From assembly GCA_963806095.1 (NCBI GenBank), contig CAWDWV010000002.1, positions 1,453,949 to 1,517,948 on the forward strand: a stretch of DNA of 64,000 bases, given 5' to 3'. The notes under the pieces are model-generated. The model ran no database searches and was not told where the DNA came from. It saw only the letters and a program-made list of their open reading frames with translations. The translations under genes and the position numbers were made by a program. Source of the stretch: Thermoanaerobaculia bacterium. Its GTDB lineage: Bacteria > Acidobacteriota > Thermoanaerobaculia > Multivoradales > JAIOJS01. Every line of letters begins with the position of its first letter. Within the stretch, counting starts at the first letter, position 1. Of the stretch, positions 1-64,000 are shown in pieces.

Positions 1-30
1 CCTCTCCCGCGCGCTGGTCGAAGCCGCGTC

Positions 31-2982
31 CTAGAAGAGCACCTTCAGCCCGAGCTGGATGATGCGCGGGTCGCCGGCGCCGCTGCGCACGGTGCCGTCG
101 AAGTTGAAGGCCAGCTCGGTGGTCTGCGGGCGCAGGAAGTTCTCCTCGTCGAAGACGTTGAAGACCTCGAAGACCGGCTGCACGGTGACGCCGCCCCAGG
201 CGAAGTCCGCGACAGCCGCAGGTCGAGGGAAGATGAACTCGTTGTCCTTGCGCCCCAGGTTGCGCCGCGTCACCGAGCCGTCGGGGTTGATGCGGGCCGC
301 CGGGCGTCGTCGGCGTCGGCGCCGGTGGCGGTGATCGACTTCGGCTGCGCCGAGCGGTAGGCGTAGCGCAGGTTGAGGTCGAGGTCGCGCCAGGGCAGCC
401 GGAAGAGCAGCCCAGGCGTTGACGCGGTGCCGCTGGTCGCGGTCGGAGTAGCTGAACTCGCGGTCGAGCTGGGTGATGTCGGCGTAGCGGAAGGTGAACG
501 GGTCGCGCTCGTTGTCGTCGTCGGACTTGTCCTTCGACCAGGTGTAGTAGATCTGGTAGGCGTAGTTGCCGCGACATCCGCTTGTCGAGGCCGACGGTGA
601 TGCCGTCGGTAGCGGCTCTTCGCCGTCGACTCGACGGTGGTCAGCGTGGTGATGCCGTTGGCGCCGCCCGGCGGCAGGCCGCTCGACCAGGGCGAGCCGA
701 GGAGGGGGTCGTTGCGGTTGGTGAAGCGGGTGATGTGGTCGGTCTTGGCGTAGTTGAGCTTGATCAGCGCCGCCAGCTCGGGCATCACCTCGCGCTCGTA
801 GGAGAGGCTGCAGCGAGGTCGTGCGCGGCGTCTGCCAGTCCTTGTCGTAGACGAAGACGTCGGGGAAGAAGACGGCGCCGCCGCTGGCAGGAGCTGGCGT
901 GTAGGGCGGCGGCGGCCCGAGGCAGCCGGCGTCAGCTCGGTGTTGCGGAAGAGGGTCTGGCCGAGGCTGCCGTTGGTCGAGCGCGTCGAGGCGAGGTTGA
1001 GCGCCGGCAGGCGGGCGTGGAAGATGCCGGCGGTGGCGCGCACCACCGACTTGCCGGCCGCGTCCGGCACCCAGGAGATGCCCAGCCGCGGCTGCCACAT
1101 CTCGTAGTCGTCGGGGATCTCGCCGTCGGAGGGGAACTCCTGGCCGTTGCGGGTCTGCGCCGATGAAGGGCGCGAAGAACACCTCGCTCGGCGGCGTGCG
1201 CACGTCGGGGTTGTCGAGCGCCTCCCAGCGCAGGCCGTAGTCGATGGTGAGGTTGCCGCGCGCCCGCCACTGGTCCTGCACGTAGATGGCGGGCTCCTTC
1301 TGCTCGATGGTCTGCGTGCCGGCCTCCTCGACCGACGGTGTTGCCGACGCCCGCCTGCTGCAGGTAGAGCAGGACCGACGCCCTGCGCGCCGTCGCTGTT
1401 GTACGTAGTTGATGAAGTCGTTGGTGGTGAGGAAGACGAAGCGGCCGTTGGCGAAGCCGATGAAGGTCTGCGACGAGGCGACCTCGTTGTACTCGACGCC
1501 GGCCTTGAACGAGTGGTTGCCGCGCAGGTAGGAGACGTTCTCGGTCAGCTGCTTGCGGTCGTCGTCGTACTCGACGGGGAGGAAGAACGGCATGCCCCAG
1601 CGCGCGCCGTTGGGCGTGAAGTCGTTGTTGAAGAGGATGGCGGTGTCGGGGAAGGGCCGGTTCTGCCCCGGGATGTTCGGCCCCTCGTAGGGGCGCGGCC
1701 GCCACTCCTTGGCGTACTGCGCGCGCACCTCGTTGAGCAGGTTGCTCGACAGCGTGCTGATCAGGGTGACGGTGCCGGCGTGGGAGTAGTCCTGCTCGAT
1801 GCCGTTGGCCGAGCGCCCCCACTGGTCGACGTCGAAGGTGCCGTTGACCTGCTCGGAGTTGGTGTAGCTGTAGCGGAAGGTCGACCAGGTTGTTCGACGA
1901 GGCCTGCCAGTCGAGCTTGGCGAGCGCCACCTCGGCGTCGTCGGTGCGCTCGATCGGACCGTTCTCGTTGGGCAGGCCGATGCTGGCGAGGAAGGAGACC
2001 AGCCGCGGGTCCATGCGGTTGGGATTGGTCTGCTTGGTGCGGCTGCGAGCGCTGCGCGTCGGCGGCCAGGAAGTAGAAGAGCTTGTCCTGCGACGAGCGG
2101 GCCGCCGAGGGTGAAGCCGCCCTGCTGTGCGGTCGAAGCTCGCCCTCCTCGGCGGTGCTGCCGTCGGGGTTCTTCGGCGTGCTGCGACAGGCTGTCGTTG
2201 GTGAAGAAGCCGTGGACGCTGCCGCGGAGCTGGTTGGTTCCCGACTTGGTGATGACGTTGACGAAGCCGCCGGAGGAGCGGCCGAACTCGGCCTGCGCGC
2301 CGTCGGCGACCACCACCACCTCCTGCACCGCGTCGAGGTTGAAGGTGAAGGGCGGGCGCTGGCCGCCGCGCTGCTCGCCGAAGAAGGGGTTGTTGAAGTC
2401 GGCGCCGTCCACCGAGATGTTGTTGGCGATCCCCTTCTGGCCGTTGATCGACAGCTCGTCGCCGTCGGGGCCCTGGCACGATGGTGACGCCGGGGGTGAG
2501 CTTGACGAAGTCGAGGAAGTTGCGGCCGTTGTTGGGCAGCCCCTCGACCGCCTCGGTGTCGATGCGGACCGTCCCCTCGGTGCGGCTGATCTCGATCACC
2601 GGCGCCTCGGCGGTGACGGTGATCTCCTCGCTCGACCGTCGGCGGCTGCAGGGGGAGCTCGAGGTCGATCGTCTGGCCGACGCGCGAGCTCGATCCCCTC
2701 GCGGATGAGGTTGGAGAAGCCGTCGGCGGCGACGTGATGCGGTAGGGGCCGAGCGGCAGCAGCACGCCGCGGAAGCGGCCGGCGCTGTCGGTGGCGAGCG
2801 TCTTCTCGAAGTTGGTGTTGGTGTTGGTGAGGACGACGCTGGCGCCCGGCGACCGGCGTCCCCTCGCTGGTGACCCGGCCCTGGATGACGCCGGTGGTGG
2901 CTTGCGACTGGGCGATGGCGCCGGCGGCGGCGACCAGCAGCAGGACGGCCGCGCACAGACCCGCACGGAAAGCTCTCCGCAT
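31..2982 (-). CDS. TonB-dependent outer-membrane receptor with N-terminal carboxypeptidase-regulatory-like domain; frame broken by several indels as assembled
   Basis: ORF 2596..2982 carries the signal peptide 'MRRAFRAGLCAAVLLLVAAAGAIAQ' and 'GVIQGRVTSEGTPVAG'. ORF 932..2956 carries plug-like text 'EEITVTAEAPVIEISRTEGTVRIDTEAVEGLPNNGRNFLDFVKLTPGV'. ORF 31..2412 carries barrel text 'VDGADFNNPFFGEQRGG...GGFVNVITKSGTN' and the terminal aromatic end '...IIQLGLKVLF'. The conserved pieces switch among three frames, so there are at least 4-6 frameshifts. Confidence 0.8.
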
Positions 2983-3095
2983 GATTCCTCCTCCTCGAGG
3001 CGCTCGTTACGAAAAGTGAACGGACGGCACTCTACGCCAGGCGCGGGCGCGCGGGCAATGAAGGGCACGCGCGCCGGCGCGGCGCGCAGCTGAAC

Positions 3096-4811
3096 TCAGA
3101 ATCGCGTCGCCCCCAGCCACGTCCCCCAGGTGTCCACCGCCGCCGCGAAGCAGCTGTAGCACCAGATCGTGCGGTTGTCGGTGGGGTCGTTGGCGATGCC
3201 GGCGTAGTCGCCCCAGCGGTTGCGGCCGCCGATGACGCGCACGTAGCGGGCGACGCCGGCCTTGAGCTCGGCGCTCGACTGCAGCTGCCCCAGCGGGTCG
3301 CCCGCCAGGCGCCCGGTGACGCGGACGCTGGCGAACTCGGCCGCCCCCGAGCGCGAGAAGACCATCGTCAGGTTGCCGTTGCCGTCGGGCATCAGCGCCG
3401 GGAAGAAGTAGTGCCGGCCGCCGGTGCCGAAGAGCCCCTGCTGCACGACGGTGCCGGTGCTGGCGTCGAGCTGCAGCCAGTGGGCCACGGCGACGTTGTT
3501 GCCGTCGCCCCAGTCGTGGCGCGAGGTGAAAGCGGCCCACACCGAGCCGCCGCGGAAGACGGCGTTGAGCACTCGCACGTCGCCGCTGTCGAGCGGCGTC
3601 GGGCTCCCCTTCTGCGCGGCGTCGGGCGGCAGCCCGTAGGCGGATACGGCGACGTTGCGGCGCGTCATCGTCGGCGTGCCCAGCGGGTCGGCGAGCGACC
3701 ACAGCGACAGCAGCGTGCGCGTCGGCGTGGTCATGCTGGGGAAGAGGGTGTTGACGAAGTACTGCACCTGCGGCGCGCCGTAGGTGTGGCACGGCGAGAC
3801 GGTGAAGGCGAACCGGCCGTCGGCGTTCTTGAGCTTGACGACGTCGCGGAAGGTGGCCGCCTGGCCGGCGTAGGGGGCCGCCTTGGGCACGACGCGCACC
3901 TTGGCGTACTGGAAGTCGCCGTCGAAGGCGAACATGTTGGCGGTCAGGTAGAGCGCCTGCGCGTCGACGCCGAGCCCCGGGTAGTCGGCCCAGTTGTTGG
4001 TGGCGGTGGCGCCGTCCTTCGCGGCGTCGAGCTTGTAGTTCCACCAGCCGCCCAGCGGGTCGGAGGTCTTGGAGATCGAGAGCAGGAAGAACGAGGTGTT
4101 GCTGTTCATGCCGAGCGCCACGGTGACCAGCACCCAGCGGCCGGCGTGCTGGTCGTAGAGCGCCTTGGGGTCGAAGATCTTCGCCTGCGAGATGACGTTG
4201 TCGAACCAGGCGGTGAGCGTGCGCTGCAGCACCGGCGCGCCGCCCGCCTTGGGGTAGAAGGCGACCGTCGAGTTGACCGCCGCGAGCACGTGCGCCGGCC
4301 CGGCGGCGAGGGTGCAGTCGGGCGGCGCCCAGGTGGTGGCGGGGATGCCGCCGAAGGAGCCCATGGTCGCCGGCGCCGCTGCATCCGGACCAAGCGCCGG
4401 CCCGAGGGGGGCCGCCACCGCCGCGGCGGCGAGCGCGGCGGTGACCGCCTTGGGCCGGCGGCCCCGGTCGCGGGTCATCGTCATCTTCGCGGCGGCGCGC
4501 GGGAGCTTGAGCTTCGGCGCGGCGCCCTTGAGCGACTCGAACGAAGTGAGATCGATGGGGTAGCGCGTGGTGGCGGGGCGCGGGCGGTCGTACTCGGGCG
4601 GCGGGCCGGCGGCCGCCGCGGCGAAGCCGAGGGCCGTCGCCGCCGCGCCGGGCTCGAAGCTGGTGCCGCGGCCGGCCTTGCCGGTGGCGGCCGCGGCTCG
4701 CAGGCGAGCGCCCCTGCCTCCTGCGGCCGCCGTGGCAGTCGCCTTCGACGGCTTGCGTTTCGTCGCGCTCTTCGCGGGCCGACCCTTTCGCTGCGGCTTC
4801 CTCACCCCCAT
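3096..4811 (-). CDS. Hypothetical membrane-anchored/exported protein with basic low-complexity N-tail
   Basis: Intact 571-codon ORF with strong third-position G+C. AGGAGG lies about 6 nt upstream of ATG 4811. The N-terminal ~110 aa are Lys/Arg/Ala-rich. A hydrophobic segment 'AVTAALAAAAVAAPLG' follows, then ~430 aa with 'RWGDYAGIANDP' near the C-terminus. I recognise no family. Confidence 0.65.
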   Translation of the reverse strand: MGVRKPQRKGRPAKSATKRKPSKATATAAAGGRGARLRAAAATGKAGRGTSFEPGAAATALGFAAAAAGPPPEYDRPRPATTRYPIDLTSFESLKGAAPKLKLPRAAAKMTMTRDRGRRPKAVTAALAAAAVAAPLGPALGPDAAAPATMGSFGGIPATTWAPPDCTLAAGPAHVLAAVNSTVAFYPKAGGAPVLQRTLTAWFDNVISQAKIFDPKALYDQHAGRWVLVTVALGMNSNTSFFLLSISKTSDPLGGWWNYKLDAAKDGATATNNWADYPGLGVDAQALYLTANMFAFDGDFQYAKVRVVPKAAPYAGQAATFRDVVKLKNADGRFAFTVSPCHTYGAPQVQYFVNTLFPSMTTPTRTLLSLWSLADPLGTPTMTRRNVAVSAYGLPPDAAQKGSPTPLDSGDVRVLNAVFRGGSVWAAFTSRHDWGDGNNVAVAHWLQLDASTGTVVQQGLFGTGGRHYFFPALMPDGNGNLTMVFSRSGAAEFASVRVTGRLAGDPLGQLQSSAELKAGVARYVRVIGGRNRWGDYAGIANDPTDNRTIWCYSCFAAAVDTWGTWLGATRF

Positions 4812-4879
4812 GGTGACCTCCTGCCCTCGCGGGCGGATCGACGGAAAGGGATCCAGGGCGAGGCGGGGCCTCGCGCCGA

Positions 4880-5122
4880 CTAGTCGTCGTCGCGCTGTGC
4901 CGGGCCGCCGCGGTCGGCGGCGGTGCCGCCGCGGCGCGCATCCTCCTTGAGCCGGTCGCGCTCCGCTGCCGGCAACGGCGAGCCGTGCGTCACGCCGCGC
5001 CGGTGCCGCTGCGGCGTCGTCTCGTCATCGCCGCGCTCCTCGCGCTCAGGGGCGGTCGGGTCGAAGTCCCGGCCGGCCTCGGCGGTGCCTTTCTCGCTGG
5101 TGTCGCCGCAGTCTCGCTGCAC
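4880..5122 (-). CDS. Possible small, highly charged protein (about 80 aa)
   Basis: Third-position G+C bias is sustained from GTG 5122 to TAG 4880. The product is very hydrophilic ('DFDPTAPEREERGDDETTPQRH...RDRLKEDARRGG'). I see no RBS and recognise no homologue. It may be non-coding intergenic DNA between divergent genes. Confidence 0.3.
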   Translation of the reverse strand: MQRDCGDTSEKGTAEAGRDFDPTAPEREERGDDETTPQRHRRGVTHGSPLPAAERDRLKEDARRGGTAADRGGPAQRDDD

Positions 5123-5251
5123 GCTCGTTACCCGCGCTCCAGATGGCTCCCTGCGGTCGCGCGCCCTTCTTAGGCATTTGCCCGGCGTGAAGACGCGACG
5201 AAGCCTGCGTGGCCGCAACCATCTTACTCCCCGCAAGGTATCCTCCCGCGC

Positions 5252-6157
5252 ATGCCGACGAGCGATCCGACGCACGACCGGCGCGCCGCTGACGGCGCGG
5301 GCGCCGACGCGCCGGCGGCCGCCGTCGAGGGCCCCTCCACCGCGCTACGCGTGCGCTTCGGCATCGTCCACTACCTCAACAGCTGGCCGCTGGCATGGAG
5401 CTTCCTGCGAGCTGCCGCGCCGCGCTGGGCGGAGCCGGTCTACCTGCCGCCGGCGCGCGTCGCCGACGGGCTCGCCACCGGCGAGCTCGAGGTCGGTCTC
5501 GTCCCCTCGGCCGAGCTGCAGCGCATCGCCGGCCTGGCGGTGGTGCCCGGCCTCTGTATCGCCTCCCAGCACGAGGTCAAGAGCGTGCTGCTGGTGTCGA
5601 AGGTGCCGCCCGCGCGCATCTGCCGCGTCGCACTCGACGAGAGCAGCCGCACCTCGGCCGTGCTGGTGCAGCTGCTGCTCGCCGAGCGCTACGGCGTGCG
5701 GCCGGACGTGGCGCCTTTCCGCCCCGACCTCGAGGCGATGCTCGCCACCGCCGACGCGGCGCTGCTCATCGGCGATCCGGCGCTCAAGGTCGACCGCACC
5801 GGCCTGCACGTCGTCGACCTGGCGGCGGAGTGGCGCGCCCTCACCGGCTTGCCCTTCGTCTTCGCGGTGTGGGCGGTGGGCCCGGACGTCGATCCCGAGG
5901 TGGCGGCAACGGAAGTGGCGCCGTTGCTCGCCGGCAGCCTCGCCGCCGCCGAGGCCGACCTCGACGGGCTGGTGGCGGCGGCCGCGGCGGAGCTGGCGCT
6001 GCCGGCGGACGAGGTACGCACCTACCTGACGCGACACCTCAGCTACCGCCTCGGCGCTCCCGAGCGCGCCTCGCTCGAGGAGTTCTTCCGCCGCGCCCAT
6101 CACCACGGCCTGCTCCCCGCGCCGCGGCCGCTGCGGTGGGTGCGTGAGCCTCGCTGA
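5252..6157 (+). CDS. mqnA: Chorismate dehydratase MqnA (futalosine pathway of menaquinone biosynthesis)
   Basis: Intact 301-aa ORF. The MqnA/DUF178-type N-terminal motif 'RFGIVHYLNSWPLAWSF' is present, and length and periplasmic-binding-protein-like layout fit. An MqnC/E-type radical SAM gene lies 2.3 kb downstream. Confidence 0.8.
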   Translation: MPTSDPTHDRRAADGAGADAPAAAVEGPSTALRVRFGIVHYLNSWPLAWSFLRAAAPRWAEPVYLPPARVADGLATGELEVGLVPSAELQRIAGLAVVPGLCIASQHEVKSVLLVSKVPPARICRVALDESSRTSAVLVQLLLAERYGVRPDVAPFRPDLEAMLATADAALLIGDPALKVDRTGLHVVDLAAEWRALTGLPFVFAVWAVGPDVDPEVAATEVAPLLAGSLAAAEADLDGLVAAAAAELALPADEVRTYLTRHLSYRLGAPERASLEEFFRRAHHHGLLPAPRPLRWVREPR

Positions 6158-7523
6158 AGCCGGATCGCCGCGGGCGGCGCCGTGCGGCACGCTCACCGGC
6201 TGGGGCGGCGTCTGGGCCCCCGGCCGCGAGGTGCGCTCCGAAGACCTCGCCGCGGTGACGCGCGACGCGGCGCTCACCCGCGGCCTCGGCCGCGCCTACG
6301 GCGACGCCGCGCTGCCGCCGCCGGGAGTGGAGCGCGTCGCCGGTTCGCGGCTCGCCGACCGCATCCTCGCCTTCGACCCCGAGACCGGTCGGCTGCGCGC
6401 CGAGGCCGGCCTGTCGCTGCGCGCGCTGCACCACCTGACGATGCCGCGCGGCTTCTTCGCGCCGGTGTCGCCAGGCACCGAGGAGGTGACGCTGGGCGGC
6501 ATGGTGGCCGCCGACGTGCACGGCAAGAACCACCACGTCGCCGGCACCTTCGGCCGTCACGTCGAAGAGCTGTTGCTGCGGGTGGGCGACGGCCGGATCG
6601 TGCGCTGCTCGCCGCATGAAGAGGCCGACCTGTTCTGGGCGACGGTGGGCGGGATGGGGCTCACCGGCCACGTGCTGGAAGTGACCTTCCGCCTCGACCG
6701 CATCCCCTCGTCGTGGATCCTCTGCGAGACGCTGCGCTTGCCGAGCCTCGTTCCGCTGGTGCAGGGGCTGCGCGAGGCGTCGGCGCGCTGGCCCTTCACC
6801 GCGGCGTGGATCGACTGCCTGGCCGGCGGCGACGCGCTCGGCCGCGGCGTGCTGCACTGCGGCCGCTGGTGCGGGCGCGACGAGGCGCCGCCCACGCCGC
6901 CGCGCGAGCGCTTCACGCTGCCGGTGCCGTTCCACGCTCCGTCGTGGCTGCTCAACCGCGCCACGACGACGCTGTTCAACGACTTCTTCTACGCCACCGG
7001 CTTTCCGGGGCGGCGCGTCGTGCACCCCGCGCAGTTCTTCTACCCGCTCGACCGCGTGCGGGACTGGAGCCGCCTCTACGGGCGCCGCGGCATGACGCAG
7101 CACCAGTGCGTGCTGCCACTCGCCGGCGCCGACGAGGTGGCGGCCTTCCTTGCCACCGTCCGCCGCGCCGGCGGCCGGCCCTACCTCGCCGTGCTCAAGG
7201 ACTTCGGCGCCGAGGGGAGCGGCCTGCTGTCGTTCCCGCGGCCCGGGCTCACGCTGGCGCTCGACTTCGCCGTCGACGCCGGTACGCCCGCGTTGGTGGC
7301 GGCCCTCAACCGCCACGTTCGCGAGTTGGGCGGACGCGTCTACCTCGCCAAGGACGCGTTCACGACCGCGGCCGACTTCGCGGGGCTCGAGGGCGAACGG
7401 CTCGCCCGCTTCCAGCAGGTGCGCCGCCGCTGGGACCCCGAGGGCCGCATCCGCAGCCGGCTGTCGGCGCGGCTGCTCGGCGACGCGGCCGCCGCCGCCG
7501 CGACACACGGAGCCGCGGCGTGA
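6144..7523 (+). CDS. FAD-dependent oxidase of the DprE1 family (decaprenylphosphoryl-beta-D-ribose 2'-oxidase-like)
   Basis: Motifs align by eye with mycobacterial DprE1: 'RGLGRAYGD', 'VTLGGMVAADVHGKNHH', 'LFWATVGGMGLTG', 'FFYPLD', 'LSFPRPG', 'GGRVYLAKD'. The ORF is intact and overlaps the mqnA stop. Confidence 0.85.
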   Translation: MSLAEAGSPRAAPCGTLTGWGGVWAPGREVRSEDLAAVTRDAALTRGLGRAYGDAALPPPGVERVAGSRLADRILAFDPETGRLRAEAGLSLRALHHLTMPRGFFAPVSPGTEEVTLGGMVAADVHGKNHHVAGTFGRHVEELLLRVGDGRIVRCSPHEEADLFWATVGGMGLTGHVLEVTFRLDRIPSSWILCETLRLPSLVPLVQGLREASARWPFTAAWIDCLAGGDALGRGVLHCGRWCGRDEAPPTPPRERFTLPVPFHAPSWLLNRATTTLFNDFFYATGFPGRRVVHPAQFFYPLDRVRDWSRLYGRRGMTQHQCVLPLAGADEVAAFLATVRRAGGRPYLAVLKDFGAEGSGLLSFPRPGLTLALDFAVDAGTPALVAALNRHVRELGGRVYLAKDAFTTAADFAGLEGERLARFQQVRRRWDPEGRIRSRLSARLLGDAAAAAATHGAAA

Positions 7524-8354
7524 ACCAGGATCGCGAGCCGCAGGCGAGCGGCGACGTCGTGGAGCGCACGTCCGTCGGCGGGCGGTCGCATCACAAGCAT
7601 CGCGTCGCGCTCGCCGGCGGGACTCGCGGCATCGGCCGCGCCCTCGCCCGCGAGCTGGTGTCCCGCGGTCATGCCGTGGCTCTCCTCGGCCGCGACTCCG
7701 AAGCGGCTCGCGCGCTCGGCGGCCGACCTCCAAGCCCGCAGCCCTGTCGGCGCGTCCGTGCCCACCGCCGAGCTCGACCTCCTTCGCCCCGAGACCTTCG
7801 GCCCCGCTTTCGACGCCACCGAAGCCGCCTTCCGCGACAACGGCGCGCAGGGCATCGACACCGTCATCCTCACCGCCGCCGAGTTCGCCACGCAAGACGA
7901 GCTCGAAGCCGACCCGGCGCGCCTCCGCCGCCTCCTCGACGCCGACTTCACCAACAGCATCCTCTTCTGCGAGGAAGCCCGCCGCCGCTTCCTCGCCCGC
8001 GGCGGCGGCACCCTCTGCGTCTTCGCCTCCGTCGCCGGCGACCGCGCGCGCAAGCCGGTCGCCCTCTACGGCGCCGCCAAGGCCGGTCTCGCCCACTACC
8101 TCGACGGCCTCGACCTTCGCTACGGCTCCAGCCTACGCATCCTCGTCGTCAAGCCAGGCTTCGTCCGCACGGGAATGACGCAAGGCCTCCCCGAGCCCCC
8201 CTTCGCCGCCGACCCCGAGCCCGTCGCCTGCCGCGTCGCCGACGCCCTCGAACGTGGCCGCTCGGGCGTGCTCTACGCCCCGCCGATCTGGCGGCTGGTA
8301 ATGGCGGTCATCCGCACCCTCCCGCGTGTCGTGATGCGCCGCGCCAAGTTCTGA
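7520..8354 (+). CDS. Short-chain dehydrogenase of the DprE2 family (2-keto reductase partner of DprE1); one frameshift near 7715
   Basis: The N-terminal 'VALAGGTRGIGRALARELV' Rossmann motif sits in the frame of ORF 6713..10132. The remainder sits in ORF 7671..8354: 'ALYGAAKAGL' (YxxxK) and the DprE2-like tail 'YAPPIWRLVMAVIRTLPRVVMRRAKF'. A GTGA start/stop overlap links it to the upstream gene. Confidence 0.75.
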
Positions 8355-8504
8355 TTCCCCGGCTCACGCGCACGATCCGCGGTTGCGCTCGGCGGCGCCG
8401 CCGAAATGCGCAACCGCGTTCTGTCTCACCCGGGATCGCATGGCAACACCCTGACTCCGGCTCCGGCTCCGGCTCGGGCTCTCGGCTTGGTAGAGTAGCC
8501 ACCC

Positions 8505-10566
8505 ATGGAGCTCGCGCCTTCCCGTCGCCCAGTCGAGGAGATCCTCGCCGACGCCACCGCCGGCCGCCGCATCTCGGCCGGCGATGCGCACACCCTGCTG
8601 CTCGAAGGCGATCTCCTCGACCTCGGCCTCGCCGCGCAGCAGGTCCGCAACCGCCACAACGACCCCGCGGTCGCCACCTACAACGTCGACCGCAACATCA
8701 ACTACACCAACGTCTGCGTCTACCGCTGCCGCTTCTGCGCCTTCTACCGCAAGCCCGGCGACCCCGAGGGCTACCTCCTCCCCTTCGAGGAGATCGGCAA
8801 GAAGATCGAGGAGACGCTCGCCCTCCACGGCACCGGCATCCTCATGCAGGGCGGCGTCCACCCCGACCTGCCGATCGAGTGGTACGAGGAGCTGCTGCGC
8901 TACATCCGCTCCGAGTACCCCGAGCTCCACGTCCACGCCTTCTCGCCGCCGGAGATCAAGTTCATCGCCAAGAAGGAGCGGATGAGCTTCTACGACGTCA
9001 TCGGCCGCCTCAAGGCCGCCGGCCTGATGTCGATCCCCGGCGGCGGCGCCGAGCTGCTCGCCGACGACGTGCGCAAGGACGTGCTCGCCTACCCCAAGTG
9101 CTCCGCCGAGGAGTGGATCGACGTCAACCGCCAGGCCCATCGCCACGGCCTGCGCACCTCGGCGACGATGATGTACGGCATGGGCGAGCCGCTGGTGGCG
9201 CGCGTCGAGCACATGCAGCGCATCCGCGACCTGCAGGACGAGAGCCTGGCGTTGGACCCCGCGGGCGGCTTCACGGCCTTCATCTCCTGGACCTTCCAGC
9301 ACGAGCACACCGAGATGGCCGCCGTGCCCGAGACCTTCGCCCACGAGTACTTGAAGACGGTCGCGGTGTCGCGCCTCTTCATCGACAACGTCACCCATTT
9401 CCAGACCAGCTGGGTGACGCAGGGCAAGAAGATCGGCCAGCTCGCCCTCGCCTTCGGCGCCGACGACATGGGCTCGATCATGATCGAGGAAAACGTCGTC
9501 TCGGCGGCGGGCACCAAGCACGTGATGAGCCAGGAGGAGATGGAGCGTCTCATCACCGCCGCCGGCTACCGCCCGCGCCAGCGCACCAACCTCTACGAGC
9601 GTTTCGTCGAGCCCGCCGACACCGCGGCGCTGGCGCGGCGCTACCGCCACGCCCTGACCCCCGAGCACCGCGCTCTCGCCTCGCCGTTGCCGGTGCTGGG
9701 TGTGATCGGGGCCCGCTTCGGCCCCTACCTGATGCTCGACCGCGTCGGCGAGGGCGGGATGGGCACCGTCTACCGCGCCGAGGACACCCGCACCGGCTCG
9801 CCGGTGGCGGTCAAGGTGCTCGACGAGGCGCGCACGCGCGACCCGCAGATCCTTTCGCGCTTCCGCCGCGAGGCGCGCATCGCCACCGCGCTGCGCCACC
9901 CGAACATCGCCGCCTTCCACGACTTCGACGAGGCGGTGGTGCCGAGCACGACCGGCGGCGCGCGGCGGCGGGTGGTGTTCCTGGTCATCGAGTGGGTGGC
10001 GGGAGAGGACCTGACGGCCTCCCTGCAGCGCAAGGAGCGCTTCACCGCGTCGCGGCTGGTGGAGATCGCCGGACAGCTCGTCGGCGGCGCTCGAGGCGGC
10101 GCACGCGGTGGGCGTCGTGCACCGGGACTTGAAGCCGAGCAACATCCGGCTGACGCCCGAGGGCATCGTGAAGGTGCTCGACTTCGGGCTCGCCAAGATC
10201 CTCGAGAACGCCGCGCTGCACCGCGACCACCCGCCGACGTTCCAGACCTCGATCGGCTCGCTGCTCGGCACCGCGCCCTACATGGCGCCCGAGCAGCTGT
10301 TCGGGCGCGAGGTGGACGCGCGGACGGACCAGTTCGCGCTCGGCGTGGTGCTGTACCAGATGGCGACCGGGGAGGTGCCGTTCTCGGGGCGCAACATCGT
10401 GGAGGTGTTGCAGGCGGTGTCGAACAAGGCGCCGGTGCCGCCGAGCCGGCTGGATCCGGAGCTGCCGCCGCGGCTCGATGCGCTGATCCTGCGGCTGTTG
10501 GCCAAGGAGCCGGAGGGGAGGTTCCCGTCGGCGGCGGCGGTGCGAGAGGCGCTGGCCGCGGCCTGA
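8505..10566 (+). CDS. MqnC/MqnE-family radical-SAM enzyme (about 8505-9610) continuing in frame into a Hanks-type Ser/Thr protein kinase domain (about 9700-10566); one frameshift near 10083 inside the kinase
   Basis: Radical-SAM part: '[19 protein letters not shown]' (CxxxCxxC), '[10 protein letters not shown]', 'SWTFQHEHT', '[14 protein letters not shown]'. After a linker of about 35 aa with no stop comes the kinase: '[11 protein letters not shown]', 'VAVKVL'. After the shift, ORF 10108..10566 carries 'HRDLKPSN', 'DFGLAK', 'YMAPE'. Confidence 0.75.
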
Positions 10567-10588
10567 TCGCGGTAGCGGGCCGCACGGG

Positions 10589-12799
10589 GTGCGGGGGTCC
10601 TCGACGATGACGGGCGCGAAAGCGTCGGCGGCGGAGGGAGCGGCGGCGACGCGCGAACCGTCGAACGGTGGGCGGGCGTGGTCGTGGGCCGTGGGCTGGC
10701 GGTTGGTGGTAGCCGCTCTGCTGGTGGTGCCGGTGGAGCGGGCGCCGGCTGCCGTGCAGGCGCTGGTCTTGGTGGCGTTCGTCGCCGCCGTGGCGTTGAT
10801 CGGCGACGCGTTGGCGGGGTCGCTGGTCGGTGGGATCGCGGGTCGTGATCGGCGGTTTGCGGCGGCCGTCCTGGGGATCGCGGCTAGCGTGGTTCTCGGC
10901 GACGTGATCGGACACCTCGGTGTCTTGACTGGTGCGTGGTTCCGGGGCGTGCTCGCCGCGTTCGTGGTCGCTTCCGGTGTCGCGGTCGGACCCGGACGCG
11001 AAGGCGGAGCGGAGCCCCAGGCCCGCTGGCTGCGAAGGGAGTTGCGGGCACCGCTGCGTTGGCGGCGCGTGCAGCGGCTGGTGTTGTGGACCGCGGTGCT
11101 GTTGGTGGCCGTCGTGTTCCTGCGGACGGTGATTCGGTATCGGTACGTGCCGCCGGGGCGGTTCAGTTACGACGACACCTCGTATCACCTGACGGCGGTG
11201 GCGACTTGGAACGTGCACCATGACTTGCGGATGCCGCGGTTCACGTTCGGTGACCCACGCACGTCGTTCTATCCGTTTGCGTCCGAGCTGTTGGCGTGGG
11301 AGCTGACGACGCCGTTCGCGGGTGGAGACTTCGCGGCGCGGTGGGTGGAGCTGCCGTTCGCGTTGCTGACGTTGGTCGGCGTGGCGGTGGTGGCGCGGCG
11401 CGTGGGAGCGGGGGAGGCGGCGCTGCTCGGGCCGCTGTTGTACGCGACGGTGAGCGAGGCGTGGCCGACGATGGCGCTCACCGCGGGCAACGATCACGCG
11501 CTGGCCTTCGCGGCGGTGGCCACCGTGCACGGTGCGTTGTTGCTGCGCGAACGGCCGCGCGCGGGGACGGGGGTGTACGCCGGGGCCGGGCTCGGGCTGT
11601 TGGTCGCTACGAAGTACCTCGGGGTCATCTACGCGCCGCTGGTGGCGCTGGTCGTCGTGCTGGCGGTGGTGTTTTCGCGGCGGAAGGAGCCGGCCGTCGG
11701 CGACGACGCGCGGCAGGCGAGACGGAGGCGCTTCGCGGCGCTGCTGGCGGTAGCGGTCGCCGCATCGGTGGTGGGCGGCTACGCCTACCTGCGCAACGCG
11801 GTCACCACCGGGAACCCGATCTTTCCCGTGTCGCTGCGCGTGGGCGGCTGGTCGTTGCCGGGGTGGGCGGACGTGGCGCCGGAAGCTTGGGCCAAGAGCG
11901 GCGAGCCCGGCTTCGATCCCTGGCTGTTCCCGTGGGCGATGGTCGAGCGGTTCGGGCGGCTCTTCCGCTTCACGTTGTTGCCGGCGGCGTTGCTGGCGCC
12001 GCTCGCAGCGCTGTGGCTCGCCCCGGCGCGGCGGCGACTGCTGTATGCGACGCTGTTTGCGGTGCCGCTCGGGACGTACCTGTTGTTCGTGCGTTTGGTC
12101 GAGGACCACCGCGGCGTCCGCTACCTGCTGCCGGGGCTGGCGATCGCCGCCGTGGCGGCGGCATGGCTGGTGTCACGGCTGCCGCCTCGCGCCCGAGTCG
12201 TCCTGAGCGCCGGGCTCGCTGCGTTGGCGGCGGCGCCATGGGTCGTCGATCTGCCCGAGACGCTTCTCGTGCTGCCGTTCGCGGCGCTGGGTGTGTGGTG
12301 GCTGCGCCGCCGGAGGCTGGGCGGTGAGCTGCCCTCGGCCTGGCAGCTCGCCGCCGTGGTCGCCGGGGGTCTCGCGGTGACGACGCTCGCGCCGGGGACG
12401 CTGCGGCGCTATGAGGAGCAGCGCTACCGCTATCTGCCGGCGGCCGCGGCGCTCGAGCTGCTGGCCGGGCCGGGGCCGGTGCGGGTCGCCTACGCCGGTG
12501 GCAATCAGCCTTACCTCTTCGCTGGGCGACGGCTGCGGAACGCGCTGTTCATGCCCACCGAGGCGCTTACGACTGCGGCGACCTTCTACCGCTGGCGTGG
12601 ACCGCTGGACGCTCCACCGGCGCGCCGGCCGCGGCACGCCTGGGAACGCAATCTCGCGCGGCTGGGCATCGAGTGGGTGGTCTGGGAGTCGATCGGCAGC
12701 GGCATCCGCCCCGAGCGCGAGTGGATGCTGCGCTCGCCGCGGCGATTCTCGCGCGAGTACTTCGACCACCGCGCGGAGATCTGGCGGGTGCGGCGCTGA
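10589..12799 (+). CDS. Polytopic membrane glycosyltransferase-like protein (GT-C fold candidate), paralog 1
   Basis: Intact 736-codon ORF. It has many hydrophobic helices, an acidic loop motif 'YDDTSYHLTA', 'LLVATKYLG', and a soluble C-terminal domain. It aligns along its length with the next gene. The start is ambiguous (GTG 10589 or ATG 10607). Confidence 0.65.
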   Translation: MRGSSTMTGAKASAAEGAAATREPSNGGRAWSWAVGWRLVVAALLVVPVERAPAAVQALVLVAFVAAVALIGDALAGSLVGGIAGRDRRFAAAVLGIAASVVLGDVIGHLGVLTGAWFRGVLAAFVVASGVAVGPGREGGAEPQARWLRRELRAPLRWRRVQRLVLWTAVLLVAVVFLRTVIRYRYVPPGRFSYDDTSYHLTAVATWNVHHDLRMPRFTFGDPRTSFYPFASELLAWELTTPFAGGDFAARWVELPFALLTLVGVAVVARRVGAGEAALLGPLLYATVSEAWPTMALTAGNDHALAFAAVATVHGALLLRERPRAGTGVYAGAGLGLLVATKYLGVIYAPLVALVVVLAVVFSRRKEPAVGDDARQARRRRFAALLAVAVAASVVGGYAYLRNAVTTGNPIFPVSLRVGGWSLPGWADVAPEAWAKSGEPGFDPWLFPWAMVERFGRLFRFTLLPAALLAPLAALWLAPARRRLLYATLFAVPLGTYLLFVRLVEDHRGVRYLLPGLAIAAVAAAWLVSRLPPRARVVLSAGLAALAAAPWVVDLPETLLVLPFAALGVWWLRRRRLGGELPSAWQLAAVVAGGLAVTTLAPGTLRRYEEQRYRYLPAAAALELLAGPGPVRVAYAGGNQPYLFAGRRLRNALFMPTEALTTAATFYRWRGPLDAPPARRPRHAWERNLARLGIEWVVWESIGSGIRPEREWMLRSPRRFSREYFDHRAEIWRVRR

Positions 12800-14955
12800 G
12801 CTCTCCGGCGGCGACGGAGCCCGCCCGGTGGCAGCACCGAAGGGTCGCCGCTGCGGCAGTGGTTGCGCTCGTTCTCGGCGCGGTGACCGCGCCGCCCGGC
12901 CGCCTGCTGCAGGCGGGCGTGCTGCTGGCGCTGTCGTACGGCCTGTGGCAGGTCGGCACGGCGATCGTGGGAGCGCTGGGCCTGGGACTGCCACCGCTCT
13001 CGCGGTTCGTCGCTGCGTTCAGCTTCGCGGTCGCGTTCGGGAGCGTTGCCGCAACGCTGCTGGGTCATGCGGGCGCGCTGCGGCCGACGCCGTTCCTGCT
13101 CGTCGTCGCCGCGTCGGCGCTCGCAGTGTCGTGGCTGCCGGAACGGTCGATGCGGGAGGCGGAGGCGGAGTCGCGCGACGCCGAGTCGCTGGACGCGGAA
13201 GCGTCGCGCGGTCGCGGTCTTGCCGCACGCGTGGAAACGGTGGCCGCCGTCGCAACTGGCGGCGCGCTGGCGCTCGGCTACCTGGTGGAGGCGCTCCGCC
13301 GCTTCGCGCTGCCGCTGCACGGCGGGCCCGACGACCTCTCCTACCACCTGTCGGCCATCGCCGTGTGGCAGCGCTGGGGCGACCTGCGGATGCTCAAGTT
13401 CTCGATGGGGGACTGGGGCACCGCGTTCTACCCCATCCTGCCGGAGGTCTCGAGCTGGATGCTCCTCACCCCGTTTCGCGACAGCGACGTAGCGGCGCGG
13501 TGGAGCGAGCTGCCCTTCGCCATTGCCTCGCTGGTCGCGGTGGCGGCGGTGGCGAGACGGTTGGGCGTCGGGCGGCGGGCGGCGCTGCTCGCGGCGGCGC
13601 TCTACGGCGTCCTGCGGCCCGTCGCGTCGTTGGCTTTCGCCGCCGGCAACGACCACGTCACGGCCTTCTTCACCCTCGCCGCGCTCGACGCCGCCCTCGC
13701 CTGCATGGAGCGGTCGCGGCTGGGGCGCTTCGCCTACCTCGGTACGTCGCTGGGGTTGTTGGTGGCATCGAAGTATCTGGGGATCTTCAACGCGGTCACC
13801 GTGCTCCTGCTTTTCGTGGCGGCGCTGGCACTACGTCGGCGGCGGGAGAGCGACGCCGGCGGCGGCCGTCTGCGGCCGGTTTTCGCGCTTGCGGTGCTGC
13901 TCGGTACGATCGCGCTCGCCGGCGGCTACACCTACCTGCGCAACTGGGCGAGCACGGGCAATCCGCTCTACCCGCAACCGGTGCGCGTCGGCGGTCTCGA
14001 GCTCTTCGCGGGCCGGGAGGAGCTCAGCCTGGGCGTCCGCGGCGGCGACGAGCAGCTCGACCTCTGGGAGCTCCTCGCCGGTCCGGACAACGCCTTCGCC
14101 GCTTTCTTCCCCTTCACGCTGCTGCCGGCGGCGCTGCTCTCGCCGCTGCTGGCGGCGTGGCGCCGCCGGTGGCTCGCGGCTGCGGTGCTGGTGTTGCCGG
14201 CGGTGTTCTTCCTCGAGTACCTCCACCTCGTTTGGGACCACAGCAGCATCCGCTTCGTCTTTGCCGGTGTCGCGCTCGGCGGCGTCGCATTCGTCTGGCT
14301 CACCGAACAGCTCGGCGCGTTCGGGACTTGGCTGCGAGTGGTCACCTTCGCGGTCGTGCTGCTGCGCTACACACGCTGGCTGGAGGTGCGCGGCGAGTGG
14401 GAGCTGCTCGCGGCGCTGGCGCTCGTCGGGTGTGCCGCTCTCGGTTGCTGGACTTGGCCGCTCTGGCGCGGCGCTGCGCTCGCATCAGCGAGGCCGTTGC
14501 TCGCGTTGGCGGCCATCGGCGCCACCCTGGCCGTCGGCTGCAACGTCGAGCGCTACCAGCGCGTCAAGCTCGCCGGCTCGCCGGCGGCGCAGGCCCTCGA
14601 ACGGCTGACCGCGGCGCGCGGCGCCACGGTCGGCTACGTCGGCCTCAATCAGCCCTACCTGTTCTTCGGCAGCCGGCTGCAGAACGACGTGCGCATCGTG
14701 CCGCGCTCGTTCAACCTGCGCGCCGAGCACTACCGCTGGGGCGGGCAGCCGGAGCGCCCGTTTCCGCGCGGCACCTATCGACGCTGGTTAGGCGTGGTGC
14801 AGCAGCTCGGCGTGCAATACGTCGTCGTCGTCCGCTCGGCCGACGAGGATCCCGAGCGCGCCTGGATGGCGAACCACTGGGAGCGCTTCCGCCGCGTCCA
14901 CGTCGACGAGACGACGGAGGTTTGGAAGCTGTTGCCGGCCGCGCGCCGGCGGTAG
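12673..14955 (+). CDS. Polytopic membrane glycosyltransferase-like protein (GT-C fold candidate), paralog 2
   Basis: Intact ORF. 'PDDLSYHLSA', 'AGNDHVTAFF' and 'LLVASKYLG' mirror paralog 1 ('AGNDHALAFA'). The true start is probably near 12800-12850, just after the paralog-1 stop at 12797-12799. The last 34 codons are duplicated downstream. Confidence 0.65.
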   Translation: MGGLGVDRQRHPPRARVDAALAAAILARVLRPPRGDLAGAALSSPAATEPARWQHRRVAAAAVVALVLGAVTAPPGRLLQAGVLLALSYGLWQVGTAIVGALGLGLPPLSRFVAAFSFAVAFGSVAATLLGHAGALRPTPFLLVVAASALAVSWLPERSMREAEAESRDAESLDAEASRGRGLAARVETVAAVATGGALALGYLVEALRRFALPLHGGPDDLSYHLSAIAVWQRWGDLRMLKFSMGDWGTAFYPILPEVSSWMLLTPFRDSDVAARWSELPFAIASLVAVAAVARRLGVGRRAALLAAALYGVLRPVASLAFAAGNDHVTAFFTLAALDAALACMERSRLGRFAYLGTSLGLLVASKYLGIFNAVTVLLLFVAALALRRRRESDAGGGRLRPVFALAVLLGTIALAGGYTYLRNWASTGNPLYPQPVRVGGLELFAGREELSLGVRGGDEQLDLWELLAGPDNAFAAFFPFTLLPAALLSPLLAAWRRRWLAAAVLVLPAVFFLEYLHLVWDHSSIRFVFAGVALGGVAFVWLTEQLGAFGTWLRVVTFAVVLLRYTRWLEVRGEWELLAALALVGCAALGCWTWPLWRGAALASARPLLALAAIGATLAVGCNVERYQRVKLAGSPAAQALERLTAARGATVGYVGLNQPYLFFGSRLQNDVRIVPRSFNLRAEHYRWGGQPERPFPRGTYRRWLGVVQQLGVQYVVVVRSADEDPERAWMANHWERFRRVHVDETTEVWKLLPAARRR

Positions 14956-15158
14956 GGCGGCCTCCGCGGCCGCCGTCTTTCGACGCGTCGGCGGCCGCCG
15001 AGGATCCCGAGCGCGCCTGGATGGCGAACCACTGGGAGCGCTTCCGCCGCGTCCACGTCGACGAGACGACGGAGGTTTGGAAGCTGTTGCCGGCCGCGCG
15101 CCGGCGGTAGGGCGGCCTCCGCGGCCGCCGTCTTTCGACGCGTCGGCGGCCGCCGAGG
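14844..15158. repeat. Perfect tandem duplication, 155-bp unit x2 plus a 5-bp partial third copy
   Basis: 14846-15000 is identical base for base to 15001-15155. The junctions carry the same pentamer CGAGG at 14844-14848, 14999-15003 and 15154-15158. The unit contains the last 34 codons and stop of the GT-C paralog-2 gene plus the left arm of the terminator palindrome. Confidence 0.95.
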
Positions 15159-15167
15159 CCGCCCTAC
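15107..15167. terminator. Long imperfect palindrome (REP-like) between convergent genes; probable bidirectional terminator
   Basis: Left arm GTAGGGCGGCCTCCGCGGCCGCCG, 13-nt loop, right arm CGGCGGCCGCCGAGGCCGCCCTAC. The stem is 24 bp with one mismatch. It is complete only in the second copy of the duplication and overlaps the TAG of the ALDH gene at 15164-15166. Confidence 0.6.
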
Positions 15168-16721
15168 AGCTCGAACTCGACGCCTTGAGCGAGCGGCAGC
15201 GCCGTGCCCCAGTTGATGGTGCAGGTCTGCCGCCGCATGTAGGCCTTCCACGAGTCCGAGCCCGCCTCGCGGCCGCCGCCGGTCTCCTTCTCGCCGCCGA
15301 AGGCGCCGCCGATCTCGGCGCCGGAGGTGCCGATGTTGACGTTGGCGATGCCGCAGTCGCTGCCGGTGGAGGCCAGGAAGCGCTCGGCGTAGCGCAGGTT
15401 CAAGGTGAAGATCGCCGAGGAGAGCCCCTGCGGCACGGCGTTGTGGATCTCGATCGCCTCGTCGAGGGTCTCGAACTCCTGCACGTAGAGGATGGGCGCG
15501 AAGGTCTCTTCGCAGGTGATCTTCATCCGCCCGTGCGCCTCGACCAGCGTCGGCTGCACGAAGAAGCCGGGGCCGTCGACGGTGTTGCCGCCGTAGAGCA
15601 CGCGGCCGCCCTCCTGGCGCACCCGCTCGAGCGCGGCGCGCATCTTGTCGACGGCGGCGCGGTTGACGAGCGGGCCCATCAGCGTGCCGGGCGCGAGCGG
15701 GTCGCCGATGCGGATCGAGCCGAAGGCGGCGACCAGGCGGCGCTTCATCTCCTCGGCGATTCCCTTCTGCAGGAAGAGGCGCCGGCAGGTGGTGCAGCGC
15801 TGGCCGGCGGTGCCGACGGCGGCGAACAGCACGGCGCGCAGCGCCAGGTCGAGGTCGGCGTCGTTCATCACCACGATGCCGTTGTTGCCGCCCAGCTCGA
15901 GCAGCGTGCGGCCGAGCCGCTGCGCCACCAGGGTGCCGATGCGGCGCCCCATCGCCACCGAGCCGGTGGCCGAGATGAGCGGGAAGCGGGGGTCGCGCAC
16001 CATGCGCTCCGCCACCTCCTCGACCGGTCCGAGGATCATGTTGAAGATCGGCGGCGCGCTGTTGTCCTCCAGCACCTCGTGGGCGATGCGGGTGACGGCG
16101 AGCGCCGACAGCGGCGCCTCGGGCGACGGCTTCCACAGCATCGAGTCGCCGCACACGGCGGCCACCATGGCGTTCCACGCCCACACCGCGACGGGGAAGT
16201 TGAAGGCGGTGACGATGCCCACCGGGCCGAGCGGCAGCCACTGCTCGTACATGCGGTGCTGCGGCCGCTCGGAGTGCATCGACTCCCCGTAGAGCTGGCG
16301 CGACATGCCGACGGCGAGGTCGGCCATGTCGATCATCTCCTGCACCTCGCCGAGCCCCTCGGAGAGCACCTTGCCCACTTCCAGGCAGACGAGCTTTCCG
16401 AGTGCACGTCCTGTGGTCGCGCAGACGGTCGCCGAGCTGGCGCACCACCTCGCCGCGCTTGGGTGCCGGCCAGGTGCGCCACTCGTGGAAGGCTTCGACG
16501 GTGCGCTCGGCGCAGCGCTGGTAGTCGTCGGGGCCGGCCATGCGGACGCCGGCGATGGGCTCGCCGGTGGCGGGGTTGATCGACTCGACGAGCGCTCCCG
16601 AGGTGGGCAGCCAGGCGCCGGCGAAGGCGCCGGGGTTCTCGCGCTCGAGGCCGAGCGAGGCAAGCAGCTCCGGGACCTCGGCGGCGGCCGGACGTGGATC
16701 GGAGACGGTATCGAGCGTCAT
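15164..16721 (-). CDS. ALDH7-type aldehyde dehydrogenase (alpha-aminoadipic semialdehyde / piperideine-6-carboxylate dehydrogenase); one frameshift near 16400
   Basis: The N-terminus 'MTLDTVSDP...SINPATGEPIAGVRMAGPDDYQRCAE' sits in the frame of ORF 14775..16949 (ATG 16721, GGAG upstream). The rest sits in ORF 15164..16663, with 'ELGGNN', 'GTAGQRCTT' (catalytic Cys) and the ALDH7-like tail 'EIGGAFGGEKETGGGREAGSDSWKAYMRRQTCTINW'. Confidence 0.85.
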
Positions 16722-16927
16722 CGCAGCGATCTCCTGGAGATGGGTGTGGGGCCGGCCGCGGAAGGGTGCTCCGGTGTCCGGGTGACGAGCCAGGCCGGCC
16801 GGCAAGGATACCGCACCGGCACCCTCCTCGGCCACGGCCCCGGGGCCGCCGTCGCGCCGGGCGCGGGGCCTGGGCGGCCGCTGGCCGAGCGGGGACACCC
16901 TCGCCCACGACCGTATGATGCCGCCTC

Positions 16928-18958
16928 GTGCGGAAGTCCTTGCCGGCATTCATTCCCGCCACGTTCTTGGCCCTCTTCGGCGGCTGGTGCGGCACCTTCT
17001 ACTACGGCGCCTCGGCGCCGGCCGTCGTCGTCGGCCACCTGCTGCTGTTGGCGGCGGCGGCGTGGGCCTGGCGTGGCTGGGACCCCCTGTGCCTGGGCCC
17101 GCGGGCGAAGGCGCTGGTGCCGCTGCTGTGGCTGTGGCTGGTGCTGGCGATGCGCGCCTCGCCGGTGCCGCGCGCCGGATGGCTGGCGGTGGCCCTGCTG
17201 CCGGCGTTCCTGGCCCTGCCGGCGGCGGTGGCACGGTGCTGGGTCACTCCCGAGGCGCGCCGCCGAGGCGCCCTGGCAGTGGCGATGGTCGCCGGCGCGG
17301 TCGGCGTCCTCGCACTCGCCGGCGCGCTGTGGCAGGGGAGCCCGCGCGCCGCCCAGCCCCTCGGCAACGCCGTGGCCCTCGGCGCCTTCCTCGCGATGGT
17401 CACCCCGCTGGCGCTGGCGGCGGTGGTGGAGGAGCGCGGCCGGTGGCGCCGGGCCGCGGCTGCCGCGCTCGCCCTCGCGCTCCTTGGCTTGCTGGCCACC
17501 AAGTCGGTGGCTGCCCTGGCTGCGCTGGTCGTCGGCGCCGTGGTGGCGCTGCCGCGCGGCCGGCGGCGCTGGCTGCTGGTGCCGCTGCTCGCCGGTCTCG
17601 TGCTGCTCGGGCCGCGGCTGGTTCGCATCGCCACGGGCAGGGACGCGTCGGTGCACGCCCGCACGAGCTACTGGGGCGGCGGTCTGCGCGGCATCGCCGC
17701 GCGGCCGCTCTTCGGCTGGGGCCCCGGCGGCACGGCGTGGACGTTGGCGCCGCACGTGGCACCGCGCCCGGGAGCCAACCCGCCGGGCGAGGTGCACGCC
17801 GACCTGCACAGCTTGCCGTTGCAGCTCGCCTACGAGCTCGGCCTGCCCGGCCTCGGCGCCGCCGGTGCGCTCGCCATCGCCTTCGTGCTGGCCAGGTGGC
17901 GCGAAGGCTCGCTGCCCGGCGCGGCGGCGCTGCGGCGCGGCGGCCTCGGCGGCCTGGCCGCCGGAGCGACGGCGCTCGCCGCGGGCCCGACGCTGGCTAC
18001 CACGGCGCCCTGGGTGGCGTTGGCGGTCGCGGCAGGGGCGACCCTCGCCGGCGGTCAGGGAGCGGTGACGTCATTGGTGTCCGAACGCCGCCGCGCTCCG
18101 CCCGTCGGTTGGCTCTATGCCGCCGTCGCCCTCCTGCTGCTCGCGCCGCTCGATGCCGCTCTCGCCTGCTACGACGCGGCGCGCCGGGCGCCGGCAGCGC
18201 GGGCACGCTCGTGGATCGCTCTCGCGGTCGAGCTCGATCCCGAGATGCCGCTCTACCACGCGCGGTTGGGCTGGCTGGCTCCCGATGCGTCGCGCCGGCG
18301 GCTGGAGCTCGCCCGCGCCGCCGACGGCGCGCCCGGAGTGGCGGCGCTGCAGCTCGCGGCGGGCTGGTCGGCGCAGGTCGCCGGCCAGGGGGGCGAGAGC
18401 TACCTGGCGCGGGCGTGCGAGGCCGACCCGCTGCTCGGCGTCCCCCCCTTCCTGCTCGCCTTCGCACAGCCGGAGTCGCCGCGGGCGGCGCGGCTCGCGG
18501 CGCGGGCCGTCCTCGCCGACCCGCCGCTGCTCGCCGCGATCGAATTCGAGCGACGCCCGGAGCCCCGAGCGGCCGCGGTCGCCGGCCCGCCGCCGCTCGC
18601 GGTGATCGACTTCGAAGGATCCCCGCAGGTCCGTGCCGCGGTGATCGAGAAGGTGGCGCGCTGGGAGGGCGTCGACGCCGGACTCCGCCAGGCGATCGTG
18701 GACGCGGGCGCCACCTTGTCGTGGCTGCGCACCAACCCGATCGGGCGCCGCGAAGTCACCATCGACGCCGACCCCAGCACGTCTACCTCGCTCTTCGCCT
18801 TCCGCCGTCTCCCCTGGCCGCAGACGCTCGGCTTCGTGGCCGTGCGAACCCGGGAGGCGAAGGCGCTCTCCGAGATCAGCGGCGCGGGGTGGCTGCGCAC
18901 GACGCGCCGCGACGCGCTGCCGCGGCCGTGCCTGGAGCCGGCGGCGGCGGTCCGCTGA
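16928..18958 (+). CDS. O-antigen ligase/polymerase-like (Wzy_C-type) polytopic membrane protein with soluble C-terminal extension
   Basis: Intact 676-codon ORF with a GTG start. The N-terminal ~400 aa contain about 10 hydrophobic helices. The loop 'GEVHADLHSLPLQLAYELGLPGLG' resembles the Wzy_C/O-antigen-ligase signature. The C-terminal ~270 aa are helical and Ala/Arg-rich. Confidence 0.6.
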   Translation: MRKSLPAFIPATFLALFGGWCGTFYYGASAPAVVVGHLLLLAAAAWAWRGWDPLCLGPRAKALVPLLWLWLVLAMRASPVPRAGWLAVALLPAFLALPAAVARCWVTPEARRRGALAVAMVAGAVGVLALAGALWQGSPRAAQPLGNAVALGAFLAMVTPLALAAVVEERGRWRRAAAAALALALLGLLATKSVAALAALVVGAVVALPRGRRRWLLVPLLAGLVLLGPRLVRIATGRDASVHARTSYWGGGLRGIAARPLFGWGPGGTAWTLAPHVAPRPGANPPGEVHADLHSLPLQLAYELGLPGLGAAGALAIAFVLARWREGSLPGAAALRRGGLGGLAAGATALAAGPTLATTAPWVALAVAAGATLAGGQGAVTSLVSERRRAPPVGWLYAAVALLLLAPLDAALACYDAARRAPAARARSWIALAVELDPEMPLYHARLGWLAPDASRRRLELARAADGAPGVAALQLAAGWSAQVAGQGGESYLARACEADPLLGVPPFLLAFAQPESPRAARLAARAVLADPPLLAAIEFERRPEPRAAAVAGPPPLAVIDFEGSPQVRAAVIEKVARWEGVDAGLRQAIVDAGATLSWLRTNPIGRREVTIDADPSTSTSLFAFRRLPWPQTLGFVAVRTREAKALSEISGAGWLRTTRRDALPRPCLEPAAAVR

Positions 18959-19124
18959 AGCGGTAGCGAGGAATCCGCAGCAACTGCGGAGAAGGCTGCG
19001 GAAAAGTGGCCTCGCGAGCGACCGCGGCCTCGCAGTGACGGCCTTCGCGCACGCTTTGCACACGCTCTTGTGCGTGTATTGCTAAGTCATTGCAGCGACG
19101 GAGCTAACACGTTGCTGATGGCCC

Positions 19125-20469
19125 TCAGAGTACTTGGCCCAGCGCCCGCTCGCTGCGCCGGATCCCCTCGTCGACCTCCTCGCGGCAGACGACGAGGGCC
19201 GGCCGGAAGCGCACCGAGCGGTCGCCGCACGGCAGCGCCATCAGGTCGTTCTCGGTCATCGCCTTGAGGGTGGCGTTGCGCAGCTCGGTCGAAGGGAGGT
19301 CGAAGGCGGCGTAGAGGCCGAGGCCGCGGGCGTTGGTGACCTTGCCGGGGAAGACGCTCCTCGAGGCCGCGCAGGCCGGCGAGCAGGTGGCGGCCCATCA
19401 CGGCGGCGTTCTCGAGCAGGTCGTCCTCTTCGATGATCTCGACGAAGCGCTGGCAGCGCACCATGTCGACGAGGTTGCCGCCCCAGGTGGAGTTGATGCG
19501 GCTGCTGACCTTGAACACCGAGTCCACCTCGTCGACGCGCGCTGTCGAGGCGATGCCGCACTGCTGCGTCTTCTTGCCGAAGGCGAAGAGGTCGGGCTCG
19601 ACGCCGAAGTGCTCGAAGCACCACCAGCGGCCGGTGGTGGCGAAGCCGGTCTGCACCTCGTCGAAGACCAGCATCACCTCGTGCTCGTCGGCGATCTGCC
19701 GCAGGGCGCGCAGGAACTCGGGGCGGAAGTGGTTGTCGCCGCCCTCGGCCTGGATCGGTCTCGACGATGATCGCCGCCACGTCGGGCGCACGCTCGGCGA
19801 GCGCCCCGTGGATGGCGTCGATCGCCTGCCGCTCCTCCTCCTGGACCCGCCGCAGCACCTCTTCGGTGACCGGGAACGACAGCGCCGGGTTGTGGATGCG
19901 CGGCCAGTCGAACTTGGGGAAGTAGCTCGGTCTTCTTGGGGTCGGTGTTGGTGAGCGACATGGTGTAGCCGCTCCGGCCGTGGAAGGCCTGGCGGAAGTG
20001 GATGACCTGGTGGCCGATCTCCTCCTTGCGGCCGGCGGCGAAGTTCTTGCGCACCTTCCAGTCGAAGGCGGCCTTCAGGGCGTTCTCGATCGCCAGCGCG
20101 CCGCCGTCGACGAAGAACAGCCGCTTCTGGTAGCGCCGCCGGCACGGTGCGGGCGAAGGTGGCGACGAACTCGGCGAAATAAGGGGTGTAGAGGTCGGCG
20201 TTGGAGGGCTTGACCACGGCAGCCCGCAGCAGGCGCTCCCGCACCTCGGGGGTCAGCAGCTTGGGGTGGTTGTACCCCATCGGGTAGCTCGAGAAGTTGG
20301 TGAAGAAGTCCAGCAGCTCGCGCTCCCGCAGGCTGTCGTAGAGCCAGCTCCCGTGGCTGCGCTCGAGGTCGAGCACCACGCCGTAACCGTCCGCCAGCAT
20401 GTGCTGCTTGAGGGTGCCGTGCACCTCGGAAGGGGCGACGCGCAGAGAGGTCGCGGTGGCGATGCTCAT
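19125..20469 (-). CDS. lat: L-lysine 6-aminotransferase (lysine epsilon-aminotransferase); at least 3 frameshifts as assembled
   Basis: N-terminus 'MSIATATSLRVAPSEVHGTLKQHMLADGYGVVLDLERSHGSWLYD...FTNFSSYPMGYNHP'. Central text 'HFRQAFHGRSGYTMSLTN' and 'MLVFDEVQTGFATTGRWWCFEHFGVEPDLFAFGKK' (PLP Lys). My own translation of 19125-19340 gives the tail 'VTNARGLGLYAAFDLPS...RFRPALVV...GQVL*'. The pieces lie in different frames. AGGAGA precedes ATG 20469. Confidence 0.85.
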
Positions 20470-20678
20470 GACTGTCTCCTGGGGATCGGGAAGACTTTCG
20501 GACCTTGACAGTGAGGCGGGGCCGGCAGGGTGGGCCGGCGGCTGGACGTGATCGACACGGATCGTATCACCGGCCTGAATCTTTTTGAAATTGGCTGCGT
20601 AGTAGGGGTGTCGACAAGAGCGCGAACCTGCGCCGGTGCCGTCAGCGCACCGGACGCGTTGAACCGAGGTGGATTGTC

Positions 20679-21897
20679 ATGGCTAAGAAGTGGATGGTCG
20701 TCGGTGCCGCGATAGTGCTGGTGGGCGGTGCGGTGGTGGTGGCCAAGGCCACCAACAAGCAGAAGCCCAAGGAGCAGGAGTCCCCCTTCCGCCTCGGCAA
20801 GGCGCAGACCGAGGACCTGCAGGTGAGCGTGCGCGAGGTCGGCGTCGTCGACCCCGAGATCAAGGTCGACGTCAAGTCACCGGTCTCCGGGCCGCGTGCT
20901 CGAGCTCGACGTGCGCGAGGGCGACATCGTCGCCCGCGGCCAGGTGCTCGCCGCGGTCGAGCCCGACGTCAACCAGGCGCAGTCGCTCTCCGACGTCAAC
21001 GCCGCGGTGTCGCAGGCCGCAGCTGCAGGCTGCGCGACGCCGACCGCCTCCTCGCCAACCAGAAGGCGCTGTTCGACGCCGGCCTGATCGCCAACGAGCA
21101 CGCTGCGCGACGCGCAGATGACGCGCGACCTCGCCGCCGACGCGCTGACCAACGCCCGTGCCCGCTACAACATCGTCGAGCGGCACGGCATCCCGATCTC
21201 CGGCGGCCACAGCCAGAAGGCCAACGTCTCGACGCCGATGGCCGGCATCGTCATCGCCAAGGGGGTCGAGCTCGGCGAGACGCGTCACCTCCGGCGTCTC
21301 CTCGTTCAACGAGGGCACGGTGCTGTTCACCGTCGCCGACCTCAAGTCGCTGCTCATCAAGGTCAACCTCAACGAGGTCGACATCGCCAAGGTGCGCGTC
21401 GGCCAGCCGGTGCGCGTCACCCTCGACGCCTACCCGCAGAAGGTCTTCGACGGCAAGGTGCGCTTCGTCGCCCCGGCGGCCAAGATCGTCGACAAGATCA
21501 AGGTCTTCGAGATCGAGATCGCGCTCGACCAGCTCGACGACGCCTTCCGCACCGGCATGAGCGCCAACGTCGAGATCCTCGGCGAGAGCCGGCCGAAGGC
21601 GCTGTCGATCCCGCTCGAGGCCCTGCAGCGGCGCGACGGCAAGACGGTCGTCTATCGCCTGAAGCCCAACCTCGCCCGAGAAGCAGGTCGGCAAAGGCGC
21701 GCGAGGCCCTCGAGGGCCGCAGCAAGTTCGTCTGGCTGTCGGAGAACTGGAAGGACTACTTCGACGCCGTCCCCGTCGACGCCGGCATCGCCACGCTCGA
21801 GCGCGTCGAGGTGCGGGCCGGCCTGAAGGCCGGCGACCAGGTGGCGCTCGAGGACGTGACGCGCAAGAAGGTCGAGAAGGACGACGAGAATAATTAA
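20679..21897 (+). CDS. HlyD/MacA-family periplasmic adaptor of a tripartite ABC efflux system; at least 4 frameshifts
   Basis: N-terminal TM anchor 'MAKKWMVVGAAIVLVGGAVVVA'. Lipoyl-like text 'KSPVSG..VLELDVREGDIVARGQVLAAVEP'. Beta-barrel text 'VLFTVADLKSLLIKVNLNEVDIAKVRVGQPVRVTLDAYP...FDGKVRFVAPAA'. C-terminus 'VEVRAGLKAGDQVALED'. The segments are spread over all three + frames. GAGGTGG RBS. Confidence 0.8.
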
Positions 21898-21998
21898 CGG
21901 AGCAGCCTTCCAGACGGGGCGGCAAGGGCTCACTGGGGCTGCCGCCCGCCCGACCAAGAGAAGACTGGTTTTCATTCCACACCTCACCCCCCAACCCC

Positions 21999-22020
21999 CC
22001 TCTCCGCTCTAGCGGAGAGG
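21999..22020. repeat. Intergenic hairpin preceded by a C-rich tract (REP-like family, copy 1)
   Basis: CCTCTCCGCT-CT-AGCGGAGAGG forms a perfect 10-bp stem. It is preceded by 'acctcaccccccaacccccc'. A second hairpin, GGGCGGCA...TGCCGCCC, lies at about 21916-21948. Compare 62616-62641. Confidence 0.5.
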
Positions 22021-22043
22021 GCGGCCCGGAGGCGAACAGATCC

Positions 22044-22740
22044 ATGGCTACACCGATCATCACAACCCGCGGCCTCACCAAGGTCTACGGCGAGAACGGC
22101 AACGCGGTGCACGCCCTGCGCGGCATCGACCTCGACGTCGAGCGCGGCGAGTTCGTCGCCCTCGTCGGCCCGTCGGGCTCGGGCAAGAGCACGCTGATGG
22201 CCATCCTCGGCTGCCTCGACACGCCGACGGCCGGCACCTACGCGCTCGACGGCGAGCAGGTGCGAGGGCCTGTCGGGGGCCGAGCTCGCCGCCATCCGCA
22301 ACGAGAAGGTCGGGCTTCGTCTTCCAGCAGTACAACCTGCTGCCCAAGGCGACGCATCTCCCGCAACGTCGAGCTGCCGATGCTCTACGCCGGCGTCGGC
22401 CGCAAGGAGCGGCGCCAGCGCGCGCAGGAGCTGCTCGAGAAGGTGGGCTCGCCGACCGCGCCAACGCGCTGCCCGGCGCAGCTCTCCGGCGGCCAGCGCC
22501 AGCGCGTGGCGATCGCCCGCGCGCTCGCCAACCGGCCGGCGCTGCTGCTCGCCGACGAGCCCACCGGCGCTCTCGACTCGCACGACCGGCGGCGAGGTGC
22601 TGGCGCTCTTCCGCGAGCTCTACGCGCAGGGCAACACCGTCATCCTCGTCACCCACGACCCGGCGATCGCCGCGCTCGCCGAGCGCCGCGTCGAGCTGCA
22701 CGACGGGCTGGTGCACGTGCCCGAGGAGCTGGCGGCATGA
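22044..22740 (+). CDS. ABC transporter ATP-binding protein (MacB/LolD-type); frameshifted
   Basis: Walker A 'GPSGSGKST', Q-loop region, ABC signature 'LSGGQRQRVAIARAL', Walker B 'LLLADEPTGALDS', H-loop 'VILVTHD'. The N- and C-terminal parts are in different frames. The stop TGA at 22738-22740 overlaps the next ATG (ATGA). Confidence 0.85.
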
Positions 22741-24076
22741 GACTCTGGCCACGCAAAGGCCTCCGGCAGGGGAAAGACGAGCCGCGTAAGCCCAAGCGGG
22801 CCAAGCGGCCGAAGGTCGCGGGCTCCAAGGGCTCGTTCCGCGAGCGCCTCCACGAGTCCTGGATCGAGCTCAAGGAGACCCCCGGCCGCTCGTTCCTGCA
22901 GGCGCTGGGCGTCATGCTCGGCGTCGCCTCGGTGCTCGGCGGCTTCTCGATCGCCGACAGCCAGCGGCGCCAGACCGAGCAGATCTTCGCCCGCATCGGC
23001 GGCATCGACAAGCTCAACGTGCTGCCCACGGACATCGTCAACGACGGCACGCCGAGCGCGCTGCAGACCGCCAACCTCGGCCTGCGGCTCGACGACGCGA
23101 CCGCGGCGAGGCGTTGCCCACTGCCAAGGGCGTCAACGCCATCAGCGTGCTCAGAAACAGGCGCGGGCACGGGTGCGCTCGGAGTTCGCCGACGAGGAGC
23201 GCGACGTCTCCGGCATCGGCGCCGACTACATCGCCATGAACGGCTACGAGATCGAGCAGGGCCGCGCCTTCTCGGCCAACGACATGGAGACCGGCGCGCC
23301 GGTGGCCATCCTCGGCTCGAGGCGCCGCCGCCGACCTCTTTCCCACCGGCGACATCGTCGGCAAGCCGATCCGCATCGGCGACGTGCCGGTGACCGTCGA
23401 TCGGCGTCTTCCGCGAGAAGGTCTTCCGCTTCCGCGAGGGGCAGCAGAACATCTTCGCCTGGCGCAACCGCATCGTGGCGGTGCCGTCGCGGCTGATCGC
23501 CACCCGCATGCAGGGCGACGACTACCACCGCCTCGACCGCGTCACCTTCCGGGTGCCCGACCTCAAGGCGATGGTGGACTTCTCCAAGGAGCTGAGCTCG
23601 CTGGTCACCGTCAACCACCGCCTGCAGGACGACTTCCGTCTCGACGACGTCAAGCAAGCGCTGCGAGCGGCAGCTGCTCGCAGGGCGACGTCTACAACGT
23701 CATCTTCATGCTCTCCGGCGTGCTGGCGCTGATCGGCGGCGGCATGGTCAACGTCAACATCCAGCTCGCTTCGCTCAAGGAGCGGGTGCGCGAGGTGGGC
23801 GTCAAGATGGCGCTCGGCGCTTCGGGCCGCGAGATCTTCAAGTCGTTCATGACCGAGGCGCTGCTGCTCACCCTGCTGGGCGCCTTCTCGGGCTACGCCA
23901 TCGGCATCGCCTTCTCGTGGACGATCACCAAGTCGATCGGCATCCCGCTGTCGCTGGCGCCGAGGAGCTTCATCTGGGCCACCGCGATGGCGGTCGTCTT
24001 CGGCTTCCTGTTCGCGCTCTACCCGGCCGCCAAGGCCAGCCGGCAGTCGCCGATGGAGGCGCTGCGCTATGAGTAA
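22737..24076 (+). CDS. ABC transporter permease, MacB-like (MacB_PCD + FtsX); frameshifted
   Basis: 'RSFLQALGVMLGVASVLGGFSIA' (TM1), a periplasmic domain, then the FtsX module 'LALIGGGMVNVNIQLASLKERVREVGVKMALGASGREIFKSFMTEALLL...LYPAAKASRQSPMEALRYE'. The pieces lie in several frames. Confidence 0.8.
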
Positions 24077-25402
24077 GGCCATGAGCCTCTTCGAGCCCGC
24101 GGCGGTCGACGAGCTGCCGGCGAAGGTGGCGGCGACGAGGCGCCCGCGGCGCCGGCGCTCGCTCGGCGTGCAGCTCGCCCTGGTGTGGGAAGTGGTCACC
24201 GGCGGCTTGCGCGAGCTGTGGGCGCACAAGCTGCGCTCGCGCTCACCCTGACGCTGTTGATGCTCGGCGTCTTCGCGCTGGTGGTGATGATCTCGGTGCT
24301 CGACGGCGTCATGGACAAGGTCTCCACCGGCTTCGCCGGCATGAGCTGGGACGGCACGCTGGTGCTCACTCCCAAGGCGCCGAAGACCTCCGAAGAGCAG
24401 AAGCGCTTCGCCATGAGCACCGGCCTGCGTCTACGAGGACCTGGCGCGCATCGCGGCGCCGCACCCGAAGGTGCTCGGCTTCTCGCCGCGCGCCGTCAAG
24501 CGCGTCGCCGTGCGCACCACCGGCGGCACCGAGCGCATCTTCGTCAGCGGCGTGAGCTCCGAGTACTCGTTCCTGATGAACCGCCCGATCGGCCTCGGCC
24601 GCGGCATCACGCGACAACGACCAGCGGCGGCACTCGACGGTGGCGGTGGTGGGCGCCACGCTGGGCGCCAAGCTGTTCGGCGGCAGCGACCCGGTGGGGC
24701 GCGACATGGTGATCGAGGGCGTGCCGTACCGCATCGTCGGCGTGCTCGCCTCCGGCCAGATCTTCAACGAGGAGATGTGGCAGGACGCCAACGGCGTGCT
24801 GGTGCCGCTCGAGACCTACATGGACCGCCTCGACGCCGACCACGCGCTGACGCTGATCTCGGTCAAGCTGCGCAACACGCGCGACCTCGACGAGGTGCAG
24901 GCGGCGATGCTCGGCCGCGCCCGCCAGGCGCACCACGGCATCGAGGACGTCGAGGTGCGCAGGACCTCGACGCCGAGGCGGCGCGCGGCTACGAGGACTT
25001 CCTCAACCAGATGCACGGCTGGCAGCGTGGTGCTCTACAGCCTCGCCGGCACGGTGCTGCTGGTGGGCGGCGTCGGCGTGCTGTCGGTGATGCTGATCTC
25101 CTTCGCCGACCGCCGCTACGAGATCGGCCTGCGCAAGGCCATCGGCGCCGACGACCACCAGATCCTCGTGCAGTTCCTGCTCGAGGCGCTGGTGCTGGCG
25201 GCGCTCGGCGCCACGGTCGGCACGCTGGCCGGGCAGCGCGCTCTGCAAAGTGCTCTCGGACAAGTTCCCCTACGGGCCTGGTGGTCAACCCGTTCGGCCT
25301 GGCGCTGGCGTGGGGCATCGCGCTGCTGCTGGCCGTTCACCTTCGGGCTCTACCCCGCGATTCGCGCGGCGAAGCTGTCGCCCGATGGAAGCGATGCGGT
25401 AG
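24069..25402 (+). CDS. Second ABC transporter permease, MacB-like (FtsX); frameshifted
   Basis: 'ALTLTLLMLGVFALVVMISVLDG', '...MVIEGVPYRIVGVLASG', 'ADRRYEIGLRKAIGADDHQILVQFLLEALVLAALG', 'LYPAIRAAKLSP'. The expected end '...MEAMR*' (TAG 25400-25402) is reached only after a 1-nt shift in a CCC run. Confidence 0.8.
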
Positions 25403-25420
25403 CGAGCGATGTTTCCAGGG

Positions 25421-27106
25421 CTAGGGTTGCAGTTGCTGCGGCGCGATGCCCGCGTCGCGCGCAATCCGCACTCCCTCCCACGCGCCTATGGCACACGTCC
25501 TCCTCTGGCTCAATAGGAAGAAGAGGCCGTAGTGCCGAAGGGAGGCGGTCCGCTTACCGATCAGGTCCCGCCTCCAGTAGTCCATGCCCTCATTTGTCAT
25601 ATAGCAGAATTCCAAAGTATCGGTGAGGGTTTGATAGAGAAGACAGGTGACGAGGGAGAAGAGCCGGAAACGATCAAGGTCAACGTCAAAGCTGCCGCGC
25701 CCCAATTCGGCTGCGAGTTTGTCCATATCTGGCTCAGAGTCGAAATAACCGCCCGAGTCATTCGCTTTCGTCGAGAGGGAACGATAGAGGACCCCTGCTT
25801 GGTCGCCTAGGGTTTCGCCTGGATCAGTCACCACGGCCGCCTTGGGAATCTCTAGCGCCCCTTTAAAGGCGCCTGACCAAGCCGTGCGAAGTCTTCGGCG
25901 CCACCTCCGCAATTGCTCAGGCACGCGTTTGCCCAACCCTTTTGTCCGTCGTCGTTTCTGAGCAAGCGTCTGGGTGTTCTTCACGGGCGGCGTAGACAGT
26001 TGTACGTTGGCTCTGAGAGGCTGCCCATATCCATACGTCGACTGCGGCAAAAAGTTTGACGGGCCGACCACGAGATCGTAGGCGACGTCGCGCCCAAGAG
26101 TAATGGCTCGTGTCAACTCGAGACTAAGAGGTTCTCCATTTGCGAGAACCCCGACCAGATCGAGATGCGCAAGTTCCGATCTAATCGTCAGGCACGTTTC
26201 CTCAACGCGATCCTCGTTAATTGGCGGTAGGGGTCTTCCGCGGGTAAACCACGTGCCAAGCATGGCGAGGACGAAATCAGTAGCGCGACTCTGCATACGT
26301 ACCCGGAGATCTAGGTTATCGTCTACTGTTAGGATATCCTCGTCAAAGGTGTTCAAAAGCCTCTTGTGAGCCTCAGCTGTCGCTTCAGCGTCTAAGCCGC
26401 TGACGGACTCATGTTGCCGATCCTTAGACCAGAACCCGGTGTTGGAAGTGGGTGCCCCCTTTCCTTCGACCGAGCTCGGCAAACGAAAGCGGCGTGTGGT
26501 CTCACCCCTCGATAGCCACTCGCAATAGGCCTCACCATCCTTCGCAAGGATGCCCGTGATCGGCTCAAGCTCACCTCCCGGTGAGAATCTCTTGTCGCCG
26601 ATTCCAATCCAGTGGAGGGGGTAGCGATGCCTGCCGGCGGCGGCTTCCTCGTCCGCGAATGTCTGATACTCGGCTTGACTCAAGAGCCCCGTGTCAAGGT
26701 GTGCGCCGCTCGGGAGTCTGACCAGTCTACTTAGTCGATGCTGCAACGTTACCGCCACTGCCAGCTTGAATCGCTCAGGATCAATGGACCTCAAGCCGTC
26801 GCGTATCAGGTCGTCGAAGCGCTCTTTGGTCTTCGGGTCGACCGATTCCGCCTCCTCGATGCAATCCCAGGCCAGGGAAAGGGATTCTTGCGAAGGCTGC
26901 GTAAGAGCGATCTCCACGATCCGGGAGGCATCTCCGCCGGAAACGGACAGTCGAACTGTCTCGCGCCACCAAGAGTCGGTGATTGAAAACTTTGACAATG
27001 ACGTATTGCCAAGGGTGCGCAGTCGCCTCGAAGCAAGATATTCTTGTAGATTCAGATGAGAAAATTGGTAGAGGTGGTTCCCGACCTCTCCTATAAGGCC
27101 CGTCAC
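25421..27106 (-). CDS. C-terminal half of the NLR-like protein: NACHT winged-helix segment plus ~520-aa unassigned sensor region (ORF downstream of the in-frame TGA)
   Basis: Intact 561-codon ORF in DNA of about 50-58% G+C. It opens with 'LYQFSHLNLQEYLASRRL', the NACHT WH signature. It is in the same frame as ORF 27206..28786, and the 33 codons between them contain no stop. 'PITGILAKDGEAYCEWLSRGETTRRFRLPS' weakly resembles the FGE-sulfatase core. I see no repeat periodicity. Confidence 0.8.
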   Translation of the reverse strand: MTGLIGEVGNHLYQFSHLNLQEYLASRRLRTLGNTSLSKFSITDSWWRETVRLSVSGGDASRIVEIALTQPSQESLSLAWDCIEEAESVDPKTKERFDDLIRDGLRSIDPERFKLAVAVTLQHRLSRLVRLPSGAHLDTGLLSQAEYQTFADEEAAAGRHRYPLHWIGIGDKRFSPGGELEPITGILAKDGEAYCEWLSRGETTRRFRLPSSVEGKGAPTSNTGFWSKDRQHESVSGLDAEATAEAHKRLLNTFDEDILTVDDNLDLRVRMQSRATDFVLAMLGTWFTRGRPLPPINEDRVEETCLTIRSELAHLDLVGVLANGEPLSLELTRAITLGRDVAYDLVVGPSNFLPQSTYGYGQPLRANVQLSTPPVKNTQTLAQKRRRTKGLGKRVPEQLRRWRRRLRTAWSGAFKGALEIPKAAVVTDPGETLGDQAGVLYRSLSTKANDSGGYFDSEPDMDKLAAELGRGSFDVDLDRFRLFSLVTCLLYQTLTDTLEFCYMTNEGMDYWRRDLIGKRTASLRHYGLFFLLSQRRTCAIGAWEGVRIARDAGIAPQQLQP

Positions 27107-27205
27107 CTCCTCGAGGTATCTGCAATAGTTCTGTAATCGCTCCGCGGGGACCTCCTTCCCTACGAGCTCACGCTCGAGCCATTCTCTGGCTTGGCTTGGC
27201 GTAAA

Positions 27206-28786
27206 TCAGACATTCTGATCGAGCATTAGTTGAAAGGCGATACATTCAAGAGCGATCTGATGGTCGAGCCCGTCACAGGGGTCGGCGATTGCGATGCCTT
27301 TCGCCATTGGTCTATCGCGGAGAAGAACATCGCAAATTGCCTGGAAAAGAAGACCTCGCTTTTCAGGTAGGGCTCCACGCTCCATATGAACAATCGCCAT
27401 TAGCGTCAGCAACAACGGATTAGAGGCCATTTCTGAAAGTGGGATACTCGCGCCGATTCTGTCGGCAAGTGCGCGCGCCTCGAGTTGAGCGCGGTCGAAA
27501 ATCTCCGTCGGCTCGCCGGGAAGGGTCAGAAGGCGAGCTTGGGAATACCAGCGAATAAGGAAATCGGTCGCTTGCTCTAGATTGAATGGCTCTAGGGCGA
27601 GGTTGAGTCCAGCTCTCTCAAGTGTCGCCGCTCGGTAGCCTAAGGGCCGAGAGGTGAGAATGAAGGTGTTCCGAGGGTGAGCATTAATCTGACGATCGAC
27701 CCAGCGACTCACTTGGATGCGCTCCGCTTCGTCGGCTACTTCATCGAGGCCGTCCAGTAGGATTAGGCATCGCCCGGCCCGCAGCTTTCTCTCAAGCCAA
27801 TTTCTGGAGTGACGGAGAGCTGGTAGATCGGGAAGGAGGAGTTCGATAGCCAAGTCTGCTAAGCCGATGTCCGGTCGAGACAGTAGGGTTGACTTGGCCG
27901 TTCGAAAGGCCAGCAAGATTGGGACAAGATGCCTGGTCCTTGTTCCGTGCTCGCCGAGCGTCCCGCGAGCAAGGATGCTCGCCAGGTGTTCGAGGAGTGT
28001 TGTCTTCCCTGATCCCGGCGGGCCTAGAATTACAATGCGGCGATACGCTGGCGTAGAGCGACTCTCGGCGATAAACGTCCAGATCGACCGCGCGGCGCCT
28101 GATCGACGGCCTCCGACGACCATTGTTCGTGCTTGCTGAGGAATCTCGGAAACTAGGAGTAAGGGCACATAGAGCTTTTCAAGATCTGGCGCCGCGCGCA
28201 TGAAGACAGCCAACTCGCGGGGGCTGTATGTGCGGTAGCTCTCGGCGACAGCGCGGAGATAGGTTTGGCCGCGCGTCCAGAAACGGAAGCTGAACTCGCG
28301 TCGTGTGTGAGGAGCGAAGGGAGTCTTCTGAGGAAGCGAGTCGGAAGTGGTCTCCGAGAGTCTGCGTGCGCTGACTATCGCTGCGATGAGTTGGTGGAGT
28401 GGTTGCTCCTCGCTCGTGTCGCAGTTGAACTGGACCCAGGCGAGATTCGCGAGAAAGCGAGGCGGATTCGGACGGGTGGGTAAGGCGGTGCGCGGCAGGA
28501 GGACTGGAATAACGCGGAAGGCATCATCGGTAGTACGTCGGTCGAGTGCAGCCCACATCTCCTGCTGCTCCCACCGACCGAAGCCATGGGGCCCGACCAA
28601 CACAGCGCAAGTGTGGCTGGCCTCGAGTGCCGATAGTAGGGCCTCCTGCCAAGGCGTTCCTGGCCTAATATCCCAAAGGTCGAGAAAGGGATTTATTCCA
28701 GCCCGCCGGAGTTGACGTGCTAGCGCCTCGACGTGAGTGCGATCCTGTCGGTTGTAACTGAGAAAGACGTCGTAGATGTGCCCCAT
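27206..28786 (-). CDS. TIR domain + NACHT/STAND P-loop NTPase (N-terminal half of an NLR-like protein, ends at an in-frame TGA)
   Basis: 'YDVFLSYNRQDRTHVEAL...' is a TIR beta-A motif, and 'GRWEQQEMW' sits at the expected catalytic-Glu position. Walker A is 'VILGPPGSGKTTLLEHL'. Walker B is 'CLILLDGLDEVADE'. 'NTFILTSRP' also fits. Confidence 0.85.
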   Translation of the reverse strand: MGHIYDVFLSYNRQDRTHVEALARQLRRAGINPFLDLWDIRPGTPWQEALLSALEASHTCAVLVGPHGFGRWEQQEMWAALDRRTTDDAFRVIPVLLPRTALPTRPNPPRFLANLAWVQFNCDTSEEQPLHQLIAAIVSARRLSETTSDSLPQKTPFAPHTRREFSFRFWTRGQTYLRAVAESYRTYSPRELAVFMRAAPDLEKLYVPLLLVSEIPQQARTMVVGGRRSGAARSIWTFIAESRSTPAYRRIVILGPPGSGKTTLLEHLASILARGTLGEHGTRTRHLVPILLAFRTAKSTLLSRPDIGLADLAIELLLPDLPALRHSRNWLERKLRAGRCLILLDGLDEVADEAERIQVSRWVDRQINAHPRNTFILTSRPLGYRAATLERAGLNLALEPFNLEQATDFLIRWYSQARLLTLPGEPTEIFDRAQLEARALADRIGASIPLSEMASNPLLLTLMAIVHMERGALPEKRGLLFQAICDVLLRDRPMAKGIAIADPCDGLDHQIALECIAFQLMLDQNV

Positions 28787-28910
28787 GAGGTTCGCGGCTA
28801 CTCAGGCGTGAACACCATTGAGGCGGCCAGGAGCGCGACCTCGGGAGATGTGAGACGAGAGCATCAGAAGAACGAAGCGGAGCAACCTTGGCACGGGACC
28901 GGAACTGACC

Positions 28911-30062
28911 TCAGTCCGCGTGCGAGCGCCGCAGCGGCATCTTCTCCGCCACGTCGCCCACCGGCGCCACCTGAATCCGATCTCGCCCGGTCTCCTTGGC
29001 GATGTACATCGCCATGTCGGCATGGCGCAGCAGCGAGCTCTTCGCCTCGGCGTGCGGCACGTCCGATGGGATGTGCCGCTGCAGGGTCGCTACGCCCACC
29101 GAGCAGGTGATGCCGCGGAGGTGCAGCGCCTCGGGGTGGATCTCGCCGGGGACCTCGCAGAAGGTGTGCTGGCCGATGCGTAGGCGGATGCGCTCCGCCA
29201 ACCCGACTGCCTCGTCCAGGGCGACGTCCGGCACTGCGAGCACGAACTCGTCGCCGCCGTAGCGGGCGATCAGCGCCTCCGGCAGTGCGACGGCTTCGAC
29301 GATCTCCTGGCCGACCTCGCGCAGGACCTGGCTGCCCGCGAGGTGGCCGTGGGTGTCGTTGACGCGTTTGAAGAAGTCGAGGTCCATGAACAGCACCGCC
29401 AGGTCGCTGCAGCGCTCGCGGCAGTCGGCGATGGCGCGCGACAGGCCCTGGTGCAGGTAGCGGTCGTTGTAGAGGCCGGTGAGGTTGTCGCGCTTGGCGA
29501 TCTCCTGGGCGTAGCGGGCGTCGAGCACGTTCTGGATCGAAACCGAGATGTAGCTGGCGAAGATCTCCAAGAGGTCGAGGTCGCGCGGGCTGTAGTCGGC
29601 CGCCCCCTGGCGGTTGATCAGCTCGAGCACGCCGCAGACCTCTTTCTCGATGCGGATGGGGATCGCCACCAGCGACTCGGTGCGGTAGTCGATGGCCTCG
29701 TCGACGCCGGGGTAGAAGCGCGGGTCGCTGGAGACGTCTGCCGAGAAGTAGGACTTGCCGGTCGAGTAGACGTGGCCGGCGATGCCGTTGGCGGCGGGAA
29801 CGGCGCGGCCGAGCAGGTCGCCGGAGCTCGAGCCGAACGCGGCGATGAAGAAGAGGTCGTTGTGCCGCCGCTCGGGCAGCTTGTCGATGGGATTGTCGAG
29901 CAGGATCGAGCCGGCCGCCGAGGGGACGAAGGCGTTGGCCTTGCGCAGGATCTCGATGAGGTTCTCCGCCAGGCTCATCTGCGGCGGCAGGTTGGGGGTC
30001 GCGCGCCGGCGGAGGAGGAAGCGCTCGAGCTCTTGTGGGTCCAGGCAGTGGACGTCGACCAT
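28911..30062 (-). CDS. GAF domain-containing diguanylate cyclase (GGDEF)
   Basis: 383-aa product starting at ATG 30062. GAF-like text 'AGSILLDN...GIAGHVYSTGKSYFSADVSSDPRF...SLVAIPIRIEKEVCGVLELINR'. GGDEF domain text 'RDNLTGLYNDRYL', 'FMDLDFFKRVNDTHGH', 'ARYGGDEFVLAV'. Confidence 0.9.
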   Translation of the reverse strand: MVDVHCLDPQELERFLLRRRATPNLPPQMSLAENLIEILRKANAFVPSAAGSILLDNPIDKLPERRHNDLFFIAAFGSSSGDLLGRAVPAANGIAGHVYSTGKSYFSADVSSDPRFYPGVDEAIDYRTESLVAIPIRIEKEVCGVLELINRQGAADYSPRDLDLLEIFASYISVSIQNVLDARYAQEIAKRDNLTGLYNDRYLHQGLSRAIADCRERCSDLAVLFMDLDFFKRVNDTHGHLAGSQVLREVGQEIVEAVALPEALIARYGGDEFVLAVPDVALDEAVGLAERIRLRIGQHTFCEVPGEIHPEALHLRGITCSVGVATLQRHIPSDVPHAEAKSSLLRHADMAMYIAKETGRDRIQVAPVGDVAEKMPLRRSHAD

Positions 30063-30145
30063 GCGTGAGGAACCGCAGCTAAACCGTGGCGTCGCAAGGC
30101 AAACGATAACAGAACGGGGGTGCGAAGCCGCGGGACGGGTCCGGG

Positions 30146-31960
30146 CTACCGCAATCGGCGGGCCAGGCGGCGCGAACGCTCGAGCAGCTCGCGCTGGAGC
30201 GAGTCGGTCGAGGCGAGGCGCGGCGCGTAGCGCAGGTAGTGCAGGTCGTCGACGAGGCGCACCAGCTCGCCGGCGAGCGCCGGCCCGAGACCGCGCTTGG
30301 CGAGCAGGCCGGCCCAGTGCGTCGGCGGCGCCTCCACCGGCAGGTCGTAGCGGGCGCCGAGGAAGCTGCGCCAGGCCTCTTCGGCCGCCCCCGCCGCCTG
30401 CCGCGGATGGGGCTCGCCGAGGGCGGCGGTGACCTCGGCCACCAGCTGGCGCCGGGCGGCGCGGTCGCGGCCGAACAGACGGGCGAGCAGGAGGCCGAGG
30501 CCGGCGAGCGCGAGGGCGCCGCCGGCGCCGCCCACCGCCCAACCGAGCGGACCACCCCAGCTCGCTGACCGCGCCGCGGCGGCCGGCGCCGGCGCCCCGG
30601 TCGGTCGTGCCGCCGCGGGCGGTGCCGGCGCCGCCGGCGTCGCCGCCAGCTTTTCGGCGGCCGTGCTCACCGTCCCGTAGGCGCCCTTGGCCGGGTCGAA
30701 GGTGACCCACGACAGCGCCGGCAGGCTCCACGCGCCGGCGCGCTCGGGGACCAGCGTCCAGCTCCAGCTGCGCGTCGACTCGAGGCGCGTGCCCTCGACC
30801 TTCTGCCGGCTCGACTCCTGCGGCGGCGAGATCTGCAGCCCCGGCAGCGGCGCCAGCTTGGGGTCGGGCAGGCCGCTGAGGTTGCCGTTGCCGCTGATCT
30901 CGGCGGTGAGGATGGCCGCCTCGCCCGCGGCCACCTTCGGCGGGTCGAGGCGGACGCGAGCCTGTAGCGGCCCGACCGCGCCGCCGAAGCCCGCGGGTGG
31001 CGGCGGCAGCGCCTGCACCGCCAGCTGCACGGGGTTGCTCTGGCGCCGCACGGCGCGGCGCAGCGGCTCCTCGCCGAAGCCGAAGCCCACCGGGCGGAAG
31101 TAGATGATCCGCAGGTCCGCCTCGGCGGCGTCGACCTCGTGCGCGCCGGGTTCGTAGGCGAACAGCGCGCGCTGCAGGATGGCCTGCCGCCACCAGAGCT
31201 TGCCGTCGAGCTCCACCATCTCGGCGCGGCCGTTCTCGGGGAGCTGCACCTCCTGCGACCAGAAGCCCTGGAACGCCGGCACGCGCCGCGGGAAGATGGT
31301 CTCGATCACGACGCGCCCCTCGCCGGGGGCACGACGTTCGGCGAGCAGGTAGAGGGTGTAGAGCAGCTGCTGGCCCGCCCACGGCCGCGCCGGCGAGACG
31401 TCGGCGCGCAGCAGGATCTGCGGCGGGCCGGTCGCCGCCGATGGGCGCCGGCGCGAGAAGATGTCGCGGAGCGGGCCGAAGGCGTCGAAGGGTGTGCCTG
31501 GGTGTCCCGGCCCGGCGCCGCGGCCGTTCTCGTCCACTCCCGGTGCCCCTGCGGCTCCCACCTCCTCGACCCAGGCTTCCTGGTCGGGCAGCGCCAGCTC
31601 GTCGTCGCCGCTCACCAGCCTGAGGGCATAGACGCGCGCCTTGCCGGGGCGCTGCGGCGACAAGTACCAGGTGAGGCCGTAGCTCTGCGACAGCTTGCCG
31701 TTGACCCAGCTCATGTTCTCCTGTCGCGACGGGCCGCCCACCACCTGGAAGTTCTCCAGCTCGAAGCGCGGCGGTGCGAAGCGGAAGGAGCCGAGGCCGG
31801 CGCGCGAGACCTCGAAGGTGAGCTGCGCGGTGTCGCCCACGGTGAGACGCTGCGGCGTGAGTGTCACCCGCACCGAGCCGGCGGCGACTGCGGCGCGCGG
31901 CAGCAGCGCGACGAGCAGCGCACAGACGAGGAGAGTGCCGGACCGGTTTCCGTCCCTCAC
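30146..31960 (-). CDS. batD: BatD-like oxygen-tolerance protein
   Basis: The GTG start overlaps the batC TAG. A signal peptide 'TLLVCALLVALLPRAAVAAG' is followed by a long beta-rich ectodomain ('VTLTPQRLTVGDTAQLTFEV', 'AILTAEISGNGNL'), a TM 'GGALALAGLGLLLARLF' and the helical tail 'LVDDLHYLRYAP'. The ORF is intact. Confidence 0.75.
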   Translation of the reverse strand: MRDGNRSGTLLVCALLVALLPRAAVAAGSVRVTLTPQRLTVGDTAQLTFEVSRAGLGSFRFAPPRFELENFQVVGGPSRQENMSWVNGKLSQSYGLTWYLSPQRPGKARVYALRLVSGDDELALPDQEAWVEEVGAAGAPGVDENGRGAGPGHPGTPFDAFGPLRDIFSRRRPSAATGPPQILLRADVSPARPWAGQQLLYTLYLLAERRAPGEGRVVIETIFPRRVPAFQGFWSQEVQLPENGRAEMVELDGKLWWRQAILQRALFAYEPGAHEVDAAEADLRIIYFRPVGFGFGEEPLRRAVRRQSNPVQLAVQALPPPPAGFGGAVGPLQARVRLDPPKVAAGEAAILTAEISGNGNLSGLPDPKLAPLPGLQISPPQESSRQKVEGTRLESTRSWSWTLVPERAGAWSLPALSWVTFDPAKGAYGTVSTAAEKLAATPAAPAPPAAARPTGAPAPAAAARSASWGGPLGWAVGGAGGALALAGLGLLLARLFGRDRAARRQLVAEVTAALGEPHPRQAAGAAEEAWRSFLGARYDLPVEAPPTHWAGLLAKRGLGPALAGELVRLVDDLHYLRYAPRLASTDSLQRELLERSRRLARRLR

Positions 31961-32736
31961 TACCAGTCCTTCTCCGTCACCGTCTGCGCCCGCCGGCGGC
32001 GCTGCTCGGCGGCTTGCGCGCGGCGCTGCTCGCGCTCGAGGTTCTCCACCGCCTCGAGGAGGAAGGCGGCCTGCTCGGCGCTCATGTCGCGCTGCGGGTT
32101 GAAGTTGGGCAGCCGCTGCGAGCGCTGTCCTTGGCTCGGCTGCTGAGCGCCCGGCTGCGGCTGCTGCGGTCGAGGTTGCTGTTGCTCGCCCTGCTCGCCC
32201 TCTCCCGGCTTGGGCTGGCGATCGCGGCGCCCGCTCTCTCCCTGGTTGCCGCCGCCGCCCTGCGGCTCCTGTTGCTGAGGTGGCGGCTGCTTGTCGAGCT
32301 CGCGCAACGCCAGCTCGAGGTTGTGCTTCGTCGGCCGATGGTCGGGCCGCAGCCGCAGCGCGGCGCGGTAGCTCTCGGCCGCGGCGGTGGCATCGCCGGC
32401 GGCGAGGTAGGCGTTGCCGAGGTTGTAGAGCGCGTCCGGTTGCAGCGAGCGCGCGGCAGGGTCCTTCGCCGCTGCCGCCGCCGCGCGCGCGAGCGGCTGC
32501 AGGGCCGCGCCCGGCGTGCCGGCGCCCAGCTTTCCGGTGCCGGCGTTGAACAGCGCGCGCGGCGTCTCTCCCTCGATCTCGAGCGCCTGCTCGAGGTGGC
32601 GGTCGGCGGCGGCGTAGTCGCGGCGCTGCCACTCCTCGATCGCCCGCGCCGTGCGCTCGCGCGGGTTGTGCAGCCACTGCGCCGGCAGCGACAGCGCACC
32701 GGCCGCGGCGAGCACCAGCAGCGGCGCGCCCCTCAC
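31960..32736 (-). CDS. batC: BatC-like TPR protein with Gln/Pro/Gly-rich tail
   Basis: A GTGA overlap links it to the batB stop. Signal anchor 'APLLVLAAAGALSLPA'. TPR-like text 'ALYNLGNAYLAAGDATAAAESYRAALRLRPD'. Low-complexity text 'QPPPQQQEPQGGGGNQGESG...QQQPRPQQPQPGAQQP'. Confidence 0.7.
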   Translation of the reverse strand: MRGAPLLVLAAAGALSLPAQWLHNPRERTARAIEEWQRRDYAAADRHLEQALEIEGETPRALFNAGTGKLGAGTPGAALQPLARAAAAAAKDPAARSLQPDALYNLGNAYLAAGDATAAAESYRAALRLRPDHRPTKHNLELALRELDKQPPPQQQEPQGGGGNQGESGRRDRQPKPGEGEQGEQQQPRPQQPQPGAQQPSQGQRSQRLPNFNPQRDMSAEQAAFLLEAVENLEREQRRAQAAEQRRRRAQTVTEKDW

Positions 32737-33758
32737 GCGGCCGCCTCCTGGCGCCGGAACGGCGACGTGGCGAGCGCCAGCAGCAGCGCCCCGACCGCGA
32801 CGCCGAGGAACCACTGGAAGCGCTCCTGCTGCTGGCGCAACGAGCTCGGTGCCCAGCGAGCGGGTGGCGAGGCGCGACACCGCATCGACGATGGGCGTCG
32901 CCGCGGCGACGGTCCTGCCGCGCTCGACGTAGACGCCGCCGGTCGTCTCGGCGACGCGGCGCAGCAGCGTCGGCTGCAGCCGGCTCAGCACCGGCTTGCC
33001 GTCCTCGTCGAGCTTGTAGCCGTCGCCGCCGCCGCGCGCAGCGGCAGCAGCGCGCCCTCGCGCGGTGCCGACGCCGATCGTGTGCACGATGACGCCCGAC
33101 TCCTTGATCAGCTTGCACCGCCGCGTCCCAGTCCTCGCCGTGGTCCTCGCCGTCGCTGAGCAGCACCACGACCCGCTGCGTCCCCGGCTCGGTGCGGGAA
33201 GAGCAGCAGCGCGCGGCCGAGCCCGTGCGAGAGGCGGCGTCCCGGGCGTCGGCAGCGAGGCCGGCGTCGAGCGAGTCGAGCATGAGGTCGACGACGGCGC
33301 GGTCGAGTGTCAGCGGCGCCAGCACCTCACCGTCTCCTTCGGTCTGCACCAGGCCGAGCCGATGCCCGGCAAGGCCGGCGACGAGGTCGCGCGCCAGCAG
33401 CTTCGCCGCCGTCGAGCGGTTGGGGTACACGTCGGGCGCCGTCATCGACAGCGAGGTGTCGACCACCAGCACGACGTCGACGCCGCGGCGCTCGACGCGC
33501 TCGGCGTGGGTGCCCCAGCGCGGCCGCGCCAGCGCCAGCGCGGTGGCGGCGACGGCGACGGCGAGCGAGTACTACGAGCAGCACGAGGCGCAGCGGCCGG
33601 TAGCCGGGGAGGAGCTTGTCCCACAGCCCCTTGCTCGCCCACGCACCGACGGCGCGCAGCCGCCGGCGCCACACCCACGCCGCGGCGGCGGCGGCGAGCG
33701 GCGCCAGCAGGGCGAGCCAGGCGAGCCGCGGGTCGGCGAGGGAGATCGCGTCGCTCAT
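32733..33758 (-). CDS. batB: BatB-like von Willebrand factor A (VWA) membrane protein; frameshifted
   Basis: An ATGA overlap links it to the batA stop. '[30 protein letters not shown]', the MIDAS motif 'VVDTSLSM', '[13 protein letters not shown]', 'HTIGVGT', and the C-terminal TM '[18 protein letters not shown]' (my translation). The pieces lie in three frames. Confidence 0.75.
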
Positions 33759-34753
33759 GGCTCGGCGGTGACTCCGGCGCCCGCCGCGAGCAGCGGCAGC
33801 AGCAGCAGCGCCAGCGCGCTCCAGGCGAGAGGCTGGAAGGCCTCCTCGTGGCGCACCATCTTGCGCACCTGCAGCGGCGTGCGCTCGAGGCGGTCGATGG
33901 CGGCGAAGATGTCGCGCAGCGCGGCCGGGTCCGAGGCGCGGAAGAAGCGGCCGCCGGTGCGCTGCGCGATGCGCTGCAGCAGGTCGACGTCGACGCGCAC
34001 GTTCCACGACACGCGGCGGACCTCGACCTCGCCGGTGTTGGGGTCGCGCACCGGCACGGGGATGATCACCGGGCCGTTCGCGGTGCCCACCGCCACGGTG
34101 TAGACCTTGATGCCGAGGCCGGCGCAGATGGCGGCGGCGGAGTCGGGGTCGATCTGCCCGGCGTTGTTGTCGCCGTCGGTGACCAGCACCACGAGGCGCG
34201 ACTTGGCCGGGCTGTCCTTGAGCCGCGCGGCGGCGTTGGCGAGCGCCAGGCCGATGGCGGTGCCGTCGGGGAGCGAGTGCAGCTGCAAGCCGTCGATGAG
34301 CGACTGCAGCATCTCGCGGTCGGTGGTGGGCGGCGACTTGGTGAGCGCGGCGCCGGCGAAGGCGACGAGGCCGATGCGGTCGCCCGGCCGGCCGCCGACG
34401 AAGTCGACGAGCACCTTCTTCGCCACCTCGAGCCGGTTCTTGGGCGCGAAGTCCTCGGCACCCATGCTGCCCGAGATGTCGAGCACGAGCTGGATGTCGA
34501 CGCCCTCGGTGCTGGTCTCCTCCCAGGCATAGCCGAGCTGCGGCCGCGCCAGGGCGACGACGAGCAATGCCAGCGCGGCGAGGCGGCAGTAGAAGGGGAG
34601 GTGGAGCCGCCAGGCGCCGCCGGCGACCGCCGGCAGGCGGCTGAAGGTGAGCGCGCCGGGCGCGCCGCTGCGGTGGTGGCGCCAGGCGAGCAGGGGCAGC
34701 AGGAGGAGGAGCAGCAGCCAGAGCGGATCGGCGAGACTCGGCACCGCTCTCAT
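33755..34753 (-). CDS. batA: BatA-like VWA membrane protein
   Basis: Intact 332-aa product. It has an N-terminal TM, the MIDAS motif 'LVLDISGSM', 'AFAGAALT', '[13 protein letters not shown]', 'IKVYTVAVG' and a C-terminal TM '[15 protein letters not shown]'. Confidence 0.85.
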
Positions 34754-34763
34754 GCCGCTTGCC

Positions 34764-35760
34764 TCACGCGGCGGCGCCGGCGTCGGCCGGCACCGGCTCC
34801 GGGACGAGCTCGCGTCCGACGTCCTCGCCGACCTGGCGGGCAGCGGCGAGCCGCTCGGCGGCCTCTTCGCGGCTCGCCGGGCGGCGCGCGAACTTGACCT
34901 CGTCGCAGCGGCGCAGCAGGTCGAGCAGCTGGCGGCGGGTCGTCGCCTCGAGCCGCCCGCGGCGCAGCTCGCGGTCGATCTCGGTGGTGGTGCGCTCGGC
35001 GGCGGGGAAGCCGAGCAGCGCCGCGAGCAGCTGGCGCAGCGCCAGCGAGATGCCGGTGTGGACTTGCTCGACCGAGGGCTCGCGCGGTGAGCGCCGCGAG
35101 GTCGCGCAAGAAGCGGGCGAGCGGCGGCAGCGGCGGCGCGGCCGGCGCTTCCGCGGCGATGCCGCGGCGGCGCCACAGCAGCAGTCCCGCGGCTGCCAGG
35201 CAGGCGAGCGCCAGCCCGCCGGCGGTCCACCAGAAGGCGTCGCCGAGCGGGCAGCGGTTGCGGCGGTGTCGGCGGCTGCGGCGTCGGCTGCCCTTCCGCC
35301 GGCAGCACCGAGCGCACCGTGAGCACCAGCGGCGGCGTGGTGAGCCGCAGCGGCTGGGGCGGCGACGGGTCCTCCTGCCGCAGGGGCGAGACGACGACGG
35401 GGATCGGCGGCAGCGTCACCTTGCCGGGCTTGAAGGCGGTGACCAGGAGCTCGAGCCGGTAGCGCGTCGGCGCGCCGGGCAGCGCCTGCGGCCGCTGGAC
35501 CGCCAGCACCTCGGCGCCGCCCCACTGCCGCAGCCGCGGGTCGATGGCGGGCGGAGCCCAGCGCTCGCCGGGCGGCAGCGTCACCTCGACCTCGACGCGC
35601 ACGCGGTCGCCGACGGTGATCTCGGCGGGCGAGAGTCGCGCCCGCACCGACGCGCCGGCCACCGCCGGATGCGCCGCCGCCGGCTGCGCCACCGGCGCGG
35701 CTGCCGCGCTCGCCGGCCCCAGGGCGACGACGAGCAGCAACGCCGAGACCGGCCGCGGAA

Positions 35761-35764
<4 letters not shown>
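34764..35764 (-). CDS. Membrane protein of Bat operons (BatD-like N-domain + DUF4381-like C-domain); frameshifted
   Basis: The GTG start at 35764 overlaps the DUF58 stop. Signal peptide '[20 protein letters not shown]'. '[26 protein letters not shown]'. After a shift comes '[36 protein letters not shown]...[14 protein letters not shown]'. Confidence 0.55.
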
Positions 35765-36690
<926 letters not shown>

Positions 36691-36708
36691 GAGATCGCGC
36701 CCGCTCGG

Positions 36709-37709
<1,001 letters not shown>

Positions 37710-37880
37710 GGCGGCGCGGCGCGCGGCTCCGCCCGGGCCTTAGCAAGTGCAGTGCCACGAACGGAATAGGCCCGATTCGTGGCGTTCTCGGCCGCCGGCT
37801 GTAGCGAGGAGCGGGCCCGGCGCCGGCCGCGACGCGATGCTGCGCCTTTTTGGCGCGCGAAAACTACGCGCTCCGGGACC

Positions 37881-40800
37881 TCACCTCACGTCCCGCCGCG
37901 TCACCTTCAGCGGCAGCTTGGCGACGAGGGTGCCGCGCGCCGCGGCCTGCTCGGCCACGACGACGTAGTCGCCGGGCAGCTCGGTCACGACGAACCTCGC
38001 CGTGAACGTGCCGTCGGGCGCCACTTGCGCCCGGGCCGCTTCGCGATCGCCGACCTTGATCACCACCGGCGCGTCGGGATCGGCCGCGAAGCGCTCGCCA
38101 CGCGCGGTGACCGTTTCGTTGCGCTCCGCTTTCGCGATGCCGGTCATGGTGTCGCGCGTCTCGAGGTGCAGGATCGGCGGACGTGGCCGATCGAGATCGA
38201 GCGGTTCCGGCGACACGATCACACCCTTGAGCACCGCGCCGTCGAGCACCAGCCCTCGAATCGGCAGCTTCTGCTCGCGCAGCTGGGCGGCGATGCGATT
38301 GCCGCCGAAGGTGCCCATCGTGGGGTCCACCGCGAACGGCATCGAGGGTGGCGTCGTCCGCCGGTCCGCGCCCCTCGTCACCAGGACCCCCGCGGACAGC
38401 TTGACGCTCTGCACCGTGAGGCCCGTCAACTGCACGTCCGTGATCTCACCCTGCGGCGACAGGACGTAGCGGCAGGTCGGACAGGTGCGACGGGCCTCGA
38501 ACGTGTCGAGCCGCTCGAACGACCCGGTCGTCGGGTCGACGACGAGCGGCTCGGGGCGCGGAATGGTGACCGGCGCCAGTTCCATCGCCGGGGTGCCGGC
38601 GCCGACCGCCGCCGCCGGCGTCACGCCGGTCAGGTTCACTCTCCACAGCCCGCGTCCGTACGTCGATACGACGACGTGCGTGTCGTCCTCGAAGAAGAAG
38701 GACGAGATCAGCGGCAGCATCTCGCTGCCGGTGAGCCGATGCCACGTCGCGCCGTGGTCGGTCGAACGCACGATGCCGCCCTGCACGGTGCCGACGAGGA
38801 TGTGCCGCCCATTCACCGGGCTGACCGCGATGGTGCTGACGGCGGTGAACTGACCGTCGCGGAACTCGATCGCGCCGCCGCGGGTGACCAGCCCCGTCAG
38901 CTCGTCGTCCGGCGTCCAGGTGAGACCGCTGTCGACGGACGTCTTCATCCGATCGTCCACGATGTCCGCCGCAATGAGAAAGCTCGGCTCCGTCGGGCTG
39001 ACGCCGAACACCGGGTACCACGCGAACTGCGTGGGAAAGATGCCGAGCGATCCGAAGCGGATACCGTCGGCGTCGGCCACCGTCGCCGGCACCGCTGCGA
39101 ACAGGTTGGTGATGCGCTTGAGCCCCAACTGCTGCAGGCCGTCCGTCGTCAATCCCGGACGCACGACGGCCTGATAGAGCGTCGGATCGGCAGTGGCGCC
39201 GGCGACCGTCGCCAGTCCCGCGACGGGCTCGGTGAGCGAGAACTTGGTCGTCCAGCTCGACCCCGTGGACCGTGTCATCTTGAAGACGCTGACCGTCGGC
39301 GCGCCGTCGCTTTCGACGGTGCGCTGAACGTAGCTCCCCTGGCGGAGGAAGATGGGGTTCCCCTCCGGCCCATCGTTCCGCGTGTCGTCGTCCGGCGGCA
39401 GGGGGAAGCCGTCGACGCGGGTGAAGTGCGGATCGGCAATGTAGTTCCCGCACCCGGCGCAAGCCACGAACGTGATCTTGTTGCCGCCGCCGTGGCTTAT
39501 CGCCTGCCGCGCGCCGCGCAGGAAGAATCCTTCACAACACCACACGCCTGGCCAGGTGCGGCCGCCGTCCGGCGACGCGTAGAGGTGGTTGTCCTGCGTC
39601 CCGTAGTAGAGGTCCAGGTGCGGCGCCGTGGCGGTGCCGGTCACGCCCACCAACTGCCCCATGACTTCGGTGATCTGCAGCGCGTGGTAGCCGCTGCGCG
39701 AGGCGCCCGCCTGCGTCCAAGTGGCGCCGTTGTCGGCAGTGACGTGGAGCCCCCCATCAGTCGCCAGCAGGATCGGCAGCCGCGCCGCGGAATCGAACCC
39801 GACGTCGGCGGGATCGGCGTGGTCGGTCGTCGGCAACGACCACGAGATGTTGCGGTCCGCGCCGGACGCCGCGGCGAAGGTGCCCTTGAGCAGCTGCACT
39901 CCGTCGCCGACCCAAAGATCGAAGCGCTGGGCCTCTCCGCCCGCCGCCACCGCGGCGCGCACGAAGCCCGGACGGCCCCACCTGCCGATGTCGTCGAGGA
40001 CGACGAGGCCGGGCGCCGCGGCGACCGTCGAGCCGTCGGGCGTGCCCTGATCCGCCCACTGCCAGGTCGAGCCGTTCCACCAGTTCGCGTACAGGTTGCC
40101 GTTGGCCCCGCGGACGAACGCGTGGATGATCTGTGCGTCGTTGAAGTAGGTGACCGCGGCAGGCGCGCTGGCGACCGTCGTCCCGGGTGGCGTGCCCTGA
40201 TCTGCCCACTGCCAGACCGAGCCGTTCCAGAAGTTCACGTAGAGCCGCCCGTTGGTGCCGCGCACGAAAGCGTAGATCCGCTGCGCGCCGTCGCGATAGG
40301 TGATCGTCCCCGGTACGTCGGCGACCGTGGTGCCCGGCGGGCGGCCCTGGTCGGCCCAGCGCCAGTTCCCGCCGTCCCAATAGTTGACGAAGAGGTTGCC
40401 GTTGACGCCGCGCACGAACGTGTAGATGCGCTGCGCGCCGTCCTGATAGGTGATGGCATCCGGCGAGCCGGTCATCGTCGTTCCCGGCGGCGTGCCCTGA
40501 TCCGCCCATCGCCACTGCGAGCCGTCCCAGTAGTTGACGAACAATCGTCCGTTCGAGCCGGCCGTGAACGCGTAGACGCGCCGCGTCCCGTCGTCGTAGC
40601 TGATGACGCTCGGGCGCCCGCTGGCTTGGGTGCCCGGAGGCGTGCCCTGGTTCCTCCAGGTCCACGCGCTGGTCGCCTCGCTCCACTCGTTCTTGGCGAG
40701 GCCGCCGGCGGAGGTGCGGGTGAAGCCCATCATGCGGTCGGGGAACGCGACCGCGGCTGGCGAATCGATCGCGGTGCTCCCCGGCGGCGTGCCCTGGTCG

Positions 40801-42941
40801 GACCAGCTCCACCCGCCGCTGTCGTTGCCGTAGCGGATGTAGATGCGTCCGTCACTCCCGTGCACGAAGGCGTACACGTTGCCGTTCTGGTACGCCACCA
40901 CGGCGGGCACGCCCGTGACCTGCGCCGTGCTCGGCGCGTCGTGGTCGCCCCAGTCCCACTCCCTGCCGCTCCAGTGGTTGTCGTGGAGCTCGTTTCCCGC
41001 CGTGCGCACGAACGCGTAGGTCCTGGGGAGCCCAGCCGAGCTCGTCCAGCTGCGGCCCGCATCGAGAGACTCGAAGAGGCGATTGCCGCCGGCGACGAGG
41101 AAGAGGCGATCGGCGTTCTGGGGCGACACCGCGAACGCGTGGCTGACGCCGCCCTGGCCTTGGGAGGGCCCGCCTGTCGAACGCGTCCAGCTCCCCAGGG
41201 ACTGGCGATACCAGATGCCGCTGTCGGCCGCCGCGTGCGCATGACCGCCTCGCCGCGCCAGCACCGACCATACGCGGTCCTGCGTCAGGTCGGTGTTGCC
41301 CGGCACCGACGGATCCAGCACGACGTGGCGCCACCCCACGCCGAGGCTGTCGCTGACCGCGATGCCGCAGTCGGTGGCGACGTAGACGCGATTCGAGCCG
41401 GGCTCGAACGAGACGGCGTAGGCGCCGCTGCGACCGGTGCACCGCGGGCCCGCCGGCGGCGCGGCCCCGGCGGGCTGCGTCCAGCTCAGACCGCCGTCGA
41501 TGCTGCGCCAGATCCCGCCGCCGTTGGGCTCGCGGTAGTCGGCGCCGGCAACGGCGATGACGACGTCTGGATCGTCGGGCGCGTACTCGACGTCCCACAG
41601 CCATTGCGTGGTCAGGCTGCGAACGTGCGCCCAGCTGCGGCCGCGATCCGCGGTGCGAAAGAGCCCACCGGTCTCCGAGGCGACGAACATGCGGCGGTCA
41701 TCGGTCGGGTGCACGGCGACGGCGACCGCGCGTCCTCCCTGCGCGACGCTGGGCTGGAAGTAGTCGACGGAGCCCCAGTCGAAGGTCCACGGCTGCCAGG
41801 TGTCCGCCCACTGCCACGTCGCGCCGTTCCAGAAGTTCAGCTGCAGCCGTTCCTGGTCGTCGTCGACGAAGCTGTAGATCCTGCGCAGTCCCGACTCGAA
41901 GTAGGTGACGACGTCGAAGGGCCGGCGCACGCGGCCGGTCGCCGGGACGCCCTGCTCGGCCCAACGCCACGTGCCGCCGTCCCAGAAATTCACGAACAGC
42001 CTCGACGGCGCGTCGCGCACGAAGACGTACAAGCGCTGGACGTTGGCGTCGCGGTAGGTGGTCGCCGTGGGCCCCGCGAAGACGCTGGCGCCGGGCGGCC
42101 GTCCCTGGTCGGCCCAGCGCCACTGGCTGCCGTCCCAGAAGTTCACGTGCAGGTGGCCGTCGGCGCCGCGGACGAACGCATAGAGGCGCTGCGCCGTGCC
42201 CTCGAGAAACGTCAACGCGCTGGGCTGGCTGACGACGGCACCGCTCGCCGGCATCCCTTGGTCGGCCCACTGCCAGCGGCTGCCGTTCCACCAGTTCACG
42301 AACAGGCGGCCGTTGGTTCCCCGCACGAAGGCGTAGATCCGGCGCTCGGTGATCTGGTAAGTGACGACGGAAGGCGCATCGGCGACCGTCGTGCCGCTGG
42401 GAGCTCCCTGGTCCGCCCACTGCCAGACGCTGCCGTTCCACCAGTTGACGAAGAGCCGTCCGTTGGCCCCGCGCACGAAGGCATAGATGCGCTGCCGCGT
42501 ACCCTCCAGATAGGTGATGACGCTCGGTGCGCTCGCGGCCGTCGTGCCCGGCGGCGAGCCCTGGTCCGCCCACTGCCAGGCGCTGCCGTTCCACCAGTTG
42601 ACGAAGAGCCGCCCGTTGGCGCCGCGCACGAACGCATAGATGTGGCGAGGGCCGGCCGCGGTGTAGGTAACGGCGCTCGGCTGGTCGACGGCACGGCTGC
42701 CCGGCGGCGCGCCCTGGTCCGCCCAGCTCCAGGAGGACCCGTCCCAGTAGTGGACGAACAGGTGGCCGTTCGAGAGGCCTTTGAAGGCGTAGATCCGGTT
42801 GGTGCCCGCCTCGGGGTAGGTGATGGCGCCCAGCCCGTCGCCGTTCGCGGGCGAAGCGGTCGCGCACAGGCTGGAGGCGATGAGAACCGCGAGCAGGACA
42901 GGGAACCGGCGACGGAGCTCGGGATCTCGCCACATATTCAC
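37881..42941 (-). CDS. Giant secreted protein (1686 aa): two 7-bladed lectin-like (PLL/tectonin/DUF346-type) propellers plus Asp-box (BNR) propeller and C-terminal beta domains
   Basis: Intact 5061-nt ORF. GGGAGGGTG RBS and signal peptide 'RRRFPVLLAVLIASSLCATASP'. There are 14 repeats of about 49 aa of the type 'IYAFVRGANGRLFVNWWNGSxWQWADQGxPPGTT'. There are 7 Asp-box motifs (SxDxGxTW type): 'SIDGGLSWT', 'SLDAGRSWT', 'TADNGATWT', 'SPDGGRTWP', 'SVDSGLTWT', 'STDHGATWH', 'TADRGRSWA'. Confidence 0.85.
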   Translation of the reverse strand: MNMWRDPELRRRFPVLLAVLIASSLCATASPANGDGLGAITYPEAGTNRIYAFKGLSNGHLFVHYWDGSSWSWADQGAPPGSRAVDQPSAVTYTAAGPRHIYAFVRGANGRLFVNWWNGSAWQWADQGSPPGTTAASAPSVITYLEGTRQRIYAFVRGANGRLFVNWWNGSVWQWADQGAPSGTTVADAPSVVTYQITERRIYAFVRGTNGRLFVNWWNGSRWQWADQGMPASGAVVSQPSALTFLEGTAQRLYAFVRGADGHLHVNFWDGSQWRWADQGRPPGASVFAGPTATTYRDANVQRLYVFVRDAPSRLFVNFWDGGTWRWAEQGVPATGRVRRPFDVVTYFESGLRRIYSFVDDDQERLQLNFWNGATWQWADTWQPWTFDWGSVDYFQPSVAQGGRAVAVAVHPTDDRRMFVASETGGLFRTADRGRSWAHVRSLTTQWLWDVEYAPDDPDVVIAVAGADYREPNGGGIWRSIDGGLSWTQPAGAAPPAGPRCTGRSGAYAVSFEPGSNRVYVATDCGIAVSDSLGVGWRHVVLDPSVPGNTDLTQDRVWSVLARRGGHAHAAADSGIWYRQSLGSWTRSTGGPSQGQGGVSHAFAVSPQNADRLFLVAGGNRLFESLDAGRSWTSSAGLPRTYAFVRTAGNELHDNHWSGREWDWGDHDAPSTAQVTGVPAVVAYQNGNVYAFVHGSDGRIYIRYGNDSGGWSWSDQGTPPGSTAIDSPAAVAFPDRMMGFTRTSAGGLAKNEWSEATSAWTWRNQGTPPGTQASGRPSVISYDDGTRRVYAFTAGSNGRLFVNYWDGSQWRWADQGTPPGTTMTGSPDAITYQDGAQRIYTFVRGVNGNLFVNYWDGGNWRWADQGRPPGTTVADVPGTITYRDGAQRIYAFVRGTNGRLYVNFWNGSVWQWADQGTPPGTTVASAPAAVTYFNDAQIIHAFVRGANGNLYANWWNGSTWQWADQGTPDGSTVAAAPGLVVLDDIGRWGRPGFVRAAVAAGGEAQRFDLWVGDGVQLLKGTFAAASGADRNISWSLPTTDHADPADVGFDSAARLPILLATDGGLHVTADNGATWTQAGASRSGYHALQITEVMGQLVGVTGTATAPHLDLYYGTQDNHLYASPDGGRTWPGVWCCEGFFLRGARQAISHGGGNKITFVACAGCGNYIADPHFTRVDGFPLPPDDDTRNDGPEGNPIFLRQGSYVQRTVESDGAPTVSVFKMTRSTGSSWTTKFSLTEPVAGLATVAGATADPTLYQAVVRPGLTTDGLQQLGLKRITNLFAAVPATVADADGIRFGSLGIFPTQFAWYPVFGVSPTEPSFLIAADIVDDRMKTSVDSGLTWTPDDELTGLVTRGGAIEFRDGQFTAVSTIAVSPVNGRHILVGTVQGGIVRSTDHGATWHRLTGSEMLPLISSFFFEDDTHVVVSTYGRGLWRVNLTGVTPAAAVGAGTPAMELAPVTIPRPEPLVVDPTTGSFERLDTFEARRTCPTCRYVLSPQGEITDVQLTGLTVQSVKLSAGVLVTRGADRRTTPPSMPFAVDPTMGTFGGNRIAAQLREQKLPIRGLVLDGAVLKGVIVSPEPLDLDRPRPPILHLETRDTMTGIAKAERNETVTARGERFAADPDAPVVIKVGDREAARAQVAPDGTFTARFVVTELPGDYVVVAEQAAARGTLVAKLPLKVTRRDVR
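40005..41022 (-). repeat. Seven tandem ~147-bp coding repeats (lectin-propeller blades, set 2, inserted between Asp-box repeats)
   Basis: Blades run from 'TYAFVRTAGNELHDNHWSGREWDWGD' through 'IHAFVRGANGNLYANWWNGSTWQWADQG'. The first three blades are degenerate and the last four are close to consensus. Confidence 0.8.
41775..42830 (-). repeat. Seven tandem ~147-bp coding repeats (lectin-propeller blades, set 1)
   Basis: Blades run from 'RIYAFKGLSNGHLFVHYWDGSSWSWADQG' through 'IYSFVDDDQERLQLNFWNGATWQWAD'. The DNA-level recurrence 'ctgatccgcccactgcca' (and near variants such as 'ctggtccgcccactgccag') is visible on the + strand in the blade-coding DNA of both sets. Confidence 0.8.
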
Positions 42942-43075
42942 CCTCCCACGACTCCAACTGCGGTCATTCTACGGATGCACATTCGACGTGGCGGGGAGAT
43001 TTCTGACCGTTGCCTCCACCGCCGTGGGGCGGGCGGCTGACCGCGGCCGGCGGCTGCCGCTGGTAGCCTGCTCCG

Positions 43076-43896
43076 GTGACGCGGCCGCGGCTGAAGAAGG
43101 CCCTCGGGCAGCACCACCTCACGCGGCCGGAGCTGTGCCGGCCGCTGGTCGACTTCCTCGCCCCGTCGGGCGAGCGCGTCGTCGAGGTCGGGCCCGGCGG
43201 CGGCGTGCTCACCGGCCAGCTGCTCGATGCCGGGGCGCGCGTGTGGGGTGTCGAGCTCGACCTCGAGTGGGCGTGGGAGCTGCGAGTGCGGCGAGGGCGA
43301 CGGCGACGATGCGTCCTCGCCGGCGTGCTGCAGCCGCTGGTGATGGATGCCCTCGACCTGCCGTGGGCGCGGCTGCCGGAGCCGACGCTCGTCGCCGGCA
43401 ACCTGCCCTACAACGTGGCGACGGCGATCCTCGCGGCCCTGCTGCCGCACTGGGCCGCGCGTCCCGCGCGCCGCGTTCCTGCTGCAGAAGGAGGTCGCCG
43501 AGCGGCTCACGGCCAGGCCCGGCACGCGCGACTACGGCTCGCTCACGGTCTTCGTGCAGTGCTACGCCGAGGCGACGATCCTCGGCCGCGTACGCCCCGG
43601 CTCGTTCCGGCCGCCGCCGAAGGTGGATAGCGCGTTCGTCGGGCTGCGTCTCCGCGCCACCGCCGCTGCCCGCGGACGAGATGCCGGTCTTCCTCGCCCG
43701 CGTCCGCGAGGCGTTCGGGCAGAAGCGCAAGACCCTGCGCAACTCGCTCGGCCGCGTCGTCGGCACCGCTCGCGTCGAGGCGGCCCTGCAGGCGCTCGGC
43801 CTGCCGCCGACGACTCGTGCCGAGGAGCTGCCGTTGGCGGCCTGGCTCGACCTCTGGCGGCTGCTCTTGGCGAATACGACCCACGAACAATGTTAA
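43076..43896 (+). CDS. rsmA: 16S rRNA (adenine1518/1519-N6)-dimethyltransferase RsmA/KsgA; two frameshifts
   Basis: 'LGQHHL', SAM motif 'VVEVGPGGGVLT', 'VAGNLPYNVAT', then 'FLLQKEVAERLTARPGTRDYGSLTV...FRPPPKVDSAFV', then 'FGQKRKTLRNSL'. These lie in three frames. Confidence 0.85.
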
Positions 43897-43919
43897 GATC
43901 CACGGCTACTTAGCGATGG

Positions 43920-46458
43920 ATGGCTCATCTTCTTCTCGAGCTTCCCGGCGAGGGTCCCATCGACCGGGGCATCGCCAACGCGCGGATGAACGCCGTCGAG
44001 GCGGAACGACTCCCCAAGCGGGCGCGGCCGAAGCTGCCGCCGGCCAAGGGCAGCGAGCTGTTGGGCCTCGTCCTCGCCACGGCGGCGCTGCTGCTGCTGG
44101 CGAGCCTGGCGAGCTACCACCCGGCCGACCCCAGCTTCCTCCATGAGCTGCCGCCGTCGCGGGCGCGCGTCGACAACTTCGCCGGCGTCTTCGGGGCCGA
44201 GCTCGCGGCGCTGCTGCTGGGACTCCTCGGCAGCACGGCGCTGCTGCTGCCGCTCGGGCTCGGCGCCGCGGCCTGGACGCTGATCCGGCGGCGCGAGCGG
44301 CCGCGGGTGGCGGGCCGCGGCACCGGCTTCGCCCTGCTGCTGCTGTCGCTGCCGGTGCTGCTGCAGCTGGTGCTCGGCCGCCGCATGTTCCGCGGCGAGG
44401 CGCTCGACGCCGGCGGCGTGCTCGGCCGCTTCCTCGCCGAGAGCCTGGTGGCGCGCTTCAACTTCCCCGGCTCGCTGCTGCTGGTGGGCGCGCTCGCCGT
44501 CATCGCCGTGTCGCTGCTCGCGCAGTCGACGCTCGCCGAGGCGATGGACGGGTGGAGCGCACGCCTCGCCCTGCGCTGGGAGCGGGTGGTGCGGTGGTGG
44601 AGCCGGCGCCGCCAGCGCAACGAGAAGGAGAAGCTGCGCAAGCGCGTCGTCTCCAAGCACCTGCGGCGGCGCGAGGACGAGGCCGCGGCGGCGCTCGTCG
44701 TGGAGCCGCCGGAATCGGTGGCCGGCCCCGAGCTCGACCTGCCGCTGCGGGTGAGCGAGCGCCTGCGCGGTGACAAGGGCCAGCGCGAGCGCGGCTTCGG
44801 CGTGCGGCGGGTGCGCCTCGCCGAGGAGATCGACCTCGACGAGGCGATGCTCGATGCGGCCGGCGAGGCCGCGGAGCGCACCGCGCCCGACGCCGAGGCT
44901 GCTGTTTCCGCGGCGCCCGCGGCGCGACGCAAGAAGGAGCAGCCGCTGCTCTTCCAGCCGCCCTCCGAGACGCAGCTGCCGCCGCTCAACCTGCTCAACC
45001 TCCAGCCGGTGCCGCACAGCGTCGCCGAGGACGACCTGATCCGCCTCGGCGAGGCGATCCGCCAGAGCTGCGACCACTTCGGCGTCGAGGGCACGCTCGA
45101 AGGGATCAACCCCGGGCCGGTGATCACGGTGTTCGAGTTCCGTCCCGCGCCCGGCGTCAAGATGAGCCAGATCGTCAACCTGCAGGACGACCTGGCGCTG
45201 GCGCTGCAAGCCGAGTCGGTGCGCATCGACCGCATCCCCGGCCGCTCGACGCTGGGCATCGAGGTGCCCAACAAGGACCGCTCGCTGATCCGCCTCGGCT
45301 CGCTGCTGGCGCACGAGAAGTTCCGCAGCGCCGGCTCGGTGCTGACCATGGCGATCGGCACGACGTTGCAGGGCGAGCCCTACTTCGCCGACCTGGCGAC
45401 GATGCCGCACCTGCTGGTGGCGGGCGCCACCGGCGCCGGCAAGAGCGTCGGCCTGCAGGCGATGATCACCTCGATCCTCTACAAGGCCTCGCGCGACGAG
45501 GTGCAGTTCATCTTCATCGACCCCAAGCGCGTCGAGCTCGGCGTCTACGCCGACATCCCGCACCTCAAGACCGACGTGGTGGTGGAGCCGAAGAAGGCGG
45601 CCAACGCGCTGCGCTGGGCGGTGGCCGAGATGGAGCGCCGCTATCGCCTGCTCGCCGAGGTGCACGTGCGCTCGATCGACTACTACAACCGCGCCATCCG
45701 CGATCCCGAGGTGCAGCGGCGGCTGTCGCTCGAGGAGAACAGCGAGGTCACCAAGGACGACCTCAAGCCGCTGCCCTACTACGTGATCGTCATCGACGAG
45801 CTGGCCGACCTGATGATGGTGGCCGCCAACGAGGTGGAGACCTCGATCGCGCGGCTGGCGCAGATGGCGCGCGCGGTCGGCATCCACCTGATCGTGGCGA
45901 CGCAGCGGCCGTCGGTGGACGTGCTCACCGGCACCATCAAGGCGAACTTCCCCTGCCGCATCTCGTTCGCCACCACCAGCCGCCACGACTCGCGGACGAT
46001 CCTCGACACCGTCGGCTCGGAGCGGCTGCTCGGCAAGGGCGACATGCTGATCATGCCGCCGGGGACGTCGCGCCTGATGCGCGTGCACGGCGCCTACATC
46101 AGCGAGCAGGAGACGGCGGCGCTGGTGCGCTGGCTCAAGAAGACCGGCAAGCCGAGCCTCGACCCCGAGGTGGTGGAGTTCAACGGCGGCGGCAACGGTG
46201 CGGGCGGCAGCGGCGGCGACGGCCCCGACGGCGACGACGACGAGCTGTTCGACGAGGCGTCGCGGCTGGTGGTGAGCGAAGGGCAAGGCGTCGGCGAGCT
46301 TCCTGCAGCGCCGCATGCGCATCGGCTTCTCGCGCGCGGCGCGTCTGATCGACCTGATGGAGCACGACGGTCTCCTCGGCCCGGCGCAGGGGAGCAAGCC
46401 GCGCGAGGTGCTGGTCAAGGGCGACTACTTCGCCGAGGTCGACGCCACCAAGGACTGA
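43920..46458 (+). CDS. ftsK: DNA translocase FtsK; frameshift near 46290 before the gamma (winged-helix) domain
   Basis: N-terminal TMs. '[21 protein letters not shown]' (Walker A), '[14 protein letters not shown]' (Walker B), '[15 protein letters not shown]', '[15 protein letters not shown]'. My translation of the gamma-domain tail after the shift is '[30 protein letters not shown]...*' (TGA 46456-46458). Confidence 0.9.
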
Positions 46459-46490
46459 CGGCCGCGCGGGCTATTGTTCTTCTCAGGGTG

Positions 46491-47789
46491 ATGGCACGAG
46501 TCGAGATCGATGCGGTCGAGCGGGCACGACTCGACAGCAACTTCTGGGGTTGGAACATCGACCTGCCGGTGCAGGGCGAGAGCCGCGACCACTACACGCT
46601 GGTCGTCGCCGGGTGGGTGTCGCACCGCGAGGTCGACGGCGTCGACGTCGAGGTGCTGAGCCAGGAGCGTGTGCTCGCCAGCTGGCGGGCCGTCCACCCT
46701 CGAGCCGACGTCGCGTACGGCCTGCCCCACCTGCCGATCGATCAGGCATGCGGTTTCGAGGGCGTGCTGCGCACCCTGGACGCACCGGCGCAGTTCGAGC
46801 TCGAGCTGACGGCGGTGGCGCGCGGCGCCCGCACCCTCCTGGCCACCGTCCGCGGGCGGCGTTCGTCGCTCGTCACGGCGGTGGAGGAGGGGCCGCGGCC
46901 GCTGTCCGTCGTCACGCTCGGCCGCACCGGCTCGACGCTGCTCATGCAGCTGCTCTCGCACCATCCAAACGTCGTCGTCCACCCGCCGTTCCCGTACGAG
47001 GCCCGCGTGCTCGCCTATTGGACGTCGGTCTTCAGCGCCCTCGCCACGCCGGCCAGCTACCTGCAAGCCCTCGCGCAGGTGGACGTGCGCCGCTACTGGT
47101 GGCTCGGGTACGGCTCCTTCCCTACCCTCAACTACCTCGAGCAGGACCCCGCCGCACGGCAGCTCGGTGGCGGGGCGCTCGAGAGGACGGCGAGCTTCGC
47201 TCGGCGGCAAGTGGCCGGTTTCTACGAGGATTCGGCACGGCTGCAGGGGAAGGTCGTGGCGGGCGAAGGCTACTTCGCCGAGAAGCACCTCACCTCGGCG
47301 GCGCCGCAGGCCATCGTCGCCGAGCTCTTCCCGGAAGGCCGCGAGATCTACCTCGTGCGTGATTTCCGCGACATGCTCGCCTCCATCCTGGCCTTCGACC
47401 GCAAGCGCGGCAGTCGCAGCTTCGGACGCGAAGCAGGCGAGAGCGAGGAGCATTACGTTCTCGGCCTGACGCAGGCGATCGAAGAGCTCACCAATGCTTG
47501 GCGATACGCCGGCGAGCGCGGTCTGCTCGTCCGCTACGAAGACCTGGTCCGCCGAGCGCGTCCGACCCTCGAGGCGATCCTCGACTTCCTCGGTCTGGAG
47601 CGTTCCGCGCCACGCATCGAAGCGATGATCCGGGACATGGAGGCCGACGCCGAAGCGCGGGCCGCCCATCGAACCTCTGCCAGCGCGCGGGAATCGATCG
47701 GCCGCTGGGAGCGGGACCTGCCGGCGCCGCTTCGCGACTTTTGCAACGAGGCCTTCCGCGAGTCGCTCGCCGACTGCGGCTATCTCTGA
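46491..47789 (+). CDS. Sulfotransferase-family protein with ~130-aa N-terminal domain of unknown function
   Basis: An ATG at 46491 within the long ORF 43920..47789. The PAPS 5'-PSB-like motif is 'VVTLGRTGSTLLMQLL' and the 3'-PB-like motif is 'IYLVRDFRDMLAS'. The tail is 'IGRWERDL'. The ORF is intact. Confidence 0.65.
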   Translation: MARVEIDAVERARLDSNFWGWNIDLPVQGESRDHYTLVVAGWVSHREVDGVDVEVLSQERVLASWRAVHPRADVAYGLPHLPIDQACGFEGVLRTLDAPAQFELELTAVARGARTLLATVRGRRSSLVTAVEEGPRPLSVVTLGRTGSTLLMQLLSHHPNVVVHPPFPYEARVLAYWTSVFSALATPASYLQALAQVDVRRYWWLGYGSFPTLNYLEQDPAARQLGGGALERTASFARRQVAGFYEDSARLQGKVVAGEGYFAEKHLTSAAPQAIVAELFPEGREIYLVRDFRDMLASILAFDRKRGSRSFGREAGESEEHYVLGLTQAIEELTNAWRYAGERGLLVRYEDLVRRARPTLEAILDFLGLERSAPRIEAMIRDMEADAEARAAHRTSASARESIGRWERDLPAPLRDFCNEAFRESLADCGYL

Positions 47790-47830
47790 GCTCGCAAAGG
47801 CCGATCGAGCCGCTGCTGTACCATCCGAAG

Positions 47831-48778
47831 GTGACGCAGCGGATCGAGCGGTTGGCGTTCTTCGGCACGCCCGACTTCGCGTTGCCGACGTTGCAGGCGT
47901 TGGTGTCGGCGGGCCGCGCTCCGCTCGTCGTGGTGACGCAGCCGGACCGGCCGGCGGGCCGCGGCCAGCGGGTACAGCCGCCCGTCGTAGCGCGGTGGGC
48001 GCGGGAGCAGGGGATCGAAGTCTGGCAGCCGCCCCGCGTCAGGGATGCGGAGGTGGTCGAACGCGTAAGCGCGCTGCAGCTCGACCTCGTCGTGGTGGCG
48101 GCGTTCGGGCAGATCTTCCCGCGCGAGCTGCTGGCGGCGCCGCGGCTCGGCTGCATCAACGTGCACGCCTCGTTGTTGCCGCGGCACCGCGGCGCCGCGC
48201 CGGTACAGGCGGCGCTGCTGGCGGGAGACGACGAGACGGGCGTCAGCATCATGCGCATGGAGGAGGGGCTCGACACCGGGCCGGTGCTGCTGCAGGGCCG
48301 CACGCGCCTGGTGGGCGACGAGACGGCGGGGGAGCTGCTGCCGCGGCTGGCGCACCTCGGCGCCGCGTTGATGCTGGAAGCGCTGGCGGGGCTCCAAGCC
48401 GGAGCTCTGGCGGAGACGCCGCAGCCGAGCGAGGGCGTCACCTACGCTCCGCGTCTGACGCGAGAGCAGGGGCGCGTCGATTGGCAACGGCCCGCGGTCG
48501 CGGTGTCCCGCCAGCTGCGGGCTTTCACCCCGTGGCCCGGCGCCAGCGCCGAGCTCGCGGGCTCGCCCATCAAGCTGCTGGCCGGCGAGCCTCTGGACGG
48601 ATCGAGCGAAGCAGCCGCGGGCAGCGTGCTCGGCATGCGCAACGGCGCGCTGGCCGTGGCCTGTGGCGAGGGCACCGTCTTCGGCGTCGAGCGGCTGCAG
48701 CGGCCGGGCCGGCGCGCGCTGGCTCCGCAGGAGCTGCTGCGCGGCGAGCGCCTCGGCGCCGACGTGCGGTTCTCCTGA
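47831..48778 (+). CDS. fmt: Methionyl-tRNA formyltransferase
   Basis: GTG start. 'RLAFFGTPDFALPTLQAL', 'QPDRPAGRGQ', 'LDLVVVAAFGQIFPRELL', 'GCINVHASLLPRHRGAAP', and a C-terminal beta-barrel domain. The ORF is intact. Confidence 0.9.
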   Translation: MTQRIERLAFFGTPDFALPTLQALVSAGRAPLVVVTQPDRPAGRGQRVQPPVVARWAREQGIEVWQPPRVRDAEVVERVSALQLDLVVVAAFGQIFPRELLAAPRLGCINVHASLLPRHRGAAPVQAALLAGDDETGVSIMRMEEGLDTGPVLLQGRTRLVGDETAGELLPRLAHLGAALMLEALAGLQAGALAETPQPSEGVTYAPRLTREQGRVDWQRPAVAVSRQLRAFTPWPGASAELAGSPIKLLAGEPLDGSSEAAAGSVLGMRNGALAVACGEGTVFGVERLQRPGRRALAPQELLRGERLGADVRFS

Positions 48779-48798
48779 GCGACGGCCGACCGAGAGTC

Positions 48799-50178
48799 AT
48801 GAGCACGCGCCAACGTCCCGCCGATCGCACGCGGCGGCTCACGCCGCGGCGGAGCCCCGAGGACAACGTCCGCGGGGCGGCGGCGTGGGTGCTGGAGCGG
48901 ACGCTGGCCGCCTCGTCGCCGGTGGAGCTGTTCCTGCGCGGCGCTCTCGAGCGCTTCGACGAGCGCGACCAGGCGCTGCTGCGCGAGCTGGTGCTGGGCA
49001 GCCTGCGCTGGCTGCGGCGGCTCGACGACGTGCTGGCGCGGGCGAGCAACCGCCAGCTCGCCGACATCGACCCCGCGCTGCACGCGATGCTGCGCATCGG
49101 CGCCTACCAGCTGCTCTTCCTCGAGCGCGTGCCGCCTTACGCGGCGGTGGACGAGGCGGTGGAGCAGGCGCAGCAGCGCACCCACCGCGGCGGCGCCAGC
49201 TTCGTCAACGCCGTGCTGCGGCGGGTGGCGCGAGACCGCCGGCTCGAGGCCTGGCCGGTGGACGATCCCGACCCGGTGCGGCGGCTGGCCATCGAGACCA
49301 GCCACCCCGACTTCCTCGTCCGCCGCTGGCTCGACCGCTTCGGGCAGCTGCGCACGCGGCGTCTGCTCACCGCCAACAACCAGCCGAAGGCGATGCAGCT
49401 GCTCGCCTTCCGCGACCGCGGCGGCCGCGAGCTGCTGGCGGAGCGCCTGATCGACGAAGGGCTCGAGGTGGAGCCGACGCGGCTCTCGCCGCTGGGACTG
49501 ACGGTGCGGCAGGGCAACGCCCTTTCGACCACGGCGTTCCGCGACGGCGACTGCTACGTGCAGGACGAGGCGAGCCAGGCCGCGGCGCTGCTGCCGCCGC
49601 CGCGCGCCGGCGAGCGGGTGCTCGACGCCGCGGCGGCGCCCGGCGGCAAGACCTTCGCGCTGCTCGCCGCCGAGCCCGGCGTGCGCGCCACCGTCGCCGA
49701 CGCCGGCCTCGCGCGCCTCTCGACGTTGCGGCAGAACCTGCGCCGCCTGCGGCGCCCGTTGAACGTCGTCGCCGCCGACGCCGGCTGCTCGCCGTTCGCC
49801 GCCGCCTTCGATCGCGTCGTGCTCGACCTCCCCTGCTCGGGCACCGGCACCCTACGGAAGAACCCGGAGCTCAAGTGGCGGCTGTCGGAGTCGGAGATCG
49901 GCCGCCTCGCGGCGCAGGGAGAGCGGCTGCTGGCGCAGAGCGCGTCGCTGCTCGCCCCCGGCGGCCTGCTGGTGGCGATCACCTGCTCGCTCGAGGCGGA
50001 GGAGAACGAGCAGGTGGCGGAGCGCTTTCTCGCCGCTCACCCGGCGCTGCGGCCGCGGCCGCTCGCCGACGGTCTCGAGCCCGCTCTCGCCGCCGGCGTC
50101 GAGGCGCCGGGGCGCTGGCGCGTGCTGCCGGCGGGCGACCACGACGGCTTCACCGTGCAGGTCTTCGCGCGCGACTGA
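48799..50178 (+). CDS. rsmB: 16S rRNA (cytosine967-C5)-methyltransferase RsmB/Sun
   Basis: NusB-like N-domain ('FVNAVLRRV'), 'CYVQDEASQ', 'VLDAAAAPGGKT', 'DRVVLDLPCSGTGTLRKNPELKW', 'LVAITCSL'. It sits downstream of fmt, the classic fmt-rsmB pairing. Confidence 0.9.
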   Translation: MSTRQRPADRTRRLTPRRSPEDNVRGAAAWVLERTLAASSPVELFLRGALERFDERDQALLRELVLGSLRWLRRLDDVLARASNRQLADIDPALHAMLRIGAYQLLFLERVPPYAAVDEAVEQAQQRTHRGGASFVNAVLRRVARDRRLEAWPVDDPDPVRRLAIETSHPDFLVRRWLDRFGQLRTRRLLTANNQPKAMQLLAFRDRGGRELLAERLIDEGLEVEPTRLSPLGLTVRQGNALSTTAFRDGDCYVQDEASQAAALLPPPRAGERVLDAAAAPGGKTFALLAAEPGVRATVADAGLARLSTLRQNLRRLRRPLNVVAADAGCSPFAAAFDRVVLDLPCSGTGTLRKNPELKWRLSESEIGRLAAQGERLLAQSASLLAPGGLLVAITCSLEAEENEQVAERFLAAHPALRPRPLADGLEPALAAGVEAPGRWRVLPAGDHDGFTVQVFARD

Positions 50179-50264
50179 CAAGTCGCTGCGTCATTGACAC
50201 CCTCGACTGCGGTCGCCTAAGGTTCCTGGCATCATTTCCGGCTCGCGCCGAACTAGGAGGAGAG

Positions 50265-50546
50265 ATGGCGGGCAAATCGGACATCGTCGACTACATCGCC
50301 GACAACGTGGAAGGGATCTCGAAGAAGCAGGCCAACGAGGCGTACGAGTCGGTCGTCGAGGCGATCGTCCTGCACCTCGAGAAGGGTGACCGCGTGCAGG
50401 TGCCCGGCCTGGGCAGCTTCTCGGTGGGCGACCGCGCCGCCCGCACCGGCCGCAACCCCAAGACCGGCGAGGCGATCGCCATCGCGGCGAGCAAGTCGGT
50501 GCGCTTCAAGGCCGGCAAGGACCTCAAGGACGCGATGAACGGCTAA
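50265..50546 (+). CDS. hup: DNA-binding protein HU
   Basis: 93-aa product. 'KSDIVDYIADNVEGISKKQANEAYESVVEAI...VQVPGLGSFSVGDRAARTGRNPKTGEAIAIAASKSVRFKAGKDLKDAMN'. AGGAGGAG RBS. Confidence 0.9.
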   Translation: MAGKSDIVDYIADNVEGISKKQANEAYESVVEAIVLHLEKGDRVQVPGLGSFSVGDRAARTGRNPKTGEAIAIAASKSVRFKAGKDLKDAMNG

Positions 50547-50573
50547 TTCGGGCAGCGCGCGCGAGCGCGCTGA

Positions 50574-51254
50574 TCAGCGCACGTCGCGGTAGAGGCCGGC
50601 CAGTCGCGCCGGGGAAACGCCGCAGGCGAACAGCGTCCAGATCAGCCAGTTGGTGGCGACCGTGCGCAGCGGGCCGCGGCGCACGAAGCGGCGCGCCGAG
50701 GTGGTGACGGTGAGCGGCAACATGGCGACGCGGCCGGCAGCCTTGAGCCGCCGCGCGAAGTCGAGGTCCTCGAGCAGCGGCCACTCGCGGTAGCCGTCGA
50801 GCCGCGTGAACGTCTCGCGAGTGACGAACTGCGCCTGGTCGCCGAGCGCCACGCGGGTGATCCGCGAGCGGGCGTTGGCGACCGCGGCGCCGAGCCGAAA
50901 GAGCGGCCGCGACGGCTCGAAGCGGACGCGGAAGCCGCCGCCGCAGCAGCCGCGCGCGACGGCGGCGCGCACCGCCGCCGCGGCGCCCGGCGGCAGCGTG
51001 GTGTCGGCGTGGAGGAAGAGCAGCAGCTCGGCATCGGTGGCGGCGGCGCCGCGGTTGAGCTGCGCGCCGCGCCCGGCCGGGCCGGCGATCACCCGGGCGC
51101 CGAGGCTCGCCGCGAGCTCGCACGTGCGGTCGCGGCTGCCGCCGTCGGAGACGACGAGATCGTCGGCGACGGCGATCGCGGCGGCGAGGTTCTGGCGCAG
51201 CGCCGGCTCCTCGTCGAGCGTCGGCACCACGATGGCGAGACGCGGTTCGGACAC
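50574..51254 (-). CDS. Family-2 glycosyltransferase resembling the TIGR04283 'rSAM/selenodomain-associated transferase 2' group
   Basis: GTG start at 51254. 'LAIVVPTLDEEPAL', 'LVVSDGGSRDRT', 'GRGAQLNRGA', 'LLFLHADTTLP', 'LGDQAQFVTRETF', 'PLLEDLDFARRL', 'TTSARRF', 'NWLIWTLFACGVSPARLAGLY'. Confidence 0.7.
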   Translation of the reverse strand: MSEPRLAIVVPTLDEEPALRQNLAAAIAVADDLVVSDGGSRDRTCELAASLGARVIAGPAGRGAQLNRGAAATDAELLLFLHADTTLPPGAAAAVRAAVARGCCGGGFRVRFEPSRPLFRLGAAVANARSRITRVALGDQAQFVTRETFTRLDGYREWPLLEDLDFARRLKAAGRVAMLPLTVTTSARRFVRRGPLRTVATNWLIWTLFACGVSPARLAGLYRDVR

Positions 51255-51368
51255 GGCCCGCGATGCTAGCAACCAGAGCGGCGAGCCGGTGCGCGTTCGG
51301 GCGCGCAGCCGCGGAATCAACGATGCGGGCACGAGCTCCGCACGCGGGCGCTGGTACCATCGCCGGCG

Positions 51369-51905
51369 ATGACCGGCCGCAAATCCTTCTCGCACCTCGA
51401 CGAGGCCGGCACCGCCCGCATGGTCGACGTGTCGGACAAGCCGGTGACGCGGCGCGTCGCCGAAGCCTCGTGCCGCGTGCGGTTGTCGGACGAGACGGTG
51501 GCGCGGCTGAGCGACCTGCCCAAGGGCGACGCCGTCGCCGTGGCCCGCCTCGCCGGCATCCAGGGAGCGAAGGTGACCTCGATGCTGGTGCCGCTCGCGC
51601 ATCCGCTGCCGCTCGACCAGGTCGAGGTGGAGATCGCGCCCGCCGGCCAGGGCGTCGTCATCCGGAGCCGCGTCGTCGCCACCGCGCGCACCGGCGCCGA
51701 GATGGAGGCGCTCGCCGCCTGTGCCGCCGCGGCGCTCGCGCTCTACGACATGGTGAAGGCGGTCGAGCGCGGGGCAGTCATCACCGACCTCCGACTCGAG
51801 AGCAAGAGCGGCGGCAGGAGCGGCGCTTGGGAGCGCGGCGACGACGCCGCGACGGCGACCGCCGGAGCCGATGCCGCGGCGTTGGCGGCGGGGCGCGCGA
51901 CTTGA
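51369..51905 (+). CDS. moaC: Cyclic pyranopterin monophosphate synthase MoaC
   Basis: 'SHLDEAGTARMVDVSDKPVTRR', 'KGDAVAVARLAGIQGAK.TS.LVPLAHPLPL', 'TGAEMEALAACAAAALALYDMVKA'. It has a short Ala-rich C-terminal extension. Confidence 0.9.
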   Translation: MTGRKSFSHLDEAGTARMVDVSDKPVTRRVAEASCRVRLSDETVARLSDLPKGDAVAVARLAGIQGAKVTSMLVPLAHPLPLDQVEVEIAPAGQGVVIRSRVVATARTGAEMEALAACAAAALALYDMVKAVERGAVITDLRLESKSGGRSGAWERGDDAATATAGADAAALAAGRAT

Positions 51906-53092
51906 CGGTCCGCACCGGCCTCGACCGTCTGCTCGCCGACTCCGGCCGGCTGCGCGGGCGCCGCTACGGCCTGCTGGCGCACCACGCTTCGGTGACCGCC
52001 GACCTGCGGCCGGCGCACGTGGCGCTGGCGGCGAGCGAGGGCGGCGCGCCCGCCGTGCTCTTCGGCCCCGAGCACGGCTACTACGGCGTCGAGCAGGACA
52101 TGGTGCCCAGCGAGGACCAGCGCGACCCGTGGACGGGCGTGCCCATCCGCTCGCTCTACGGCCACTCCGAACAGACGTTGCGCCCCGACGCCGAGGCGTT
52201 CGCGGGCCTGGACCTGCTGCTCGTCGACCTGCAGGACGTCGGCAGCCGCTACTACACCTACGCCGCCACGGCGACGTGGGCGGCGGAGGAGGCGCTCGCC
52301 GCCGGCTGCGAGGTGTGGGTGCTCGACCGCCCCAACCCGCTCGGCGGCGAGGCGGTCGAGGGCAACCTCCGCCAGCCCGGCTTCGAGTCCTTCGTCGGCG
52401 CCTTCGCGCACCCGGTCCGGCACGGGCTGACGCTGGGCGAGATCGTGCGGCTGGAGATCGCGCGCGGCGAGGGCGCGAGCGCCGGCGATCCCGACGGCCT
52501 CGAGATCTGGCGCCTCGACGGCTGGCGCCGCGCGATGCTGTGGCCCGAGACCGGCCGCCCGTGGATCGCGCCGTCGCCGAACATGCCCACCTTCGCCACT
52601 GCCGTCGTCTACCCCGGGCTGTGCCTGCTCGAAGGCACGCGGGTGTCGGAAGGGCGCGGCACGACGCGGCCGTTCAACGTCTTCGGCGCGCCGTGGCTGC
52701 ACCCCGTCGAGCTGGCGCGGCGGCTCGCCGATCGTGGCATCCCCGGCGTCTCGTTCCTGCCCATGTACTTCCGCCCGCAGTTCCAGAAGCACGCCGGCAC
52801 CGTCTGCGGCGGCGTCGAGGTGGTGGTGGGCGACGCCGTGCAGCTGCCGGCGTACCGCGCCGGCGTCGAGGTGCTCGCGGCGTTGTTCGAGCTCTCCCGC
52901 GGCGAGGAGTTCTGGCGCGCCGAGAGCTACGAGTTCGTGCGGGACCGGCCGGCTATCGACCTCCTCGCCGGCAGCGATGCGCTGCGCAATGGGCTCGAGT
53001 CGGGCGCCGGATGCGACGAATGGGTGGCGACGTGGGCGGCCGACGAGGCGGCGTTCCGGCAGCGCCGCGCCGCCTGCCTGCTCTACGACTGA
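51902..53092 (+). CDS. DUF1343 family protein (NamZ-like exo-beta-N-acetylmuramidase family)
   Basis: The TTG start overlaps the moaC stop. 'GLLAHHASV', 'LFGPEHGYYG', 'LLVDLQDVGSRYYTY', 'VWVLDRPNPLGG', 'PVRHGLTLGE', 'WIAPSPNMPT', 'YPGLCLLEGT.VSEGRGTTRPF'. The ORF is intact. Confidence 0.8.
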   Translation: MTVRTGLDRLLADSGRLRGRRYGLLAHHASVTADLRPAHVALAASEGGAPAVLFGPEHGYYGVEQDMVPSEDQRDPWTGVPIRSLYGHSEQTLRPDAEAFAGLDLLLVDLQDVGSRYYTYAATATWAAEEALAAGCEVWVLDRPNPLGGEAVEGNLRQPGFESFVGAFAHPVRHGLTLGEIVRLEIARGEGASAGDPDGLEIWRLDGWRRAMLWPETGRPWIAPSPNMPTFATAVVYPGLCLLEGTRVSEGRGTTRPFNVFGAPWLHPVELARRLADRGIPGVSFLPMYFRPQFQKHAGTVCGGVEVVVGDAVQLPAYRAGVEVLAALFELSRGEEFWRAESYEFVRDRPAIDLLAGSDALRNGLESGAGCDEWVATWAADEAAFRQRRAACLLYD

Positions 53093-53102
53093 GGGCCGCG
53101 AG

Positions 53103-53534
53103 TTGCGCCGCATCCACCTGCTGCGAGTCGCCGAGGAGGCGGAGGTCTACCGGCCGCTACTAGCCGCCGCCGGCGAGGCAGGCCTGCGCGTCGGCTGGCT
53201 CGAGCTGCAGGCGCCACCGCCGCCGCCCGAGGGCTTGCGCGACGCGCTCGCCGCCGGCAGCGAGCGCGCCGTTGCCGTCGGCGAGAGCTGGACGCTGGCG
53301 GCCCGGGCACGCCGGGGTCCCGCGCGCCTGCGCGAGCTGCTGCGCCAGCAGTTCCTCGGCTGCACGCTGGTGCTGGTGCGCGGCGACGCCGACGCGCCGG
53401 CGCTCGCGTCGACCGGCGACGGCGGGTGGCGCATCACCATTCCCGGCGGCGCCGAGCGGCGCCTCGCCCTCGAGCAGCTCATCGCCGCGCTGCGCGAGCC
53501 GCGCCCGTTCGCGCCCGCCGAACCGGTGACCTGA
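53103..53534 (+). CDS. Hypothetical protein (about 143 aa)
   Basis: Third-position G+C bias is present. The ORF fills the gap between DUF1343 and the aminotransferase gene and has a TTG start candidate. I recognise no motif and see no P-loop. Confidence 0.4.
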   Translation: MRRIHLLRVAEEAEVYRPLLAAAGEAGLRVGWLELQAPPPPPEGLRDALAAGSERAVAVGESWTLAARARRGPARLRELLRQQFLGCTLVLVRGDADAPALASTGDGGWRITIPGGAERRLALEQLIAALREPRPFAPAEPVT

Positions 53535-53536
53535 CG

Positions 53537-54709
53537 ATGGCGAGCTACCAGAGCGGCGAGCCTGCGGCGAGCCGCGACGTCGTGGAACGGGCGCCCGGTC
53601 CTCCGGGCGGCCGGGGAATCAACCCGCTGCGCGGCGCCGCCGACGAGCCCATGCGGTTCTTCCTCGCCGGGCCCACGTACGTGCTCCAGCGAGTGCGCGA
53701 AGCGCAGCTGCGCCAGCCGGTGGCCCATCGCGCGGCCGACTTTCGCGCCGCCTACGAGTCCGTCGCCGGCGCGCTGCAGCAGATCTTCCGCACGTCGCGG
53801 CCGGTGGTCACCGCCACGGCGAGCGCCACGCTGCTCATGGAAGCGGCGGTCGTCTCCACCGTCGCCAAGCGGGCGCTACACCTCGTCAACGGCGCCTTCG
53901 CGCAGCGTTTCCACACCATCTCGCGGGCCCACGGCCTCGACTCCGACCAGGTCGTCGTGCCGATGGGTCACGCCATCGACCCCGACCTCCTGCGTCAGGC
54001 TCTACGCCGCGGGCGTTACGACGCCATCACCGTCGTGCACAGCGAGACCTCGACCGGCGTGCTCAACCCACTCCCCGAGCTCGCCCGCGTGGCGCATGAA
54101 GAAAGCGACGCGCTGCTCGTCGTCGACGCCGTCTCGTCGCTCGGCGGCGCGCCGGTGGAGACCGACGCCTGGGGCCTCGACGTCGTCCTCACCGCGGCGC
54201 AGAAGGCGTTGGCGCTGCCCCCGGGCCTCGCCTTCGCGGCGATCTCGGAACGCGCCGAGCGGCGCATGGTCGACGTGGCGCGGCGCGGCTTCTACACCGA
54301 TCTCGTCCGCTACCTGGAAAAGCACCGCGAAGGCAGCACCATCCACACTCCCGCGGTGACGCTCTTCTGGGCCGCCGAGGCGCAGCTCGCCGGCCTGCTC
54401 GCCGAAGGGATCGAGGCGCGCTGGGCCCGCCATGCGGCTCTGCAGCAACGCACCGTCGCCTGGGCCGCCGATCGTGACCTGCTGATCCCAGCCAACGAAG
54501 CGCATCGCTCGCCGACCGTCACGGCGATCACCGCTCCGCCCGGCCGTTCGGCGTCTGACGTCGTCAAGGCCCTGGCGGCACGCGCCTTCACGGTCTCGAG
54601 CGGCTACGCCGATTGGAAACCCACGACGTTCCGCATCGGTCACATGGGCGAGGTGCAGTCCCACGATCTCGACGGGTTGCTGGCCGCGCTCGACGAGATC
54701 CTGGGCTAA
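53537..54709 (+). CDS. Class-V pyridoxal-phosphate aminotransferase (serine-glyoxylate / phosphoserine aminotransferase-like)
   Basis: Intact 390-aa product. 'VVHSETSTGVLNP', 'LLVVDAVSSLGG', 'LTAAQKALALPPGLAF' (PLP Lys), 'FRIGHMG'. It lies immediately upstream of serA. Confidence 0.8.
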   Translation: MASYQSGEPAASRDVVERAPGPPGGRGINPLRGAADEPMRFFLAGPTYVLQRVREAQLRQPVAHRAADFRAAYESVAGALQQIFRTSRPVVTATASATLLMEAAVVSTVAKRALHLVNGAFAQRFHTISRAHGLDSDQVVVPMGHAIDPDLLRQALRRGRYDAITVVHSETSTGVLNPLPELARVAHEESDALLVVDAVSSLGGAPVETDAWGLDVVLTAAQKALALPPGLAFAAISERAERRMVDVARRGFYTDLVRYLEKHREGSTIHTPAVTLFWAAEAQLAGLLAEGIEARWARHAALQQRTVAWAADRDLLIPANEAHRSPTVTAITAPPGRSASDVVKALAARAFTVSSGYADWKPTTFRIGHMGEVQSHDLDGLLAALDEILG

Positions 54710-54714
54710 GCGGG

Positions 54715-54791
54715 CATCGAGATCGCTTCGTCGCTCCGCTCCTCGCGATGACGTTCGGTGTCATCGCGAGCGCAGCGAAGCGATCTCGATG
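54715..54791. repeat. REP/MITE-like long palindrome ('LLAMT...IASAAK' type), copy 1
   Basis: The arms are CATCGAGATCGCTTCG...CTCGCGATGAC / GTCATCGCGAG...CGAAGCGATCTCGATG. The outer 16 bp and inner 11 bp pair perfectly, with an internal bulge and a 7-nt loop. A related copy lies at 58678-58780. Confidence 0.7.
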
Positions 54792-54833
54792 CCGTCGCGG
54801 GATGCCGCCCCGCGGCACCGCTTCAGACGCCGA

Positions 54834-54862
54834 TTGCCGCTCTGCGGCAAACCTGGGATATC
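54834..54862 (+). promoter_or_regulatory. Putative serA promoter/operator: TTGCCGC-TCT-GCGGCAA palindrome overlapping a -35-like hexamer, N17, GATATC
   Basis: TTGCCG lies at 54834-54839. A 17-nt spacer follows, then GATATC at 54857-54862, which ends 12 nt before ATG 54875. I see no Shine-Dalgarno sequence, so the leader may be short or absent. The same palindrome core lies upstream of rlpA. Confidence 0.3.
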
Positions 54863-54874
54863 CTCCCGCGCGCC

Positions 54875-56452
54875 ATGGCCCACAAGATCCTCATCGCCGA
54901 CTCCCTCGACCCCTCGGGTCTCGAAGCCCTCCAGGCCTCGGGCGCCGAGGTCCACGAGCTCACCGCCGCCGAGCGCCCGCGCCTGCGCGAGATCCTCGCC
55001 GACTACGACGCCCTCGTCGTGCGCAGCAGCACCAAGGTCACCGCCGACCTCCTGCGCGCCGGCAAGAGCCTCAAGGTCGTCGGCCGCGCCGGCATCGGCG
55101 TCGACAACGTCGACGTCACCGCCGCCACCGAGCTCGGCGTCCTCGTCGTCAACGCGCCGACGGCGAACCTCATCTCCGCCACCGAGCACACCTTCGCGCT
55201 GCTGCTCGCCCTCGCCCGCAAGGTGCCGGCCGCCGACGGCGCCATGAAGCGCCAGGACTGGGACCGCAAGAGCTTCACCGGCTTCGAGCTGCAGGGTAAG
55301 CGCCTGGGCGTCATCGGCTTCGGCCGCATCGGCCAGGGCGTGGCAGCGCGCGCGCGGTCGTTCGAGATGGAGGTCGCCGCCTTCGACCCCCACCTCGACC
55401 CCGCGGTCGCCCGCCGTCTCGACGTGCCGCTGATGTCGCTCGTCGAGCTGCTCGCCTGGGCCGACGTCGTCACCCTTCACGTGCCGCTCACCGACGAGAC
55501 GCGCAACTTGATCGGCGCCTCGGAGCTCGCGCACATGAAGCCGGGCGCACTGGTGGTCAACTGCGCCCGCGGCGGCGTCGTCGACGAGCCGGCGCTGCTC
55601 GCCGCCCTGGAGTCGGGCAACGTCGGCGGCGCCGCCATCGACGTCTTCGCCGACGAGCCGCCGACCGACTGGGCGCTTGCGACGCATCCGCGCGTCGTCT
55701 CGACGCCGCACATCGGCGCGCAGACGGTGGAGGCGCAGGAGCGCATCGCTCTCGAGACCAGCCGCATGGTGCTCGCCGCCCTCGACGGCTCGCTGGCGAT
55801 CTCGGCGGTCAACCTGCCATTCCGCCCCACCGGCACGCACAGCGAGCCCTTCCTGCGCCTCGGCGAGCAGCTCGGCCGCCTGGCGGGCTGCCTGCTCGGC
55901 GGCAGCATCAACCGCCTGCGCGTCGACCTCTGGGGCATCGAGGAGTCGCTCGCGGTGCCGGTCACCGTCGCCGCCGTCAAGGGCGCCCTCACCTGCTTCC
56001 TCGGCGAGGCGGTCAACTACGTCAACGCCGAGAAGCTCGCCGCCGCGCGGGGCATCGAGGTGGTGCGCGCGATGCGCCCCGAGCCCGCCGACTACCCGCA
56101 CCTCGTCGGCGTCACCGTCGGCGGCGAAGGCGGCGAAGTGGACCTGGCCGGCGCACTGTTCGGCGAGCGCGACGCGCGCGTGGTGCGCTTCCGCGGCTTC
56201 CAGCTCGAGTTCCGCCCCGAGGGGCGGCTGATGGTGCTGTCGAACCGCGACGTCCCAGGCGTGGTCGGGCGGCTGGGGACGATCCTCGGCGAGGCCGGCG
56301 TCAACATCGCCGAGATCCACCTCGCGCGCGTGGCCGACGGCGGCGACGCGATGGCGGTGCTGCGCCTCGACGAGCACCCGGCGCCCGAGGTGCTGGCGAA
56401 GATCGCGGCGCTGCCCGAGATCCAGGCGGTGCAGATCGCGGACCTGCGGTGA
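54875..56452 (+). CDS. serA: D-3-phosphoglycerate dehydrogenase (long form with ASB and ACT domains)
   Basis: 'KILIADSLDPSGLEAL', 'GVIGFGRIGQGVA' (NAD fold), 'VNCARGGVVDE', 'STPHIGAQT', and the C-terminal ACT text 'LMVLSNRDVPGVVGRLGTILGEAGVNIAEIHLAR'. The ORF is intact. Confidence 0.9.
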   Translation: MAHKILIADSLDPSGLEALQASGAEVHELTAAERPRLREILADYDALVVRSSTKVTADLLRAGKSLKVVGRAGIGVDNVDVTAATELGVLVVNAPTANLISATEHTFALLLALARKVPAADGAMKRQDWDRKSFTGFELQGKRLGVIGFGRIGQGVAARARSFEMEVAAFDPHLDPAVARRLDVPLMSLVELLAWADVVTLHVPLTDETRNLIGASELAHMKPGALVVNCARGGVVDEPALLAALESGNVGGAAIDVFADEPPTDWALATHPRVVSTPHIGAQTVEAQERIALETSRMVLAALDGSLAISAVNLPFRPTGTHSEPFLRLGEQLGRLAGCLLGGSINRLRVDLWGIEESLAVPVTVAAVKGALTCFLGEAVNYVNAEKLAAARGIEVVRAMRPEPADYPHLVGVTVGGEGGEVDLAGALFGERDARVVRFRGFQLEFRPEGRLMVLSNRDVPGVVGRLGTILGEAGVNIAEIHLARVADGGDAMAVLRLDEHPAPEVLAKIAALPEIQAVQIADLR

Positions 56453-56469
56453 GCGGTGGCGTCGACGTT

Positions 56470-56526
56470 GCGCAGTGCGCACCCTACCGGCGTGGTGTGG
56501 TGGGTGGGGTAGGGTGCGCTCTGCGC
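56470..56526. terminator. Long hairpin downstream of serA (REP-like, 'GCGCACCCTAC' type)
   Basis: GCGCAGTGCGCACCCTACC - 19-nt loop - GGTAGGGTGCGCTCTGCGC. The stem is 19 bp with one mismatch and starts 18 nt after the serA stop. There is no U-tract. Confidence 0.5.
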
Positions 56527-56702
56527 ATCGGCGGAGTCGGCGCTCGTCACCGTTGATGAGGTGAGGCGCGAGACTGGGCATGGCACGGAGGCGCGCGAGC
56601 GTCCCCGCTCTGCCATCGCGCCGCCGCAGCGGCGCCTCGCTTCTGGCGTAGCCTTTGCTCCGCCTCAGAGCCGCTGCTGAATCGACAGCTGGGAGGAACG
56701 TG

Positions 56703-57782
56703 ATGGGCAAGCGGGTGGGATTGGTCTTCGGTGGACGCAGCGTCGAGCACGAGGTGTCGATCAACTCGGCGCGCTCGGTCGCCTCGGGGCTGCAGCAGGC
56801 GGGGCACGAGGTCGTGCCGCTCGGCATCGCTTCCGACGGCTGCTGGCTCGCTCCGGCGGAGTCGCAACCGGCGCTCGACGGCGCTCTCAGCGCGCTGCCG
56901 GCGCCGGGCGGCGCCATCGCGCCGTCGCTGCGCCACCTGCTCGAAGCCGAGGTCGACGTGGTCTTCCCTCTCGTCCACGGCACCTGGGGCGAGGACGGCA
57001 CGCTGCAGGGCCTCTGTGAGATGGCCGGCCTCCCCTACGTCGGCTGCGGCGTGCTGCCCAGCTCCGTCGCCATGGACAAGCTGCAGTGCAAGCGGCTGCT
57101 CGCCGCCGCGGGTGTACCGGTGGTGGAGTTCCGCGCCGCCTCGCGCCAGCGCTTCGAGGCCGACCCGCAGGCGTTCCTCGCCAGCTGCGCCGAGCTGCCG
57201 CTGCCGCTCTTCGTCAAGCCCAGCGTCGGCGGCAGCAGCGTCGGCGTGCAGAAGGTCAAGAGCGCCGACGCGCTGGAGGCGGCGGTGCGCCTCGCCCTGC
57301 GCTTCGACGACCAGGTGCTCGTCGAGCGCGGCGTGCAAGGGCGCGAGCTCGAGGTCGCCGTGCTCGGCCTTCACGACCTCGAAGCCTCGCGCGTCGGCGA
57401 GATCGTCCCCGGCGCCGAGTTCTACGACTACGCCGACAAGTACCTCACCGACGCCGCTCAGCTCATCGCCCCCGCCGAGCTCGAGGGCTTCGTCGAGGAG
57501 CGCATCCGCCAGCAGGCCGTCGACGCCTTCGCCGCCATCGGCGGCTGGGGCATGGCGCGCGTCGACTTCCTGCTCGAGGGCGACAAGCCCTACGTCAACG
57601 AGATCAACTCCATCCCCGGCTTCACCAGGATCTCCATGTACCCACGGCTGTGGGCGCTCACCGGCGTACCGCTACCGATGCTGGTCGACCGCTTGGTAGA
57701 GATCGCGCTCCAGCGCCACGCCGAGCGCACGAGCCTCGACGAGGGGATCAAGCAGTGGCTGGCGGAGCTGGCGAAGCGGTAG
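56703..57782 (+). CDS. ddl: D-alanine--D-alanine ligase
   Basis: 'VGLVFGGRSVEHEVSINSA', 'VFPLVHGTWGEDGTLQGLCEMAGLPYVGCGV', 'LPLFVKPSVGGSSVGV', 'GMARVDFLL..DKPYVNEINSIPGFT'. GGGAGGAA RBS. The ORF is intact. Confidence 0.9.
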   Translation: MGKRVGLVFGGRSVEHEVSINSARSVASGLQQAGHEVVPLGIASDGCWLAPAESQPALDGALSALPAPGGAIAPSLRHLLEAEVDVVFPLVHGTWGEDGTLQGLCEMAGLPYVGCGVLPSSVAMDKLQCKRLLAAAGVPVVEFRAASRQRFEADPQAFLASCAELPLPLFVKPSVGGSSVGVQKVKSADALEAAVRLALRFDDQVLVERGVQGRELEVAVLGLHDLEASRVGEIVPGAEFYDYADKYLTDAAQLIAPAELEGFVEERIRQQAVDAFAAIGGWGMARVDFLLEGDKPYVNEINSIPGFTRISMYPRLWALTGVPLPMLVDRLVEIALQRHAERTSLDEGIKQWLAELAKR

Positions 57783-57830
57783 CGCGGGCTCGGCGGGCGC
57801 GCACCGTCTGACGTCTCGTTCCCTGAAGCC

Positions 57831-57899
57831 GTAGGGCGGCCTCCGCGGCCGCCATCCGCTCGCGGCGCCGAAACATGGCGGGCGCGGAGCCCGCCCTAC
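57831..57899. repeat. REP-like palindrome of the GTAGGGCGGCCTCCGCGGCCGCC family between convergent ddl and rlpA; probable bidirectional terminator
   Basis: The left arm GTAGGGCGGCCTCCGCGGCCGCC is identical to that at 14952 and 15107. The right arm GGCGGGCGCGGAGCCCGCCCTAC has two mismatches. It overlaps the rlpA TAG at 57896-57898. Confidence 0.6.
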
Positions 57900-58612
57900 T
57901 CGGACAGCACCGGCCCGAGCCCGGCTCGCAGGACGATCGAGCGGTAGCCGCGCCGCTGCAGCTGCTTCTGCATCTGCTCGGCGTCGGCGAAAGCGGTGTA
58001 GGTGCCGACGCGGACCCGGTACCACGGCAGCGACTCTTCGATGCGGGCGTCGGCGAAGTCGCCGGCGAGCTTGGCGAGGAGGGCGTCGGCGCGCTCGCGG
58101 GTCTGGAAGGCGCCGACCTGGACGGTGAGGACGGTGTCGACGGGGAGCGCCTGCTGGCCCATCTCGACGACGCGCAGCTCGATGTCGGCGGTGCCGGCGC
58201 GCACCATGTCGAGCTCGGTGGCGGCGCCGTAGGAGAGGTCGAGGATGCGGCCGCGCACGAAGGGGCCGCGGTCGTTGACGCGCACCTGCACGCGGCGACC
58301 GTTGGCGAGGTTGGTCACTTCGACGACGGTGCCGACGGGCAGCTCGCGGTGGGCCGCCGTCATCAGGTACATGTCGTAGCGCTCGCCGCTGGCGGTGCGC
58401 TGGCCGTGGAAGGGGTAGCCGTACCAGCTCGCCTCGCCGCGCTGGCTCCAGCCGACGCGGACGTGGTCGCGGGTGACGCTGCGGCAGGAGGCGAGGAAGA
58501 AGGAAGCCGCGGCGAGGGCGACGCAGAGCGCCGCCGCCGGTGGCAGCGAGCGTCTACGCGCGGGTGTGAGTTCGTTCCCCCTCATCCGGAAGCGGTCGAG
58601 CCGCGATGCCAA
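57896..58612 (-). CDS. rlpA: Septal-ring lytic transglycosylase RlpA (DPBB domain + SPOR domain), lipoprotein
   Basis: Lipobox-like 'FFLASC'. DPBB text 'GEASWYGYPFHGQRTASGERYDMYLMTAAHRELPVGTVVEVTNLANGRRVQVRVNDRGPF'. SPOR text 'TVQVGAFQTRERADALLAKL...YRVRVGTYTAFADAEQMQKQL'. The start is TTG 58612 or ATG 58585. Confidence 0.85.
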   Translation of the reverse strand: MASRLDRFRMRGNELTPARRRSLPPAAALCVALAAASFFLASCRSVTRDHVRVGWSQRGEASWYGYPFHGQRTASGERYDMYLMTAAHRELPVGTVVEVTNLANGRRVQVRVNDRGPFVRGRILDLSYGAATELDMVRAGTADIELRVVEMGQQALPVDTVLTVQVGAFQTRERADALLAKLAGDFADARIEESLPWYRVRVGTYTAFADAEQMQKQLQRRGYRSIVLRAGLGPVLSE

Positions 58613-58628
58613 CTACAGGTGCTGGAAG

Positions 58629-58659
58629 ATTATAGGGCAGTCTTGCCGCAGTCCGGCAA
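58629..58659 (-). promoter_or_regulatory. Putative rlpA promoter/operator: TTGCCG-GACTG-CGGCAA palindrome, then TATAAT
   Basis: On the minus strand TTGCCG lies at 58659-58654. After a 19-nt spacer, TATAAT lies at 58634-58629, 16 nt upstream of the TTG start. It shares the TTGCCG..CGGCAA core with the serA upstream region. Confidence 0.3.
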
Positions 58660-58677
58660 CGGTGGCGTATTCAGGGG

Positions 58678-58780
58678 TCGAGATTGCTTCGTCGCTGCGC
58701 TCCTCGCAATGACATTTGCCGCGCCACGCCGTACCGCCGCGTTCGGCATCGTCATCGCGAGCGAAGCGAAGTGATCTCGA
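58678..58780. repeat. REP/MITE-like long palindrome ('LLAMT...IASEAK' type), copy 2
   Basis: TCGAGATTGCTTCGTCGCTGCGCTCCTCGCAATGAC ... GTCATCGCGAGCGAAGCGAAGTGATCTCGA with a loop of about 37 nt. It lies between the purB stop (58781) and the rlpA start and is about 85-90% similar to the arms of 54715-54791. Confidence 0.7.
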
Positions 58781-60195
58781 TCACACGCGCGGCGCTTCGA
58801 CGCTTGTCGCTGCAACGCGCGCGAGGCGCGGGCGCACGACCTCGGCGAGGAACTCGCGCGTCTGCGTAGCGGCGCGGCCGGTGAAGCGCGACGGCTCGAG
58901 CGCCGCTTCCATCTCGGCTGTGCTGAGCCCGAAGGCCGCATCGCCGGCGACGCTGGCGGCGAGCGGATTGGCGTCGCCGTGCTCGACTGCCGCCTGCGCG
59001 TCGAGGGAGTGCTTGCGCAGCCGCTCGTGCAGGTCCTGGCGGTCGCCGCCGCGCAGCGAGGCGGTCATCAGCCAGCTCTCGGTGGCCATGAAGGGCAGCT
59101 CCTGCCGGACTCGCCGCGCCACCGTCTCCTCGCGCACGCGGAGCCCTGCGCGATGTGCGCGGCCAGGTTCGCGCAGGCATCCGCCGTCAGGAACGAGTCG
59201 GGGATCACCAGCCGCCGGTTGGCGGAGTCGTCGAGGCTGCGCTCGAGCCACTGCGTCGCCGTGTTGAGCGGCCCGTTCGCGGCGTCGGTGAGCAGCCGCC
59301 GCGCCAGACCGCACATGCGCTCGGCGCGCACCGGGTTGCGCTTGTAGGCCATCGCCGAGGAGCCGACCTGCGCCTCGTCGAAGGGCTCGGCGAGCTCGCC
59401 GACGCCCTGCAGCAGCCGTAGGTCGGTGCCGAGCTTGTGGCAGCTCTCGCCGATCCCGGCCAACACGAAGAGCACCTGCGAGTCCTGTTTGCGCGAGTAG
59501 GTCTGGCCGGTGACCGGGAAGCTGCTGGCGAAGCCGAGCCGCTCGGCGAGCCGGCGGTCGAGCTCGCGCACCTTCGCCTCGTCGCCGTCGAACAGCGTCA
59601 GGAAGCTCGCCTGAGTCCCCGTCGTGCCCTTGACGCCGCGGCAGCGCAGCTCGCGTCTCCGGCGCTCGACCTCGTCGAGGTCGATCAGGAAGTCCTGGAT
59701 CCACAGGCAGGCCCGCTTGCCGACGGTGGTGAGCTGCGCCGGCTGGAAGTGGGTGTACGCGAGGCAGGGCAGCTCCGCCCACCGCTCCGCGAAGTCGGCG
59801 AGCGCGGCGACCACCGCCGCGAGCCGCCCCTCCAACAGCTGCAGCCCTTCGCGCTGCAGCAGCACGTCCGCGTTGTCGGTGAGGAAGGCGCTCGTCGCGC
59901 CGAGGTGGAGCACGCCGCCCGCCTCGCCCGCCAGCTCGGCGAAGTGCCGTAGGTGCGCCACGACGTCGTGCCGCGTCGCCCGCTCGAGCTCGGCGACGCG
60001 CGCGAAGTCGATCTCGCCCTCGACCCGCGCCAGCGACGCCAGCTGCTCGCGGCCGATCGGCAGCCCCAGCTCCGCCTGCGTCTCCGCCAGTGCCACCCAC
60101 AGCCGCCGCCACGTCAGGTACCGGTGCCGCGGCGAGAAGATCGCCGCCATCTCGCGGCTCGCGTAGCGGTCGTAGAGGGGGTTGGTGGGCTCCAT
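58781..60195 (-). CDS. purB: Adenylosuccinate lyase; one frameshift near 59150
   Basis: 'NPLYDRYASREMAAIFSP', 'HLGATSAFLTDN', 'LAYTHFQPAQLTT', the fumarate-lyase signature 'GSSAMAYKRNP', and the C-terminal domain 'ELPFMATESWLMTASLRGGDRQDLHERLR' in the frame of ORF 58781..60763. Confidence 0.9.
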
Positions 60196-60343
60196 CGTCG
60201 GGCGATTCTCCTACACGTGCCCTCTGATACCATCCCGCGCCGGCGGCGGCCCGCCTTCCTCGGCCCCACCACCTCGAGATACCCGGCTTCCGCGGTCGGC
60301 TCCTCCGCCCGCGACCGCAGCCGAGGATCGGGAGCTCACCCCC

Positions 60344-61614
60344 ATGCCGCTTTCGGTGTACTCGGAGATCGGCCGCCTGCGCCGCGTGCTGCTTGCACCG
60401 CCCCGGGCGCGAGATCGACTGGATGGTGCCCGCGATGATGGAGCACCTCCTCTTCGACGACATCCTCGACGGCGAGGAGGCGCGCGGCGAGCACGACACC
60501 TTCCGCACCCTTCTCGAGCGGCTCGGCGTCGAGACCCTCGACGCGACGCAGCTGCTCGCCGACGTCCTCGGCCACGACGACGCGTCCCGCCGCGAGCTGC
60601 TCGACGAGCTCGCCGCGCCCCACCACCGCATCTCGGAGCGGGCCTTGGGTCGGCTGCGCGAGCTGCCGCCGGCCGAGCTCGCGGCCGCCCTCGTCGGCGG
60701 CCTGCGAGGAGACGAACCGCCCCGCCGCGGCGCCGGCCTCTTCGACATGCTGCCGGTGCCCAACTACTTCTTCCAGCGCGATCCGCAGATCGTCGTCGGC
60801 AACCGCGTCGTGGTGTCGTCGATGGCGACCGAGGCGCGCGAGCGCGAGCCGGTGCTGGCGGCGAGCATCTTCCGCCACCACCCGGCGCTGCAGGGTTACG
60901 AGGACCTCTTCGCCGTCCACTCGCCGCCGCACGAGGCGCCGGACTACGGGCCCATCTACCCGTACCCGAGCCTCGAAGGAGGCGACGTGCTGGTGGTGTC
61001 GCCCGAGCTGCTGCTCGTCGGCATCAGCGAGCGCACCAATCGCCGCGGCCTCGAGGCGCTGGCCGACTACCTGCGCCGCGAGGACACGCCGTTCCGCCAC
61101 CTCATCGCCGTCGAGCTGCCGCCGCGCCGCGCCTTCATGCACCTCGACACCGTGTTCACGCTCGTCGACCACCACCTCTGCATCGGCTATGCGCCGGTCG
61201 TCGAACCCGACGGCCCCGAGTCGGCGCGCGTCTACCGCGTCGACCTCGGCAGCGGCGAGCTGACGTTCACGCTGCAGCCGTCGCTGCTCGGCGCGCTGGC
61301 TGCCCTCGGCGTGGAGCTCGAGATGGTGCCCTGCGGCGGGCGACGACTTCCTCGAGCAGCAGCGCGAGCAGTGGACCGACGGCGCCAACGCCTTCGCGGT
61401 GGCGCCGGGCGTCATCTTCCTCTACCACAAGAACCGCCACACGACGGACGGCCTGGCGGCGCGCGGCTGGCGGGTGCTCACCGAGGAGGAGGCGCTGCAG
61501 GCGCCCGACCTCGGCAGTGGCCACACCGTCATCACCTTCTCCGGCCGCGAGCTCTCACGCGCCCGCGGCGGCCCGCGCTGCATGACCATGCCCCTCGAAC
61601 GCGACAGCCCGTAG
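60344..61614 (+). CDS. arcA: Arginine deiminase; two frameshifts
   Basis: 'VYSEIGRLRRVLL' (frame of ORF 60182..). 'LLFDDILDGEEARGEHDTF', 'NYFFQRDPQIVVGN', 'LEGGDVLV', 'FMHLDTVFT' (frame 60393..). 'REQWTDGANAFAVAPGVIFLY' and the catalytic 'GGPRCMTMPLERD' (frame 61399..61614). Confidence 0.85.
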
Positions 61615-61625
61615 GAGACCCGCAC

Positions 61626-62555
61626 GTGCCCCACTTCATCTCCATCCACGACTTGACCGCCGACCAGGTGGAGTCGATCTTCTCGCTCACCGCTGACTTG
61701 AAGCGCGAGCCCCAGCGCTTCGCCACCGCCCTCGCCGGCAAGACCCTGGCGATGATCTTCGAGAAGTCCTCGACCCGCACGCGGGTGAGCTTCGAGGTGG
61801 GGATGACCCAGCTCGGCGGCCACGCGCTCTTCCTCTCGTCGCGCGACATCCAGCTCGGCCGCGGCGAGCCGATCTCCGACACCGCCCAGGTGCTGTCGCG
61901 CTACGTCGACGGCATCATGGCGCGCACCTTCGCCCACCAGACGGTGACCGACCTCGCCGCGCTACGGCAGCGTGCCGGTGATCAACGGCCTCACCGACGA
62001 GCTCCACCCCTGCCAGGGCATGGCCGACTACTTCACGCTGCGCGAGGTCTTCGGCGACCTGCGCGGGCGGCAAGATCGCCTACGTCGGCGACGGCAACAA
62101 CATGGCCCACTCGCTGATGTTCGGCGGCCGCCAAGGTGGGGATGGACATCGCCGTGGCGACGCCTCCCGGCTTCGAGTGCAAGCCGCACTACGTCGAGCT
62201 GGCGCGGCAGGACGCCGTGGCGGCCGGCACCACGCTGACCGTCACCCACGACCCGCGCGAAGCGGTAGCCGGCGCCTCCGCCGTCTACACCGACGTCTGG
62301 GCGTCGATGGGCCAGGAGGCGGAAGCCGAGGCGCGGCGCCAGGCCTTCGCCGGCTGGACGGTCGACGACGCGCTGATGGCCCTGGCGCGTCCCGAGGCGG
62401 TCTTCCTGCACTGCCTGCCGGCACACCGCGGCGAGGAGGTGGCCGCCGAGGTGATCGACGGCCCGCAGAGCCGCATCTTCGACGAGGCGGAGAACCGCCT
62501 GCACGTGCAGAAGGCGATCATGCTCTGGCTGTTGCTTGCCCCCCCCGCGGGCTGA
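61626..62555 (+). CDS. argF: Ornithine carbamoyltransferase; about 3 frameshifts
   Basis: '[13 protein letters not shown]', 'DGIMARTF', '[18 protein letters not shown]', '[14 protein letters not shown]', '[12 protein letters not shown]', '[13 protein letters not shown]'. The pieces are spread over three frames. A GTG start lies 12 nt after the arcA stop. Confidence 0.85.
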
Positions 62556-62615
62556 GCCCGCTGCCGCCCCCCACCCGACCCCTCCCCTGGGTTTATCTCA
62601 CCCCTGTCCCCCCTT

Positions 62616-62641
62616 CCCCCTGCCCCTCCAGGGGCAGGGGG
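62616..62641. repeat. Intergenic hairpin preceded by a C-rich tract (REP-like family, copy 2); possible argF terminator
   Basis: CCCCCTGCCCCT-CC-AGGGGCAGGGGG forms a 12-bp stem. It is preceded by 'atctcacccctgtccccccttccccc'. The layout matches 21981-22020. Confidence 0.5.
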
Positions 62642-62705
62642 CGCCCCCACCCGGCCTCGCTTCACCAAAGCTGCCCGAACCCCGCTGGTAAGATCGCTGG
62701 GCACC

Positions 62706-64000
62706 ATGTTCAGGCTCCGCGGCGTCATCGACGGCAGGGAGCGCTTCTTCCCCCTGGAGAGCGACGAGGTCCGCCTCGGTCGCGGTAGCGACAACGACGT
62801 CGTGCTGCCCGACTTCTCGGTGTCGCGCCGCCACGCCGCGCTGCGCCGCGAGCCGGGCGGCTGGTTCGTCTACGACCTCAAGAGCACCAACGGCGTGCAG
62901 GTCAACGGCGTCACCGTCAAGAAGGCGCCGCTGCGCACCGCCGACCGCCTCAAGGTCGGCATCTTCGAGTTCCTCGTCGAGGGCGAGCTCACCCACGAGG
63001 CGGGACCGACGACGGCGCTCGACCAGGCCGGCGTGGTCCCCCCCGGCGGCGCGCATCCGGCGGCCGGCATCTCGTCGGCCACCATCGTCCGCCGCCTTGC
63101 CGACTTCTCGGCCGACTACGGGCTCGAGCAGATCCTCTCCCCCGAGCGCCGCCGCGAGGACAAGCGCAAGGCGCTCGACCAGGCCTACAGCAACACCATC
63201 TTCGGCATCATGACGCGGCTGGCGCGGCTGCTCATCCGCGCCAACTCGGCCTACGAGGTGCTCGAGACGGTGGTCTCCATCGGCTTCGAGGCGCTCTCCG
63301 TCGACCGCGGCTTCATCCTGCTGCGCGACGACCGCACCGGCGAGCTGATCTGCGAGCTGTCGCGCGTCGGCGACAAGGTGGAGATCCGGCCCGCCGAGGT
63401 GCCGGTGTCGCGCACCATGCTCGAGGCGGTGATCAAGGAGCGCGTGGCGCTGCTCACCTACGACGCGCAGTCCGACGAGCGCCTCGCCACCGGCGAGTCG
63501 ATCCGCATCCACCACATCCGCTCGGCGATGTGCGCGCCGCTGTGGTCGGGCGACAACATCATCGGCGTCATGCAGGTGGACTCGCCGTTCCACGCCGGCA
63601 CCTTCAACGAAGGGGACCTCGACCTCTTCACCGCGCTCGCCAACTACGCGGCGGTGGCGGTGGAGCGCATCCGCAACGCCGAGCGCGTCGAGTTCGAGAA
63701 GCAGATGCGCAGCCGGCTCGAGCGCTACCACTCCCCGGCGGTGATCGAGCTGGTGATGTCGCAGGAAGGGGCCGACGCCGAGCAAGCGGCGCACCGCCTG
63801 AAGTCGGCGCGCGTCACCGTGCTGTTCGCCGACGTCGTCGGCTTCACGCCGATGGCGGAGAACCTGCCGCCGGAGGAGGTCGCCGAGGTGCTCGAGGGGT
63901 TCTTCACCCACTCGGTGGAGGCGATCTTCGCCAACGGCGGCACCCTCGACAAGTTCATCGGCGACTGCGTGATGGCGTTCTTCGGGGCACCCATGCCGCA
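62706..64000 (+). CDS. FHA domain - GAF domain - class III adenylate/guanylate cyclase (partial, runs off the window)
   Basis: This ORF is not in the ORF track because it is open-ended; the translation is mine from ATG 62706. FHA text: 'VRLGRGSDNDVVLPDFSVSRRHAAL...YDLKSTNGVQVNG'. GAF text: 'VDRGFILLRDD...SAMCAPLW..DNIIGVMQVDS'. Cyclase text: 'VTVLFADVVGFTPMAE...GGTLDKFIGDCVMAFFGAP'. Confidence 0.85.
   Translation, partial: MFRLRGVIDGRERFFPLESDEVRLGRGSDNDVVLPDFSVSRRHAALRREPGGWFVYDLKSTNGVQVNGVTVKKAPLRTADRLKVGIFEFLVEGELTHEAGPTTALDQAGVVPPGGAHPAAGISSATIVRRLADFSADYGLEQILSPERRREDKRKALDQAYSNTIFGIMTRLARLLIRANSAYEVLETVVSIGFEALSVDRGFILLRDDRTGELICELSRVGDKVEIRPAEVPVSRTMLEAVIKERVALLTYDAQSDERLATGESIRIHHIRSAMCAPLWSGDNIIGVMQVDSPFHAGTFNEGDLDLFTALANYAAVAVERIRNAERVEFEKQMRSRLERYHSPAVIELVMSQEGADAEQAAHRLKSARVTVLFADVVGFTPMAENLPPEEVAEVLEGFFTHSVEAIFANGGTLDKFIGDCVMAFFGAPMP

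Follow-up and report, generated by a model that had tools for sequence, protein, structure and literature searches.

A minus-strand reading frame resembling an NLR gene is interrupted by one TGA in the 64,000-nt stretch of DNA analysed here (the window). This raises the question of whether the organism carries a broken gene, an intact gene misrepresented in the assembly, a gene whose stop codon is read through or given another meaning, or two genes whose products act together.

A single internal stop in an open frame

The frame comprises 1122 codons, and its translation encounters stops only at codon 527, a TGA in the context GTC TGA TTT, and at codon 1122, the terminal TAG (Table 1). Translation thereby confirmed the original prediction that one TGA splits an NLR-like gene within its NACHT module and leaves both halves intact. 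The two open reading frames proposed there, 27206..28786 (526 aa, ATG start) and 25421..27106 (561 aa, GTG start), share one frame on the minus strand, and the 33 codons between them read FTPSQAREWLERELVGKEVPAERLQNYCRYLEE, in agreement with the earlier reading. Two of its figures had to be amended: a G+C content of about 54% holds only for the 600 nt around the TGA, the whole gene being at 57.6%, and the stop-free run past the TGA extends over 594 codons instead of 561, GTG 27106 being merely the first start-type codon. At the gene's composition, the probability of finding no stop in these 594 codons is about 1e-9. The five remaining frames of the same 3366 nt contain 37 to 42 stops each, and shuffled copies contain 38.5 in-frame stops on average, with a minimum of 21. 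One internal stop against 37 to 42 elsewhere, together with such a low probability, indicates that the frame is open far beyond chance.

Table 1. Features of the NLR-like gene and its surroundings, in window coordinates.
Feature	Position	Strand	Remarks
NLR-like reading frame	25421..28786	-	1121 sense positions + TAG; TIR - NACHT (NBD-HD-WHD) - FGE-like - helical C-terminal region
Premature TGA, codon 527	27206..27208	-	replaces one alignment column, R520 of P0001 (closest homologue)
TIR domain, residues 7-134	28385..28768	-	Pfam TIR_2, 90.2 bits (cut-off 28)
WxxxE-type motif RWEQQEM, residues 71-77	28556-28576	-	putative catalytic Glu76, by motif inspection
NACHT nucleotide-binding domain, residues 249-416	27539..28042	-	Pfam NACHT, 64.8 bits (cut-off 26.7)
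Walker A GPPGSGKTT, residues 255-263	27998-28024	-	motif inspection
Walker B/NACHT signature LILLDGLDEV, residues 341-350	27737-27766	-	DGLDE fits D[GAS]hDE
ILTSRP, residues 376-381	27644-27661	-	motif
Winged-helix motif YQFSHLNLQEYLAS, residues 573-586	27029..27070	-	conserved NACHT His576; downstream of the TGA
Weak FGE-sulfatase/C-type-lectin-like segment, residues 698-792	26411..26695	-	PF03781, 22.4 bits (cut-off 23.3)
GTG opening the 561-aa ORF	27104..27106	-	GGAGG abuts the GTG, no spacer
Low-G+C single-gene island, foreign codon usage	25403..28910	.	about 55-60% G+C against about 70-75% in the flanks
GAF-GGDEF diguanylate cyclase, upstream co-directional host gene	28911..30063	-	intact, TGA end
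MacB/FtsX-type permease, tail of convergent host gene	24640..25402	+	last ~170 nt need four 1-nt deletions

Upstream of the TGA, the TIR and NACHT domains both score well above their Pfam cut-offs, and Glu76 of the TIR domain is presumably catalytic, by analogy with known TIR NADases. Downstream, the match to PF03781 is partial, covering profile positions 40–139 of 255 and falling just under the cut-off; the FGE-sulfatase family is precomputed on many of the homologues, and the segment is presumed to be the sensor part. Some 330 further residues, of helical sequence, follow this mid-protein segment. Run on both halves, PADLOC produced TIR-related and generic P-loop matches only, with no NLR-system model among them, and no PDB chain matched the NACHT module in a sequence search.

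The stop in the fold and among homologues

The fused frame, used as query, retrieved 2084 homologues, mostly cyanobacterial NACHT proteins that often also carry FGE-sulfatase and GUN4 domains, some with an N-terminal TIR or SEFIR domain. The best homologue, P0001 (1127 aa, TIR-NACHT-FGE), shares 36% identity over 99% of the query, with 45% identity to the N-terminal half and 30% to the C-terminal half; no relative above 45% identity is present in the databases searched. In an alignment of 51 sequences, the N-terminal half ends opposite residue 519 of P0001 and the C-terminal half begins opposite residue 521, with gap-free flanks, so that the TGA stands for exactly one codon and is accompanied by no insertion or deletion. 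Collinearity with P0001 begins at residue 1 and extends as far as the AWEG[IV]RI motif conserved at the C terminus, indicating a downstream half that is preserved over its full length.

All of the 120 best homologues (of 2084) span query positions 497–557 with a single HSP, and none of them starts or ends within about 50 residues of the TGA column. Homologues ending at this position and accompanied by a separately started downstream gene had been put forward as the mark of a genuine two-gene system; not one of the 120 best shows this arrangement. The residue opposite the TGA in these 120 sequences is mostly E (83), then Q (8), D (6), T (6), S (5), A (4), R (3), K (2) and others, with neither W nor C among them. 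The original prediction had offered TGG as an example of the ancestral codon, a suggestion that does not fit a family column made of E, Q, D, T, S, A or R and never of W. The simplest one-step path probably leads to TGA from CGA, encoding the Arg found in the closest homologue, where the codon for Arg520 is CGC; the hydrophilic character of the column fits this path as well. Metagenome contigs were scanned for the 40-nt context, the stop being replaced by NNN, with 0 matches.

In the AlphaFold model of P0001, with a mean pLDDT of 76 and values above 90 over most of the NACHT part, residue 520 belongs to a short strand (520–522) that comes after a WHD helix (499–515); further on lie the recognition helix (544–554), a beta-hairpin wing (558–568) and His570. 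As the strand lies amid WHD elements, the break falls in mid-domain and not at a domain boundary. The TGA had been located just before the NACHT WH motif, which is correct and can now be sharpened to a position inside the winged-helix domain, past its first helix. A fold search with the same model returned NOD2, NLRP3 and NLRC4 as the best PDB neighbours (E-values of about 1e-11 to 1e-9), which suggests, by way of the modelled homologue, that the window protein would adopt an NLR-like fold. Residues F568, H570, Q574, E575, Y576 and L577 of P0001 are at least 90% conserved (alignment A1); in the window, FSHLNLQEYLA, with His576, is found in the DNA frame 49 codons past the TGA, outside the NBD-bearing product as written.

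A functional split would consist of a TIR-NBD-HD half and a WHD-sensor half, the latter translated from GTG 27106 or later, which would reassemble. Both halves are open, and on a second contig of the locus, described below, the gene caller made two genes and chose GTG 27106 as the start of the downstream one. However, the break lies in the middle of the winged-helix fold and not between domains, the 120 best homologues include no split protein and none with an end close by, and the downstream half has no properly spaced ribosome-binding site. GTG 27106, 33 codons on, is the first in-frame ATG, GTG or TTG past the TGA, and it is not credible as an initiation site, because its GGAGG lacks a spacer and because the start would fall inside the WHD recognition helix, at about residue 554 of P0001, with the loss of 33 conserved residues. 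No Shine-Dalgarno-like sequence precedes the next possible starts, codons 597 and 624. An overlapping out-of-frame restart was also considered and rejected. We regard a functional split as extremely improbable, and a single disrupted TIR-NACHT NLR-like gene, in place of two genes, is the appropriate annotation of the locus.

Recoding, in which the TGA would be read as selenocysteine or belong to a genetic code that uses TGA as a sense codon, has the in-frame TGA in its favour and nothing further. Against it, TGA closes 17 of the window's 22 long, cleanly tracked genes at sites that agree with those in relatives; among these genes is the neighbouring GGDEF gene, whose TGA end aligns with that of a related MAG. 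In addition, Cys never stands opposite the TGA in the 120 best homologues, and a 96-nt segment that spans the TGA and continues past it folds no better than shuffled sequences (z = -1.4) and shows no SECIS-like hairpin or other stimulatory structure. Both selenocysteine and an alternative genetic code are effectively refuted.

The TGA could also act as a throttle, near-cognate read-through of the UGA supplying a trickle of a full-length, toxic TIR-NLR while the main product is truncated. UGA is the leakiest of the bacterial stop codons, and the 594 codons downstream are perfectly intact, but an intact downstream frame is equally expected after any recent mutation. Hyperactive alleles of bacterial NACHT proteins are toxic, so that a low dose could be tolerated or favoured (bioRxiv 10.1101/2022.07.19.500537). 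Against a throttle of this kind, there is no conserved device, a stop at this position occurring in none of the 120 best homologues, and the fold analysis reveals no stimulatory structure downstream. The base after the UGA is moreover a U, and UGA-U is, among E. coli termination contexts, a comparatively efficient terminator. Basal read-through will occur at some low level, with no sign of selection for it, and we consider such a throttle improbable. It is very improbable that the UGA is maintained, be it to cap the TIR-NLR at the level of read-through or to yield a TIR-NBD fragment that lacks the autoinhibitory His and has a role of its own. Nothing points towards a maintained leaky stop; if it were true, stop-codon leakiness would be part of bacterial NLR regulation, an unusual form of dosage control for an abortive-infection receptor.

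Quality of the contig and origin of the gene

A 3847-bp Logan contig assembled from run ERR12035939 encodes the identical 526-aa and 561-aa products with the same 99-nt spacing, along with the 36-aa cut product of the end of the GGDEF gene. The 75-aa FtsX-tail product of the window, in the frame and position of the fourth gene of the Logan contig, is not on record. Since the 36-aa product is shared and the 75-aa product is missing, the assemblies differ in the FtsX tail and neither is a copy of the other, yet the TGA is common to both. Nine reconstructed 75-aa candidates for the FtsX tail were looked up by exact match and none was found, the 36-aa positive control being absent from that look-up too; likewise, an exact look-up of the 460-aa aminotransferase ORF and the 309-aa DUF58 ORF of the window returned nothing on record. 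Both the Logan contig and the window may go back to one set of reads. Its agreement with the window rules out a random slip of the consensus, but not a systematic base-call error.

Given the state of the contig, a wrong base is conceivable. A Viterbi tracker of codon usage, for which the window served as training set, detected 65 short segments of coding sequence and 54 stop-free switches of frame within one strand, clustered at 0–3 kb, 19–25.2 kb, 33–37.7 kb and 61–62 kb, whereas three related Illumina MAG loci passed through the same tracker are clean, with gene-sized segments in a single frame. Most of the switches (46 of the 54) are of the +1 type, a bias that looks technical and not mutational. 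Homology confirms the slips in conserved genes near the NLR-like gene. Compared with its counterpart in the MAG Acidobacteria CTSoil_010, the aminotransferase of the window is broken into five pieces in alternating frames by indels of +1, -2, +1 and +1, one of which is an extra A within the conserved EPIQG motif, and the MoxR gene is split over at least two frames. With three 1-nt deletions in the FtsX tail, the Pfam FtsX score climbs from 40.8 bits (profile positions 25–72) to 62.9 bits (25–120 of 120), and a fourth leads to the canonical end ...LSPMEAMR, closed by a TAG at 25400–25402, where the Logan gene ends too. The contig is clearly either not of finished quality or marked by much gene decay, and with so many +1 slips any call of a broken gene on it requires support at the level of reads.

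In such a contig, the TGA might be a wrong consensus base in a gene that is intact in the organism, for example through a systematic base-call error that also entered the Logan k-mers. The abundance of frame switches, their +1 bias and the confirmed slips nearby speak for this explanation. However, the error signature consists of indels and not of substitutions, and not one frame slip was found in the 3.5-kb island that holds the gene. The TGA also recurs in a second, non-identical assembly whose contigs need recurrent k-mers, and the residues flanking it align perfectly in frame. We therefore consider an artefact unlikely, although it comes second among the possible causes.

The relatives of the contig point to an Acidobacteriota, Thermoanaerobaculia-like host, and the NLR-like gene stands apart from its surroundings. 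The island has 55–60% G+C, compared with 68–80% across the flanks and 72% for the contig, and the tracker found positions 25229–28911 not to be host-like and called them 'non-coding'. A blastn comparison with the MAG SMAG_U4476 gave 84% identity over window positions 28904–31940, homology that breaks off at 28904, 7 nt beyond the stop codon of the GGDEF gene; at the site of the island, this MAG has a pseudouridine synthase gene and a 2.4-kb stretch of lower G+C. In Acidobacteria CTSoil_010 a gap of 186 nt separates the GGDEF gene from the next gene, that for the aminotransferase, which in the window lies at 19139–20450. This adjacency implies that positions 20470–28975 of the window are extra. 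The NLR-like gene is thus absent from the syntenic site in both related MAGs; the locus is variable, and the gene is a recent horizontal acquisition. Neither direct nor inverted flanking repeats of the transposon or integrase type were found around the island, no mobility genes were seen, and Rfam, scanned against the window at gathering scores, gave no match. Newly acquired genes of the abortive-infection type are commonly lost or inactivated.

Taken together, we favour, with a probability of about 0.6, a recent base substitution that created the TGA in a single horizontally acquired TIR-NACHT-FGE-like gene and left a null or crippled allele; a base-call artefact ranks after it, and read-through and a functional split are disfavoured. 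A true mutation is placed above an artefact because the island is free of slips and the TGA is a clean substitution, unlike the indels elsewhere on the contig. According to this proposal, a single substitution would have given rise to the TGA at codon 527, inside the WHD of the NACHT module, and translation ending there would release a 526-residue TIR-NBD-HD fragment with one WHD helix. Missing from the fragment would be the whole sensor and the greater part of the WHD, with the His576 that contacts ADP, and the 594 codons downstream would have no translation of their own. The downstream frame would still be open only because the time elapsed has been too short for further damage, and its integrity thus speaks for recency and not for function. 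We infer that the TGA is a true mutation rather than a read-level error, that it is recent and that its product is non-functional, the allele most likely being null, or a crippled one segregating in the population.

Comparison with known NACHT systems

The D[GAS]hDE motif and the WHD histidine have been described as defining features of NACHT proteins, and mutation of this histidine hyperactivates bacterial members of the family (Kibby et al., bioRxiv 10.1101/2022.07.19.500537). The frame in the window resembles the bNACHT antiphage proteins in its tripartite plan, made of an N-terminal effector, a NACHT module (NBD-HD-WHD) and a variable C-terminal region, in its Walker A (GxxxxGKT), its DGLDE motif and its conserved WHD histidine, and in the modelled fold of its closest homologue, which matches NOD2, NLRP3 and NLRC4. 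It differs from them in that a stop interrupts this copy inside the WHD, that its best database relative is only 36% identical, that no NLR-type PADLOC model matched the gene and that the host is an Acidobacteriota MAG-like contig.

NACHT proteins of cyanobacteria and multicellular bacteria with FGE or C-type-lectin domains are putative antigen sensors, some of them diversified by DGRs (Dore et al., PNAS 2024, PMC10907252). Most of the 2084 homologues of the window frame are cyanobacterial proteins of this NACHT-FGE architecture. The window gene departs from the NACHT-FGE proteins and DGR targets in that its FGE match is sub-threshold and lies in mid-protein. Positions 24900–29400 contain no DGR template/variable repeat pair, and no repeat exceeds 38 nt at 71% identity; the immediate neighbours of the gene are the GGDEF and FtsX genes, and the TGA lies in no variable region.

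A further parallel is with ordinary nonsense-mutated defence genes, which share with this locus a single premature stop in a recently acquired, potentially costly gene whose frame is otherwise intact, and from which no feature distinguishes it. Beyond annotation, the significance of the interruption is small; the locus provides an example of a cyanobacterial-type NACHT-FGE receptor gene that moved into a high-G+C Acidobacteriota genome, and indicates that such a gene can occupy a variable locus as a single-gene island. Within the bacterial NACHT family the gene is divergent, and its interruption is an event of a known kind.

A variable interval beside the diguanylate cyclase gene

The interval between the GAF-GGDEF diguanylate cyclase gene and the aminotransferase gene is a variable locus. 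In the window (20470-28975) the NLR-like island shares it with an ABC/FtsX operon and a pair of small genes; in Acidobacteria CTSoil_010 (L002, 11048-11229) it is empty, with only a 186-nt spacer, and in the related MAG SMAG_U4476 (L001, 3984-7956) it carries a pseudouridine synthase gene and about 2.4 kb of DNA at 55-65% G+C. An independent Logan contig of run ERR12035939 (3847 bp) spans approximately window positions 25175-29021 and ends about 230 nt past either edge of the island; these end points would fit presence or absence of the island at the strain level, or variation of its flanks. The convergent 3' ends of the MacB/FtsX-type permease gene and the NLR-like gene are spanned by a 17-nt inverted repeat, each arm of which lies inside coding sequence, and which may be due to chance or be a shared terminator-like element.

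Features of the window, with positions and strand
Feature	Position	Strand	Description
Putative repeat-protein ORF	37881-42941	minus	1686 aa, single clean frame; sole match to a Sortilin-Vps10/BNR-type repeat
Frame-switch clusters	1-2950, 19135-25228, 33114-37680, 60406-62529		stop-free; in conserved genes
Inverted repeat	25313-25329 / 25435-25451		17-nt arms, 88% complementary, 105 nt apart
Bat/MoxR-type operon	30146-37680	minus	MoxR AAA_3, DUF58, VWA proteins, BatD; syntenic with L002
C-terminal region of the NLR-like frame	25421-26400		about 330 residues; counterpart of residues 800-1127 of P0001, the best homologue

Frame switches in conserved genes

The stop-free frame switches affect a TonB-dependent-receptor-like outer membrane protein, a class-III aminotransferase, an ABC ATPase with MacB/FtsX permeases, and MoxR, which is frame-broken within an operon where DUF58 and BatD are intact. 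Most are of the +1 type, with one extra base (46 of the 54 in the window). They spare some 45 kb of the window, in which a 5-kb gene lies, and the related MAG loci are clean of them. This patchy pattern looks like insertion-type consensus error or, alternatively, an unusual patchy decay of genes.

Probable large repeat protein and NLR-like C-terminal region

The 1686-aa ORF probably encodes a large glycoside-hydrolase-like repeat protein that is either secreted or located at the cell surface. In the NLR-like family, a long helical C-terminal region is shared, modeled with low confidence (pLDDT 40-60) and devoid of any Pfam match; it is closed by an AWEG[IV]RI[VA]R motif that is well conserved across the NACHT-FGE homologs.
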